In this document: positions 1 to 26,015 of the stretch, piece by piece | Position numbering within the stretch: the stretch's first letter is position 1 | How the letters are laid out: each line of letters begins with the position of its first letter | Virus genome (UHGV): UHGV-0203602 | Direction: 5' to 3' (one strand) | DNA from: a virus | DNA: 26,015 nucleotides | The notes under the pieces: generated by a model | Database searches by the model: none | Told to the model about the DNA's origin: nothing | The model's input: the letters and a program-made list of their open reading frames with translations, nothing else | Position numbers and translations under genes: made by a program

Positions 1-1385
1 GTGTTGGGTGTGTTTGGAGATGTCGGCTTAGACCACGTTCCTGTGTAATTGGCATCTGGAGCAAATGTGTTAATATCAGCATCTACAGGCATTTCGCCAC
101 GGAAACGCAGATAGGTATCAGGAGATAGGCCGATGTTGCGAGCAAAAGTTTCTTTATCTGGGATATCAGCGCCGTTAGAGTTTTTCTGTAACGCACCATT
201 CGCTTTATCTACGGTGGTTCTTAATCCCAAGAAATTGATGATATCCGCAGTTGACCCTTTCGCTAACAAGGATCTGGCCGTTTCTGTAAAATCCGTTAAT
301 CCGACTTTATTACTGCCGGTGAAATACAGGAGTTTGTTTGCCGCTGTGGTGACTGCGGCAATAGCGGTGAGTAACGGACTGAGAGGTTGTTTCTGCGCAA
401 GTTCCTCAGTAATCGTTGTTGCGAAGTTAGGGTCATTACCTAACGCCTCAGCTAATTCCGCTAAGGTATTTAACGTCTCGGGTGAAGAACCAACCAATTC
501 AGCAATCGCGTCACGCACCCAGGCCGTTGTGGAGATGCTCGTGTCATTCGAGTCCTTCGGCGGTTTTGGGGATGTCGGTTTGCCCGTAAAATTCGGCGAA
601 TGTTTATTGGCTTTTAACTGTAATTCGTCGTTCAGCTGTTTAACCGTGGACGGCGTGGCAGCCTCCGTCACGGATTCGCTAGTCAGGGTATCGTTAAGTT
701 TAACGATGCCTTTACCGATCGTACTAGCGTCAACTAAGCCTTGGGCGGCGATTTTCTCAGCACGTTGTGCGGCCGCTTCTGAGCGGGTAGCCGCGCCCTC
801 CGACGTTTCTTTATCTTTCGTGACCTGTGCAGCAATTTTCTCCACTGCACCTTTACTGGCCTCAACTGATGCCGCAGTATTTGCGACGCCGGTAGCCGTC
901 TGTTGAACTTGTCCGGCCTGTTGCGCAACCGTTTCTGCTTTCTTAGTTACATCAGCCGCCGCAGCCGTCACCGATTGTTCGCTTGCGGCGACAGCTTGAG
1001 CCTTCTCATTCACCGACACTGATACTTCGTCTACCGCCGTTTTCGCGGCTAATACTTCAGTGTGTTTTGTACCGACTTCAGTTGCTTTTTCGGTTACAGT
1101 TTGCGCTTGTTGAGCAACCGTCGCCGCAACGGTGTCAGTTTGTTGTTTTGCTGTTTCTGCTAAATTCTTTGCTTGTGTAGCCTGAGTTGCAGCTTCTTGT
1201 GATTGTGTTGCTGCTGTCTGTGCTTCAGCCACCGCATTACGTACGGTGTCAATATCCGCAATGATCTCACGGACTGGTAACTTATAATCTTTCTCATCCT
1301 TGGAGAAAAGTAAAACACCTTCACCGATATCACCGGTATATGGTCTAAGATTATGTAATCGTATTTTCTTTACCGCTTTCGCCAT
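1..1385 (-). CDS. Side tail fibre protein, lambda Stf-like; partial, C-terminus lies beyond the window start
   Basis: ATG at 1383-1385 (minus); my translation is stop-free to position 3. N-terminus MAKAVKKIRLHNLRPYTGDIGEGVLLFSKDEKDYKL, then an A/Q/T-rich coiled-coil-like region, then SPNFTGKPTSP...STTAWVRDAIAELVGSSPETLNTLAELAEALGNDPNFATTITEELAQKQPL, which closely matches the conserved central region of lambda Stf (from memory). Not in the ORF track because it runs off the edge. Confidence 0.85.
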   Translation of the reverse strand, partial: MAKAVKKIRLHNLRPYTGDIGEGVLLFSKDEKDYKLPVREIIADIDTVRNAVAEAQTAATQSQEAATQATQAKNLAETAKQQTDTVAATVAQQAQTVTEKATEVGTKHTEVLAAKTAVDEVSVSVNEKAQAVAASEQSVTAAAADVTKKAETVAQQAGQVQQTATGVANTAASVEASKGAVEKIAAQVTKDKETSEGAATRSEAAAQRAEKIAAQGLVDASTIGKGIVKLNDTLTSESVTEAATPSTVKQLNDELQLKANKHSPNFTGKPTSPKPPKDSNDTSISTTAWVRDAIAELVGSSPETLNTLAELAEALGNDPNFATTITEELAQKQPLSPLLTAIAAVTTAANKLLYFTGSNKVGLTDFTETARSLLAKGSTADIINFLGLRTTVDKANGALQKNSNGADIPDKETFARNIGLSPDTYLRFRGEMPVDADINTFAPDANYTGTWSKPTSPNTPN

Positions 1386-1416
1386 GATATTACGTTCTCT
1401 ATCGGGAGCTAAAGAT

Positions 1417-1441
1417 CGGGGGGAGTAGCTTACCCCCCCCC
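1417..1441. other. GC-rich hairpin (G7...C9 arms) between the 1001-aa gene and the tail-fibre gene
   Basis: ggggggg-agtagctta-ccccccccc followed on the plus strand by aatattttttat; lies about 20 nt upstream of the tail-fibre start on the minus strand. Confidence 0.4.
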
Positions 1442-1463
1442 AATATTTTTTATAAGCGGGTTA

Positions 1464-4400
1464 TTATTGCTCTGGTTTTAATGCATCGTCTTCTATCGTT
1501 AACGTAACGTCTAAGACCGCTTGACTGTGGTCAGTAATCGCTAAGTCACGATAAATATTAGCGTTGGCTCCGTAGGTTTTGTAAGTAACGTAGAGACCTA
1601 ACGCACGGAACGCTTCCCCGCTGTAGAACCCAAAAGCCATACCGTTATCGGAAGACTCTCGAGCGGCTGGAGACCACGCCCCGTTAATCGGCTTATTCGG
1701 AATTGAGGTAATCGTAAACCCTTCACCTAACTCCTTAATTGCCGCATTAACTACCTTATCGTAGTTCGGATTCGTTGCACCAGCGAGTAATGCCCAACAA
1801 CAGCCTGCTAACCACAACGCACACATATGTGCGGTGAAGTCATCTTCCACCCAAACGGGTTTATTCGGTGCTGTAGGGAACTCGTTAGGGGTGTGTCCGT
1901 TAAACCGATCCACAAACCCACCTAGCCAATTCACCCAGTTTTCAATATAGCTTGTTAACGCTTCAGGAACCTCTTTACCTCTTAGTTTCAGTTCGTACCA
2001 GCAACGACACGCCGCATGAAACGCGCGAGGTTGGTACCCTGCCCACGGATGGTCATCGCCCCAATGGAACGTTGTCCAGGTATCCGCTTCTCCGTAGCTG
2101 TAGTTGTCCCAACGGTTCCAGATATACGCCGCACAGCCAGGCCCTAATTCACCGAGTTGCTGTTGATAAGCCAACTGCGAATCGTACAAGAACTGAATCT
2201 GGTTATCTAACCACAACTTATACCGGTCGTCTTTGTGGATACTGTACATAAACGGATACTGATAACCCGGATAAGGCATCCCGTGCCAGGCACCTAACTG
2301 TTCTGAACCTTCTGAATAGTTGTTCGAGAACGGTATCGTGCCCGGACAATACGCTAACGAATCCAATCGGTAATCTTTAATCGTACAATCACCCACTTTT
2401 GCATCAAACTCGGCACCACCGCGCAAGGCAATACGGAAGGTTAAAATATAACCATCGTCTTTATTAAAGACCGGTGGAACATCGTTAATACAATAGTAAG
2501 CAAAGTGCGCATGGTCAACCGTCGTGTCAGGAAGAATCGTGACCTGATCCACCTTATCGAAATTCGGTGCTGAAGGTTCAGGGTCAGTGTCTGCGTGGTC
2601 TGGTTGATAACCGGAAAGTGTTGCATCCTCAAGATTCAACGTTACCTGACGCCATTCGTTGTTTGTGTTAGGTAACATCCACCACCAACGCCAGTTATCG
2701 CTGTCGACTAAACGCAGGTTAAAATCTGCGTCTGCACGGTAGACAATAGAAACTGGTTTTACCTTCTCTTCAGCGGTTAACCAGAACCCGATAATAAACC
2801 CGGCATCGTCATCAGGAAATTCAGCTTCTACTACAGTACCCGCGCGACCGTCGTAAATGCTATCCTCAAAACGTTCTTCCCACGTACAACCACCATAGTC
2901 CGAACACGCACGGGCGTCAGCTATCAGGTAGTCCTCCCCTTCTGGGGTGGTAATACGGGCAAGTTGGCCTAAGTCAATATCGTACTGCTTAACCGTGTTC
3001 GCTGTAGACCGAGGTAAAGTTAAACCATACCAGTTTACTTCCTCGGTATCGGCTTTCACAGGGTTAATATCTACCATCGTTCTACAGTAGACAGGATCAC
3101 CGTTCTTACAAACCCCGCCGTACGTGACACGAAGTTTGGAGTCTTTGCTAATCCTGAACCGAACCGCTTGTTGCTCCATAAAGTGCTGTACCGCTTCAGG
3201 CGCATGGATGGTAATGTCTCCATTCTCATCACGGCCGTAGGTAACACTTACGGTATCTGGGTAATCGAAGTCGTACGAAATACCATCCGTAAAAGGTGTT
3301 TCCGCAGCAGTAGAACGTCGGAAGAATTTATCTGTCGCATCAATATACGTGTACTCATGTGCTGTGTAGAAAGCACAGTCTAATGCTTGTTTGTATTTCT
3401 CTTCACCCGTGATTCGCCACAGCAAATAACAGGCGTCGATAAACCACAATTCAGCATCGGCAGCATTACCGTATTGGTTTTTCGACCCTAAGAACGGTGT
3501 GTGGACCGGACGGTTATGCCACGGTTCGTTACGTTTAAACTCGTAACCACCATGTTCAACAGGAAGTTTTACCGCGTAGTTAATTAAATAGACACCGTTT
3601 AACTGCGTGTCTTTTAACTGTACGGTACCTTTATCAGCGTCTGCTAATCCTGTCTCAATAATTTCGCTATCCTGGATTTTGTTACCCGTCCAGGCAATTA
3701 TCCAGTCAACGTCGTGTTTAGGGCCTTTTGTTGCAGAGCCGCCCCAAAGCGGGGTGTACCCTGTAGCGTTGTTTAATAACGTAGGCCAATCAACCCACGC
3801 TTTGGTCTCGTAGGCTTTATCAGGATTGGTAATAACGTGAGTTAAAACATCTTCCCAATTAATTGACCCCTCTTTGTCTTCCTTGATAATCTGTACGTCT
3901 GCGTTAATGGCACCCCAGGCAGGGTGACCACGATGCGCAAACGTAAAGGTATCCAAATACTCTCCCCAGAACGGTGCACCATGCGGTATTTTACACTGTC
4001 CATTTGTAAACCTTACAGGGACGCTTTTATACCCACCTTGGGTAGGTTCCGTAGGGTGTATTGGGTAATGTGCTAATACCGGTTCTTTCCCGTTTACCAA
4101 CCAGTTACAAATACGACGCTGGGGCGTGGTCGGGATAGGTTGTCCGACGTAGAAGTACGTATTGTACGCATCCCAGGCACGTTTCGCCGCATCTAACCAT
4201 CTTTCGTCTTTCGTTGCGATATACATGTGGCAGTAACCAATAACGTGTAACGACTGACCCTCGGTCGTCGCATCCCCGTTCGGTTGGTATTCCGCCATAG
4301 TGTCAGCAATGAAATGACGGTTATTCGACAGAACACCTTCTTCGTTTTGAATATAGTGTTCGTTGTGCGCGTCGTGAGTCGTTCCCGTATTCCGGGTAAC

Positions 4401-4469
4401 GAAGGATTGGTGACCGTAAGCTAACGATAACGCGTAGCTAATCGCGTGACGCTGAAAATGTTTTCTCAT
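1464..4469 (-). CDS. Large (1001 aa) tail-fibre-associated protein; putative carbohydrate-active / receptor-binding enzyme, family unassigned
   Basis: 3006-nt ORF lying between two genes that carry the tail-fibre N-terminal domain. Protein is W/Y/G-rich as in glycoside hydrolases or depolymerases, but no motif I can assign. Start ATG directly abuts the TAG of the upstream ORF. Confidence 0.6.
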   Translation of the reverse strand: MRKHFQRHAISYALSLAYGHQSFVTRNTGTTHDAHNEHYIQNEEGVLSNNRHFIADTMAEYQPNGDATTEGQSLHVIGYCHMYIATKDERWLDAAKRAWDAYNTYFYVGQPIPTTPQRRICNWLVNGKEPVLAHYPIHPTEPTQGGYKSVPVRFTNGQCKIPHGAPFWGEYLDTFTFAHRGHPAWGAINADVQIIKEDKEGSINWEDVLTHVITNPDKAYETKAWVDWPTLLNNATGYTPLWGGSATKGPKHDVDWIIAWTGNKIQDSEIIETGLADADKGTVQLKDTQLNGVYLINYAVKLPVEHGGYEFKRNEPWHNRPVHTPFLGSKNQYGNAADAELWFIDACYLLWRITGEEKYKQALDCAFYTAHEYTYIDATDKFFRRSTAAETPFTDGISYDFDYPDTVSVTYGRDENGDITIHAPEAVQHFMEQQAVRFRISKDSKLRVTYGGVCKNGDPVYCRTMVDINPVKADTEEVNWYGLTLPRSTANTVKQYDIDLGQLARITTPEGEDYLIADARACSDYGGCTWEERFEDSIYDGRAGTVVEAEFPDDDAGFIIGFWLTAEEKVKPVSIVYRADADFNLRLVDSDNWRWWWMLPNTNNEWRQVTLNLEDATLSGYQPDHADTDPEPSAPNFDKVDQVTILPDTTVDHAHFAYYCINDVPPVFNKDDGYILTFRIALRGGAEFDAKVGDCTIKDYRLDSLAYCPGTIPFSNNYSEGSEQLGAWHGMPYPGYQYPFMYSIHKDDRYKLWLDNQIQFLYDSQLAYQQQLGELGPGCAAYIWNRWDNYSYGEADTWTTFHWGDDHPWAGYQPRAFHAACRCWYELKLRGKEVPEALTSYIENWVNWLGGFVDRFNGHTPNEFPTAPNKPVWVEDDFTAHMCALWLAGCCWALLAGATNPNYDKVVNAAIKELGEGFTITSIPNKPINGAWSPAARESSDNGMAFGFYSGEAFRALGLYVTYKTYGANANIYRDLAITDHSQAVLDVTLTIEDDALKPEQ

Positions 4470-4931
4470 CTAGTAACCTGCTGCAAGAAGAGAACCTTTC
4501 CAGGTAGCTCCCCCATCAAGGGTATAAAGCGACAGTGTGTCTTCCGCATTTGCCGCGTAGGATAAAACTGGTTGTGCACCGTGAGGCCACTTAACATTAT
4601 CCGGCCAGGTTACTTTATTCGCCCCTGTTCCTTGCTTAAACGTTAGCATTACTTCGAAACGGGTATTTTCTGCAACGTTGGTAAGGGCTGCGAACGTCAC
4701 TGTAGTGGTGGGATCGTTTAACACCAGAATAATGTCAGTGCTGGTATTGAAATCCAACGTGGCTGCATTATTCGAACCGTTAACCGTGGTGACTGTCGCA
4801 ACCGGGGCTAACTTATCAACGTCAATTTTATATTCTTTATTGTCTTTGCTGTACAGTAACACCCCACCTTGTGGTGTGCCTGCGTAGCTATCGAGCTCAT
4901 GGAGTCTCGTCTTCTTCAGTGCTGTCGCCAT
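4470..4931 (-). CDS. Tail-fibre N-terminal-domain protein (153 aa); possible adaptor for the downstream 1001-aa protein
   Basis: Start moved from the track's GTG at 4964 to ATG at 4929-4931 (GAGG 6 nt upstream). N-terminus MATALKKTRLHELDSYAGTPQGGVLLYSKDNKEYKIDV is about 50% identical to the N-terminus of the Stf-like fibre. Confidence 0.75.
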   Translation of the reverse strand: MATALKKTRLHELDSYAGTPQGGVLLYSKDNKEYKIDVDKLAPVATVTTVNGSNNAATLDFNTSTDIILVLNDPTTTVTFAALTNVAENTRFEVMLTFKQGTGANKVTWPDNVKWPHGAQPVLSYAANAEDTLSLYTLDGGATWKGSLLAAGY

Positions 4932-5460
4932 CTGGAACCTCGAATGTAAGAACGCTATCGTCACCGATACAGAAAATTTCGTCTTCTTCGTTCGCTAACG
5001 CACGTTCAGTTTTATCAAATAACGTCACCATAAACGCATTCATCCACGCAGGTGAATCGTCAGCAACGTTAACAGCAATAGGATCGTTGCCTGAAGTAAT
5101 ATCTGAAGCGCGTAAGTCTTCAGGCTGTAAGTTCGTACCGCAGTATTCGTTTACGACGCTAAGAACATCGCGGATATTCGCTTCAGTACCGTCTAACGAA
5201 ATCAAAATAGGTTCAGACGTTAATACCTCATCGGCGTCGAGTCTATCGTAGTAGACTACAACGGACGCACCATCCGGTTTTCGGATTTTACTGATTTCGG
5301 TGATGGTGTTACGACGTGAAGTTGTTGGGGATGGGTTTGTTGCGGTTCCGCTAATACGAATTTCGTTTAGCGTAAGTTGTAACCCATTATCGTGATTGAT
5401 TAAAGCGACCACTAGCTCTGCTGAGGTCAGACTCAAATCAGGTACGTAAGATGCGGCCAC
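4897..5460 (-). CDS. Hypothetical protein (187 aa), acidic C-terminus; first gene after a terminator, possibly tail-associated
   Basis: GTG start at 5458-5460 preceded by GGAGGG (spacer 5 nt); lies immediately downstream (minus strand) of the terminator at 5476-5520. Confidence 0.65.
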   Translation of the reverse strand: MAASYVPDLSLTSAELVVALINHDNGLQLTLNEIRISGTATNPSPTTSRRNTITEISKIRKPDGASVVVYYDRLDADEVLTSEPILISLDGTEANIRDVLSVVNEYCGTNLQPEDLRASDITSGNDPIAVNVADDSPAWMNAFMVTLFDKTERALANEEDEIFCIGDDSVLTFEVPDGDSTEEDETP

Positions 5461-5475
5461 TTAACCCTCCAAGAT

Positions 5476-5520
5476 CAAAAAAAAATAAAACACCTACCGC
5501 CCATAGAATCGGGCGGTAGG
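5476..5520 (-). terminator. Intrinsic terminator
   Basis: Inverted repeat cctaccgccc / gggcggtagg with an 8-nt loop; on the minus strand the hairpin is followed by TGTTTTATTTTTTTT. Confidence 0.7.
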
Positions 5521-5529
5521 AGACTATTC
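5512..5529. repeat. 18-bp exact repeat GGCGGTAGGAGACTATTC, copy A (overlaps the terminator arm)
   Basis: Identical 18-mer also at 23375-23392. Confidence 0.8.
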
Positions 5530-5584
5530 TGTAATTGAAAATCAAGGACAGTTAGTGATTTTCGGAAGGTTTTGATAGAGTATT

Positions 5585-5959
5585 TTATTCGGTTAATTCT
5601 CCACACAACTCAACGTCGATACCAAACATCATTCCCACTTCTTGAAGTTTGTTCGCCAGTAAGTGACGATGACAAAACTTACCTGCGGGACAGTAACACA
5701 TCAAAACCAAGTCATCGTGTCTGAGTAACGACACTAGAACTTCGGCGTCGATATCTAACAGTCGTTCGAGTTTGTACAAATACTTTATCGTGTACTCACG
5801 TTCAGCGACAGCGTCCTGGGCAGAAGATTTATACGCCATTAGGAAATCCCAGTCGGGGGCGAGTTCCTTTCGCCCTGACTTCACAGTGATATCCACTGCG
5901 TGAAATCCTTTCTGCTTAGCTAACCGCCACTTAGCGAGTTGTAGCGTCCAGATACGCAT
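5585..5959 (-). CDS. DUF488/DUF4326-like protein (124 aa) with conserved C-x-C...C-H-R-H motif
   Basis: N-terminus MRIWTLQ... and C-terminal LVLMCYCPAGKFCHRHLLANKL resemble the DUF488 pattern (...LLCxExxPxxCHRxLxAxxL) as I recall it; TAATG coupling to the upstream gene. Confidence 0.5.
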   Translation of the reverse strand: MRIWTLQLAKWRLAKQKGFHAVDITVKSGRKELAPDWDFLMAYKSSAQDAVAEREYTIKYLYKLERLLDIDAEVLVSLLRHDDLVLMCYCPAGKFCHRHLLANKLQEVGMMFGIDVELCGELTE

Positions 5960-6156
5960 TAGGAGCGAGTCTGTGATTCAGCCATCAACGCACAACTTTT
6001 TACAGCTTGTGCATGAAGCTCTGTACCGGGTGTATAATCCTTTATACAGTCCTGGTACATTTCACGTTTCGTTTCTAAAGTACGAGAGTCGTACTCGGCA
6101 TTCGCTAAAGCCCCTGCAATAACGATAAAAACTACAATCGGCAACCAAATTTTCAT
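5959..6156 (-). CDS. Small secreted/periplasmic protein (65 aa) with N-terminal signal peptide
   Basis: MKIWLPIVVFIVIAGALANA-EYD: hydrophobic core and AxA cleavage motif; GGAGGG RBS; ATGA overlap with the upstream gene. Confidence 0.65.
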   Translation of the reverse strand: MKIWLPIVVFIVIAGALANAEYDSRTLETKREMYQDCIKDYTPGTELHAQAVKSCALMAESQTRS

Positions 6157-6365
6157 TTCCCTCCCCCCATTCGATTAGCGTATTCCGTACACGCCATTAC
6201 TAATTCAGCGTAACGTGGGCTATCTACAGTAGTGCCTGACATACATTCACGATAAAGGGAGTCTCTACGTGATTCGTCAGACGTCTTAACGTAGAACATC
6301 AACATCGCTACAATCAACGCAGTTGAAACGATTGCTGAAATGATATATCCGTCATTTATTTTCAT
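6153..6365 (-). CDS. Small membrane protein (70 aa), single N-terminal transmembrane helix
   Basis: YIISAIVSTALIVAMLMFYV hydrophobic segment followed by a charged tail. Confidence 0.6.
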   Translation of the reverse strand: MKINDGYIISAIVSTALIVAMLMFYVKTSDESRRDSLYRECMSGTTVDSPRYAELVMACTEYANRMGGGK

Positions 6366-6882
6366 CTATAAAGCACCAAGGTTCTGGATAAAAGTCTGTA
6401 AGTAAATCAACGTAAAAACTATGTAAATTTGATAGCTTTATAACACACCCTAACAAATCCTGATCAGTGCGATGATAAATCACCACAGAAGTTTCTGATA
6501 ATCGTTTAACATGTATAAACCCATCATCTTTTATTCTGCGATACAGCATCTTAAAATCGATTTCACCTACCGTATCAGGTTCACCTACGACGGAAAACCG
6601 AATATGTGGCCGTTCGCTACCTTGGGTTGATAAAAATTCCTCTGTCGTCATTGCATAAACCTGCCCTAAAAAGGATAGGTGGGGAATTACTTCTTTACGC
6701 AACTCGCTGCTCGAAATCTTAGCAAAAACCTGGCGTTCCGTTAAGCGCATTAACTCAGCTAATCTCCCCAAGTCTTTGTTATATCCCAAAAAAAGAGCCA
6801 CTTTCTCGTCATGCGTAATAGGCGGCCATTCGACCGCCTTTGCACGACGTTGCTTAAACCAACCCACAAGTCGTGCTATCAC
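6352..6882 (-). CDS. Hypothetical protein (176 aa)
   Basis: GTG start at 6880-6882 with GAGGA 9 nt upstream; no recognisable motif. Confidence 0.65.
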   Translation of the reverse strand: MIARLVGWFKQRRAKAVEWPPITHDEKVALFLGYNKDLGRLAELMRLTERQVFAKISSSELRKEVIPHLSFLGQVYAMTTEEFLSTQGSERPHIRFSVVGEPDTVGEIDFKMLYRRIKDDGFIHVKRLSETSVVIYHRTDQDLLGCVIKLSNLHSFYVDLLTDFYPEPWCFIDENK

Positions 6883-6884
6883 GT

Positions 6885-7577
6885 TTAGTAATCCTCAATC
6901 TGGTTTACTACACTTTGAATACGTGTTGCGACTTCATTAGTGTCCAGGTCAGTTTCGTCTACCTTATCCACGAGTTTCTGTACCTTACGTACATGCGGCT
7001 CAGTGATATCAAAACGACCACGATCGGCTAACAGCAACGTTACCATATCCTTACGCGTAACCATCAGTTCTTCTTCAGGTAAGTGTAAGGATTTGTCTAA
7101 CAGTCCAGAATGCATGAAGTTTTCCAGTAAGCGTTCTTCTCCCTGGTCGAAATCATAGCGTTCATTAGGTGCAGCAACGAAAGCATAGCCGAAGTAGTTT
7201 TCTTCTGTCTCACGTAGCGACTTGATGATTTTGTCACCGTGTTGACAGAAATCACTTAACGTGTAGTCGTCAAGCGTGGCCACGACGGTTTCTGCTTGCA
7301 CGCCGTTATCTGTTTCGTACAGATGCGCAACCCACAGCTTCCAGTTACGTGGCTCGTCAAACAAACCACCGATTAACATATCAGTCGCTGCCATGCGCAT
7401 ACGCGGTGACGTTGTAAACTGGAAACCACGGCCCGCGTACGGGCCGATAGGACGGATAGAGCTACCTACGAAAGTAATGCGGTTTAGCGCATTTTCAGCA
7501 ATGGTGTGCGCAGTACGGTTAGCAGCTGCTTTCGGGTTATACTTTTTGTTACGAGGTTTCTTTTGTTTGGTAGCCAT
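6885..7577 (-). CDS. Hypothetical protein (230 aa), basic N-terminus
   Basis: ATG start; TAATG overlap with the upstream gene; N-terminus MATKQKKPRNKKYNPK. Confidence 0.7.
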   Translation of the reverse strand: MATKQKKPRNKKYNPKAAANRTAHTIAENALNRITFVGSSIRPIGPYAGRGFQFTTSPRMRMAATDMLIGGLFDEPRNWKLWVAHLYETDNGVQAETVVATLDDYTLSDFCQHGDKIIKSLRETEENYFGYAFVAAPNERYDFDQGEERLLENFMHSGLLDKSLHLPEEELMVTRKDMVTLLLADRGRFDITEPHVRKVQKLVDKVDETDLDTNEVATRIQSVVNQIEDY

Positions 7578-8059
7578 TATTTATTCTCAACTAATACTGT
7601 GTGAAATGCTTTATAAAGAGCTTGACGTGTCTCAATTAATGCTGGTCGATTAATCAAGCACATGTATCCGATTTGCCAAGCCCAGTAAGACGTGTCGTTG
7701 GTGTTTAATCCATAATCAGGTTCAGGATATAGTAACTCCGAATCCACTTCTGGTAAATGAAGACGACACAAACTAAGATTCCAAAAGTTGGCTAAGTCAC
7801 ATTTTGCAAGTTCGCTCATTACCTGCATTGGTATCTGATTCCCAAGAGCATCCGTTGCGAAGATAATACGAAGATACCCTGGGGACTTAGAATAGATACC
7901 GTGTCCTTCACAAGACCAAATCGAAACAACATGTTGATGTTCGTTAATCAGTTTACAAATATCACGAACGCCTTTCTCAATGTCACCGTTTTTGGTTGCA
8001 GACTGAGCACGCTCTTTAAACGACGCTAGTCTTTCTGCGTCAACGCAAAAGCGAATCAT
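7577..8059 (-). CDS. Hypothetical protein (160 aa)
   Basis: ATGA overlap with the upstream gene; no recognisable motif. Confidence 0.7.
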   Translation of the reverse strand: MIRFCVDAERLASFKERAQSATKNGDIEKGVRDICKLINEHQHVVSIWSCEGHGIYSKSPGYLRIIFATDALGNQIPMQVMSELAKCDLANFWNLSLCRLHLPEVDSELLYPEPDYGLNTNDTSYWAWQIGYMCLINRPALIETRQALYKAFHTVLVENK

Positions 8060-8520
8060 GTTGGATTCTTCCCTAAGATTATCTCGCGCATTTCCAGATA
8101 GGTGTCAAACGGAACCACGGTGTCTTTATAACGGAGCGTTACGTAAGTTACGAAGTGCTGGGGTGCCAGGAAAGCACGTTTTGGCGACCCGTCGTGGTTG
8201 TAATACTGTTTCGGACGATAATTGTTGAAAATGTCTTCACGTGGGAACAACGATTTCTGAATAACCACTTCCCAACGGTGCGGCGTTTCCAAAAGCGCAA
8301 TCCGGTTCAGTATGTCATCTACCCAACGTTCCTTGTTTTCAGTTAATACGAAACTGATGTGATGATGCTGAACTTCTGCTAGTGCGATTTCGGGTTCTTT
8401 ATCCAGTTTCAACAATACCGCAAACAATGGACGATAATCAGAATCGTACAAGTCACGGAAAGCGGTTTTCTCACGCTGTTTAAACAACTCAACAATTTCT
8501 TTAGATTCAAAACATTTCAT
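8056..8520 (-). CDS. Hypothetical protein (154 aa)
   Basis: ATG preceded by AGGAG (spacer 8 nt). Confidence 0.75.
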   Translation of the reverse strand: MKCFESKEIVELFKQREKTAFRDLYDSDYRPLFAVLLKLDKEPEIALAEVQHHHISFVLTENKERWVDDILNRIALLETPHRWEVVIQKSLFPREDIFNNYRPKQYYNHDGSPKRAFLAPQHFVTYVTLRYKDTVVPFDTYLEMREIILGKNPT

Positions 8521-8565
8521 TTTCTTTTCTCCTAATCATTAAAATAGCCGCAGTTGTAAAAAAGA

Positions 8566-9087
8566 CTACGGGTTAAAAGGTAGCGGTTTGCAATCCCGCT
8601 TTTTCAACTCCTCTACTAACTCAGGTAATGTACACCATCGTTTAAATTGGTTGTTAGCTTTAAAGTGGCTGAGAATCTCCTCAACGCGCTCAATAGACCA
8701 CTTCCCTTTCCCTACGTTGTCTAGATCCTTACGTACCGAGAGCGTCTCAATGGTAAACGCTATCTCTGAGCTGTCCGAATGGTCGTACAGCAGTCTTACC
8801 GGTGTGGCTTGATGTAGCGTAACACGCCAACCTGACTCCTTAGCCCAGTAGACATCCTTAATACGTCCACTAACATCAATTATAGAGCTAATATAAGTCC
8901 ACTCTCCTTCTAGCTTGTTCTCTTCAGCAGTTAATGCTTCTTCTAATCGTAGAGAATTAGGGGACGGAATCCACCAACCGTACTTACCGTAATAATCGTC
9001 TATTACAGTGATACCTTCGTAATACAAATATTGTGTTTTTGTATTAACGAATATTTCATCGCCAATTAAAACCGCATTTATTTTCAT
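8566..9087 (-). CDS. Hypothetical protein (173 aa), translationally coupled to the HslV-like gene
   Basis: ATGA overlap with the upstream HslV-like CDS; no recognisable motif. Confidence 0.7.
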   Translation of the reverse strand: MKINAVLIGDEIFVNTKTQYLYYEGITVIDDYYGKYGWWIPSPNSLRLEEALTAEENKLEGEWTYISSIIDVSGRIKDVYWAKESGWRVTLHQATPVRLLYDHSDSSEIAFTIETLSVRKDLDNVGKGKWSIERVEEILSHFKANNQFKRWCTLPELVEELKKRDCKPLPFNP

Positions 9088-9572
9088 CGTAAATGCTTCC
9101 TGTAAAACAAGTCATAGGTGGTCGAGCTAGATGTATCAATAGACCCTACCAATGGTATAATTTTCTTTTCTGATATTCCTGTTGCCCAAGCTGCCCGCGC
9201 AAAGCCGCCACCAGAGCCCGTCGTCCAGACCGCATTTTTATTTATTACAAACGTTTTAAACTTATCTGCTACTAATCCAAGCCAATAGGTTTCTCTGGCC
9301 GTAAAAATGACGATTTGATCGAATATTTGCTCTTTTTCGAAAAGTTCCACAAGCACCGGTTCAACTTTCTTACGTTTATCCTCGTCTAAATATTTTTCTA
9401 TAGTAACGGTCATCGACGTTTTCCAAAACTCAGTGTCCAGTACACGTTCCCCAGTGTAGAAAACAAACTTGTTTTTGTGTTTATGTAGTTTGGGCAATTC
9501 TTTAACTGTTCCACTATATTCCACTAAACGATCGGCTAAAATGTAATCCTTTGTTACCAATACCGTTGTCAT
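9084..9572 (-). CDS. HslV / proteasome beta-subunit-like Ntn-hydrolase (peptidase T1-like), 162 aa
   Basis: Start taken as ATG at 9570-9572 (GAGGT 5 nt upstream) rather than the GTG one codon earlier. Protein begins M-TTVLV (Thr becomes N-terminal after Met removal, cf. HslV TTIVSV) and carries GSGGGFARAAW at residues about 120-130 (cf. HslV GSGGPYAQAAARAL); length is similar to HslV (176 aa). Confidence 0.55.
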   Translation of the reverse strand: MTTVLVTKDYILADRLVEYSGTVKELPKLHKHKNKFVFYTGERVLDTEFWKTSMTVTIEKYLDEDKRKKVEPVLVELFEKEQIFDQIVIFTARETYWLGLVADKFKTFVINKNAVWTTGSGGGFARAAWATGISEKKIIPLVGSIDTSSSTTYDLFYRKHLR

Positions 9573-9583
9573 CACACACCTCG

Positions 9584-9623
9584 AAGAAAAATAAAAGTAC
9601 CCTCTCTCCTAGCGGAGAGAGGG
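9584..9623 (-). terminator. Intrinsic terminator
   Basis: Stem ccctctctcc / ggagagaggg with a 4-nt loop; T-run on the minus strand immediately after (GGTACTTTTATTTTTC). Confidence 0.7.
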
Positions 9624-9630
9624 GCACTGC

Positions 9631-9900
9631 TTAAAACTTACGACTGCTACCGTAGCAACCACGACCGGCTGTCGTTTTCGCAGCGGTGGCCGGTGCTAAC
9701 GCAACCATCGTTCCATCTGTTTCGATGATGTGTAAGTTACCTGCACGAATCAAACCTTTGAAAGTAATCTTCACGCCTTTACGCAGGCTTTTCACATCAA
9801 AACCTTCAAGCTTGAGTGTTTTAACTTTTTCAGGTTTACCTTCTTCGTGATAAGAAAGAACATTACCTGAACGTTTCTCAACAATGTAAATCTTAGCCAT
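9631..9900 (-). CDS. Hypothetical small basic protein (89 aa)
   Basis: ATG with GGAG 8 nt upstream; first gene downstream of the candidate promoter/operator. Confidence 0.7.
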   Translation of the reverse strand: MAKIYIVEKRSGNVLSYHEEGKPEKVKTLKLEGFDVKSLRKGVKITFKGLIRAGNLHIIETDGTMVALAPATAAKTTAGRGCYGSSRKF

Positions 9901-9923
9901 TTTAGATTACTCCATTTAGTTAA

Positions 9924-9937
9924 GTGAGAATTCTCAC
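9924..9937. promoter_or_regulatory. Perfect 14-bp palindrome GTGAGAATTCTCAC; candidate operator
   Basis: Exact palindrome, sited at the predicted transcription start of the candidate promoter and 24 nt upstream of the ATG of the 89-aa gene. Confidence 0.4.
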
Positions 9938-9945
9938 ATAGATGA

Positions 9946-9974
9946 AATATATCTTAAATTTTTTAGACCGTTAA
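9946..9974 (-). promoter_or_regulatory. Candidate sigma70-type promoter (-35 TTAACG, 17-bp spacer, -10 TATATT)
   Basis: Minus-strand reading: TTAACG (9969-9974), 17 nt, TATATT (9946-9951); AT-rich spacer. Confidence 0.3.
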
Positions 9975-10282
9975 CTGGACAAAGCAATGTTAACCGACTT
10001 ACCAGGCAGCGGGAAATGCTGAAGTTCTATCGATAGAAGTTTCCTGTCAATTGTCAGTATTTCATCAACGTTGGGCGTAAGACGGAATATATCGCGCGGT
10101 AACGTGAAAGGCACGTTCGTCGAGCAGTTATTTAACCGTAACTGTCCCTGAGAATAATCAATCTCTACCACCCTCGCAATTACCCAACGATCGTGAATCT
10201 CGCCGCCTAGAGGTGCAGTTAGTGCCCGTTGCAAGCGCTGTATATTGGGCTCATCAGTATTAGTGCGGTTCTGGCTCGACAT
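9971..10282 (-). CDS. Hypothetical protein (104 aa)
   Basis: Start moved to the internal ATG at 10280-10282 (protein begins MSSQNRTNTD). The track's longer N-terminal extension is Cys-rich and overlaps the upstream gene out of frame. Confidence 0.5.
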   Translation of the reverse strand: MSSQNRTNTDEPNIQRLQRALTAPLGGEIHDRWVIARVVEIDYSQGQLRLNNCSTNVPFTLPRDIFRLTPNVDEILTIDRKLLSIELQHFPLPGKSVNIALSS

Positions 10283-10577
10283 AAATTTCCCCAAACACGT
10301 ATGCGGTTTCTGCTTCATTTGTCGGTTTAGCAACACACCACATCCATTCTTTAGTTTCAGGGTTTTGCCAGGACAACAAATGAACACCGTCACAAATTTC
10401 AGAGGTATCAACCTCTGGGTGGTATAGCATAAATTCGTTTTCGTTGTCATCCGTTACAACAAACTGCCCTTCTTCTACTCGTTGAAACTCAGCAACGCCA
10501 ACTAAAGTTAGCCCGCCTGTGTCATCTAAAGCTACTAGAGTTTTTGGCAAATCACGGTGAATAGCACTTAACCACAT
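10260..10577 (-). CDS. Hypothetical acidic protein (105 aa)
   Basis: ATG at 10575-10577 with GAGGAA 7 nt upstream (the track's start is a TTG five codons earlier). Confidence 0.6.
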   Translation of the reverse strand: MWLSAIHRDLPKTLVALDDTGGLTLVGVAEFQRVEEGQFVVTDDNENEFMLYHPEVDTSEICDGVHLLSWQNPETKEWMWCVAKPTNEAETAYVFGEIYVEPEPH

Positions 10578-10630
10578 CAGATTGTTCCTCAATTAATTTT
10601 GTTTACTTGTGCATAACTACGGCTATACGC

Positions 10631-10669
10631 GTAAAAATAAATACACCCTCTCTCCAAACGGAGAGAGGG
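10631..10669 (-). terminator. Intrinsic terminator
   Basis: Stem ccctctctcc / ggagagaggg, identical to the stem at 9600-9623 but with a different loop; T-run on the minus strand (GTGTATTTATTTTTAC). Confidence 0.7.
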
Positions 10670-10674
10670 GCAGC

Positions 10675-11181
10675 TTATAGCAGATTCTCTTCGCGATCAT
10701 CTACCAAGATAGACGTAATAACATAACGCGCTAAGCGACTACGCGCTTCTTCAGTTTCTTCGTCGGACGGTAATGGCTCACCTGCTGGCGCACACAACGT
10801 CAGTCCTGATTCACGAAGCTGTTCCGTGTATTCTTCTACGGCAGTTTCAAACGTACCGCGAATACCGGCGACGGTGTCCATAATCTCATCAGTTGGGATA
10901 ATGGATTCTTTCAACACCGCATGGGCATCAGTAGGTTCGACGGAGTCTAAGTTCAGTTCGACCAGCAACGCTTTCTTCGCCAGACAGTCAGTGATAAAAC
11001 ACGACAGAACTTTTTCAAACTCATCTAAACTGAATTCGGTGTCATCAGAGGCACCGGTGATGAGCTGACCGTAACGGTTAAACAGCTCTTTACAACGTGT
11101 TTCATGATCAGCATCGATATCACGAACACCGAGGTCGAAATCGTGTTGTTCGAGCTGATTAAAATCCAGAGTCTCACTCAT
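10675..11181 (-). CDS. Highly acidic protein (168 aa); function unknown, candidate DNA-mimic / anti-restriction-type protein
   Basis: About a quarter of residues are D or E, in clusters (DFDLGVRDIDADHE, SDEETEEARS); GGAG RBS; last gene of the Dam-containing operon. Confidence 0.7.
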   Translation of the reverse strand: MSETLDFNQLEQHDFDLGVRDIDADHETRCKELFNRYGQLITGASDDTEFSLDEFEKVLSCFITDCLAKKALLVELNLDSVEPTDAHAVLKESIIPTDEIMDTVAGIRGTFETAVEEYTEQLRESGLTLCAPAGEPLPSDEETEEARSRLARYVITSILVDDREENLL

Positions 11182-11220
11182 TATTAAAGTCTCCAGTTAA
11201 GAGGTCATATTACCTGCTGA

Positions 11221-11448
11221 CTAGAGGGCCAGCGTTAACCCCGTGTGGGTTTGTACTGAACCAACACCGTCACGCGCTTTCGCTTTTGCGATAAGTTTGT
11301 CAATCACACGTTGGTGACTGCGCGTAATAACTTTACCCGGATAACCGATAATGAGCGCATTTTCGCTGTTGATTACCGCCGAGAATTCGTTATCGCCTGC
11401 GACGTAAACAATCTGTTTGTTTTTGGTTACAATACGTTTGATTTCCAT
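11221..11448 (-). CDS. Hypothetical protein (75 aa)
   Basis: ATG with AAGGA 7 nt upstream. Confidence 0.65.
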   Translation of the reverse strand: MEIKRIVTKNKQIVYVAGDNEFSAVINSENALIIGYPGKVITRSHQRVIDKLIAKAKARDGVGSVQTHTGLTLAL

Positions 11449-11457
11449 TCATCATCC

Positions 11458-12231
11458 TTAAAAGATAAAGTGGCCGGTTAATGGTTCTACCTCAACTCCA
11501 CCCATAGACGGTGGGGCTGTGTATGGAAACGTGAGGCGAACAGTTGCGCCTTTCAGATAAGCAATACGGAAATACGTGGTTAGTAGTGCGTTTCCGTAAG
11601 TGCAATCGTTATAGAAAAAGCCTTCGGTGGCAAACGTCTTTTCGTTGATTTTCGAATAGACTAAGATACCTTCAACCTTACCGTCTTTACGACAACACAA
11701 CCCTTCTGCTGCGCCTACGGCTAACAACCCTAAACAATGCGTGTCCAGGTTGACATTAACAACCTTAGGAATCGTAAACGTCTCTTCTAACGTTAGGGAT
11801 TCAACGTCGAACACGTCAGGTAAGTCAGTGCGCACTTCTGGCTTTTCAGTAATCGTAAGGTCATAATCGATTGACGTCGGTTGCATACCTAAAAACGTCA
11901 TTAACTGATCACGACGTTTTAGGTCATTAGCAGGGTAGGTGACATCAAACATCTTCACGTTTAACAGACGTTTGAGTTGGGCGAAATTGATGTTCTTCTT
12001 CGCAAACACAACGATTGCGGACATGTAGAATATCTTACCGTCTGCACGCCCTGAAAAGATGCCCTGTAACTGGTTAGTGTTCGAAAGGATGATAAAGGTG
12101 GGGTCTTCAGATTCCCGAATGATTTCCTTTTCCATTAACCCTTTGCGTACACGGGTTAACGAAACCATTTTCCCATCGACACCAATCGCCAAATGGTCAT
12201 TACGATAATCGTGGATATCCACTATACGCAT
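11458..12231 (-). CDS. Hypothetical protein (257 aa), translationally coupled to the Dam methyltransferase gene
   Basis: TAATG overlap with dam; no recognisable motif. Confidence 0.75.
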   Translation of the reverse strand: MRIVDIHDYRNDHLAIGVDGKMVSLTRVRKGLMEKEIIRESEDPTFIILSNTNQLQGIFSGRADGKIFYMSAIVVFAKKNINFAQLKRLLNVKMFDVTYPANDLKRRDQLMTFLGMQPTSIDYDLTITEKPEVRTDLPDVFDVESLTLEETFTIPKVVNVNLDTHCLGLLAVGAAEGLCCRKDGKVEGILVYSKINEKTFATEGFFYNDCTYGNALLTTYFRIAYLKGATVRLTFPYTAPPSMGGVEVEPLTGHFIF

Positions 12232-13046
12232 TAGAGCACTCCTAACAATTCCGTTACCGTTTTACGAGCAGCACCTGACGCACCCATGTATCGCCCTACT
12301 TCTACAGAACGCCATTCGAACCCGTAATAAATCTCACGCGTTAGTAACGTATCTGCATTGGACAACACAACGCTATTCCCTTTCTCAACCTGCTTAAACA
12401 GCGCTCTGGCGAGTTCCCGATGGTCGGCCTGGGAAAACTCCTTCCGATGGTATTGCGCGTGTTTAGCGGTCTCTGAGAGCGGTATATAAGGTGGGTCTGC
12501 GTAAATCACGCTGTCATCCGGTGTACGCTCTAAAACTGTTCGGAAATCCTCACAAACAATTTCTAAGTATTCCGGTTCTTGACAACGTTTAGCCCAACCA
12601 CGAATCTCTTCTAACGGGTAATACACACCGTTAGGATAGCGACCAAACGGAACGTTAAAACCACCGCTGCCGTTGTAACGACACATCCCGTTAAAACCGT
12701 GACGCATTAAGTACAGAAACATTGCAGCACGATCTAACGGAGCCATATCCGTTTCACGATTAAACAACTCACGGCGTTCCATATACTTAATACAATCGTT
12801 ACCGTCTTCGAATAGCGGTTTCGACTTTAAGATAAGTTCTTCAGGTTGGTCTTTCGCCACATTCAGCAACTGGATTAAGTCAGGGTTAGAGTCAGCAAGA
12901 ATGTAACGTTTATAACGTGTGTTCAAAAACACTGACCCTGCGCCAACAAACGGTTCAACGAAAGTGGTACGTTCAGGTAAGACTTGTAGTAAGGTGTCGA
13001 TAATCCGCGATTTGCCACCCATCCACTTTATAATTGGTTTATGCAT
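12231..13046 (-). CDS. dam: DNA adenine (N6) methyltransferase, Dam family
   Basis: IKWMGGKSR, VEPFVGAGSVFLN and the catalytic DPPY (YADPPYIPLS) are collinear with E. coli Dam (KWAGGKYPLL, VEPFVGAGSVFLNT, DPPY). Confidence 0.9.
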   Translation of the reverse strand: MHKPIIKWMGGKSRIIDTLLQVLPERTTFVEPFVGAGSVFLNTRYKRYILADSNPDLIQLLNVAKDQPEELILKSKPLFEDGNDCIKYMERRELFNRETDMAPLDRAAMFLYLMRHGFNGMCRYNGSGGFNVPFGRYPNGVYYPLEEIRGWAKRCQEPEYLEIVCEDFRTVLERTPDDSVIYADPPYIPLSETAKHAQYHRKEFSQADHRELARALFKQVEKGNSVVLSNADTLLTREIYYGFEWRSVEVGRYMGASGAARKTVTELLGVL

Positions 13047-14025
13047 TAATTCCGCCTTGTAACGATGACATTTCGTCGCCTAGCACTAACTCGACGCGGT
13101 TTTTCCGACGCTCCCAACTGACGACATCGTCGTCGCGCACTAAAACAAATTCGTACTCGTAGGGACGGAATTTAAACAAATCTACAGCCAGGTGTCTAAA
13201 TGCTGGGTTGTTATTGTAACACCCTATTTCTAATGGTGCTGCTGTTGTCGATGCAATCTGTAAAGCACGGTACAACAACGCACGCCCAATCCCACGGCCC
13301 CGGTGTGACTCACTTACCGCAATGGCTTTTAGTTCGCACTCGCTAAGATTGCGTGATTTAACTTGCACCACACCCACAATGTCGTTACCGTCCATCCAAA
13401 CGTAAGTGTAGTGATTGACGTGACGCACTAACTCCACCAGCGTTTCAACTTGCGGCATTATTTGTCGAGAACGCGTCACAGGGTCAGCATTGATGTTTTC
13501 AACAACGCTAGTGCCAAACAACGTCATGAGCTGTTCACGTTGTGCTCTGGTTAAGTCTTTATAGAAGTCGCCAGAGACGTTCTTCACGTTCGTCGGTAAA
13601 GTGACATCCAGTAGCTTACGCGTACCTAAACGATATGCTGTGTGGGTATGTCTAAACCCTAAATCGTTAAACTCAGCAATTTCTTCCACACCTCTGGCAA
13701 TTCGGTTAAGGTACGTAAACCCAGTATAGTCGAGTACCAGTAGAAGACTCAGTTTGTTCAAACACCCAGGTACAATTTCGTGCATATACAAGCAGTGTAA
13801 CGTTGGGTCACCGTAAATGTGTTTTGTGATGATAAACCCTTGGATTGTTTTTCCTTTTTGTAAAGAGAACGTATTCAGCTCAGTATTGCACAGTGCTTCA
13901 CGAATCGCCGCACCGTTAGGCCCCGTTAAACATGCCTGAAGCTGAGGATTGCGAATATCTCTACGGGTTAAGCGTCCTACTGTTAAATCAGAAGAGGTTC
14001 TTTCTATCGTTTTACGATATACCAT
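13039..14025 (-). CDS. GNAT-family N-acetyltransferase domain protein (328 aa; C-terminal GNAT, N-terminal about 200 aa unassigned)
   Basis: C-terminal IAVSESHRGRGIGRALLYRAL (GNAT acetyl-CoA-binding motif A, R-x-x-G-x-G); strong RBS AAGGAG; 8-nt overlap with the dam start. Confidence 0.7.
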   Translation of the reverse strand: MVYRKTIERTSSDLTVGRLTRRDIRNPQLQACLTGPNGAAIREALCNTELNTFSLQKGKTIQGFIITKHIYGDPTLHCLYMHEIVPGCLNKLSLLLVLDYTGFTYLNRIARGVEEIAEFNDLGFRHTHTAYRLGTRKLLDVTLPTNVKNVSGDFYKDLTRAQREQLMTLFGTSVVENINADPVTRSRQIMPQVETLVELVRHVNHYTYVWMDGNDIVGVVQVKSRNLSECELKAIAVSESHRGRGIGRALLYRALQIASTTAAPLEIGCYNNNPAFRHLAVDLFKFRPYEYEFVLVRDDDVVSWERRKNRVELVLGDEMSSLQGGINA

Positions 14026-14054
14026 TTTAATACTCCTTATCGGCCTTCCTCACA

Positions 14055-14098
14055 ACAAAAGAAAAAGTTGTAAAAAGAAAAAGGGAGCCGAAGCTCCC
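14055..14098 (-). terminator. Intrinsic terminator
   Basis: gggagc-cgaa-gctccc hairpin (UUCG loop on the transcript) followed on the minus strand by a long T-rich run. Confidence 0.65.
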
Positions 14099-14111
14099 TG
14101 TTTGTTACAAA

Positions 14112-14795
14112 CTACCAAAGCTTAGAACTAGTGAATGCTGCACTAGAATCTGGAACCTTGCCTCTTAATTTATCACGCAGAAGTTCAAAGAACATGCGAT
14201 GATAAGCGTAATATTTTTCCAACCGATTGTATTCAATCAGGTTTTCTAACGCCGGATGAAAGCGAAGATGTTTGTTAGGACTGGAAAGGGAAAACGGAAC
14301 GACTTCTTCATTAAGCAAGATAGGATACTTAACGCTATCGCCCATTTCAGCATACAACATTTTGGTGTCGAAAACGAAATAAGCCGTTGGGTGAAAGCCT
14401 AACCACGCTGAAGCCTCAACAAAGAAGTCAGTCAATTTACTAGCAATCTGGCTGATCATCTTATCGTCTGATTTAAACATCAGGCGCAGGAAAATCTCGC
14501 TAATGACTGAACCCGTAAGCAGTTTTTCTTTGTGGATACCTGGAACGACTGCCAGTATCTCGTCGTCGAGTCGACAGACAAGCGTGTACAGGTCGAAAAC
14601 CGGGTAATGGTAAATATCGATCGTTAAACTCGCGCGCGGAGTGTAACTTAAGATTTTATCCCCGTGTATTTCTGTGGCAGGCGACATAAGCGCAAGCTTC
14701 TTACTAGGCTCAGTCTGCTTAACTTCTGCTTCCTTAGTATCAACCGGTTTTTCTACGGTTTCTTTAACTTCGGTTTTCTTAGTTCTCGGTGCCAT
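14112..14795 (-). CDS. Hypothetical protein (227 aa), lysine/glutamate-rich N-terminus
   Basis: ATG with AAAGGAG 7 nt upstream. Confidence 0.75.
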   Translation of the reverse strand: MAPRTKKTEVKETVEKPVDTKEAEVKQTEPSKKLALMSPATEIHGDKILSYTPRASLTIDIYHYPVFDLYTLVCRLDDEILAVVPGIHKEKLLTGSVISEIFLRLMFKSDDKMISQIASKLTDFFVEASAWLGFHPTAYFVFDTKMLYAEMGDSVKYPILLNEEVVPFSLSSPNKHLRFHPALENLIEYNRLEKYYAYHRMFFELLRDKLRGKVPDSSAAFTSSKLW

Positions 14796-14816
14796 GATAA
14801 TACTCCTTTAGGTTGA

Positions 14817-15176
14817 TTAGTGTGTTGCGGTGTTAGTAACAAAACGAATATTCTTCGCGGTACGTTTAAGGGACGTATTTGCAACGTAGTCCAACGCAGA
14901 CTCTACGTGAACCGTTACGGAGCAACGCCCTTTAACGGAATTAAACGTAATCTGATATTTCAGACGAATTGCATCAGCAACCTTCATCATTATCGGTAGA
15001 CTCAGGCGTTCGCTATGATCGTTCTTAATAGATGAAATAACCGATTGTGAGACTTTCGCAAGCTGGGCAAGTTCACGCTGTGTAATGTCTTTCGCTGTCA
15101 AATGACGAATCACGTAAGAGAGATGAAGACCGAATTTACGTTTTGCTAAAGCAATAGAGTTGTGATTGTAAGCCAT
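14817..15176 (-). CDS. XRE-type helix-turn-helix transcriptional regulator (about 119 aa)
   Basis: ITQRELAQLAKVSQSVISSIKN is a typical Cro/C1-type HTH; start placed at ATG 15174-15176 (AGGA upstream) rather than the track's TTG. Confidence 0.65.
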   Translation of the reverse strand: MAYNHNSIALAKRKFGLHLSYVIRHLTAKDITQRELAQLAKVSQSVISSIKNDHSERLSLPIMMKVADAIRLKYQITFNSVKGRCSVTVHVESALDYVANTSLKRTAKNIRFVTNTATH

Positions 15177-15251
15177 GATAATTAATCCTAATCTGTAGAA
15201 CAAGTCGTAAAGAGATTACTGTGTCATCTCACTAAGGTAATATATATCTGA

Positions 15252-15286
15252 GAAAAAATTAAATAGCCCCTACCCGAAGGTAGGGG
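15252..15286 (-). terminator. Intrinsic terminator
   Basis: cccctacc-cgaa-ggtagggg; on the transcript this is a C(UUCG)G tetraloop hairpin followed by CTATTTAATTTTTTCTC. Confidence 0.75.
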
Positions 15287-15293
15287 TATGTGA

Positions 15294-15917
15294 TTAATTC
15301 TCTAAAATACAAGCAACGATTTCAGCCGCTTTTAAACGGTAATCGTCGTTTTGCTTCACGGGTAATAAATGGTGCAGACAACCACCTTCAGTGAGGATGT
15401 GGTGGGCGAAGCGGTAGTGGTCACGTAACGCTTCCCAGCTTTGGTTATCTTTTAAATACTTAACGGTAAGGACTTCATCGTCCCAATTCTTACCTTGTTC
15501 TTCTACCCGTTTCTTAAAGCGTGCTACTGCGCCGTCGTAATCCACATCTGTCCAAACGTACAAATCTGGTGCGTGGAAATGACGCGTTAGCTTACGTCGG
15601 AAAACTTCGTCTTTACCGTCGACGCCCTGGTAAACGACTGTAGAGGGACAGAACCTGTCGAAAATAACAACATCGTAATCGTCAACAACATGGTCTAACG
15701 TGTGAAGGAAATCGTCGCACATCGCTTCGGCAATTTTTGCTTTTGCTGCGGACTGAATGACTAAACTGCGTGCGCGGATACCCGCTTCGGTCTCCGTCGT
15801 AGGGTGATTACGAATGCAGACCTTTAACCCCGCAGATTCCAGCATACCTTTTACTATTTTGCACAACGTCGATTTCCCAGAAAAGTCAGGGCCATCAATA
15901 GACACTGTCTTAAGCAT
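15294..15917 (-). CDS. Thymidylate kinase-like (dTMP/dNMP kinase), about 207 aa
   Basis: P-loop GPDFSGKST near the N-terminus; DRFCPSTVVYQG matches the Tmk DRxxxSxxAYQG region. Start placed at ATG 15915-15917 (MLKTVSIDGPDFSGKST) rather than the track's GTG seven codons upstream. Confidence 0.75.
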   Translation of the reverse strand: MLKTVSIDGPDFSGKSTLCKIVKGMLESAGLKVCIRNHPTTETEAGIRARSLVIQSAAKAKIAEAMCDDFLHTLDHVVDDYDVVIFDRFCPSTVVYQGVDGKDEVFRRKLTRHFHAPDLYVWTDVDYDGAVARFKKRVEEQGKNWDDEVLTVKYLKDNQSWEALRDHYRFAHHILTEGGCLHHLLPVKQNDDYRLKAAEIVACILEN

Positions 15918-15949
15918 TATCGTTTTACCTTTACGCACAAAAATTTAAA

Positions 15950-15973
15950 CCGGTACTTCTTTATTCCATACCG
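15950..15973 (-). other. Second hairpin (CCGGTA / TACCGG arms) between the terminator and the kinase start; possible tandem terminator or attenuator
   Basis: 6-bp perfect arms with a 12-nt loop, followed on the minus strand by TTTAAATTTTTGTG; ends about 33 nt upstream of the kinase ATG. Confidence 0.3.
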
Positions 15974-16012
15974 GCGTTCACATAATAGCTATTGGTTGTA
16001 ATAAATTTTAGG

Positions 16013-16049
16013 ATAAAAAAAGAAACCCGCCCCTACCTATCGGTAGGGG
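16013..16049 (-). terminator. Intrinsic terminator
   Basis: cccctacc-tatc-ggtagggg, the same stem as at 15267-15286; T-run on the minus strand (GGGTTTCTTTTTTTATCC). Confidence 0.75.
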
Positions 16050-16056
16050 TAAGGTT

Positions 16057-16662
16057 TTATTGATGGTCAACAATCGGACCACTCCACACTTCTGACGTTT
16101 CCGGTGCGGTAAGATTAGCAGCCTGTGCAGATGGTACACACAGTAAAACTAACCCTTGCTTAGCAAGATAGTGCTGCATTCTTGCGGCCTGTACTGCGGT
16201 GTCCACAATAACGAGCTCAGCGCCACGTAGAAGCGCTAAAGCCGCTTGACCTTCTTGCGGTGTGGTAAACGCGTCTGAGTCGTCCAGAATGCGTTTGAGG
16301 CGGTTATACGCAAGTCCTGTAACGTTACAGTGTTCGGTACGTAAATCAACAACCATTTCGTTATAGACCCCCACAACCTGTTGCGTAGAGTTTGGATAAA
16401 AGCGAAACGAGGCACGACGACGCGCACGACGGACTTCAGAAATCGCACGTTGGAGTACCACTAATACGTACTTCGGTGCTGCGTCTGACGTCGGTCTACG
16501 CATCTTCGCTAACCGCGCTGCCAAATCGAGAACTTTCGTTAACGGGTAGCGGTGCTTAAACCCCTCCCGTTCAATCGTCACCCCACGCTTTGGTAGCTTA
16601 CCGGTTTTGTTGATATACGCCACCGTAATCAGCAGTAATGAGTCGAGAATCATCTCTGACAT
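16057..16662 (-). CDS. Hypothetical protein (201 aa)
   Basis: ATG at 16660-16662 with AGAGGG 7 nt upstream; no recognisable motif. Confidence 0.75.
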   Translation of the reverse strand: MSEMILDSLLLITVAYINKTGKLPKRGVTIEREGFKHRYPLTKVLDLAARLAKMRRPTSDAAPKYVLVVLQRAISEVRRARRRASFRFYPNSTQQVVGVYNEMVVDLRTEHCNVTGLAYNRLKRILDDSDAFTTPQEGQAALALLRGAELVIVDTAVQAARMQHYLAKQGLVLLCVPSAQAANLTAPETSEVWSGPIVDHQ

Positions 16663-16821
16663 CACAATACCCTCTTTAGAACCCCTCGAGAACAGCTTTC
16701 ACAAATTCATAAACCGTGCGTCGGTGTTCTTCAAGTGGATAAACAAACTTAGAATAATCGTTGTTCCAGACACCGGATAGAGGTCGCCATCACAACTTAA
16801 ATAGCTCTTACGAACCATGTA

Positions 16822-17046
16822 TTAATCTAAAGCTACACGGAAGTTTAACGACAGACTGCAGTGTTTACTACAAACGTATAGCTGGAGCGATTTCACACCG
16901 TCACGGGTTGGCGTTTCAATCGTTTCCGCATACAATACATCCGAACACTGTTCTATAACGCTAACGACATCTCTGAGGTTGTTGTGAGCATCAATGGTCG
17001 CTTTTCGGAGAGCGTCGGTGTATTGCTGAAGTTCTCGATAGAACAT
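16822..17046 (-). CDS. Possible small ORF (74 aa); existence and start uncertain
   Basis: Overlaps the 3' end of the upstream 210-aa gene by 94 nt in another frame; the only ORF in an otherwise empty stretch between 16663 and 16952. Confidence 0.3.
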   Translation of the reverse strand: MFYRELQQYTDALRKATIDAHNNLRDVVSVIEQCSDVLYAETIETPTRDGVKSLQLYVCSKHCSLSLNFRVALD

Positions 17047-17585
17047 CCTGCTAATCTCCTGTCTCTACCGTAAGGCAGAGGAAATGCTTTGTGTTCGTAT
17101 TCTGCAACGACGTAGGCAGGATAGAACAAAAGGTATTTATAGAACGTGGCTAATGTAACGTCTTTCGGGGTAGCTAGAAAGTAATTAAGGTCAGGGTTAT
17201 CTGGGAATGCAAAATGTAACCCAGTGTACACCTGACCGTGATATTCACCGTTAAAGGGCGTGACAGCACAACGGGGATGTGTTGGCTCAACGTGTAACCA
17301 ACGACTCCCTACGTGATAAACACCACGTACCGTCGCGTTTCGTGTTTTACCCAAATATCGGCAACGAATATTCTTTTCCCACGCAGCACGTTGCGTGGGA
17401 GAACCCAGAGAAACAAACCGTGTTAAAGCTTCAGGCGTAAAGTAATCAAAAATGCCGGTCGGTAAACACCAACACGCTTTATCGATTCGTACCACTCTCC
17501 AACCAGGACGAAAACCCACAGCGTAACGCTCTACACCAAAAGTATATCTAGACCCGTCATGAAACGGTACGAATCTTGCAGCCAT
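16953..17585 (-). CDS. Hypothetical protein (210 aa)
   Basis: ATG start 1 nt after the stop of the upstream GNAT gene. Confidence 0.75.
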   Translation of the reverse strand: MAARFVPFHDGSRYTFGVERYAVGFRPGWRVVRIDKACWCLPTGIFDYFTPEALTRFVSLGSPTQRAAWEKNIRCRYLGKTRNATVRGVYHVGSRWLHVEPTHPRCAVTPFNGEYHGQVYTGLHFAFPDNPDLNYFLATPKDVTLATFYKYLLFYPAYVVAEYEHKAFPLPYGRDRRLAGCSIENFSNTPTLSEKRPLMLTTTSEMSLAL

Positions 17586-17586
17586 T

Positions 17587-18054
17587 TTAGATTTCCTTTA
17601 TCATTTCCCTGCATTCGGTACGGAATCCCATTTTCTCATACAAGGAGATAGCTTTAACGTTGTTGTCTAACACATCCAGACTCATCCAACCACAACCTTT
17701 GGACTTTCCGTATTCACGGACTTTGTCCATAAGCGCACGCCCTACCCCTTGAGAGCGTGCTTCAGGAATCACATAGTAATTCCCGATGTAAACGAACGTG
17801 TCTTTTGAGCAAGAACCCAATGAGAACGTCATAAAGCCCAGAAGCTGTTCGTTGTCACCCACCGCACACGCACAGAGATAATCTTGAGGCCAAATCTCTT
17901 CTAAGCGTTCGATGGGGTTAAACGTGTCACGTCCAGTTAACTGACTAATACGCACTTTCTCTTCTGCGAACAACATGTTGTGCAGTTTGAGTACCTGGTC
18001 GCCGTATAACTTTCCGTATTTACTGTCGGGTTTGAGAATAATAGTAATACGCAT
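17587..18054 (-). CDS. GNAT-family N-acetyltransferase (155 aa)
   Basis: VIPEARSQGVGRALMDKV (motif A) and ISLYEKMGF (motif B); TAATG overlap with the upstream gene. Confidence 0.85.
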   Translation of the reverse strand: MRITIILKPDSKYGKLYGDQVLKLHNMLFAEEKVRISQLTGRDTFNPIERLEEIWPQDYLCACAVGDNEQLLGFMTFSLGSCSKDTFVYIGNYYVIPEARSQGVGRALMDKVREYGKSKGCGWMSLDVLDNNVKAISLYEKMGFRTECREMIKEI

Positions 18055-19187
18055 TATTTAACCTCAATCAGCGACAACCTGCACCATTCCAGTAAGCCTT
18101 CCGCAACACGCACTAACGAGGTAGTAAACGCATCTTCTAAACGCAGTGCGTTTTTATACCGAACGGTAGCGTCACGTAATTCACGACCGTCTAACGATTT
18201 CAACTCTTTTTTCATTCGCTGAATTTCATCGTAAATACCGGTATAACCAACACTACGACGCTTCGTACCACGCTGACGTAAAGCACGGATAATCTTTTCA
18301 ACGGCATCAAGAGCTGAACCGATTTCGTGTAAGTTCAGAGATTTGATTGTGTGGCCAAAATCACCGTCACGGGCAATCGCCCACTCAATCTTACCGTTGT
18401 TGTGTTCAACGACCACCACGTTACCTGGCCACGGATACGCTTTCACTGTTTTAAACGGATCGATAATACCGAACAACCCTGCACTACGTTTAATCGCCCA
18501 GTTCGTTGAGCGGCCTACTTTCTCCAAGCCACTCTCAGTAACTTTCTTGCTCTTACCGATAATGGTGCGCGTTTTAACGGTATACTCGTTGACCATCGCA
18601 TCCATTGCGTTCAGGTTCTTACTGAACTCAATACACGCTTTTACGTTAGGTTTGTCTTCTAAACAAACTTTGGTCGTCCAGCTTCCCGTGTCGCAGTCAA
18701 CCGGTTTTAAGGTGTCTTTGTCACCGATTAAACTTAGACGAGCATTTAACTTTTGCAGTTTGCGCTCTAAGGTCGTCGCTTTAGACGTCGCTTCTTTTAA
18801 TTCCTTAATGACTTCTTTACCCGCAACTTCGGCAAAATCCACAAAACGTAAAGCAAGTTGTTTGGAATGTTTACCTGCGAAGTTCGCTGACGCTTTTGCA
18901 CCTGCACTGGCAGCACGTCCTGCTACCCGACTTACGCCACGAACCGCACGTCCGGTGAGTCGCGCCGCCGCTTTGCCTATCCCTTTATCAGGTTCCGTGT
19001 CTGACAAAAACTGCGCACGATGCATCATGGCCGCAGACTCTGACGCAACAACCACATCATCCAAAAGCCAACGTTTACGGATAGCAACGATAGCCGGATA
19101 ATTATCTTTTACTCCAATGGATTCTAACGCTACGAGTCGGTCGTAATCGTCACAAAGCACTTCTAAGTCGCTATCTAACGTTGACAT
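18054..19187 (-). CDS. Hypothetical protein (377 aa) with a low-complexity R/A/G-rich segment
   Basis: Long ORF; weak RBS; no recognisable motif. Confidence 0.75.
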   Translation of the reverse strand: MSTLDSDLEVLCDDYDRLVALESIGVKDNYPAIVAIRKRWLLDDVVVASESAAMMHRAQFLSDTEPDKGIGKAAARLTGRAVRGVSRVAGRAASAGAKASANFAGKHSKQLALRFVDFAEVAGKEVIKELKEATSKATTLERKLQKLNARLSLIGDKDTLKPVDCDTGSWTTKVCLEDKPNVKACIEFSKNLNAMDAMVNEYTVKTRTIIGKSKKVTESGLEKVGRSTNWAIKRSAGLFGIIDPFKTVKAYPWPGNVVVVEHNNGKIEWAIARDGDFGHTIKSLNLHEIGSALDAVEKIIRALRQRGTKRRSVGYTGIYDEIQRMKKELKSLDGRELRDATVRYKNALRLEDAFTTSLVRVAEGLLEWCRLSLIEVK

Positions 19188-19337
19188 GATAATTTACTCG
19201 TTTGCTTTGATCTTACTTTTACCCAGTTCACCCTGCTAACGGATACGCAGTAACTTCTGTTCCCATCACACGGTGAATCGCTGAACTCAACTACGACGCT
19301 TATCGAGGTTTCCTTTGTAAAGCGGTTAAAGTCAAGT

Positions 19338-19892
19338 TCATAATAAACGAAGACTTTCCAACCACTTATCTCGATCGGCGGTATGGTAGTAACAAGGAAC
19401 GTCGACTGACTTCGCATATTTTACACCCATCGCAGTACCACCTTTTGCGTTTCCGTGTTTGTCGTGGTCGCTGAAATAATAGACTGCGTCTACCGGTTCG
19501 TCTAAACGGTCACCTGCGATGATATTCAGATTACGACCGTGTAACGCCCAGGCAATCGGTGAGAGCTTATCTGGGTTTGGGTGAAGTGAAGCAACAACAG
19601 CTCGGTACTGCACGTCTTGTGGGATATAACGGAACTCTACTTTAGGGTGTATTTTCCCTAGCCACATTTTCTTTTCATCCGGCAGGTAACAAACGCTCTT
19701 AACGTCCTCGGTGCGTGCTAACATGAACTGAAGTTGGTCTGGGCCTTTATAACACCCTCCAGAACGGGTGGTAATCGTGTAGCCTTTCTTTCGTAAGATT
19801 CGAAACCCTTCCCGTAACGTTTCCAACATTTCCTGCATAACGTCTTCCGGTGTTTCTCGAGACCCGATGATCGCGATTTTATATTCTTTCAT
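19338..19892 (-). CDS. SLOG-superfamily (DprA/Smf- or DUF2493-like) Rossmann-fold protein, about 184 aa
   Basis: KIAIIGSRE (beta-strand plus Gly-rich loop typical of DprA/LOG-like folds), TTRSGGC and a later GGTAMG element; start placed at ATG 19890-19892 (GGAGG 5 nt upstream) rather than the track's 19904. Confidence 0.45.
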   Translation of the reverse strand: MKEYKIAIIGSRETPEDVMQEMLETLREGFRILRKKGYTITTRSGGCYKGPDQLQFMLARTEDVKSVCYLPDEKKMWLGKIHPKVEFRYIPQDVQYRAVVASLHPNPDKLSPIAWALHGRNLNIIAGDRLDEPVDAVYYFSDHDKHGNAKGGTAMGVKYAKSVDVPCYYHTADRDKWLESLRLL

Positions 19893-19919
19893 GGTCACCT
19901 CCATAAAGACCGTCGATAA

Positions 19920-19964
19920 TGAAAAAAAAAAGAAAAGTAGAGAGAGCCCGAAAGCTCTCTCTAC
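19920..19964 (-). terminator. Intrinsic terminator
   Basis: 11-bp perfect stem gtagagagagc / gctctctctac with a ccgaaa loop; poly-T on the minus strand (CTTTTCTTTTTTTTTTC). Confidence 0.8.
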
Positions 19965-19976
19965 CCACCGTTACTA

Positions 19977-20615
19977 TTACATTTCCAGGCCGCTTAAGAC
20001 GACTGTCTCAACCAACGCCTGGCCCATCCACACTTCTAACTCACCGTCCAAATCAGCCAATGGTTTCTTGTTCAGTTCGTTATTGTAATCAAGACCGTCT
20101 AATGTCGTGTCGTTAATCACCTGCCCTAAGTGTAGAGGTAAGATGAATCGGTTTCTCGCACTATAAATAAAAGAGTCACACTCGTAAACAACCACATACC
20201 GTTCGATAGACTCGTCAAACTCAACGTGACACTGTGAACCGGTGTCCCAAGCGCGCGATATCACCATACCTCGGCCTTGGCACATTTTCTCTACAGCGAC
20301 TTTAGCGGAAGCTGCCCACGTATCGTAGTTCTTAGGTTGACCGTTTTCGAAATCAAACCAATCCAGATACTTGGCAGGAATCTCAAGGAAGTCGTTCAGT
20401 TGAAGCTTTGTGTAGGTAATCAGTACCGCATCGTTTATGTCGTTACGGTTCGTTAACTTTACCTTATAGCGTCCTTCCGGTGTTGGGGCACCGACGAGCG
20501 TAACGTCTACCTTTTCAGCCGAAAGCTTTTTCCGTACACTGTCGCTGTTACAATAACTAACGAGATTAAGTAAGTTCTGTCTGTGGCCAACGTCGAAATC
20601 AATTACAAAAGACAT
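19977..20615 (-). CDS. Hypothetical protein (about 212 aa)
   Basis: Start placed at ATG 20613-20615 (GGAG 5 nt upstream; protein begins MSFVIDFDV) rather than the track's GTG at 20639. Confidence 0.7.
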   Translation of the reverse strand: MSFVIDFDVGHRQNLLNLVSYCNSDSVRKKLSAEKVDVTLVGAPTPEGRYKVKLTNRNDINDAVLITYTKLQLNDFLEIPAKYLDWFDFENGQPKNYDTWAASAKVAVEKMCQGRGMVISRAWDTGSQCHVEFDESIERYVVVYECDSFIYSARNRFILPLHLGQVINDTTLDGLDYNNELNKKPLADLDGELEVWMGQALVETVVLSGLEM

Positions 20616-20638
20616 ACGAACTCCGTGGGGGCTAATCA

Positions 20639-21028
20639 CTAATACCCGTATAACGGATAACGTGCTGTGATTTCATCACCCGCATAAAAGGTTAAACGTT
20701 GTATATTAATGTTTTTATTCGTGTAAGGTACGGTTTCTAACGTCACCTTAACCATTGCAGAGCAGCTACCCGGATCAACAAACTGATAAGTTCGACGTTT
20801 GATATTCACCAGATAAAATCCACCCGCAGGGCATAAGTCCGTTTTGCCGTAATTCACCACTGCAAACTCATCGTTTTGAACCGCAGTGACGGGTTGGTCG
20901 TCTGCTTTAAACACGACCGGTTTATCACCAGGAACGGCGGGTTCGTAACGACTGATATCGTAAGGTTTAAAATCCGCTAATACAGAAAACGAAAGTAACA
21001 TTAGAAATGGAGTAATAAAACGTTTCAT
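20639..21028 (-). CDS. Secreted/periplasmic protein (129 aa) with signal peptide
   Basis: MKRFITPFLMLLSFSVLADF: classic N-terminal signal sequence; two Cys in the mature part. Confidence 0.7.
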   Translation of the reverse strand: MKRFITPFLMLLSFSVLADFKPYDISRYEPAVPGDKPVVFKADDQPVTAVQNDEFAVVNYGKTDLCPAGGFYLVNIKRRTYQFVDPGSCSAMVKVTLETVPYTNKNINIQRLTFYAGDEITARYPLYGY

Positions 21029-21504
21029 CAGTTTACCTCATCGAGATAAACACGAAGCCAAGGCATTGACTCCAAACGCGGCATCATATTCCGTGTGTTC
21101 GGAGACCAACGCAATGACTCGTGGTATTTCTTTTTGAAACGTTCCCAGTGATACGAGAACGGTTTGGGTTGAAAACCACGCTCTTTAAGCACTTCTTCCC
21201 AAACCAGGTCTTTAATGAAATCGTCAACTAACATTAACACCAGCACTTTCCATTTACTCCGGCGGTAGTGTCGTTGAAAACACTTACGGAGTTCTGAAAA
21301 GTCTTCTCGTTTACTGGAACGTACTACTGGGACAGCTTTCTCTTTATATTGCGAACAATGGCTGTGTTGTACGATCTTAACCGGAACGCCCCGAACCTTA
21401 CCAGCTTGAATATCCAGTTCGTGTGCGGGGACGATTTCAACACAACGTAATGCTTTTGCTCGATTGTCTTCTAAGCACCGCGTCTCATATTCGACACGTA
21501 TCAT
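21028..21504 (-). CDS. Hypothetical basic protein (158 aa)
   Basis: ATGA overlap with the downstream gene; no recognisable motif. Confidence 0.7.
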   Translation of the reverse strand: MIRVEYETRCLEDNRAKALRCVEIVPAHELDIQAGKVRGVPVKIVQHSHCSQYKEKAVPVVRSSKREDFSELRKCFQRHYRRSKWKVLVLMLVDDFIKDLVWEEVLKERGFQPKPFSYHWERFKKKYHESLRWSPNTRNMMPRLESMPWLRVYLDEVN

Positions 21505-21520
21505 TTTAGACTCTCAACGG

Positions 21521-21997
21521 TTAATAAATTTTATCCGCAACAGAGAGAAAGATGGGCGTGTTTTCGATAAAATCCACCAAATATCCTTCTTCCGGCGGGG
21601 CGTATGACGAAACAACGTTACCGTTCGTCATACGAAAATACCGACGAGAGTCGCTGGCGATATACCAACGGTCAATCTGGTAGCCTTTTTTCGAAAAGAA
21701 ACACAGGCCGTCAATGTTCGAAGGGTGGACACGACACGTCACCATTTGACGATCGGAATTCAGTTGAACGTACTGCAATAAGAACGAACCCACACCGAAA
21801 CGTCGAGAACCTTCTGCTACCACCAGATAGATAAGATTACCCGGTTCCCAAATTGCAATACCGTGCGTAATGTCATCTTCTACCGCTAAGGTAATGCGAA
21901 CAGGTGTTTCGCGTATCGAGTTTAAGTCTTTGATGTATTCGCGTAATTGTGGAAATTTAGCGGAGATTTTATCTTCAGTAATATCTAACTGCTGCAT
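21521..21997 (-). CDS. GNAT-like acetyltransferase (158 aa)
   Basis: LVVAEGSRRFGVGSFLLQYV (R-x-x-G-x-G/A-like motif A) and GLCFFSKKGY (motif B-like). Confidence 0.55.
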   Translation of the reverse strand: MQQLDITEDKISAKFPQLREYIKDLNSIRETPVRITLAVEDDITHGIAIWEPGNLIYLVVAEGSRRFGVGSFLLQYVQLNSDRQMVTCRVHPSNIDGLCFFSKKGYQIDRWYIASDSRRYFRMTNGNVVSSYAPPEEGYLVDFIENTPIFLSVADKIY

Positions 21998-22650
21998 TAT
22001 TGTTCCCCAATTGACATAACGTTATTAACGAATTCAGCCCACGTAGTGTTCTCGCCGGAAGTAAATAAACTGCTAAGCGGAACGTTTCGGTGCTTTGGAA
22101 TAACCGCATCGAGTTTATTTACTGGAACTTCGCTCCATAGCGCCCAGCCGTACAACCCCTCCACCGTTTTTCTCTCACCACGCAATACTGGTACCCACCA
22201 AGCAAACTGTACGAATCTTTTACCGCGACAAATTTTGAGGGTGGTGGTAAAACCGTGGTCTAACATCCGTACGTCATCAACCTTACAGTTAATTGAGAAA
22301 AGACCGTAGTGGGTAAGTAATCTTCTTATCTGAAACGTCAGCTCAATCTGGTAACTCCTCAGTTTATCGTTGTCCACATAAACCCGGCCTTTCCCAACCC
22401 CGATTCCTTTCTGTTCTAAATACTCTGCGATTAGCGCAGACGTGCTCCCTTCTACACCAGGGCAATCTAATCCGCCAGATAAAGGTACTGCATTATAATA
22501 ACGATGCAGCGTCTCCTGGAAAGCCGTCAGCACAAATTCCTCGTCTTTAATAAAATCGATGACCTCCCCATTAGAGGCGGACAACGGGGCAAGCTTCAAT
22601 TCCCAGATAGGAATCAGTAGCGTTCTGGTCATTAAACGTAGTGGTTCCAT
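21997..22650 (-). CDS. Hypothetical protein (217 aa)
   Basis: Strong RBS AAGGAG; first gene after the terminator at 22685-22734; contains SGGLDC, a weak PP-loop-like string that I do not trust. Confidence 0.75.
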   Translation of the reverse strand: MEPLRLMTRTLLIPIWELKLAPLSASNGEVIDFIKDEEFVLTAFQETLHRYYNAVPLSGGLDCPGVEGSTSALIAEYLEQKGIGVGKGRVYVDNDKLRSYQIELTFQIRRLLTHYGLFSINCKVDDVRMLDHGFTTTLKICRGKRFVQFAWWVPVLRGERKTVEGLYGWALWSEVPVNKLDAVIPKHRNVPLSSLFTSGENTTWAEFVNNVMSIGEQ

Positions 22651-22684
22651 GATAAGTCTCCTTGTTCAAGTCTCACAGTATGAT

Positions 22685-22734
22685 CAAAAATTGTAAAATA
22701 AAAAGAAGAAAACCTCTACCCGAAGGTAGAGGTT
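22685..22734 (-). terminator. Intrinsic terminator
   Basis: aacctctacc-cgaa-ggtagaggtt (C(UUCG)G loop on the transcript) followed on the minus strand by TTTTCTTCTTTTTATTTTAC. Confidence 0.75.
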
Positions 22735-22738
22735 GGTT

Positions 22739-23317
22739 TTATTTCGTTGTCTTTGTTTCCGTCTTCGCGACGATCTGACCTGATTTCTCAAGTTTCTTCT
22801 CGACAACTTTGGTAGCAATCTCCAACGACTTGTAAGCCAATGTTTTAATCGGCCACGTTGCAAATACTACCAGTCCGAACAGCGGAAGTAAGGATACAAA
22901 CAACACTTCCATGCTGTCTTTTGGAAAGTTCTGATGAGTGTCGTACGCTAAGAAGCCTGTCACGACCACAGTGGCGAGTGCAAGCAGAACAATAATGAAC
23001 TTCTGTGCACCGGCAAGTTTTGGCCACAGCGTCAACATCGTTTCTTTGCTTACTTCGTCACCTAAACTCTCTACAGCATTTGTGGCTTGCTGCTGAAAGT
23101 TTTCCGCCATCTTTCCAATGTTCTCAAGAAGCGTTGGGCGTAGCTCCGACAGAATCTTTGTACCTGACCGCGTTACGTCTACAGAGACGTCGTCACCGAA
23201 GTTGTCTTTGAGAATCTTAGACAGTTCTTCGGACTGCTCTTTACTTAACTTTCTGTTCCCTGCTTGGATAAGAATGTCAAGAATTGCGGCTGACACGTCT
23301 TGTGTTGGTTGCGACAT
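22739..23317 (-). CDS. Membrane protein (192 aa) with two C-terminal transmembrane helices
   Basis: FIIVLLALATVVVTGFLAY and LLPLFGLVVFATWPI hydrophobic segments; RBS GGAGG. Confidence 0.75.
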   Translation of the reverse strand: MSQPTQDVSAAILDILIQAGNRKLSKEQSEELSKILKDNFGDDVSVDVTRSGTKILSELRPTLLENIGKMAENFQQQATNAVESLGDEVSKETMLTLWPKLAGAQKFIIVLLALATVVVTGFLAYDTHQNFPKDSMEVLFVSLLPLFGLVVFATWPIKTLAYKSLEIATKVVEKKLEKSGQIVAKTETKTTK

Positions 23318-23319
23318 CG

Positions 23320-23964
23320 CTATTTCCTCCGACGTCTTCTCCGCCGTTTTGCTGCCTTAGCAGACTTTTGTTTTGGCGGTAGGAGACTATTCAAGTTTAA
23401 CAGGTTTACCCTGACAAAGATATTCCCCACCGCCACGGCATCGATACTGTGCTCATCCAACGTTGTAATGTCAAACAACGCGTGGTCGCGATACAGCTTC
23501 GTTACGGCACGAAACATATCTGTTTTGTCCGTTCCTTTCGCTTCCACACCGACGAATGATTTTACAATAATCGGATTAAACCCGTGTAGCACTTTCTCTG
23601 GAAAGACGTCCCATAACGCTCGTCTTAACATCAGCTGTAACTCAACGCCCGATTCGTAGGCAGAGAGTTTCGCCCGCCGCATAAACGGCGTTTCTGTTGC
23701 AACAAACGTCGGACGCGCAATCCGAAGAAACTCACGGTAGCACGCTTCGAGTTTTACTAAGCGATCGTCGCGTTTACCGACACACTCTGCAAACGCACTT
23801 GGATGTGTTGGGTCTAATACGTGCATGGTATCAGCCCACACCACTTCGGCTTGGTCGCTGCCATATTCCCAATCCAGCACCGCCATCCCGAGATGGCTCG
23901 TACCGGGGTCTATCGCCGCGATCCTGACCATTTTATCGGGAAGTCTCGGCTCAGGAATCAACAT
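23320..23964 (-). CDS. RuvC-like Holliday-junction resolvase with poly-arginine C-terminal tail
   Basis: VRIAAIDPGTSHLGMAVL (RuvC motif I with catalytic Asp), FVATETPF (Glu) and HSIDAVAVG (DA-D motif); C-terminus KAAKRRRRRRRK. True start may be the internal ATG at 23931 (MVRIAAIDPG). Confidence 0.75.
   Translation of the reverse strand: MLIPEPRLPDKMVRIAAIDPGTSHLGMAVLDWEYGSDQAEVVWADTMHVLDPTHPSAFAECVGKRDDRLVKLEACYREFLRIARPTFVATETPFMRRAKLSAYESGVELQLMLRRALWDVFPEKVLHGFNPIIVKSFVGVEAKGTDKTDMFRAVTKLYRDHALFDITTLDEHSIDAVAVGNIFVRVNLLNLNSLLPPKQKSAKAAKRRRRRRRK
23375..23392. repeat. 18-bp exact repeat GGCGGTAGGAGACTATTC, copy B (inside the 3' end of the RuvC-like CDS)
   Basis: Identical to 5512-5529; here it encodes ...NSLLPPKQK. 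Confidence 0.8.
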
Positions 23965-24851
23965 TAATTCGCTGTCCCTAAGAAGAACGGTGCAGGTTGA
24001 CCGATACGGATTGTCAGTGACAGTTTATCGTTCGTCTGCGCCAGGTTAGTAAACATCGAAATGTAATACAGGGCTTGTACACCGATAGCTTCAGTGTAGC
24101 TGAACTTCGAACCTGTGGCAGAGTCACCGGACGTTACCTGGTCTAAACCAGAGCACAGTGCCAGTTCAGAAATAATCGAACTACGAGGGCTGCCGCGCAT
24201 AATGCTGGTCACGTTCATGTACTCCTGAACGTCAAAGTCCGTCCACGGAATAACCAGGTCTGCACCTGATTCCACATAACGGCCATCAGGAATTGCAACG
24301 GTACCGTCATCGTCGTAATCGTAGTCCGGCAACACTTTCGGTACCGGGTTCAGTTCAGTATCCGTATAGACAAAGTCTTCTACAGTTTCAACACCGTTCT
24401 CACGCTTAATGTCGTAGTCGGTAGTTTTTACTGCACGCATGTCAATGCGTTTTAAGTAGTACGCCCAATACTCGCGCTTGTTGATGGTTTCCAGGGTGCG
24501 GAAAGCGTAGTTCTTACGCTGTTCATCAGACAAATCGTTGTCTTTAGTACGCAGGACAAACGGAACGCGTGAAAACATCCCGGACGCGATAGGTTCTTTA
24601 GCTACAGGAACAACATCAGCAACAACATCTGATGTGTCGACCATGTGGCCACGGTTACCAATCGCCATGTACTGCAAATGGGGACGTGCTTTACCATCCG
24701 GCACTGGGGTTTGCATGAGCTTATAAAACTCATTCAGTGTGGACTTCTGTGGGTATTGCACATCGGCACCGGTAATTAATGCGGTAGCCAGACGCATCGC
24801 ATTAAGTGTTACCGTCGAGAGTTTACCGTCGTAAACTTTGACATTAGACAT
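23964..24851 (-). CDS. Hypothetical protein (295 aa), possibly a virion or DNA-metabolism protein
   Basis: TAATG coupling to the RuvC-like gene; no recognisable motif. Confidence 0.75.
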   Translation of the reverse strand: MSNVKVYDGKLSTVTLNAMRLATALITGADVQYPQKSTLNEFYKLMQTPVPDGKARPHLQYMAIGNRGHMVDTSDVVADVVPVAKEPIASGMFSRVPFVLRTKDNDLSDEQRKNYAFRTLETINKREYWAYYLKRIDMRAVKTTDYDIKRENGVETVEDFVYTDTELNPVPKVLPDYDYDDDGTVAIPDGRYVESGADLVIPWTDFDVQEYMNVTSIMRGSPRSSIISELALCSGLDQVTSGDSATGSKFSYTEAIGVQALYYISMFTNLAQTNDKLSLTIRIGQPAPFFLGTAN

Positions 24852-25371
24852 TGATTAATTCTCCAGGGCGGAACCCGTCCAGCGCAAGTTTCGTCACGAG
24901 AGACGCCAACGTACGTGGTGTGGGGTCAGTAAATACGACCGGAATCGTTCCTTTAAAAGATAAGTGATTCGGGACTAAGCGAACATCATAAGAATCGAGG
25001 TACTCACTGATAGGCTCGATCATAATCTCGTCTTCAGAAAAATCAATACCGTACTGAGCAACGATATAGTCTGCCAGTTCTTGACTGCTGGTTACTTCAC
25101 CTTTCGGTACTGTAACCGGCTCGTCAGCTAAGAACGTTGCCAGGTCAACACGGGTTAAGATGAATTCCTGGTTCCCTGCAACACCGTTTTTAAAGTCAGC
25201 AGCCACTTTCGATTCCAGTCCGTAACGACGGGCTTCGTCTTTCGTCAGCGGTTGCACACCTTTATCGTTAAAATCGATGTTGTCAGTGGTATAGGATACC
25301 CCGAAAACGTAGTTAATACGATCTACCAGAATTTGTTTCGGAGTTTTCGTTAAGTCGACGCGATATGCCAT
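24844..25371 (-). CDS. Hypothetical protein (about 176 aa)
   Basis: Start placed at ATG 25369-25371 (MAYRVDLTKTPKQ), which removes the overlap produced by the track's longer call. Confidence 0.65.
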   Translation of the reverse strand: MAYRVDLTKTPKQILVDRINYVFGVSYTTDNIDFNDKGVQPLTKDEARRYGLESKVAADFKNGVAGNQEFILTRVDLATFLADEPVTVPKGEVTSSQELADYIVAQYGIDFSEDEIMIEPISEYLDSYDVRLVPNHLSFKGTIPVVFTDPTPRTLASLVTKLALDGFRPGELINV

Positions 25372-25378
25372 GGTTTTC

Positions 25379-26015
25379 TCACTTAGGTAGCTGGTCAAGC
25401 GTGAAGCCGTCAAGATCGTTAATTTTCACCTGTTCGTTTAACGTCCAATCGTCAAGCGAAGATTTCACTTTAACAACCCCGGTAGTCGGCTCGTTAATAT
25501 CCACCACAACCTGCTGTGTTACTTTCACTCGGATGCCCATGTAAATGTTCATCCTGAGTTTGATGTGCTGCGGCATCGACAGTTCTTTAATAACAGGCGC
25601 TGCCGGTAACACAGTGTCGGTGGACATATACTGGTGACGCGTAACTTGCTGTACGCCTAAGAGGGGTTCAATAATTGTAATTGTCCCCTCCCCACTCATA
25701 GGGATATCCCCTAAGATGGGACAGAGCGGGTCCATAACGTCGTAAGAATCTGACCCCATTCGAGCAGCAAAATGTACGGTGTAGGATGACAACTTCGTCA
25801 TCAGTCGTACCATTGCACGCTGAATCTCAGACTGTGAAATCGTTGCACGGGTTTCCAGGTTAGTCGCGGTGTTAAACGCATCAATAGCAATGTCTTGCCA
25901 CGTCTCCGCTGAAACCAACGTATAATCTAACCCGAACGTTTTAAAGAACTCATCGTAGTTACGATAGTTCAGTTTTAAATCGCAACGATAATCACGATAA
26001 CGGTACCAAACACAC
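25379..26015 (-). CDS. Hypothetical protein; N-terminus lies beyond the 3' end of the window
   Basis: The reading frame stays open from 26014 through the track's TTG at 25918 (...YRNYDEFFKTFGLDYTLVSAETWQD...), so the track's 179-aa call is a truncation. Confidence 0.7.
   Translation of the reverse strand, partial: CVWYRYRDYRCDLKLNYRNYDEFFKTFGLDYTLVSAETWQDIAIDAFNTATNLETRATISQSEIQRAMVRLMTKLSSYTVHFAARMGSDSYDVMDPLCPILGDIPMSGEGTITIIEPLLGVQQVTRHQYMSTDTVLPAAPVIKELSMPQHIKLRMNIYMGIRVKVTQQVVVDINEPTTGVVKVKSSLDDWTLNEQVKINDLDGFTLDQLPK

Follow-up and report, generated by a model that had tools for sequence, protein, structure and literature searches.

An N-terminal anchor peptide shared by exchangeable host-recognition proteins in an SPN3US-like jumbo phage of E. 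coli

Gene organization of the host-recognition locus

The left end of the window (the whole analysed stretch of virus genome UHGV-0203602, 26,015 nucleotides) is the host-recognition locus of an SPN3US-like jumbo phage (Chimalliviridae) infecting E. coli. Every gene within positions 1-5460 is carried by the minus strand, in the order 187-aa (5460..4897), 153-aa (4931..4470), 1001-aa (4469..1464) and fibre (1385..1). The following features were annotated:

1..1385, minus strand: 5′ part of a Stf/T-even-like tail fibre gene, 461 codons, clipped at the window edge
1263..1385, minus strand: fibre anchor module, codons 1-41, MAKAVKKIRLHNLRPYTGDIGEGVLLFSKDEKDYKLPVREI, profile score 89 bits
1418..1441, minus strand: G/C hairpin between the 1001-aa stop codon and the fibre start, -22.3 kcal/mol with a z of only -1.4
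1464..4469, minus strand: gene for the 1001-aa tail protein, phrog_2871
4470..4931, minus strand: gene for the 153-aa protein, phrog_9017, with anchor codons 1-41 at 4809-4931
4473-4799, minus strand: beta-sandwich (~105 residues) of the 153-aa protein, a common C-terminal domain in phage fibre proteins
4897..5460, minus strand: gene for the 187-aa short DUF7941 protein, an N-terminal globular module plus an acidic tail
5493..5520, minus strand: terminator-like hairpin just upstream of the DUF7941 gene, 11 pairs (8 GC) and a T-rich tail

The terminator-like hairpin shows where the 187-153-1001 transcription unit begins. Within this unit, the 187-aa and 153-aa genes overlap by 35 nt in the window and by a single base in SPN3US, and the 153-aa stop codon is immediately followed by the ATG of the 1001-aa gene. 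A programmed frameshift joining the 187-aa and 153-aa genes was considered and rejected, because the overlap with its extended upstream frame is not conserved in SPN3US and the 153-aa gene has a Shine-Dalgarno sequence, GAGG, 9 nt ahead of its ATG. The G/C hairpin in front of the fibre gene, whose pairing is preserved by compensatory changes in relatives, is probably a weak terminator or attenuator.

The clipped gene had been called Stf-like in the initial annotation, which was made from the letters alone, and this is borne out by the match to PF03406 Phage_fiber_2 (E = 1.7e-9; 37.6 bits against a cut-off of 22) and to many tail-fibre PHROGs. The C-terminal tip of the fibre lies outside the window, and over 458 aa the part inside shares 97% identity with the fibre of its relative L004, a protein of 1517 aa. 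In the closest relatives, the full fibre comprises 1493-1541 aa, carries a Peptidase_S74 intramolecular chaperone at its end, and is followed by gp38-type adhesin genes. Related fibres have ~1100-1300 N-terminal residues in common and differ in their tips.

A shared N-terminus in two otherwise unrelated proteins

The N-termini of the fibre and of the 153-aa protein were initially described as about 50% identical, with unrelated remainders and the 1001-aa protein between them. Both quoted N-termini proved exact, and the gene at 1464..4469 does sit between the other two. BLASTP of the two proteins aligned residues 1-50 with residues 1-48 (25/50 identical, 33/50 positive, E = 1e-11) and returned no second significant segment (next best E = 3.1); towards their C-termini the two are thus unrelated. 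The first 41 residues, compared without gaps, had a BLOSUM62 score of 106, the maximum among 100,000 shuffles being 29. At the DNA level, the two 41-codon stretches are 54% identical and 13 of the 41 third positions agree, which indicates that the similarity has been preserved at the protein level and does not stem from a recent duplication or a nucleotide element. When fibre residues 1-52 were compared with a 2.3-Gb phage database, they matched only the N-termini of 153-aa orthologues (E = 6e-7 to 2e-2). Thus, short as the shared region is (about 41-50 residues), a chance, compositional or nucleotide-level artefact is next to inconceivable in view of the alignment E value, the shuffles (0 of 100,000), the randomised third positions and database matches that consist of the same module only.

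The anchor precedes different distal parts in related phages

With a profile of the anchor, 1.84 billion proteins were scanned in full by HMMER. The anchor was confined to residues 1-~41 of proteins of 133-1494 aa (18 of 22 profile matches covered residues 1-41), and behind it stood at least seven different, mutually unrelated distal parts. These anchored proteins were the tip-domain proteins of 154/156 aa, the long fibre (1494 aa), proteins of 205/206, 273, 188 and 133 aa, a 706-aa protein with a SASA esterase domain (PF03629, sialate-O-acetylesterase) and DUF6645, and a 709/710-aa protein with Ig-like and propeller-like parts. A word-indexed protein search with a 48-column anchor alignment returned fragments only.

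All anchored genes lie in one hypervariable locus beside short DUF7941 genes. The window lineage (the window, L004, L010 and L011) has the order DUF7941a-153-1001-fibre-gp38-Gp38_N-DUF7941b-206; the L011 locus stops short of the 206-aa gene. L018 ends in DUF7941b-207-710, L015 has DUF7941a-[deletion]-fibre-...-DUF7941b-706, and L019 has an extra anchored gene of 273 aa. The slot behind DUF7941b in close relatives is filled by the 206-aa protein, the 706-aa SASA esterase or the 709/710-aa Ig and propeller protein, and relatives have a third or fourth anchored protein, up to four in all. In seven related fibres the anchor is near-invariant, their first 458 residues being otherwise 80-97% identical to those of the window fibre. 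This comparison with related tail modules, in which the anchor persists and the distal parts change within one and the same locus, together with the HMMER scan, supports the early suggestion of an attachment module shared by different distal domains as the signature of a host-range cassette.

The anchor is predicted to be unfolded on its own: in the structure model of the 153-aa protein, residues 1-41 form a weak beta-hairpin with pLDDT <50, and residues 45-153 reach about 80-87. Sequence and profile searches for a relative of the anchor in Pfam and the PDB gave chance-level matches only, and no such relative was accepted. Reading the anchor by eye, we saw no prohead-protease cleavage site (A-x-E). 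Since the domains found behind the same peptide, be they of fibre, enzyme or binding type, are of at least seven unrelated kinds, we conclude that the anchor is a real and previously undescribed plug-in module for swapping host-recognition proteins, the swapping itself being a known phage strategy.

The 153-aa and 1001-aa proteins as a pair

The 153-aa protein belongs to phrog_9017 (E = 2.2e-39 across residues 1-153) and is the orthologue of the small tail fibre protein gp123 of SPN3US, with 47% identity and the same neighbours. The 1001-aa protein matches phrog_2871 over its full length (1466 bits) and has orthologues in SPN3US gp124, phi92-type gp097 and rV5 gp42. Its relatives were found in 538 phage records, 521 of which cover at least 80% of the query, and the tip domain was found in 520, with near-equal genus counts. 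The order of small then big gene recurs in SPN3US, Asesino, pEa29, rV5 and phAPEC8, and SPN3US virions contain gp123 and gp124 with similar spectra per kDa (mass spectrometry; PMC5694885 supplement). The two proteins are probably one functional unit, a pair that occurs in >500 phage genomes of very different types.

The initial annotation had also proposed that the 1001-aa protein may be a depolymerase-like enzyme. Its structure model is an (alpha/alpha)6 barrel of helical hairpins with inserted CBM-like beta-sandwich domains, and the barrel fold matches (alpha/alpha)6 glycoside hydrolases of the GH8, GH76, GH88 and GH105 type at 9-14% identity. No Pfam family was matched at E <= 0.1, and no sequence relative was found in the PDB. 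Seven acidic residues, D66, E70, D338, E340, D377, D380 and D395, are invariant throughout the protein's family. The proposal thus stands for the predicted fold and the CBM-like sandwiches and fails for membership of a glycoside-hydrolase family by sequence; the protein appears glycosidase-like at the fold level only, from which an enzymatic activity may be surmised. A tailspike depolymerase of the beta-helix (pectate-lyase) type was rejected, because the model consists of helical hairpins and beta-sandwiches, with no right-handed parallel beta-helix in it or among the top structural matches. The domain search placed the protein in a tail-protein family, whose SPN3US member gp124 is found in virions, and not in a non-structural enzyme family.

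In other phages, the barrel protein occurs as a fusion with a P2 gpI wedge domain (P0088, PF09684, E = 7e-52) or, according to the preprint on Goslar gp92 (10.64898/2026.04.21.720040), with DUF7941, which suggests that it is normally tethered at the baseplate periphery and would need a connector here. For the 153-aa protein, a role as an adaptor that carries the 1001-aa protein is more probable than one in receptor binding on its own. The "two receptor-binding proteins" first proposed for this stretch are accordingly right as to two anchored proteins, of which relatives have up to four, and doubtful as to the role of the smaller one.

DUF7941 as a candidate docking partner of the anchor

The 187-aa protein is a member of PF25613 DUF7941 (73.9 bits against a gathering cut-off of 27, E = 1.9e-20) and the orthologue of SPN3US gp122. 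Its residues 8-151 match positions 3-155 of the 276 in the family profile, so that only the N-terminal module is present. DUF7941 proteins have been reported to form head-to-tail filaments, and a phiKZ member to lie at the outer baseplate (preprint 10.64898/2026.04.21.720040). The researchers working on SPN3US, by contrast, assigned the DUF7941 paralogue family to the head because its members persist in tailless mutants.

An anchored gene directly follows a short DUF7941 gene in SPN3US, Asesino, pEa29, the window lineage (twice), L015 (twice), L018 and L019; the window fibre and the 273-aa gene of L019 are the anchored genes in other positions. Two types of DUF7941 paralogue, 30-35% identical, pair with two anchor subtypes, KK.RLH and [VI]GK.R[IV]HEL. 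This a/b correlation could also reflect shared duplication history only. We infer that the anchor most likely docks on the short DUF7941 protein (187-aa) whose gene lies upstream.

The alternative that survives best, which we still consider unlikely, is that the anchor docks on a conserved protein of the baseplate or wedge whose gene lies elsewhere, and that the short DUF7941 proteins act in assembly or are unrelated subunits of a 'fibre cloud'. It would agree with the composition of SPN3US virions, in which gp122 is absent or barely detected (0, 0 and 5 spectra) while gp123 and gp124 are present (PMC5694885 supplement). L018 and L019 have fewer DUF7941 genes than anchored genes, E. coli 98232 keeps its DUF7941b gene despite deletion of the anchored neighbour, and a short DUF7941 gene of Goslar precedes a fibre with a P2-gpH-type N-terminus instead of this anchor. 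Against it, DUF7941 genes and anchored genes are adjacent in every lineage seen, the anchor subtype matches the DUF7941 paralogue type, and Goslar has DUF7941 fused to the barrel (preprint 10.64898/2026.04.21.720040). For the DUF7941 partner that we prefer, the near-absence of gp122 is a difficulty, since it is unexpected of a platform for docking and would fit a chaperone equally well.

A branched apparatus, in which both anchors dock on the 1001-aa protein as CBA120 tailspikes do on TSP4/TSP2, is very improbable. The 1001-aa gene is indeed flanked by two anchored genes, and rV5 has the same layout, with gp43 and gp41 sharing ~100 N-terminal residues around gp42. However, L015 and L019 are natural deletions that have lost the 153 and 1001 genes and kept DUF7941a and an intact fibre with an unchanged anchor; what is left as a scar is, in L019, the opening ~17 codons of the 153-aa gene and, in L015, the final codons of the 1001-aa gene. 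The anchor thus has no need for the 1001-aa protein, and binding to it is disfavoured; the other anchored genes (206, 706, 710) are also distant from any 1001-aa paralogue.

Less credible still is a reading of the shared peptide as a folding or trimerisation starter, or as a tag for a common assembly chaperone, with attachment to the virion by other means. The disorder of the anchor in the monomer model would suit such a role, trimeric fibres often require N- or C-terminal nucleation, and the chaperone-like genes DUF4376, Caudo_TAP and Gp38_N are found in the same locus. Known fibre chaperones, however, work on C-terminal parts, and the peptide never stands anywhere but at the extreme N-terminus, where phage fibres attach. 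It is also borne by monomeric-looking enzymes (the SASA esterase), and the 153-aa protein offers hardly any other sequence ahead of its sandwich by which it could be attached.

Proposed model

We consider it probable that a lineage-specific docking peptide mounts interchangeable host-recognition proteins on the tail periphery, most likely via the upstream short DUF7941 protein. The ~40-residue anchor would fix exchangeable proteins to one kind of peripheral tail site. Indirect signs of such attachment are its extreme N-terminal position, its disorder in the monomer model and the occurrence of SPN3US gp123 in virions. One of them would be the 153-aa adaptor, whose beta-sandwich may hold the 1001-aa barrel protein, predicted to bind or cut surface polysaccharide. 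The second would be the long T-even/Stf-like fibre, with a gp38-type adhesin encoded just outside the window. With two host-recognition systems mounted in this way, the virion would be at least bivalent, and recombination behind the anchor would swap distal parts and thereby change the host range. The docking site would be provided by the short DUF7941 protein, whose family reportedly polymerises head-to-tail, starting at the chimallivirus peripheral baseplate. Several domains among the distal parts are suggestive of receptor binding or modification, namely the SASA esterase, the partner of the gp38 adhesin and the glycosidase-like barrel.

In a more specific form, which we put forward tentatively, the 40-residue peptide plugs non-covalently into DUF7941 modules at the baseplate periphery, Goslar representing the covalently fused version and the window lineage the split one. 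The DUF7941 scaffold of nucleus-forming jumbo phages would then bear interchangeable host-recognition proteins such as a T-even-type long fibre with a gp38 adhesin, a glycosidase-like barrel and a sialate esterase. If true, this would be the missing link between the chimallivirus peripheral baseplate and the receptor-binding proteins, and would provide a portable tag for retargeting such phages. Host recognition by nucleus-forming jumbo phages (Chimalliviridae) is still poorly resolved, and in the Goslar structure of 2026 neither the peripheral ring of the baseplate nor the tail fibres could be assigned. Because exchanged proteins, one common N-terminal peptide and a co-travelling DUF7941 gene come together at this locus, it offers a concrete and testable hypothesis of attachment, and so small an anchor tag could serve to equip such phages with new receptor-binding domains.

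Comparison with known systems

The closest counterparts are gp122-gp123-gp124 of SPN3US and gp139-141 of Asesino, an orthologous and syntenic trio (identity of 47% for the small, 72% for the big and 45% for the DUF7941 protein). Unlike the window lineage, these phages have a single anchored gene, and lack the long fibre, the gp38 adhesins and the second, downstream cassette of DUF7941 and anchor.

Goslar gp93-gp92-gp91-gp90, from a related chimallivirus with a proposed DUF7941 'fibre cloud', resembles the window in that its short DUF7941 genes lie next to a long fibre and to a 39.5% identical homologue of the 1001-aa protein, with predicted carbohydrate-binding and glycoside-hydrolase parts. 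It differs in that the gp92 barrel is fused to a DUF7941 module, as judged from the preprint (10.64898/2026.04.21.720040) and a weak BLASTP match (E = 0.008), a Pfam scan at E <= 1e-3 having detected no DUF7941 in gp92, and in that the N-terminus of its fibre is P2-gpH-like instead of the window anchor. A tip-domain protein was undetectable in the Goslar locus. The idea that the 153-aa protein corresponds to the gp92 linker, as a three-gene Rosetta stone, was rejected, there being no similarity and no tip domain in that locus.

The modules gp43-gp42-gp41 of rV5 and gp098-gp097-(gp096)-gp095 of phi92-type phages likewise consist of a small tip-domain protein, a ~1000-aa barrel and then a fibre or spike, and their tip domain and barrel are homologous to those of the window. 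The N-termini of rV5 gp43 and gp41 are 38% identical over ~100 residues (E = 2e-17), those of phAPEC8 gp098 and the endosialidase gp095 have motifs that look similar by eye, and phAPEC8 gp098 matches rV5 gp41 (E = 2e-5). Unlike the window, these phages have no DUF7941 and carry the module directly after the baseplate hub and spike genes. Homology between the two kinds of anchor was rejected (hhalign probability 5.7%, 18 columns aligned). The structure papers on phi92 and Sf14 do not place the homologues.

The fibre itself resembles the distal half of T-even long tail fibres as well as lambda Stf and P1 S, with Phage_fiber_2 repeats, gp34/gp37-like segments (47-48% identity) and segments 55-61% identical to Stf and S. 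As in T-even phages, relatives of the window carry T2-type gp38 (PF05268), together with Gp38_N genes. In contrast to both systems, a chimallivirus anchor replaces the N-terminal attachment part, and the fibre of the window lineage is a single chain of ~1500 aa with a Peptidase_S74 chaperone.

In a wider frame, the locus can be set beside the multi-tailspike systems of CBA120 (TSP1-4, with T4 gp10-like domains), G7C (gp63.1/gp66), K1-5/SP6 (adaptor plus tailspikes) and phi92. The window anchor differs from their attachment parts in being only ~40 residues long, without a detectable Pfam or PDB relative and predicted unfolded when alone; it occurs in nucleus-forming jumbo phages beside DUF7941 genes. 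What it has in common with them is that there would be several host-recognition proteins per virion, that a conserved N-terminal attachment part is joined to unrelated, exchangeable distal parts, enzymes among them, and that relatives vary mainly behind the anchor.

Gene organization and origin of the probable host-recognition region

All genes of the region at the left end of the window lie on the minus strand and are arranged as follows, in order of transcription.

5520..5493, minus strand: terminator-like hairpin, the first element
5460..4897, minus strand: 187-aa gene, second, after the hairpin
4931..4470, minus strand: 153-aa gene, overlapping the 187-aa gene by 35 nt, with GAGG upstream
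4469..1464, minus strand: 1001-aa gene, its ATG immediately after the 153-aa stop
1441..1418, minus strand: G/C hairpin after the 1001-aa stop, ahead of the fibre start
start 1385, minus strand: fibre gene, 461 codons, then off the window edge

The G/C hairpin (1418-1441) was not significant against shuffles (z -1.4); its stem varies across relatives with the pairing kept (GGGGGGGGG...CCCCCC versus GGGGGAGGT...ACCTCCCCC). The 153-aa reading frame stays open over 21 codons before its ATG (window 4897-4994), and this extension, with GTG in the window and ATG in the related-phage loci L010 and L011, was judged incidental because it is not conserved in SPN3US. Other window genes, at 5585-5959, 9084-9575, 12231-13046 and 13039-14025, encode a DUF488-N3a protein, a protein that weakly matches HslV-like peptidases (its syntenic SPN3US gene is annotated as a head maturation protease) and two enzymes, a Dam-type DNA adenine methylase and a GNAT acetyltransferase; the remaining ORFs mostly match PHROGs of unknown function.

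The three genes that are complete here have syntenic orthologues in gp122-gp123-gp124 of Salmonella phage SPN3US and in gp139-141 of Erwinia phage Asesino, both jumbo phages of the nucleus-forming Chimalliviridae group. The phage database held no close relative, the best nucleotide match reaching 72.8% identity and covering only part of the 1001-aa gene. NZ_CP173450.1, a circular 'plasmid' of 222 kb from an E. coli isolate of urinary origin, was 92-96% identical over window 64-15757, and the same locus was also present on IMG/VR and Logan contigs of 134-225 kb. This element (p98232-contig_4, circular, 221,873 bp, strain 98232, urine, Egypt; locus L024 is its positions 39431-64867) is evidently the complete genome of the window's jumbo phage, filed as a plasmid. 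Given this element and the related contigs, the host is most probably E. coli, and the 'plasmid' of strain 98232 perhaps reflects a carrier state. The distal two-thirds of the fibre and the gp38, DUF7941b (second DUF7941 paralogue) and 206-aa genes lie beyond the window and are inferred from relatives 92-97% identical.

A shared N-terminal anchor on two different proteins

The initial annotation held that the Stf-like fibre and the 153-aa protein share one N-terminal anchor. The N-termini it quoted are exact in the sequence, and pairwise alignment bore the similarity out as significant: BLASTP matched residues 1-50 of the fibre with residues 1-48 of the 153-aa protein (25 identities, E 1e-11), and found no further significant segment between the two. 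The first 41 residues gave an ungapped score of 106, compared to a maximum of 29 among 100,000 shuffles. The DNA of the two anchor stretches is 54% identical (13/41 at third codon positions), so their conservation is at the level of protein sequence.

Residues 1-41 of the 153-aa protein have a pLDDT below 50 in the predicted structure, and residues ~45-153 are modeled as a beta-sandwich (pLDDT ~80-87). The protein matches phrog_9017 over its full length, and its sandwich is also the C-terminal end of many longer fibre-like proteins. The 187-aa protein belongs to the short DUF7941 proteins, its match to PF25613 (E 1.9e-20) covering the N-terminal module only. The fibre contains a Phage_fiber_2 repeat and combines Stf/P1 S-like segments with T-even gp34/gp37-like ones in a mosaic; in relatives the full fibre has 1493-1541 aa with a Peptidase_S74 chaperone at its end, and genes for a T2-type gp38 adhesin and for Gp38_N lie downstream. 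Such T-even host-recognition parts within a chimallivirus, outside the window, span L004 13547-19545, L010 13546-19188 and L011 13546-19539, where the T2-type adhesin (PF05268) is glycine-rich and is followed by the Gp38_N protein; the L018 fibre instead has a Collar-type tip and a Caudo_TAP chaperone.

The 153-aa and 1001-aa proteins as a probable unit

The 1001-aa protein matched phrog_2871 with 1466 bits, and no sequence relatives were found in Pfam or PDB. Its predicted structure is confident (pLDDT 87, pTM 0.84), and its family has >100 invariant positions across 36 homologues (46-78% identity), many of them acidic or aromatic. The earlier label 'depolymerase-like', for a putative activity, is thus reasonable at the level of fold, the predicted fold being other than the usual beta-helix. 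Other members of this barrel family carry Ig-like, lectin-like or propeller-like C-terminal extensions, which fit an outward-facing, host-contacting protein.

In phage genomes, the sandwich occurred in 520 records and the barrel protein in 538, and the genus counts of the two were almost the same, co-occurrence being judged by these counts and not by record-by-record intersection. The two are always neighbours, the small gene directly preceding the big one, as in SPN3US, Asesino, pEa29, rV5 (gp43/gp42) and phAPEC8 (gp098/gp097). Where the small partner is missing, the barrel protein is joined directly to a baseplate element, for example to a P2 gpI wedge domain (database protein P0088; PF09684, E 7e-52) or, in Goslar, to DUF7941, as reported by a preprint. 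From the co-occurrence, fixed order and baseplate fusions, the 153-aa protein probably serves the 1001-aa protein as an adaptor. The anchor of the 153-aa protein would most likely mount an adaptor-plus-enzyme complex, and that of the fibre a long fibre with its adhesin. The adsorption apparatus is thus most likely bivalent in the window phage and multivalent in relatives.

Exchange of anchored genes

A full HMMER search of 1.84 billion representative proteins with a 45-column anchor profile gave 22 matches, in which the anchor always occupied residues 1-~41, bar a few repetitive or scrambled sequences. Two database proteins, P0151 and P0153, carry SPN3US gp123 segments in scrambled order and are probably artefacts of assembly or gene calling in the source data. 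The anchored proteins were of 154/156 aa (gp123 type), 1494 aa (long fibre), 205 aa, 273 aa, 188 aa, 133 aa, 706 aa (sialic-acid-specific acetylesterase PF03629 with DUF6645) and 710 aa (Ig-like and propeller-like). In the compared genomes, their genes lie in a single hypervariable locus.

Table. Gene order at the locus (DUF7941a, 187-aa protein; numbers, protein lengths in aa)
Window lineage: DUF7941a - 153 - 1001 - fibre - gp38 - Gp38_N - DUF7941b - 206
L018: ...1001 - fibre (different tip) - Caudo_TAP - DUF7941b - 207 - 710
L015: DUF7941a - (153 + 1001 deleted) - fibre - Gp38_N x2 - DUF7941b - 706
L019: DUF7941a - (deleted) - fibre - Gp38_N - 273 - DUF4376 - DUF7941b - 709 - DUF4376
E. coli 98232: window-like; 206-aa gene deleted except last 13 codons

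The long fibres of relatives have ~1100-1300 N-terminal residues in common and differ in their tips, and in SPN3US, Asesino and pEa_SNUABM_29 the only anchored gene is of the gp123 type. The locus pattern is the one that exchangeable cassettes with a constant attachment element would produce. It supports the proposal of host-range cassettes, with up to four anchored proteins per genome in place of two.

The deletion variants are known from the assembled sequences of metagenomes or isolates. In L019 (2857-3021) the scar still encodes MTTQLKKTRLHELDRF..., where ~17 codons from the start of the 153-aa gene survive, and in L015 (1587-1785) it encodes the C-terminal ...LTLEVDGLKPV of the 1001-aa protein. 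In L024 (4387-4654) the 206-aa gene is reduced to its last 13 codons. In these three loci the deletions take out exactly the anchored genes.

Candidate docking partners of the anchor

The short DUF7941 protein is the leading, still tentative candidate for the partner of the anchor. Every lineage examined has an anchored gene immediately behind a DUF7941 gene, and two types of DUF7941 paralogue, 30-35% identical, are paired with two anchor subtypes. In Goslar, another short DUF7941 gene lies upstream of the long fibre, and an N-terminal DUF7941 module has been reported in gp92, the 1001-aa homologue, together with DUF7941 filaments in vitro and a phiKZ DUF7941 protein at the outer baseplate (bioRxiv 10.64898/2026.04.21.720040); our own Pfam scan did not detect DUF7941 in Goslar gp92. 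However, mass spectrometry of SPN3US virions detected gp123 and gp124 but gp122 only barely (PMC5694885 supplement), the SPN3US group placed the DUF7941 paralogue family in the head, and some anchored genes are not next to a DUF7941 gene. Docking to another baseplate protein is considered somewhat less likely than docking to the DUF7941 protein. Attachment to the 1001-aa protein is unlikely, as L015 and L019 lack the 153/1001 genes and keep DUF7941a and an intact anchored fibre.

All short DUF7941 proteins beside anchored genes have a conserved terminal strand motif, [IV]GDDxVLT[FY] or DN[RK][VI]LTF (window 4897-5000), loosely like the anchor core strand G[GE]GVLL[FY]S. One idea is that the anchor might mimic a DUF7941 docking strand.

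Comparison with other phages

Exchangeable tailspikes and fibres with a common N-terminal anchor are well known, as in CBA120, G7C, K1-5/SP6 and the multivalent phi92. What is new is the anchor family itself, for which no Pfam entry, PDB relative or paper was found, its small size and predicted inability to fold alone, the company it keeps with DUF7941 genes in chimalliviruses, and the T-even-type fibre and adhesin parts grafted onto it. If the anchor were a plug for a DUF7941 scaffold, this would fill a gap left by the 2026 Goslar structure.

In rV5, the small gp43 and the 1272-aa fibre gp41 (L023 5340-6008 and 8643-12461) flank gp42, the 1001-aa homologue, as in the window, and have ~100 N-terminal residues in common (38% identity, E 2e-17). 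In phAPEC8 (L022 6516-6989 and 12036-14801), gp098 and the endosialidase gp095 have a similar N-terminal motif by eye, the scored comparison being gp098 versus rV5 gp41 (E 2e-5). The rV5-type anchor, in contrast, belongs to a different family from the window anchor, with no detectable homology (hhalign probability 5.7%). Given the parallel layout in the unrelated phages rV5 and phAPEC8, the small/barrel/fibre arrangement is old or recurrent.

Follow-up and report, generated by a model that had tools for sequence, protein, structure and literature searches.

Whether an amber codon standing directly before an ATG marks a recoded junction, a broken gene or ordinary gene packing is the question raised by two adjoining tail genes in UHGV virus genome UHGV-0203602, of which a stretch of 26,015 nucleotides (hereafter the window) was analysed. 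The minus strand reads ...GCA GGT TAC TAG ATG AGA AAA..., with TAG at 4472-4470 and ATG at 4469-4467. The ORF table lists an ORF of 1001 aa from ATG (1464..4469) and one of 164 aa from GTG (4470..4964), the 153-aa form of the latter starting at ATG 4931, the start chosen by gene callers in four near-identical contigs. The in-frame TAG-ATG with zero spacer between the 153-aa and 1001-aa ORFs, as described in the initial annotation, is exact according to both the sequence and the ORF table, and a zero spacer necessarily places the two ORFs in one frame. Three readings had been offered for it, namely a split tailspike, an amber read-through fusion, and an adaptor/enzyme pair with tight translational coupling. 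The account that we consider probable, with good confidence, is that two distinct late tail genes of an SPN3US/Asesino-like jumbo phage abut with no nucleotide between them; their translation would be coupled and their products would form an adaptor/glycosidase-like pair.

The jumbo phage of the window has relatives in Salmonella phage SPN3US and Erwinia phage Asesino, in which the orthologous pairs gp123/gp124 and gp140/gp141 stand in the same gene order, DUF7941-small-large (Table 1). Asesino gp141 (78% identity) and SPN3US gp124 (72%) are the counterparts of the large protein, which falls into phrog_2871 ('tail protein') of the PHROGs, with phi92/rV5-type homologues at 27-42% identity. The small protein falls into phrog_9017 ('tail fiber protein', E 2e-39), shares 46-47% identity with the SPN3US and Asesino neighbours upstream of the large gene (SPN3US 47%, tblastn), and is 40% identical to phi92 gp140 over residues 39-152. 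Pfam holds no family for either of the two proteins. Downstream, the fibre gene matches PHROG tail fibre families with E values down to 5e-55, and in two related loci (L088 and L089) the long fibre gene encodes 1517-1540 aa with Phage_fiber_2 and Peptidase_S74. The DUF7941 neighbour on the other side was considered as a counterpart of the phi92 sheath initiator gp139 and rejected, as BLASTP found no similarity and the equivalence is one of gene position only.

Table 1. Coordinates of the features discussed, numbered from the first nucleotide of the window
Feature	Position	Strand	Basis
Long tail fibre gene, 5' part; starts at 1385 and runs off the window; N-terminus paralogous to that of the small protein	1..1385	-	Translation, PHROG
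Large tail protein gene, 1001 aa; orthologue of SPN3US gp124, Asesino gp141, phi92 gp141, rV5 gp42	1464..4469	-	
Approximate beta-sandwich (carbohydrate-binding-module-like) region, residues ~395-700, between the helical segments of the barrel	2370..3287	-	Model secondary structure, Foldseek; boundaries read from the secondary-structure string
Stop-start junction, TAG followed directly by ATG	4467..4472	-	Sequence and ORF table
Small tail protein gene, 153 aa; orthologue of SPN3US gp123, phi92 gp140, rV5 gp43	4470..4931	-	PHROG, tblastn, BLAST identity
C-terminal ~100-residue beta-sandwich of the small protein, motif KQGTGANKVTWP..VKWP.G..PVLSY...D...L.T.DGG.TW.G.	4473..4769	-	Conserved in 83/86 loci; model
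Weak Shine-Dalgarno-like AGGT, 6 nt before the large-gene ATG, inside the final Gly-Tyr codons of the small gene	4476..4479	-	Sequence
N-terminal ~48 residues of the small protein, motif common to the downstream long tail fibre, presumed virion-attachment anchor	4788..4931	-	50% identity, E 1e-11
Upstream neighbour, DUF7941 'virion structural protein', 187 aa; overlaps the small gene by 35 nt; context only	4897..5460	-	Pfam PF25613 E 1.9e-20; PHROG phrog_2935

Spacers were surveyed at 36 consecutive minus-strand junctions of the window, with ORFs hand-picked from the mechanical ORF list. They lie between -14 and +2 at 21 of the 36 same-strand junctions, the 1-nt overlap (-1) being the commonest value with eight cases, and a zero spacer occurs once among the 36 and three times among 49 distinct homologous junctions. 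The stops of 37 ORFs in the window comprise 22 TAA, eight TGA and seven TAG, so that TAG is an ordinary stop in this window and gives no sign of recoding. No RNA structure was found at the junction, where the folding of 121 nt was on a par with that of shuffled sequence (z = -0.29), and a search for a suppressor tRNA returned no tRNA encoded in the window. The TAG-ATG geometry is no signal, being no more than chance gives.

For comparison with relatives, 80 loci fetched from IMG/VR were added to give 86 analysed loci in total, of which 83 related loci, deduplicated to 49 distinct junctions, entered the junction comparison. The spacers of these 49 were -1 (12 junctions), -8 (9), -20 (8), -4 (6) and 0 (3), with the others scattered from -40 to +13; 43 fell within -20..+3, indicating that tight spacing is kept among homologues. 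Frame and stop behave otherwise, as only four of the distinct junctions are in frame, below the one-in-three random expectation, and the small-gene homologues end in TAA at 36 junctions, TGA at nine and TAG at four. The five nearest relatives, one of them 95% identical in the large protein and the other four 97% identical in the small protein, all read GGT TAC TAA ATG, and amber is absent from every close relative examined. Compared with TAG+ATG here, the SPN3US junction is TAA-GCC-ATG, in frame with an ochre stop, and that of Asesino is TGA-G-ATG, out of frame. A 1-nt overlap is found in phi92 and in a FelixO1-like Erwinia phage, a 1-nt spacer in rV5, and a zero spacer with TAA in PMBT28. The two-gene layout itself recurs in phages of the SPN3US, Asesino, phi92, rV5 and FelixO1 types, and also in small prophage-sized contigs and in SU10-like podovirus contigs. 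Nearly all related loci offer an in-frame candidate start close to where one would be expected. Six diverse homologues of the large protein all retain Met1, and a helix spans residues 2-26 of its model.

A check of homologous phages for a single fused ORF, as the initial annotation had proposed, returned two separate genes throughout. No fusion of small and large protein was present in the 83 loci, among the best 120 of 317 large-protein homologue clusters, or among the best 149 of 10,942 small-domain representatives drawn from a search of 1.84 billion proteins. Where the large protein is fused, it is joined only to other partners, either P2 gpI or an unrelated ~260-aa extension in the Goslar-like locus L084. 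The latter was inspected as a candidate small+large fusion and discarded, as the ~260 aa added at its N-terminus differ from the small domain and match DUF7941 only below threshold (E 0.0036).

These comparisons bear most directly on the two readings that would join the proteins into one chain. Virion structural proteins can indeed be made by stop-codon read-through, as exemplified by Qbeta A1, which would be the precedent for a programmed amber read-through in which some ribosomes decode TAG as sense and a 1155-aa adaptor-enzyme product enters the tail. In favour of such a product are the spacerless in-frame ORFs of this one genome and a stop consisting of TAG followed by A, and some background read-through is possible at any TAG. 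However, A1 is an extension without its own start in a conserved arrangement, whereas here the large ORF has its own conserved ATG and Met1, and frame and stop are unconserved: the nearest relatives at 95-97% protein identity carry TAA, only four of the 49 junctions are in frame and that of Asesino is not, and the family keeps no leaky stop. Together with the unstructured junction RNA, the lack of a tRNA in the window, the ordinary use of TAG and the failure to find a fused homologue, this renders read-through highly improbable. The other reading, a single anchor-plus-enzyme gene recently broken into two ORFs by a nonsense mutation, appeals to an anchor in one product and an enzyme-like body in the other, lying in frame like an interrupted ORF. 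It is equally hard to credit, since the same two-gene layout recurs in many phage groups with junctions in all frames, a Met of its own always opens the large protein, the model of the small protein shows a whole folded domain at the C-terminus, and the fusions seen involve only the P2 gpI and L084 partners. As relatives keep two separate genes with varying frame and stop, neither the fusion nor the split tailspike survives the comparison that the initial annotation itself had put forward. At the level of sequence, the small and large genes are established as separate, and a read-through fusion is neither needed nor selected for.

The small protein carries a tail-fibre N-terminal motif, as had been recognized in the initial annotation, residues 1-48 aligning with the N-terminal end of the long fibre at 50% identity (E 1e-11). 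Searching with this motif by tblastn detected two copies in the window, one in the small gene and one in the fibre gene, and two each in the related loci L006 and L088. Residues 1-36 are disordered in the AlphaFold2 monomer (pLDDT <50). The common N-terminus is presumed to be an attachment module, as expected between fibres of one phage. In other lineages the proteins upstream of the large gene measure 107-563 aa, with N-terminal parts of ~50 to ~460 residues that are unrelated to one another and derive from different tail types. The N-termini of the homologues in phi92 and rV5 accordingly differ from that of the window, and the one of rV5 gp43 was assigned by HHpred as a P22-tailspike-like particle-binding domain (PMC3606486).

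Conservation in the small protein is highest over its C-terminal domain, with the pattern KQGTGANKVTWP...VKW..G..PVLSY...D...DGG.TW.G, and not the N-terminus, a feature that the initial annotation had missed. Residues ~45-153 are modelled by AlphaFold2 as a beta-sandwich with pLDDT of about 80-90, and an Asp-box-like SxDxGxTW motif lies inside the domain. At 83 of the 86 loci, a domain homologous to residues ~55-153 closes the ORF that immediately precedes the large gene, and in two of the three exceptions the contig end is too close to hold it. Sequence and profile searches gave no confident Pfam or PDB match to the domain, and Foldseek with the small-protein model returned nothing below E 0.001, the best hits being the N-terminal region of CBA120 TSP4 (E 5.7e-3) and a baseplate chain of phage KP1 (E 0.14). 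A profile of the domain retrieved 10,942 representative proteins at E<=0.001, in which it is usually C-terminal and sometimes present in several copies, within proteins of 110-2000 aa. Since this family far exceeds the 317 clusters of the large protein, the domain is not exclusive to the partnership and may be a generic fibre-end module.

The large protein was modelled by AlphaFold2 from 97 homologues with a pLDDT of 91.3 and a pTM of 0.88, giving a confident (alpha/alpha)6 glycosidase-like barrel, with a fold like that of GH8, GH76, GH88 and GH105, accompanied by beta-sandwich regions. The beta-rich middle of the protein was matched by Foldseek to CBM11 and CBM22 jelly-rolls. Its description as a carbohydrate-active-enzyme-like protein in the initial annotation agrees with the barrel fold of the model, but curated GH family membership is not supported, as no Pfam GH family was matched and neither the sequence nor the 97-sequence profile matched a PDB entry; the label 'enzyme' is accordingly a statement about fold only. 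Acidic residues invariant in the family are D66, E70, D338, D377, D380, D395, E432, D589 and E952. Mean column identity reaches 53% over the 97 sequences, and identities across unrelated phage groups range from 27% to 78%, a conservation unusually high for a tail-periphery protein. Some homologues are extended at the C-terminus by Big_2 or others.

That the large protein is devoid of the attachment motif, as had also been claimed, agrees with the tblastn search of the window, which found the motif in the small and fibre genes only, and with the model, which opens directly with a helix. P2-like prophages have no small-domain gene; there the large domain forms the rear part of a fusion with the wedge protein gpI, and a gpH-like fibre comes next, an arrangement that places the large protein at the baseplate periphery. 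No protein resembling it appears in the Sf14 structure paper. An identity with Gp047, the Campylobacter flagellar-glycan binder, was considered and dropped: the lone 'Campylobacter phage' record inspected (A12a, 135 kb) matches the large protein just as rV5-like E. coli phages do, with 27% identity over a query span that those phages also match.

Virion tail membership of both proteins is known from the SPN3US orthologues rather than from the phage of the window. Wild-type SPN3US virions yielded 16, 16 and 23 spectra of gp123 (16.5 kDa), which gave none from tailless particles, and 186, 185 and 159 spectra of gp124 (113.7 kDa), versus eight, nine and three from tailless particles; both are classed as tail proteins under separate table entries (PMC10052503 Table S2). 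Normalised by mass, the 55 PSM of gp123 and 530 PSM of gp124 correspond to about 3.3 and 4.7 PSM per kDa, a rough estimate that is compatible with approximately equal copy numbers. For phi92, a 2026 cryo-EM paper never mentions gp141, reports that predicted gp140 did not fit the fibre II density, and leaves fibre II unidentified (PMC13450770).

Given two separate genes, it has to be asked how their products relate, and two further readings compete with an adaptor carrying an enzyme. The adjacency might reflect compaction only, the small protein being an independent short fibre whose beta-sandwich is its own, possibly glycan-binding, tip, and the large protein attaching in some other way. The very large small-domain family, C-terminal in fibre-like proteins of 110-2000 aa and sometimes multicopy as befits a generic fibre-end or shaft domain, the Asp-box-like motif, and the direct attachment of the large domain to gpI in P2-like prophages without a small-domain gene all speak for this view. 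It is nonetheless rated as unlikely, though not negligible, because 83 of 86 loci keep the small domain at the end of the upstream gene although the tail types and N-terminal parts are unrelated, because this C-terminal domain varies less than the remainder of the upstream protein, whereas receptor-binding tips usually show the reverse, and because the genus counts of the two families match closely (517 phage records with small and 538 with large homologues). The topology could also be reversed, with the large protein as a baseplate-bound platform into which the small protein and the long fibre plug via their common N-terminal motif. The presence of that motif in both genes flanking the large gene fits such a platform, as does the gpI fusion of P2-like prophages followed by a gpH-like fibre. 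This arrangement is a rather unlikely one, as it leaves unexplained why what accompanies the large gene from lineage to lineage is the conserved C-terminal domain and not the N-terminus, and the small homologues of phi92 and rV5 have N-termini unlike that of the window.

Among the three readings originally offered, the adaptor/enzyme pair with tight coupling is the best fit: linkage at 83 of 86 loci, the common N-terminal motif and the tight junctions support it, and docking, coupling and enzymatic activity are the parts that we infer. The small protein is probably an adaptor for the large one, as suggested by this linkage, by the matching taxonomic distributions and by the tail assignment of both orthologues. 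Its N-terminal ~48 residues, common to the long fibre, would attach it to the tail, and its conserved C-terminal beta-sandwich would hold the large protein. The latter, predicted to be an (alpha/alpha)6-barrel glycoside-hydrolase-like protein with CBM-like regions, would probably bind or cut a conserved envelope glycan. Translation of the two genes is probably coupled, in that ribosomes finishing the small gene would re-initiate at the adjacent ATG by termination-reinitiation, possibly assisted by the weak AGGT 6 nt upstream, and such coupling would hold both products in step. The AGGT, at whose position the five nearest relatives have only GGT, could instead serve independent initiation of the large gene.

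Known anchors or adaptors that carry enzymatic receptor-binding proteins include the SP6/K1-5 adaptor with its tailspikes, the G7C gp66-gp63.1 pair and the CBA120 TSP complex. As in those systems, a small protein bearing the attachment module would present a larger carbohydrate-active protein without one, and the N-terminal region of CBA120 TSP4 is the best, albeit weak, fold match of the small protein. They differ in that the large protein here is an (alpha/alpha)6 barrel instead of a beta-helix tailspike, and in that the pairing here is deduced from linkage. Translational coupling at abutting or overlapping stop and start codons is familiar from trpE-trpD, trpB-trpA and many phage late operons. 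The present genes resemble such pairs in lying on the same strand with stop and start a few nucleotides apart, in having a weak Shine-Dalgarno sequence within the end of the upstream gene, and in encoding products likely to be needed in a fixed ratio. The commonest overlaps of coupled genes are ATGA and TAATG, whereas the zero spacer found here is a rarer value of the same distribution. More closely related are phi92 gp140/gp141 and rV5 gp43/gp42, which share the C-terminal small domain with the large homologue following at once across a tight junction. They are distinguished by other small-protein N-termini, P22-tailspike-like in rV5 gp43, and in phi92 by a strong annotated AGGAG RBS at the place equivalent to the AGGT of the window.

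A broader proposal, which we regard as possible yet doubtful, is that the pair represents a hitherto undescribed but widely shared tail module, in which a conserved beta-sandwich docking domain on lineage-specific anchors mounts a single, highly conserved (alpha/alpha)6-barrel glycan-processing enzyme on jumbo, rV5/phi92-like, FelixO1-like and SU10-like tails; such a module could account for the baseplate-fibre density left unidentified in phi92. For annotation, the eye-catching in-frame TAG-ATG is normal gene packing, and labelling the locus as a read-through or fused tailspike is unwarranted. A small anchor protein and a ~1000-aa glycosidase-fold tail protein travel together in more than 500 sequenced phages, and the gene pair is poorly characterised, with no Pfam family, solved structure or established virion position for either protein. 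Locating the pair in the virion could help complete baseplate models of the phi92 and SPN3US types and reveal a conserved envelope glycan target.

Upstream of the gene pair encoding the 153-aa small tail protein and the 1001-aa large tail protein lie two further genes on the same strand, the nearer of which encodes a DUF7941 protein and overlaps the small gene. Its orthologue in the Salmonella jumbo phage SPN3US, gp122, yielded only 7-8 spectra and was classed as non-virion (PMC10052503), in contrast to the PHROG label for the DUF7941 family, 'virion structural protein'. In the more distant phage phi92, the equivalent gene position is occupied by the sheath initiator gp139, and BLASTP found no similarity between gp139 and the DUF7941 protein. 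The other gene, just upstream of the tail genes, encodes a DUF488-N3a family protein and was also found in SPN3US and in the close relatives of the window's phage.

The first ~48 residues of the long tail fibre, whose gene runs off the edge of the window, are a paralogue of the N-terminus of the small protein. The ORF on the opposite strand is probably spurious, since it lies antisense within the fibre gene and has no match in Pfam or PHROG.

Coordinates of the tail-associated features in the window and in related loci
Feature	Location	Strand	Remark
Long tail fibre gene	1-1385	(-)	start at 1385, continues past window edge
Antisense ORF	133-906	(+)	inside long tail fibre gene
Large protein gene	1464-4469	(-)	
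DUF7941 gene	4897-5460	(-)	35-nt overlap with small gene
DUF488-N3a family protein gene	5585-5959	(-)	Pfam E 3.9e-11
Small-domain/large pair	L037 381-6677		SU10-like podovirus contig
Tail_P2_I + large-domain fusion	L092 5001-8294; L093 1787-5080		P2-like prophage contigs
Large homologue with N-terminal extension	L084 2173-5736		237-kb Goslar-like contig

The small protein's C-terminal beta-sandwich is a member of a very large family without a confident Pfam match; a search with its profile retrieved 10,942 representatives (E<=0.001). In most cases the domain forms the C-terminal end of a fibre-like protein; in some proteins it is tandemly repeated, as exemplified by the 2036-aa P0132 with five copies. 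Stray 'sialidase domain' annotations are probably due to the Asp-box-like SxDxGxTW motif of this domain.

The pair was also found in the contig L037, which carries SU10-type capsid and adaptor genes and, downstream of the pair, a gene whose product contains a T4 Gp10_C domain; the small-domain/large module therefore crosses tail morphotypes. In the two P2-like prophage contigs, the large-protein domain follows a Tail_P2_I (gpI wedge protein) domain within a single 1097-aa protein, and in neither contig is gpJ separated from the fusion by a small-domain gene. The fusion gene of L093 is flanked by gpJ and a gpH-like fibre gene, while the L092 contig stops just past its own fusion gene. L084 is the sole surveyed locus with intact upstream sequence but without the pair: no small domain was recognisable there, and its large homologue bears an extra ~260 aa at the N-terminus, which matched DUF7941 only below threshold (E 0.0036).

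An alignment of 97 large-protein sequences, from phages of Escherichia, Salmonella, Erwinia, Pseudomonas, Acinetobacter, Shewanella and others, gave a mean column identity of 53%. Such conservation is unusual for a peripheral tail component and may point to a conserved target or to a structural role of the large protein.

Follow-up and report, generated by a model that had tools for sequence, protein, structure and literature searches.

Phages of the phiKZ/SPN3US type encode hundreds of genes without annotation. The nearest known counterpart of the locus studied here is a block of SPN3US genes, gp113–gp116 and gp120 (SPN3US_0113–0116 and 0120), all annotated as hypothetical proteins and located between a Dam-like methyltransferase region and the tail genes. 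A related arrangement occurs in the Erwinia phages Machina and Huxley (gp125–gp129) and Derbicus (gp123–gp129), where an HslV-like gene is followed by an overlapping homologue of the gene here called A and then by a homologue of D, with an E-type gene after D in Machina and Huxley. These three phages have no TYW3-like genes, and additionally encode an HslU-like AAA+ ATPase with S80-like protease paralogues after it. For a related HslU homologue, that of another Erwinia phage, RAY, localisation to the phage nucleus has been reported. Beyond phages, the relevant comparisons are bacterial HslV (HslVU/ClpQY) and TYW3/Taw3 (PF02676; 2qg3, 2drv, 1tlj), the SAM-dependent tRNA-yW N4-methyltransferase of eukaryotes and archaea. 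A literature search on TYW3 in phages, SPN3US gp113–gp115 and DUF488 returned no functional data.

The window (the whole 26,015-nt stretch of DNA that was analysed, UHGV virus genome UHGV-0203602) belongs to an SPN3US-like, phiKZ-type jumbo phage, and its block occupies the same position and orientation as that of SPN3US. C corresponds to gp114 (38% identity), D to gp115 (62%) and the product of a DUF488 gene to gp120 (57%); the 1-nt overlap of C and D is kept in SPN3US, and B sits at the position of gp113, as a gp114 paralogue. The SPN3US locus differs in lacking the HslV-like gene, A and an E-type gene, and in carrying an S80-like protease paralogue (gp117) together with gp118 and gp119 between D and the DUF488 gene. 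The gp117-type genes were considered as possible HslV-type genes and ruled out, as both Pfam and PHROG give Peptidase_S80, in agreement with their published status as prohead-protease paralogues. Neither the HslU-like ATPase nor the S80-like paralogues of the Erwinia phages were found in the window or its clade.

Overall, the unit is probably a mosaic of small modules arranged around a universally conserved anchor, D, and not one five-part machine. The first module would be the HslV-like threonine peptidase with A, the second B with C, and the third D with E, the biochemical roles and physical interactions of these proteins being inferred throughout.

Organisation of the nine-gene unit

The features of the unit, in order of transcription, are as follows.

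9600–9623, minus strand: terminator-like hairpin at the upstream edge, stem CCCTCTCTCC-loop-GGAGAGAGGG, then a T-rich tail
9084–9572, minus strand: HslV-like N-terminal-threonine peptidase gene (context gene)
8566–9087, minus strand: gene A, 173 aa; phrog_25529
8521–8565, minus strand: A/B spacer; putative module boundary and insertion hot spot
8056–8520, minus strand: gene B, 154 aa; probable degenerate paralogue of C without the SCxGH segment
7577–8059, minus strand: gene C, 160 aa; predicted TYW3/Taw3-like fold; SPN3US gp114 homologue
7901–7924, minus strand: codons S46-I-W-S-C-E-G-H53 of C, counterpart of the TYW3 signature
6885–7577, minus strand: gene D, 230 aa; SPN3US gp115 homologue; phrog_6965
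7533–7568, minus strand: basic N-terminal motif of D, KQKKPRNKKYNP, largely invariant across the family
6352–6882, minus strand: gene E, 176 aa, GTG start; putative divergent member of phrog_11712
6153–6365 and 5959–6156, minus strand: F70 and G65, small tandem paralogues in the same operon
5585–5959, minus strand: DUF488-N3a gene, last of the unit; SPN3US gp120 homologue
5493–5520, minus strand: terminator-like hairpin at the downstream edge, 11 pairs, 8 of them G-C, then TGTTTTATTT; precedes the tail genes

The initial annotation had described A–E as five co-directional genes joined by ATGA or TAATG overlaps or short spacers, and every one of these open reading frames was recovered at its coordinates on the minus strand. 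The HslV-like gene, which likely starts at the ATG at 9572 (MTTVLV), overlaps A by 4 nt (ATGA); B and C share an ATGA overlap and C and D a 1-nt overlap (TAATG); D and E are separated by 2 nt, with GAGGA ahead of the GTG of E. Only A and B stand apart, by a 45-nt spacer with AGGAG 9 nt 5′ of the ATG of B. The tight chain runs on past E, through overlaps of 14 nt with F70, of 4 nt between F70 and G65, and of 1 nt between G65 and the DUF488 gene, such that seven of the eight junctions measure ≤2 nt. A consensus pattern scan of the minus strand identified no convincing terminator inside the unit, in line with the initial annotation of A–E; strong minus-strand hairpins with T-tracts occurred only at 9623–9600 (5′ of the HslV-like gene) and 5520–5493 (3′ of the DUF488 gene). 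Because these two hairpins flank the HslV-like and DUF488 genes, the unit comprises nine genes as opposed to five or six. Bracketed in this way, and with such tight junctions, the nine genes are supported by their sequence as a single operon, and co-transcription and translational coupling are likewise supported for this larger unit. The stem of the upstream hairpin was found again, identical, at 10646–10669 (0 matches expected from shuffles). A scan for sigma-70 promoters was at background level (11 found, 12.4 expected), phiKZ-type promoters lying outside its scope, and the window contained no tRNA genes or Rfam families.

Comparisons with four related IMG/VR contigs, in which all nine genes are intact (70–100% amino-acid identity), gave dN/dS values of 0.00–0.34 across the unit. 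Each gene is under purifying selection (A, 0.04–0.08; B, 0.04–0.09; E, 0.22–0.34), and these values, along with the intact reading frames, indicate that these are genuine coding genes. Neighbouring genes have had different divergence histories: against one relative (L009), dS was 2.3 for the HslV-like gene and 0.3–0.5 for A, B and D, and among the close relatives divergence is far greater in the HslV-like gene, C and E than in A, B and D.

The initial annotation recognised no family for any of the five genes, which does not stand, as A–D each have a PHROG match and E could tentatively be placed in a PHROG family by profile methods. All of the families of A–D are annotated as ‘unknown function’. 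Searches of ten proteins of the unit against Pfam, NCBIfam and PADLOC yielded sub-threshold matches only, with the exception of the DUF488-N3a protein (PF22751, E = 3.9e-11); for A–E there was no Pfam family above threshold and no PADLOC match.

Gene order among relatives and the alternatives to a proposed mosaic

Conservation was examined at 20 loci, 15 of them more distant, on which the modular break-up of the unit was judged. At the DNA level, searching phage genomes with the region gave no near-identical match, and a search for distant similarity recovered the D gene alone. All four of the closest relatives keep the order HslV-like, A, B, C, D, E, and to this extent the earlier expectation of a conserved order is borne out; other genera hold subsets only. 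D is the sole universal member (20 of 20 loci). The HslV-like gene and A, without B/C, accompany D in the Machina and Derbicus groups, while tandem B/C-type paralogues accompany D without the HslV-like gene and A in the SPN3US, Asesino and Wellington groups. Across all loci, the HslV-like gene occurs eight times, invariably upstream of D and with A directly 3′ of it, overlapping or nearly abutting (8 of 8); in the eight records with D coordinates, D starts ~1.1–1.8 kb downstream of the HslV-like start. TYW3-like genes and E-type genes occur in 15 loci each, and the E-type genes track D, plus the HslU-like ATPase where present, always adjoining one of those. Even among the close relatives the A/B spacer varies, from 45 nt in the window and 49 nt in L010 to a 131-aa open reading frame in L007–L009, which overlaps B by ATGA.

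It is unlikely that the genes are unrelated accessory cargo, each acting singly in, for example, host takeover or anti-defence, with the slot upstream of D serving as a recombination hot spot. This would account for the gene content between a conserved flanking gene (89 aa, 9631–9900) and D, which varies by genus, for the whole-gene insertion or deletion at the A/B spacer, for the greater divergence of the HslV-like gene, C and E, and for the failure of A–E to match Pfam or PADLOC. Against this, the pairs HslV-like/A and B/C with D persist across genera at 17–38% protein identity with their overlaps kept, the pairing of a putatively active with a degenerate tandem paralogue suggests a heteromer, and A, B and D have very low dN/dS values. 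The smaller modules HslV-like/A and B/C/D look real, and so a description as unrelated cargo is also too strong. The initial annotation had preferred a multi-component system to unrelated cargo.

The stronger claim, that tight coupling implies one stoichiometric multi-component system, was not supported. Under this interpretation A–E and the HslV-like protein would act together, for instance as a proteasome-like machine with caps, adaptors and substrates whose ratios are set by coupling, and a single terminator-bounded unit with near-abutting genes and an order kept in four close relatives is what would be expected. However, 20 of the 35 co-directional junctions in the window are ≤5 nt, with 17 overlapping or abutting, and since junctions this tight are usual throughout the genome, four out of five within A–E and their upstream gene are not unusual. 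Furthermore, B/C-type genes and the HslV-like/A pair are nearly mutually exclusive in other genera, an unrelated gene separates A from B in three close relatives, the gene-by-gene histories differ, and no connection between proteins of the TYW3 fold and proteolysis is known. A single system is therefore a rather improbable explanation, even with the invariant, exposed, basic N-terminal tail of D, which could serve as a recognition tag. Relatives do place D and E-type genes between, and consistently near, protease-type genes (HslV-like, HslU-like and S80-like), such that the modules could be functionally tied after all.

Under the mosaic interpretation, five ‘hypothetical proteins’ become defined families with a clear pattern of co-inheritance that names the pairs: the HslV-like protein with A, B with C, and D with E. 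The locus also warns against taking translational coupling as a sign of a complex in genomes in which overlapping genes are usual.

The HslV-like/A and B/C pairs

The HslV-like gene matched phrog_23394 (E = 1.4e-9) and phrog_1040, ‘peptidase HslV family’ (E = 4.2e-7), the latter also matched by Machina gp125 (E = 4.5e-10), and had no Pfam, NCBIfam or PDB sequence match, so that its putative assignment to HslV draws on these PHROG profiles and on motifs. As in bacterial HslV, Thr would become the first residue after removal of Met and is accompanied by the Asp, Lys and Gly-Ser-Gly pattern in a protein of about 160–175 aa; across six homologues from three phage groups the invariant elements are M-T-T, A-D-R, K28 and G-S/T-G. 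Homologues in the phage collection were confined to the Machina-type and Derbicus-type groups. Unlike bacterial HslVU, the phage HslV-like protein is always found with the unrelated protein A (phrog_25529, E = 4.9e-19), which had no Pfam or PDB match and for which no bacterial counterpart was found. As the constant overlapping downstream neighbour of the HslV-like gene, A may be a partner subunit, regulator or adaptor. No AAA+ ATPase was detected among the window open reading frames scanned against Pfam, and the IMG/VR contigs of the clade, which are incomplete, were absent from the best 80 matches to a phage HslU-like profile; HslU-like ATPases are encoded in Machina, Wellington, SPAsTU and Derbicus. 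The lineage thus appears to lack an HslU-like protein, which would leave the peptidase to work by itself, together with A, or with the host's HslU. Much less probably, with A as an obligate partner, it would form a self-contained phage proteasome-like protease.

C matched phrog_7413 (E = 8.8e-20), while B matched it partially (E = 2.5e-5) and entered the C/gp113 family in an iterative HMM search, aligning with the signature-motif region deleted; direct BLASTP of B against C was not significant. The PHROG and iterative HMM results thus suggest that B and C are paralogues. None of the phrog_7413-type matches examined, from 32 phage records and 21 protein clusters, has a functional or Pfam annotation, and a single-sequence homologue search with C recovered only six close relatives. 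Against Pfam, C scored 19.3 bits with PF02676 (TYW3; E = 7.4e-4), below the gathering threshold of 27, and TYW3 matches at E ≤0.5 were obtained for 4 of 18 family members. C is predicted to have a TYW3-like fold, as its model, of moderate confidence (pLDDT 77, 13-sequence alignment), includes an N-terminal extension, an SHS2-like insert and a RAGNYA domain.

The TYW3 signature is (S/T)xSSCxGR, and yeast TYW3 requires both its Cys and its Arg (PMC5311493). Segment S46–H53 of C aligns to TLSSCSGR of 2qg3 and TtSSCSGRI of archaeal Taw3, retaining the S/T, the second Ser (S49), Cys50 and Gly52, while the first Ser is replaced by Trp and the Arg by His53; C therefore has a partial signature and B is without the whole segment. 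Phage proteins have Trp, Tyr or Leu in place of the first Ser of SSC, and all phage members that retain the motif carry His where the essential Arg would be, which makes methyltransferase activity doubtful. In the profile–profile alignment, which spans only 49 columns, Glu28 of C falls at the ‘vD’ of Taw3 (the invariant SAM-sulfonium Asp of the N-terminal extension), a position held by Asp in several paralogues; C thus keeps an acidic residue there, though not the Asp itself. The SAM-carboxylate His (end of RAGNYA strand 3) lies beyond the sequence alignments of C; the start of the next strand is His in most family members and Arg64 in C. The phage proteins further differ from TYW3/Taw3 in being shorter (150–160 aa, compared to about 190–210 aa) and in occurring as tandem paralogues, one of which is degenerate.

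To our knowledge, enterobacterial hosts have no wybutosine pathway, and the substrate of the phage TYW3-like proteins must therefore differ. B and C could pair up as a heterodimer, with one subunit functional and the other degenerate, to bind SAM or nucleic acid, and might methylate an RNA or DNA base. A specific version is put forward as a long shot: B and C would be a phage-specific SAM-dependent heterodimer of the TYW3 class, which is so far known only from the wybutosine synthesis of eukaryotes and archaea, and would during infection install or bind an undescribed base modification on bacterial or phage tRNA, or on phage DNA, for example as a shield from host anticodon nucleases or restriction, beside an HslV-like/A protease that works without its own HslU. 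B and C appear, from the model of C, to be a previously unannotated protein pair with a TYW3 fold, and this likeness gives phrog_7413, to which SPN3US gp113 and gp114 belong, its first lead at the level of fold. An active C would bring a rare class of methyltransferases into phages and hint at a nucleic-acid modification yet to be described; an inactive C would be a case of an enzyme fold turned into a binding module.

Genes D and E and the downstream edge

D matched phrog_6965 (E = 3.7e-80) and no known fold. Among 29 aligned sequences, R9, K11 and Y13 of its N-terminus are invariant, with K6 and K12 nearly so, and residues 1–10 have a mean pLDDT of 55. A search of 1.84 billion representatives with the D profile recovered 39 small proteins, one of which sits on a 1.3-kb contig; ten of the 39 were scanned and had no Pfam domain. 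PDB sequence searches with C and D, and with profiles of A, the HslV-like protein and E, gave nothing significant. E alone had no Pfam match and no PHROG match at E ≤0.01. An HMM built from ten distant phrog_11712 members returned E as the first non-member (E = 5e-4), hhalign matched E to this family over residues 4–73 (72%, E = 3.4e-5), and E aligns over its full length with the Machina gp128 family, which occupies the same place directly after D. On these alignments, E probably belongs, as a divergent member, to the Machina gp128/phrog_11712 family, whose genes come after D in related phages. Faint matches to a homeodomain (E = 0.66) and HTH_28 (E = 0.15) hint at a possible helix-turn-helix at its N-terminus, and D and E may both be nucleic-acid binding or regulatory, as a tentative proposal. 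A, D and E were also compared all-against-all by hhalign as potential cryptic HslV/proteasome paralogues or relatives of each other, and these possibilities were rejected with every score <2%.

It is very unlikely that the unit encodes components of the virion or of its assembly, for instance chaperones for building the tail or head: the genes downstream are homologous to SPN3US virion structural, tail fibre and tail proteins, a phiKZ-type internal head protein lies upstream and S80-like prohead-protease paralogues (SPN3US gp117) share the neighbourhood in relatives, but a strong terminator-like hairpin stands between the unit and the genes for the tail, the PHROG families of A–D have no structural category, gp113–gp115 are unmentioned in the SPN3US head-assembly papers checked, and the TYW3 fold and Ntn-peptidase signature point to enzymes.

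Between E and the DUF488 gene, F70 and G65 match each other (mutual phmmer, E = 0.003–0.004), and each matches SPN3US gp116 (E = 0.001–0.008). Both proteins have one N-terminal hydrophobic segment and two Cys.

Layout and borders of the nine-gene unit

As the initial annotation had described, five co-directional, tightly packed genes (A–E) follow the HslV-like gene, with coordinates, junctions and intact relatives in agreement. The tight chain runs on beyond E through two small genes (F70 and G65) to a DUF488-N3a gene:

9084-9575, minus, HslV-like gene (163 aa counted from GTG)
8566-9087, minus, gene A (173 aa)
8056-8520, minus, gene B (154 aa)
7577-8059, minus, gene C (160 aa)
6885-7577, minus, gene D (230 aa)
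6352-6882, minus, gene E (176 aa, GTG start)
6153-6365, minus, F70 (small membrane-type protein, G65 paralogue)
5959-6156, minus, G65 (small membrane-type protein, F70 paralogue)
5585-5959, minus, DUF488-N3a gene

M-T-T opens every homologue, and translation of the HslV-like gene almost certainly begins at the ATG at 9572, with a product starting MTTVLV. The HslV-like/A and B/C junctions are ATGA and the C/D junction is TAATG, with a 45-nt spacer containing AGGAG between A and B and a 2-nt spacer between D and E. Strong terminator-like hairpins on the minus strand were found only at 9623-9600 and 5520-5493, and the bracketed genes are therefore treated as one nine-gene unit, from HslV-like to DUF488. 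All nine genes have intact copies in four related IMG/VR contigs (L007–L010; with the window, the ‘window clade’) and are under purifying selection (dN/dS: D, 0–0.05; A, 0.04–0.08; B, 0.04–0.09; C, about 0.2; E, 0.22–0.34). The packing itself, from which a multi-component system had been proposed, is not special, because 20 of the window's 35 junctions between co-directional genes measure 5 nt or less.

The terminator-like hairpins at 9600-9623 and 10646-10669 (minus) have an identical 10-bp stem (CCCTCTCTCC / GGAGAGAGGG) and differing 4-nt loops; zero recurrences of this stem are expected by chance, which suggests an intergenic element that recurs in this phage. F70 and G65, paralogues in tandem (65–70 aa), both resemble SPN3US gp116, and each has a single hydrophobic segment at the N-terminal end together with two Cys.

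Gene order across related phages

Gene order was compared across 20 loci, comprising the window, its four close relatives, three metagenomic contigs and 12 named or other phages (SPN3US, SPAsTU, Asesino, phiEaH2, Wellington, ChrisDB, Caitlin, Machina, Huxley, Derbicus, Miami, and a Vibrio phage), using gene families built by iterative HMMs started from each gene. The order held in the four close relatives (HslV-like, A, B, C, D, E, F, G, DUF488); beyond the clade, the block splits. Gene D is present at 20/20 loci. The HslV-like gene and A are confined to the window clade, Machina/Huxley and Derbicus. The two genes always adjoin each other and lie upstream of D, immediately so at all of these loci but those of the window clade and Huxley. 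With the HslV-like protein as query, tblastn returned 19 records (12 distinct phages), all from Machina-type or Derbicus-type groups, with D starting about 1.1–1.8 kb past the HslV-like start in the eight records where it was located. B/C-type genes, in one or two copies, occur at 15/20 loci, none of them in the Machina and Derbicus groups, and among the compared loci only the window clade carries HslV-like/A and B/C in one operon. E-type genes (15/20 loci) lie beside D or, where a phage HslU-like AAA+ ATPase is present, immediately before it.

Synonymous divergence also differed from gene to gene (dS versus L009: HslV-like, 2.3; A, B and D, 0.3–0.5; versus L007: E, 0.05; C, 0.54). The unit is compact, with tight junctions, terminator-like hairpins at both ends and separable modules, and is probably a mosaic in which the modules are grouped about D as anchor gene, rather than a fixed five-gene unit. 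Unlinked cargo genes, a reading to be set beside both the splitting of the block and the constant pairing of the HslV-like gene with A, are unlikely. A single integrated complex of the encoded proteins, as the initial annotation favored, would fit the order kept in the close relatives; with the block splitting among the 20 loci and dS differing gene by gene, it is decidedly unlikely.

The HslV-like protein (9084-9572) has 70–73% identity to its counterparts in L007, L009 and L010 (dS up to 2.3), beside a flanking A with 92–96%, which suggests that alleles were replaced by recombination at the borders of genes; excess divergence similar to that of the HslV-like gene is also seen in C and E. In L007, L008 and L009 an additional 131-aa ORF (6666-7061; ATGA overlap with B) separates A from B; it had no PHROG or Pfam match and is absent from L010 and the window (spacer 8521-8565). 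The interval from DUF488 to the first gene of the tail region contains, in L007 (9972-10427) and L010 (9973-10425), a small Peptidase_S80-like gene, a prohead protease paralogue of the SPN3US gp117 type; in the window (5461-5584), L008 and L009 this interval is only a ~124-nt spacer with a terminator hairpin.

Protein families within the block

Sequenced phages already carry these genes under the label of hypothetical proteins; newly added here are a map of the families and modules and the assignment of phrog_7413 as TYW3-like. This family matches both C (8.8e-20) and B (2.5e-5), whose counterparts are tandem paralogues (SPN3US gp113/gp114, Asesino gp128/gp129, and Wellington gp141/gp142), and none of the family matches examined (32 phage records, 21 protein clusters) has a functional or Pfam annotation. 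The N-terminal region of C has weak, concordant matches to Pfam TYW3 (E 7.4e-4), NF003267 (E 0.059; an NCBIfam model titled ‘hypothetical protein’) and PDB 2qg3. For an independent test, 25 archaeal Taw3 loci were fetched, giving a 21-sequence alignment that hhalign matched to the 18-sequence phage family (80.5% probability, E 1.3e-5; unrelated local families, n = 12, ≤2%), pairing a phage acidic residue with the Taw3 catalytic Asp and ‘ATvWsCeGh’ with ‘TtSSCSGRI’. Over 816 ORFs, the Taw3 HMM ranked the C product first, with family members as nine of the ten best matches. Compared to published TYW3/Taw3 features (PMC5311493), C retains four motif positions (S/T, Ser, Cys and Gly), but the essential Arg is replaced by His and the Asp position is occupied by Glu, and no counterpart of the conserved Taw3 His could be placed; B lacks the whole motif segment and gp113-type paralogues have a degenerate motif. 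Because the motif is only partly kept, with Arg replaced by His and B lacking it, the family is called TYW3-like fold proteins, a distant, shortened phage branch and not TYW3 orthologues. B and C may form an active/degenerate pair binding SAM or nucleic acid.

The HslV-like protein retains the N-terminal Thr, A-D-R, Lys28 and Gly-Ser/Thr-Gly and matches the PHROG ‘peptidase HslV family’ (E 4e-7), with no Pfam or PDB match. Gene A (phrog_25529, E 4.9e-19) belongs to a narrow family (10 phage records by tblastn; window clade and Huxley only in an IMG/VR scan), and neither the protein nor the family profile matched Pfam or PDB. Its sole informative property is its constant position directly after the HslV-like gene, and A could be a partner, regulator or adaptor of the peptidase. 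In related phages an HslU-like unfoldase is added to the neighborhood, and a homologue of this ATPase in Erwinia phage RAY has been reported in the phage nucleus. The window-clade contigs, themselves incomplete, are not among the best 80 matches to the phage HslU-like profile, and the clade seems to lack this ATPase. At four loci of related jumbo phages (L003 7794-10703, L019 10159-13100, L021 10149-13090, L027 7651-10570), it is one or two S80-like serine-protease paralogues, and not an HslV-like gene, that immediately follow or flank the ATPase; the arrangement, absent from the window, hints at an unusual unfoldase-protease pairing.

Gene D (phrog_6965, E 3.7e-80; 62% identity to SPN3US gp115) belongs to a small family (81 phage records; 39 representatives among 1.84 billion proteins), and no Pfam domain was found, even in its longer relatives. 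Its predicted model (pLDDT 78, pTM 0.70) had no meaningful PDB match and in BFVD matched only uncharacterized phage proteins, including those of Wellington, Joad, Aeromonas D3 and Vibrio VP4B; the N-terminal tail (KQKKxRNKKYNP) is basic, largely invariant and of low model confidence. Alone, E had no PHROG or Pfam match. Profile comparison places it as a probable divergent member of the D-following family (Machina gp128, phrog_11712), as an HMM of distant members matches E at E 5e-4, no non-member scores better, hhalign gave 72%, and a full-length alignment is feasible. Its conserved N-terminal segment looks, weakly, like a helix-turn-helix (homeodomain, E 0.66; HTH_28, E 0.15). D and E may be nucleic-acid-binding or regulatory, or tied to the protease genes accompanying them in relatives.

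Phage affiliation and surroundings

Protein-level synteny grouped the window with the SPN3US-like jumbo phages (Seoulvirus and Erwinia jumbo phages), and no near-identical genome was found in the phage collection. Upstream context genes include:

12231-13046, minus, D12-class N6-adenine DNA methyltransferase
13039-14025, minus, GNAT acetyltransferase
15294-15938, minus, thymidylate kinase
18054-19187, minus, phiKZ-type internal head protein

Downstream genes are homologues of an SPN3US virion structural protein, tail fibre protein and tail protein; even beside such neighbors, a structural or assembly role for the block is highly improbable. Within 9971-10592 (minus), two long ORFs in different frames overlap (10260-10592, 110 aa; 9971-10450, 159 aa); their matches in SPN3US are gp110 and gp111, a pair that also overlaps, and the downstream gene probably has an internal start. 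At this locus, the deposited gp113- and gp115-type proteins of several Salmonella SPFM phages (P0037–P0042 and P0053–P0057) look scrambled or frameshifted, with many short matching stretches, and are probably assembly or annotation artefacts.

Follow-up and report, generated by a model that had tools for sequence, protein, structure and literature searches.

A probable phiKZ-type promoter with a predicted start-site stem-loop in a jumbo phage related to Salmonella phage SPN3US

Introduction

The development of phage phiKZ does not depend on the host RNA polymerase (RNAP), as two reports state (PMC7598289; PMC7618050), and such host independence is known for phiKZ only. The early promoter motif of phiKZ is found at the primary start site of gp054, according to PMC8244752, and a further report locates transcription initiation in phiKZ and phiR1-37 6 nt downstream of the consensus, gives the early promoter of phage AR9 as AAATATATATTAT-6N-G+1 and describes the AR9 virion RNAP as sensitive to single deviations from this consensus (PMC5312081). 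The late phiKZ promoter, which is used by the non-virion RNAP, carries the sequence TATG, the G of which is +1 (PMC12809450). According to the review literature, such AT-rich motifs are predictable in every RNAP-encoding jumbo phage. For the SPN3US-like phages, we found no mapped transcription start in the literature searched, and the promoter motifs of SPN3US, Erskinevirus and Machinavirus have so far been predicted, never mapped.

Inverted repeats close to a transcription start are also known from other systems. The promoter hairpin of phage N4 is situated upstream of the transcription start; its loop is fixed at 3 nt, its sequence is conserved, and the enzyme that reads it has a single subunit; Gleghorn et al. 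are said to have reported in 2008 that the N4 virion RNAP uses hairpin promoters. The T7 phi10 leader (GGGAGA...) and the E. coli ompA leader carry stabilising stem-loops at the 5' terminus of the RNA. Operators of the 434 type are 14 bp in size, and the consensus site of the host cAMP receptor protein (CRP) reads TGTGA-N6-TCACA.

Here we analyse a 26,015-nt stretch of the virus genome UHGV-0203602 (the window), in which an earlier note had described a sigma-70-like promoter with a perfect 14-bp palindrome at its predicted start, ahead of a gene encoding 89 amino acids (89-aa gene). The note had taken this arrangement for a repressor-controlled promoter and had proposed the helix-turn-helix (HTH) regulator of the window as the candidate binder. 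We refer to the promoter as site 1.

Results

All the described elements are present on the minus strand. TTAACG, which had been taken for the -35 hexamer (9974-9969), shares bases with the stop codon of the preceding ORF, and 17 nt separate it from TATATT, the supposed -10 hexamer (9951-9946), which lies inside the longer sequence AGATATATTTCAT. After a gap of 8 nt (TCATCTAT) comes the palindrome GTGAGAATTCTCAC (9937-9924), whose perfect dyad symmetry we confirmed over 14 bp and whose left half is a GTGAGA box; it is directly followed by TTAACTAAAT and then by the predicted Shine-Dalgarno sequence GGAG (9913-9910), 9 nt upstream of the ATG at 9900. The 89-aa gene that starts here (9900-9631, minus strand; PHROG 12339) has no assigned function and is the orthologue of SPN3US gp154 and Asesino gp127. 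An exact-protein lookup and a PDB profile search with its product returned no match, and its single-sequence structure model had a pLDDT of 62.5. On the 3' side of the ORF lies an intrinsic-terminator-like hairpin, CCCTCTCTCC-GCTA-GGAGAGAGGG followed by a T run (9590..9623, minus strand), the stem of which is invariant among the relatives and the loop variable; with this hairpin, the 89-aa gene would form a self-contained promoter-gene-terminator unit.

As to the origin of the window, a megablast comparison of the region with GenBank phages yielded no close DNA match, and relatives were found at the protein level or by distant blastn. Gene order around the 89-aa gene is shared with SPN3US, the Erwinia phages Asesino and pEa_SNUABM_29 and others, and the encoded proteins match theirs at less than 60% identity; the PHROG matches of the window fall in families of SPN3US-like phages, and its gene content comprises structural genes, a Dam-type methylase, a thymidylate kinase and many unknowns. 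Judged by these similarities, the window belongs to a jumbo phage related to Salmonella phage SPN3US, in the phiKZ-related group. Four IMG/VR contigs (151-225 kb) are much closer to it, with an 89-aa protein 83-99% identical. The window itself holds no RNAP genes. In SPN3US, four genes carry the annotation RNAP beta subunit, and each of the four close relatives encodes orthologues of its gp232 and gp231 (annotated RNAP beta subunit), at 70-77% identity, which were found with a back-translated conserved peptide after having been missed by a protein-pattern scan; thus, the clade of the window owns phiKZ-type polymerase genes.

The hexamers of site 1 match sigma-70 promoters at 9 of 12 positions, with a 17-nt spacer and no TG extension, and a consensus scan counted 17 sigma-70-like sites in 12 kb, compared to 19.9 +/- 4.2 in shuffled sequence. 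Similarly, the window contains three perfect 14-bp palindromes versus ~1.6 expected, and neither the sigma-70 match nor the palindrome is above chance in the window. It is the conservation of the element, together with its membership of a motif family, and not the statistics of any single feature, that makes it real. Across five related genomes, a single column varies among the 68 nt from GTCTAAAAAA to the ATG (1/68), as compared to 35 of the 90 third codon positions of the 89-aa gene (binomial P ~1e-13), demonstrating that the whole promoter-leader is under strong purifying selection. The A/T-rich upstream element TCTAAAAAATTTA (9955..9967, minus strand) shows one T/C variation only and is otherwise invariant, and the palindrome is identical in 5/5 genomes, such that site 1 itself provides no covariation. 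Since the palindrome never varies, the locus alone cannot separate a constraint acting on DNA from one acting on RNA.

The supposed -35 hexamer behaves differently in the same alignment: it reads TTAACG in the window and in the relatives L005 and L007 and ATGACA in L004 and L006, whereas everything downstream of it is invariant. TTAACG is probably not a promoter element, and conservation of the supposed -10 hexamer is seen only within a longer motif of the phage. Hence a host sigma-70 promoter repressed at an operator overlapping its start, as the earlier note had proposed, appears very unlikely, even though the hexamers and their spacing are in place and ATGACA-17-TATATT of L004 and L006, matching at 10/12, would make a rather good sigma-70 promoter. 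Such sites are no more frequent than expected, the -35 varies although the remainder is conserved, TATATT is embedded in a phage-specific, multi-copy motif common to phiKZ early promoters, and the clade encodes multisubunit RNAP genes of its own; phiKZ, moreover, is described as developing independently of the host RNAP in PMC7598289 and PMC7618050.

The family to which site 1 belongs is multi-copy in this phage group and reads TCAGATATATATTAC-6N-GAGA, with the core TATATTAC-6N-G and the consensus tTCAGATATATATTACyTagGTGAGA preceded by an A-rich block. A second copy, which has the consensus sequence, lies within the window before the HTH gene (TCAGATATATATTACCTTAGTGAGA, 15227..15251, minus strand) and served as our in-window reference; site 1 (AAGATATATTTCATCTATGTGAGA) aligns to it (15251-15227) without a gap. 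The pattern AGATATAT-N9-GTGAGA was too unspecific for searching IMG/VR, and the tighter core pattern TCAGATATATWTTACYT, used instead, gave many matches, both in the four clade contigs and in other contigs of 200-250 kb, with at least seven copies in one related contig. We then scored the window with a 45-column weight matrix, built from 39 sites of the relatives only (the window being left out). The promoter of the HTH gene (15269-15225) obtained the best score in the window, 48.5 bits, and site 1 (9974-9930) the second best, 25.3 bits, while the next best match in the window scored -2.0 bits and the shuffle maximum was 4.2. Among the training sites the median was 54 bits and the weakest 26.4, placing site 1 just below the weakest of them. 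With both sites so far above background, site 1 is, judged by its sequence, a clear but divergent and weak member of the family.

Its parts can be assigned accordingly to the family consensus. The upstream element TCTAAAAAATTTA corresponds to the aAAAATaaTTT block, and the core AGATATATTTCAT (9942..9954, minus strand) is a 'TCAT' sub-variant of the family core AGATATATATTAC, to which it is identical, read as AGATATATTTCAT-6N-G and without gaps, at 10/13 positions, one further mismatch falling at a position that is A/T-variable in the family. An alternative alignment of the core, TATATTtC, matches at 7/8 with a 2-nt shift. The 6-nt spacer CTATGT (9936..9941, minus strand) separates the core from the start predicted by the 'core, 6N, G+1' rule. 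Four other promoters of related genera share the TCAT sub-variant (TTCAT for TTAC); they belong to SPN3US, two other contigs and pEa_SNUABM_10, and in the last of these the sub-variant sits at the orthologous gene. At the orthologous position, SPN3US, SPAsTU, pEa_29, Asesino and pEa_10 read TCAGATAGAT(G/A)T(T/C)AT, and the first four of them show another core variant, TCAGATAGATGTTAT; phiEaH2 has no promoter there. Two further motif classes occur in this phage group, (A/G)GATAGATATTAT-6N-G and an upstream motif, TTACAAY-N13-GTGA(G), with three sites in the window.

Similar to the early promoters of phiKZ, the family combines an A/T-rich upstream block with the core TATATTAC, 6 nt and a G, and occurs in multiple copies before small genes of unknown function, often after a terminator. 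Two phiKZ sites read directly from the first 50 kb of that genome are aattaagataTATATTAC-atgttt-G and, at gp054, TATATTAC-taaatt-G; site 1 differs from this class in having TTCAT for TTAC and is a weak match to it. The early promoter of AR9, as given in PMC5312081, matches the family core at 11/13 positions and likewise leaves 6 nt to a starting G, yet AR9, which infects Bacillus and has uracil DNA, is a distant relative only, and the sensitivity of its virion RNAP to single deviations counts against a site as weak as site 1. Taken together, the promoter is probably a divergent new member of the phiKZ/AR9-type AT-rich class. Site 1 also resembles the late promoter of phiKZ, since TATG (9940-9937) in its spacer region matches the late initiator; in the reading TCTATG|TGAG the start would be G9937, the first base of the palindrome. 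However, TATG is a motif of four bases only, and the family consensus has TAGG or TTAG at this place.

According to the rule of 6 nt after the core, the predicted +1 is the G of GAGA, that is, G15230 for the HTH gene and G9935 for site 1; should the TATATTTC core or TATG set the start of the latter, it would be G9937. The element described in the earlier note is very probably a promoter, and its palindrome lies, as stated there, where transcription is predicted to begin. The sigma-70 type is not supported, the hexamers matching at chance level and the -35 not being conserved.

Nearly every site of the family has an inverted repeat right after the motif, with a sequence specific to the site, a stem of 5-11 bp and a loop of 3-12 nt. 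Examples are GAGATTAC-aca-GTAATCTC, GAGAGTTAA-ga-TTAACTCT, GAGCATTGA-atgtc-TCAATGCT, GATAGA-agacaa-TCTATC and GAATGAC-aaag-GTTATTC. Hairpin statistics were computed on 47 non-redundant clusters (<70% mutual identity), of which the 36 nt from GTGAGA were folded. The 47 family sites had a mean folding energy of -6.41 kcal/mol, whereas dinucleotide shuffles averaged -3.08 (Wilcoxon P = 2.5e-9) and 36-mers taken 90 nt downstream -3.04 (P = 7e-6), and 70% of the family sites, versus 21% of the controls, folded at -5 or better; chance matches to the motif 17-mer in unrelated contigs folded at -4.0. Along the locus, strong hairpins peak at the start-site position only. The first paired base lies 0-2 nt from the G of GTGAGA in 38/47 sites, and the stems of the family close on the predicted +1 G, their extension upstream beyond it being at chance (0.35 versus 0.36 in the permutation null).

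The sequences of these stems change while their pairing does not. The transcript of the HTH gene is predicted to carry the start-site hairpin GAGATGAC-aca-GTAATCTC (15212..15230, minus strand), and in the relatives its place is taken by GAGATTAC/GTAATCTC or GAGAGTTA/TAACTCT; written as RNA, three genomes have the stem GAGAUUAC/GUAAUCUC and two have GAGAGUUA/UAACUCU, with pairing kept. Pairing is also kept at another gene, where GCGAA/UUCGC stands against GUGAA/UUCAC. Furthermore, the internal non-Watson-Crick pairs of the stems comprise 8 G.U and 1 A.C, a bias that one would expect of a single-stranded structure of the sense strand and not of a duplex protein site. For the family, pairing is maintained at the RNA level, through compensatory changes and tolerated G.U pairs. 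RNAalifold, run on a MAFFT alignment of the orthologous HTH-gene leaders, found no structure because the variable loops were misaligned, and we therefore relied on alignment-free statistics. A search of the window against Rfam gave no match, the single sub-threshold hit being to a snoRNA model (E = 0.78).

The extended GTGAGA box and the near-universal hairpin at +1 are features of the SPN3US-like group. We rejected a generalisation of the start-site hairpin to every phiKZ-like phage, a +1 hairpin being present at only 2/7 of the phiKZ early sites examined and absent from the other 5/7, and the jumbo-phage transcription papers searched contained no description of a systematic +1 hairpin in the SPN3US-like group. 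At the 89-aa gene itself, Asesino has the hairpin GTGAGGAAT-actaac-ATTCCTCtCA and pEa_10 the hairpin GGGGAGAA-gattctt-TTCTCCCC, which differ from site 1 in both spacing and sequence, and SPN3US, SPAsTU and phiEaH2 show no clear hairpin at the orthologous position.

These comparisons bear directly on the proposed operator. Even if the promoter is read by a phage RNAP, its palindrome could be a duplex operator at which a dimeric protein, either the HTH protein of the phage or another phage factor, blocks initiation at the 89-aa gene. The HTH gene (14817..15176, minus strand) encodes a protein of the Cro/C1 type (Pfam HTH_3, HTH_37 and HTH_26; PHROG 7126) and has a consensus early-type promoter, so the protein would be made first; the perfect 14-bp dyad, in its size and its place at the start site similar to lambda/434-type operators, overlaps the predicted start, is invariant in five genomes and reaches 2 bp upstream of the +1 predicted by the family register, which a purely RNA element would not need. 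A dimeric HTH protein, however, would need half-sites at a fixed spacing, and the paralogous and orthologous promoters carry unrelated hairpins at this place, with loops of 3-12 nt, such that half-site spacing is not fixed. In contrast to lambda/434-type operators, the left half-site of site 1 is the general box of all family promoters, which has no matching right half at a fixed spacing, and related sites vary in spacing and sequence as hairpins do, those of Asesino and pEa_10 at the same gene having loops of 6-7 nt.

Nor does the palindrome recur as the operator of a regulator might. It is found exactly once in the window, where the next best match has 3 mismatches, at chance level, and a second copy is absent from the 53-85 kb (about a third of the genome) covered in each of the four close relatives; in the window and these stretches together, only two matches with 2 mismatches were found, both in coding regions and at chance level. 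SPN3US keeps an HTH orthologue (39% identity) and lacks the palindrome before gp154, the orthologue of the 89-aa gene, which speaks against the HTH protein as its binder. Together with the G.U over A.C bias, which points to a single-stranded element of the sense strand, these observations make a duplex operator unlikely.

We also considered whether the inverted repeat could act in the DNA during initiation, as a hairpin of the non-template strand or an easily melted dyad around +1, which would help the phage RNAP in promoter opening, start-site choice or escape. The promoters of the N4 virion RNAP are a precedent in that a virion-carried polymerase is combined with hairpin-associated promoters, but the hairpin of the SPN3US-like group begins at the predicted +1, and is variable. 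The tie between hairpin and start site across the family would suit an action in DNA, G.T pairs are tolerated in DNA hairpins too, and the stems of site 1, pEa_10 and Asesino begin 2-5 nt upstream of the +1 predicted by the register. Most stems nevertheless stop right at the predicted +1, and pairing further upstream is no more frequent than chance; the wide variation in stem length, loop length and sequence is unlike that of a recognition element, and the phiKZ early promoters, which share the core, are mostly without a hairpin. Overall, we regard an action at the DNA level as quite improbable.

Lastly, TGTGAGAATTCTCACT deviates at a single position from the CRP consensus (9/10), with no second site of this kind in the window, which would make the palindrome a candidate binding site for this host protein. 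Its TGTGA half arises, however, from the GTGAGA box of the family and one preceding T, and a host factor regulating the promoter of a phage RNAP, with no other CRP-like site in the window, would be unexpected; binding of CRP is thus extremely unlikely, and we consider the match a by-product of the GTGAGA box.

Discussion

The data presented here suggest that site 1 is, more likely than not, a promoter of the phiKZ type with a hairpin at the 5' start of its transcript, and not a sigma-70 promoter with a repressor operator. The earlier note was very probably wrong about the polymerase, and probably about the operator too. We infer the polymerase and the exact start as follows. Site 1 would be read by one of the phage's own multisubunit RNAPs, as a promoter most like the virion-RNAP (early) class of the phiKZ-related jumbo phages. 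It would consist of an A/T-rich block, the core AGATATATTTCAT, a spacer of 6 nt and a starting G; the core diverges from AGATATATATTAC, within which lies the phiKZ core TATATTAC. Transcription would then run first through GTGAGA, to which the palindrome's right half is complementary.

Since this conserved, initially transcribed box makes up the left half of the palindrome, we conclude that GTGAGAATTCTCAC is most likely a 5' stem-loop, the smallest in the family. Transcripts of the 89-aa gene would begin with, or within 2 nt of, the stem-loop GUGAG-AAUU-CUCAC; folded as RNA, GUGAGAAUUCUCAC gives a stem of 5 bp and a loop AAUU (-4.7 kcal/mol, z = -4.4). All 5 bp are transcribed only if the start is 9937, whereas a start at G9935 would leave only GAG/CUC (3 bp) in the transcript, a marginal hairpin. 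This 3-bp stem in the family register counts against our explanation, as do the weak match of site 1, the missing hairpin at this gene in SPN3US and SPAsTU and the presence of hairpins at only 2/7 phiKZ sites.

We infer that the hairpin acts in the RNA; by analogy with other 5'-terminal stem-loops, its likeliest job would be the protection of the transcript from decay that depends on the 5' end. Similar to those of the T7 phi10 and ompA leaders, it is built on a conserved initial transcribed sequence at the extreme 5' end, and lies upstream of the ribosome-binding site and separate from it; it differs in having a stem of only 3-5 bp, and a stabilising role is suggested here by that analogy. 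Alternatively, the stem-loop could be a tag read by a phage factor. It is conceivable, though doubtful, that a clade-wide stem-loop whose outermost pair includes the +1 G (GAGA...UCUC) marks mRNAs for such a factor. The idea presupposes that transcription is compartmentalised as in phiKZ, and the 14-nt palindrome would be the minimal form of the tag.

For the annotation of jumbo phages, our analysis implies that AT-rich "-10-like" boxes are not to be taken for host promoters: a reading of this locus as sigma-70 promoter and operator would name the wrong polymerase and invent a repressor circuit. For SPN3US, Erskinevirus and Machinavirus, an explicit promoter consensus is now given, along with two sub-variants and a second upstream motif, TTACAAY-N13-GTGAG. 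Site 1 as a single locus is an ordinary finding, and it is the hairpin at the level of the family that lends it moderate interest: transcripts of the SPN3US-like group are predicted to begin with a hairpin and, if the tag were real, a phage factor could control the export, translation or timed decay of these mRNAs.

Organization of the 89-aa gene and its surroundings

The gene of the 89-aa protein (9631-9900, minus strand) would form a promoter-gene-terminator unit of its own. Its product consists of a conserved N-terminal domain of ~65 aa followed by a variable basic tail, and in Erwinia phage pEa_SNUABM_10 (L266, 392-931) this domain is present in tandem duplicate. The protein gave no sequence match in Pfam or the PDB, and structure modeling predicted, at low confidence (pLDDT 62), that the ~65-aa domain is all-beta.

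The long mechanically called ORF at 9971-10450 (minus strand) probably represents two genes, 10260-10592 (PHROG 9789) and 9971-10285 (PHROG 16276), both on the minus strand and overlapping by 26 nt. The latter contains a perfect 14-bp palindrome, TTCTATCGATAGAA (10025-10038), ~90 bp upstream of the palindrome at the probable phiKZ-type promoter; with a further one, CTGTAACGTTACAG (16317-16330), the window holds three such palindromes in total, compared to ~1.6 expected. While the window is otherwise densely packed, an unusually long stretch of 287 nt (16666-16952), upstream of ORF 16057-16665, carries no convincing gene.

Repeated terminator-like hairpins and a second upstream motif

Four intrinsic-terminator-like hairpins were found on the minus strand of the window (10646-10669, 9600-9623, 16030-16049 and 15267-15286), and these fall into two sequence families, CCCTCTCTCC-N4-GGAGAGAGGG and CCCCTACC-N4-GGTAGGGG, each occurring twice. 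Among relatives the loops vary and the stems are invariant. Similar to these repeated hairpins, a conserved terminator motif was reported in phiKZ (PMC10914365).

A second motif, TTACAAY-N13-GTGA(G), lies immediately 3' of terminators and 5' of three genes of the window (14048-14073, 22671-22696 and 15976-16001, minus strand) and is kept in relatives. It may constitute another promoter class, sharing the GTGAG start box.

Hairpins downstream of promoters in related phages

In phiKZ (L267, 45568-45620), the promoter of the nuclear-shell gene gp054 reads TATATTAC-taaatt-G, and the hairpin 3' of it starts exactly at the predicted +1, with a folding energy of -8.8 kcal/mol, compared to -3.5 kcal/mol for shuffled sequences. 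Over the first 50 kb of phiKZ, such a +1 hairpin was absent from most of the remaining early sites.

In five relatives, L161 (from 423), L164, L165 (from 5221), L194 (from 6121) and L200, two hairpins lie 3' of a consensus promoter, first one of 11 bp, UAGGGRCUGAA/UUCAGYCCCUA, and after it CGTTTC..GAAACG, an arrangement absent from the window. No RBS or ORF was seen within 90 nt at this locus, and the 11-bp stem displays several compensatory changes between genomes. The locus may encode an early small RNA.

Follow-up and report, generated by a model that had tools for sequence, protein, structure and literature searches.

The closest described counterpart of the locus analysed here is found in phage SPN3US, for which GenBank record JN641803 has since its deposit listed the products of SPN3US_0104, SPN3US_0105 and SPN3US_0106 as ‘GNAT, DNA adenine methylase, hypothetical protein’. 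The gene set as such is already annotated in public genomes. In phage Mu, the Dam involved is that of the host; it regulates the transcription of mom rather than acting as a pathway partner. As in the present locus, a GNAT-superfamily protein, the adenine-modifying enzyme Mom of Mu, is genetically tied to Dam in a phage and possibly has an anti-restriction role (PMC7824862). The methylase of E. coli (Dam; PDB 2g1p, 4rtj) is a GATC-specific orphan N6-adenine methyltransferase. Proteins with two GNAT domains in tandem are described for the MshD type (mycothiol synthase Rv0819, PDB 1ozp; MAB_4324, VipF).

We analysed a stretch of 26,015 nucleotides (UHGV-0203602; the window), which belongs to an E. 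coli jumbo phage similar to SPN3US. Over the cassette of three genes, termed G, dam and X in the following, it is 96.5% identical to a 221.9-kb circular ‘plasmid’ record from a urinary E. coli. Megablast found no match to the window in the phage collection, which means that no deposited phage genome corresponds to it. On balance, we consider it probable that the cassette is the first part of an accessory operon that is non-structural and transcribed separately. It is best read as a set of co-transcribed accessory genes rather than as a demonstrated three-enzyme machine.

Gene layout and putative transcription signals

The sequence-only reading had described three minus-strand reading frames for proteins of 328, 271 and 257 aa, linked by overlaps of 8 and 1 nt behind a strong AAGGAG ribosome-binding site and an upstream terminator. 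All of these features were located in the sequence, with the reading frames at the claimed coordinates (Table 1). The stop of G and the start of dam have the sequence ATGCATAA in common, while the stop of dam and the start of X share TAATG. To call the genes ‘translationally fused’ is nonetheless wrong: they are three separate reading frames in different frames, each with its own Shine-Dalgarno-like sequence (AAGGCGGA for Dam and AGGAG for X).

Table 1. Positions of the cassette genes, the adjoining genes and the putative expression signals in the window.
Feature	Position	Strand	Basis or remark
G, 328-aa GNAT protein, tandem GNAT	13039..14025	minus	ORF, Pfam, motif
Dam-family N6-adenine DNA methyltransferase, 271 aa	12231..13046	minus	ORF, Pfam PF02086, TIGR00571
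X, 257-aa protein, predicted tandem GNAT-like fold	11458..12231	minus	ORF, predicted structure
75-aa protein (phrog_7896)	11221..11448	minus	9 nt downstream of X
168-aa protein (phrog_8221)	10675..11181	minus	final gene ahead of next terminator
AAGGAG, ribosome-binding site of G	14033..14038	minus	direct reading; 7 nt before GNAT ATG
Terminator-like hairpin AGGGAGC TTCG GCTCCCT, then TTTTTCTTTTT	14082..14099	minus	consensus scan; ends upstream unit
Conserved intergenic element CTTTTTAC-N14-TGTTGTGA	14050..14077	minus	cross-genus conservation
Terminator-like hairpin, 10 bp, 7 GC pairs	10646..10669	minus	consensus scan; closes probable five-gene unit

The overlaps are not distinctive of the cassette either, since 11 of the 38 same-strand junctions within the window overlap by 1, 4 or 8 nt; short overlaps are the normal packing of this genome. 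They recur in close relatives only. The E. coli ‘plasmid’ record has the identical 8- and 1-nt overlaps and a scaffold of about 90% identity has overlaps of 20 nt (GNAT-Dam) and 1 nt (Dam-X), whereas in more distant relatives the spacing ranges from +6 to +79 nt for GNAT-Dam and from −4 to +10 nt for Dam-X. The junctions of SPN3US, Caitlin, Wellington and pEa_SNUABM_29 are short gaps, unlike the overlaps of the window. Translational coupling is neither conserved nor exceptional in this genome.

Terminator-like hairpins bound not only G, dam and X but also the genes for the 75-aa and 168-aa proteins, which suggests a likely transcription unit of five genes rather than three; the 75-aa gene is probably part of the same unit as X. 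The upstream hairpin has a GC-rich stem of 7 bp with a T-run and is kept at the orthologous position in SPN3US, pEa_SNUABM_29, Caitlin, Wellington, pEa_SNUABM_11 and Asesino. The conserved element that follows it is a putative phage promoter of the cassette. Its TTTTTAC and a downstream T-TG are invariant in four genera, whereas the GNAT gene behind it shows only 20-30% protein identity. The window contains the arrangement TTACAA-N14-TGTGA at three places, always immediately behind a terminator. By itself this count has no statistical significance, and neither TTAC-N10-17-TGTGA nor TGTGAGA was enriched compared to shuffled sequence, such that the case for a promoter-like element is one of position and cross-genus conservation. 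Rfam and tRNA scans found no RNA genes in the window.

Conservation among related jumbo phages

In SPN3US the gene order, strand and neighbourhood are the same as in the window, and the Erwinia phages Caitlin (gp115-117), Wellington (gp132-134) and pEa_SNUABM_29 carry an orthologous trio in like order. As in the window, genes for a thymidylate kinase and an HTH protein are followed in SPN3US and the Erwinia phages by GNAT, Dam and X and then by the orthologues of the 75-aa protein (SPN3US_0108, 42% identity) and the 168-aa protein; the upstream terminator and the conserved element are present as well. The protein sequences themselves diverged to different extents: Dam is 67% identical, G and X only 30% and 24%, respectively. 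An extra gene after X, here called Y, occurs in SPN3US, Caitlin, Wellington and pEa_SNUABM_29 and is present in most relatives, but is absent from the window.

Overall, Seoulvirus, Machinavirus and Wellingtonvirus share the GNAT-Dam-X trio. It is syntenic in SPN3US, Caitlin, Wellington, pEa_SNUABM_29 and pEa_SNUABM_11, such that the loss of synteny that the sequence-only reading had named as an argument against a module was not seen in these five phages. Across the 48 records with a GNAT gene, the match coordinates are consistent with the same order. The invariant pair is Dam and X, which are found in the same 53 records from four genera and were adjacent in every locus read. The fourth genus, Erskinevirus (Asesino, Stratton, phiEaH2), lacks the GNAT gene while keeping Dam-X, and the trio is therefore not obligatory.

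Neither the SPN3US proteome paper nor the genetics paper mentions gp104-107, and we found nothing on the orthologues gp104-106 in the searchable literature. A head protein of SPN3US with more than 300 copies is named ‘gp160’ (PMC5694885), and the RefSeq locus tags of the orthologues read ACQ60_gp160-162. We considered whether X is a virion protein and rejected this: the GenBank record gives the orthologues as SPN3US_0104-0106, and gp160 of PMC5694885 is a different gene.

Domains and ancestry of Dam, G and X

The methylase matched the Pfam family PF02086 (D12) at 1.6e-57 (195.6 bits, cutoff 22) and TIGR00571 dam with 255 bits (cutoff 114.85). Since its score against the equivalog model of the host Dam, NF008152, stayed under the cutoff (255.7 vs 441 bits), it classifies by sequence as a diverged phage lineage of the Dam subfamily. 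The SAM-binding motif FVGAG (FxGxG) is found at residue 33 and the catalytic DPPY at residues 184-187 (nt 12486-12497). The latter is kept in all seven relatives examined, and the loop RHG[YF]NG[LM]CRYN is also conserved among relatives. The protein aligns over its full length with E. coli Dam (2.9e-64 for 2g1p). Among the residues that contact GATC in 2g1p, four are retained (K9/K7, N120/N119, R124/R123 and P134/P133; E. coli/phage) and two are replaced conservatively (Y119/F118 and L122/M121). The phage Dam is thus probably GATC-specific. It probably also acts without a cognate nuclease: no endonuclease gene lies next to dam, the scanned neighbours on both sides being free of a nuclease or other Pfam domain, and the same absence of an adjacent nuclease gene holds for E. 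coli Dam. The surroundings of dam, GNAT-fold proteins and small unknowns, are not those of a restriction-modification system.

G has a tandem GNAT fold. An N-terminal GNAT-like domain (residues 14-133) without cofactor motif precedes a canonical C-terminal GNAT domain (residues 147-296), which alone contains the acetyl-CoA motif Q/RxxGxG/A, as RGRGIG at residues 242-247 (nt 13285-13302). The match to Pfam PF00583 spans residues 198-279 (5.5e-12, 46.4 bits, cutoff 20.7). In the G orthologues of Erwinia phages the fourth motif position is R instead of G. All profile matches of G in Pfam and NCBIfam were to generic acetyltransferases, in libraries for which the presence of a Mom profile is not assured. 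The equivalog models rimI (26.8 vs 86.4) and MshD (22.8 vs 163) scored below their cutoffs. With a sequence identity of about 8% to the MshD-type tandem GNATs, G resembles MshD in architecture only, and nothing points to a mycothiol-type substrate. Within the clade both G and X are under strong purifying selection (dN/dS 0.05-0.08).

The profile searches proposed for the 257-aa protein were carried out. None of the 19 members of the X family matched a GNAT model in Pfam at E-values up to 10, X had no NCBIfam match, and its profile had no relevant match among PDB sequences. Searched exhaustively with a profile, a set of 1.84 billion representative proteins yielded nine clusters, all of about 265 aa, and no homologue outside the phage clade; word-indexed searches found the same clade only. 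Clear housekeeping homologues of X, which would have spoken against a module, therefore did not appear. The predicted model of X, which is of modest quality (pLDDT 61; below 50 in the C-terminal half), has a two-domain GNAT architecture like that of G. Apart from members of the X family, its nearest structural neighbours are the GNATs (G proteins) of these phages. All 19 family members lack the acetyl-CoA motif Q/RxxGxG/A at the β4-α3 junction. As the nearest structures are phage GNATs and the cofactor motif is absent, X is probably a degenerate, non-catalytic pseudoenzyme paralogue of G. In an hhalign comparison with one sequence per genus, G and X aligned with a probability of 78.8%, compared to at most 15% for control pairs. 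An initial comparison had given 0.8%; it used shallow alignments of mostly near-identical sequences and was superseded. Y and the family of an upstream 227-aa protein, tried as candidates for further GNAT paralogues, reached only 15% and at most 3% in hhalign.

For the third gene, so far ‘hypothetical’, and its family, a description as probable degenerate paralogues with tandem GNAT folds can thus newly be given, which narrows the experimental search to binding or regulation instead of catalysis.

Possible roles of the cassette

The accessory operon that we favour would comprise, in this order, terminator, promoter-like element, G, dam, X, the 75-aa gene, the 168-aa gene and terminator. Dam would methylate GATC sites of the phage DNA, and this methylation may protect from GATC-directed nucleases or have a regulatory or packaging role. 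G would acetylate some protein or small-molecule substrate, with its N-terminal pseudo-domain as a possible substrate-binding lobe after the manner of MshD-type tandem GNATs, while X, as a non-catalytic paralogue, may be a binding or regulatory subunit. A host-derived dam may have come to lie inside an array of GNAT-fold paralogues, and G, Dam and X would then be linked by co-expression and history rather than by a joint reaction. If X is a paralogue of G, as is likely, common ancestry suffices to explain why dam has GNAT-fold genes to either side. Against history as the sole link, Dam and X are kept within 10 nt in every relative read though X is only about 20-25% identical, which suggests a functional tie.

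This tie would be direct if X were a dedicated non-catalytic partner that controls the activity, specificity or localisation of Dam, with G as an optional accessory. Co-occurrence and adjacency of the two genes in all four genera, including Erskinevirus without G, favour such a partnership, as do the purifying selection on X, its ribosome-binding site inside the end of dam and the 1-nt TAATG junction in the clade of the window. We regard it as rather unlikely, since tight spacing is the norm for this genome, the identities among relatives (50-70% for Dam but about 20-25% for X) are unlike those of a co-evolving interface, and the phage Dam is complete on its own, like E. coli Dam, which requires no partner. 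Delivery of Dam to the compartment of phage DNA replication is one example of control by X. A stricter version, in which Dam and X are obligate partners peculiar to SPN3US-like jumbo phages, with X retargeting or re-programming Dam or yielding with G a different adenine modification, and with the GATC depletion described below as part of the same adaptation, is quite improbable. Here, X could for example bring the E. coli-type Dam to the compartment holding the phage DNA.

Among acetyltransferases of known target, AcrVA5 acts on Cas12a and the phiKMV-like Rac on the RNA polymerase alpha subunit. G, alone or with X, might similarly be an anti-defence or host-takeover acetyltransferase that is functionally unrelated to Dam, a reading that overlaps with the accessory operon. 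Its acetyl-CoA motif is complete in the clade of the window, and of the proteins in the neighbourhood, G and X vary most between genera (24-30% identity vs 40-67% for the neighbours), which fits the tracking of host targets. Furthermore, jumbo-phage GNATs have been predicted to be Rac-like (PMC7824862). This role is still unlikely: the selection within the clade is strongly purifying and not diversifying, and no particular anti-defence family was matched in the general protein-family libraries that were searched. For a DNA hypermodification, in which Dam-type base flipping and a Mom-like acyl transfer by the GNAT fold would produce N6-acyl or another modified adenine, one can point to jumbo phages for which GNAT enzymes of the Mom family and further GNAT-based systems of DNA modification have been described (PMC7824862), to the GNAT-fold genes on either side of a DNA methylase in four genera and to the strong GATC depletion. 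However, G fits generic N-acetyltransferase profiles for protein or small-molecule substrates (RimI, RibT, MshD), via the cofactor-binding core only, and showed no detectable specific similarity to Mom in libraries that may lack a Mom profile. X lacks the cofactor motif, Erskinevirus does without G, and the canonical DPPY and SAM motifs of Dam lead one to expect plain m6A, all of which makes hypermodification very unlikely.

Of the three-part DNA- or protein-modification module that the sequence-only reading had considered, the gene set is real and syntenic. The module reading is weakened by the absence of the GNAT gene in Erskinevirus, by a coupling that is neither conserved nor unusual for the genome and by the likely paralogy of X and G; evidence of a joint modification by the three proteins did not emerge here. 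If Dam and two GNAT-fold proteins merely share an operon, they are accessory genes of an ordinary kind for a jumbo phage.

In all these phages GATC is depleted 3- to 5-fold, which is odd if the phage Dam gives these sites full protection. The literature searched gave no relevant information on methylation or restriction in SPN3US-like phages. It also counts against the favoured reading that E. coli has its own Dam, which makes any benefit of a phage copy presumptive. Phages that carry their own GATC methylase and avoid GATC raise a concrete question for the jumbo phages of Dam-positive enterobacteria, namely what selects on their GATC sites. The close match to an E. coli ‘plasmid’ record suggests that host and phage can be cultivated as a pair.

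Gene layout and origin of the cassette

The sequence-only reading had described a translationally fused cassette coding for a 328-aa GNAT protein (G), a 271-aa Dam methylase and a 257-aa protein (X). Its description was accurate, since open reading frames, overlaps, AAGGAG motif, terminator hairpin and the GNAT and Dam assignments were all found as stated. The stop of G and the start of Dam overlap by 8 nt (common sequence ATGCATAA), and the stop of Dam and the start of X by 1 nt within TAATG. AAGGAG is located 7 nt upstream of the G start codon. The term "fused" was however too strong: the three open reading frames are separate and differ in frame, and every one of them is preceded by a Shine-Dalgarno-like sequence. 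Of the 38 same-strand junctions of the whole window, 11 show overlaps of 1, 4 or 8 nt, such that those of the cassette reflect the general packing of this genome and are no distinguishing mark.

Coordinates of the features in the window and in loci fetched from relatives (L-numbers; L001 is SPN3US NC_027402.1, L007 is Asesino)
Feature	Position	Strand	Description
Tail protein homologue	1464-4469		1001 aa
Downstream terminator-like hairpin	10669-10646		3' of 168-aa gene
X	11458..12231	minus	ORF, 257 aa
Dam	12231..13046	minus	ORF, 271 aa
G	13039..14025	minus	ORF, 328 aa
TTACAA-N14-TGTGA copies	14050-14073, 15978-16001, 22673-22696	minus	
Hairpin upstream of G	14099-14082	minus	GC-rich, with T-run
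227-aa gene	14112-14795		5' of terminator
Second GNAT	17587-18054	minus	155 aa
Internal head protein	18054-19187	minus	phiKZ-type, PF12699
Extended Dam starts	L001:5173-5197, L007:6256-6343		SPN3US, Asesino
Y copies in relatives	L001:6814-7626, L002:6786-8347, L004:6190-6927, L005:6144-6965, L006:6040-6777, L007:7900-8718		245-272 aa
Upstream paralogue network	L001:975-1733, L004:528-3392, L006:88-3226, L007:2471-4016		210-260 aa

From the position of the next downstream hairpin, past the 168-aa gene, a transcription unit of five genes is probable. Between the upstream terminator and G sits the element CTTTTTAC-N14-TGTTGTGA, the core of which is unchanged in four genera, although G itself has a protein identity of only 20-30%. 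The pattern TTACAA-N14-TGTGA occurs three times in the window, each time in an intergenic region directly 3' of a terminator hairpin, and the one before the cassette is kept in four genera of phages. Because patterns of this type are not enriched over shuffled sequence on counts alone, we only infer that CTTTTTAC-N14-TGTTGTGA is a phage promoter and take TTACAA-N14-TGTGA as a candidate promoter for the phage's own RNA polymerase.

Four observations place the window in a jumbo phage of the SPN3US type that infects E. coli or Shigella and has not been deposited. Megablast of the cassette against 50,697 deposited phage records gave no match. With the tail protein of SPN3US (Salmonella) and Asesino (Erwinia), jumbo phages of ~240 kb each, the 1001-aa protein shares 72-78% identity. 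The cassette matches, with 96.5% identity over 3.1 kb and identical gene order, NZ_CP173450.1, listed as a circular "plasmid" of 221,873 bp in RefSeq's complete assembly for strain 98232 of E. coli (urine, Egypt), in which PGAP calls the same three open reading frames with identical overlaps. Finally, a metagenomic 225-kb scaffold carries a copy that is ~90% identical. The "plasmid" looks like a jumbo-phage genome that was assembled as a plasmid via a carrier state or contamination. Most neighbouring genes of the window encode proteins 87-97% identical to those of the 225-kb scaffold, while protein identity is only 82% for Dam, where dS is saturated, and only 37% for the 227-aa gene, which suggests mosaic replacement by recombination.

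Conservation of gene order across genera

Orthologues of the trio have been annotated from the deposition of the SPN3US genome onward (SPN3US_0104-0106 in GenBank), and PGAP annotates the trio in the E. coli record; no discussion of it was found in the literature searched. Synteny held in SPN3US, Caitlin, Wellington, pEa_SNUABM_29 and pEa_SNUABM_11, all of which share the order G-Dam-X, the upstream genes for thymidylate kinase and an HTH protein, and the downstream 75-aa and 168-aa orthologues. It did not hold in Erskinevirus: in Asesino, G is absent, and an intact dam and then X come ~170 nt past the upstream terminator. Accordingly, tblastn matched G in 48 phage records (Seoulvirus, Machinavirus, Wellingtonvirus) and X in 53, namely the same 48 and five of Erskinevirus. 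A related Dam (at least 49% identity) is present in the genera of X as well. Dam and X form the sole invariant pair, spaced by -4 to +10 nt in every locus read, and G and Dam are +6 to +79 nt apart in the more distant relatives.

In most relatives, SPN3US and Erwinia phages among them, X is followed by a further gene, Y, which is duplicated in Caitlin and weakly related to X (hhalign 15%, E 0.0017). Neither the E. coli record nor the 225-kb scaffold has Y. The window lacks it as well, and cleanly so, with a gap of only 9 nt between X and the 75-aa gene. Upstream of the relatives' cassettes, several hypothetical proteins of 210-260 aa make up a loose network of paralogues (BLASTP E 1e-4 to 1e-10), and some 213-215-aa proteins of Kwan and Huxley gave low-TM Foldseek matches to the X model. 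Hhalign detected no link of the upstream proteins to G or X. This region may encode an extended series of related folds.

The RefSeq tags of SPN3US (ACQ60_gp160-162, NC_027402.1) run in reverse to the numbering in GenBank and the literature (SPN3US_0106-0104, JN641803.1). This reversal ruled out the abundant head protein "gp160" (PMC5694885) as an X orthologue.

Predicted properties of Dam, G and X

Dam carries the Pfam D12 Dam domain (1.6e-57), matches E. coli Dam over the full length (2g1p, 2.9e-64) and contains FVGAG and DPPY. It scores above the cutoff of the TIGR00571 dam subfamily and below that of the host-Dam equivalog. The residues by which E. coli Dam contacts GATC are kept or conservatively swapped in the window and in all relatives, and no nuclease gene was found beside Dam. 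On these grounds it is an orphan methyltransferase, with a predicted activity that is very probably GATC-specific. In SPN3US and Asesino the start codon annotated for Dam seems to be placed too far downstream: homology to E. coli Dam and the window continues for 8 and 29 residues beyond them, takes in the conserved (I/L)KW DNA-contact motif and reaches a GTG and an ATG, respectively.

No palindromic tetramer of the window is depleted more strongly than GATC, which has 37 sites versus 105 expected from trinucleotide frequencies (O/E 0.35; minimum of 300 Markov-2 simulations, 76). Similar or stronger depletion (O/E 0.19-0.35) was seen in the loci of six Dam-encoding relatives. The site is thus strongly avoided although the phages encode a GATC methylase and their hosts are Dam-positive.

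In G, residues 198-279 form a Pfam GNAT domain (5.5e-12), and the acetyl-CoA motif RGRGIG (residues 242-247) is found in this C-terminal domain only. Sequence searches matched RimI, RibT and MshD in just the generic cofactor-binding core, and no equivalog profile reached its cutoff. Dam and G belong to well-known families, whereas X represents a clade-restricted family, assigned to the GNAT fold with moderate confidence. Pfam gives no domain for X, and sequence methods detect nothing beyond the phage clade: the profile search proposed for this protein, run exhaustively on 1.84 billion representative proteins, returned nine clusters, all of ~265 aa and confined to the clade.

The AlphaFold2 model of X is mediocre (pLDDT 61; ~80 in the N-terminal half, <50 for residues 133-213), and its secondary-structure order reads as two GNAT-type units. 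In BFVD, separately predicted models of the X family superpose at TM 0.80-0.84; next best are G proteins from jumbo phages of Erwinia (E 4e-11 to 2e-10) and, after these, viral N-myristoyltransferases and FemAB, likewise tandem-GNAT folds. When profiles built from one sequence of each genus were compared, G and X aligned colinearly across 206 columns (probability 78.8%, E 1.7e-5; control pairs all at most 15%). As no member of the X family has a cofactor motif at the equivalent position, X is most probably a catalytically inactive G paralogue. G and X show the lowest conservation between genera in the neighbourhood. Within the clade both are under purifying selection (dN/dS 0.08 and 0.054), and they are genuine genes.

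Possible roles of the cassette

We favour, with slightly better than even confidence, a co-transcribed accessory operon. In such an operon Dam would methylate GATC in the phage DNA, G would act as an acetyl-CoA-dependent N-acetyltransferase whose N-terminal pseudo-domain helps to bind the substrate, and X, a non-catalytic relative of G, would have a binding or regulatory role. A host-derived dam inside a paralogue array would be the simplest account of GNAT-fold genes flanking dam.

The invariant, tightly spaced Dam-X pair could also mean that X is a dedicated partner of Dam. This is unlikely, since Dam and X evolve at very different rates and a Dam of the E. coli type is self-sufficient. A use of G, with or without X, as an anti-defence or takeover acetyltransferase would be compatible with the accessory operon, though we regard it as a little less probable still. 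We give less credence again to the idea that Dam and X are an obligate pair or that a new modification of adenine is made. That the three proteins form a Mom-like DNA hypermodification pathway is highly improbable, as G is lost in Erskinevirus, X is without a cofactor site and the Dam motifs are canonical.

The window encodes a second GNAT, a canonical single-domain protein (PF00583 at 8.8e-19), whose gene overlaps the end of the internal head protein gene by 1 nt. The counterpart of this pair in Asesino is annotated as gp110/gp111.
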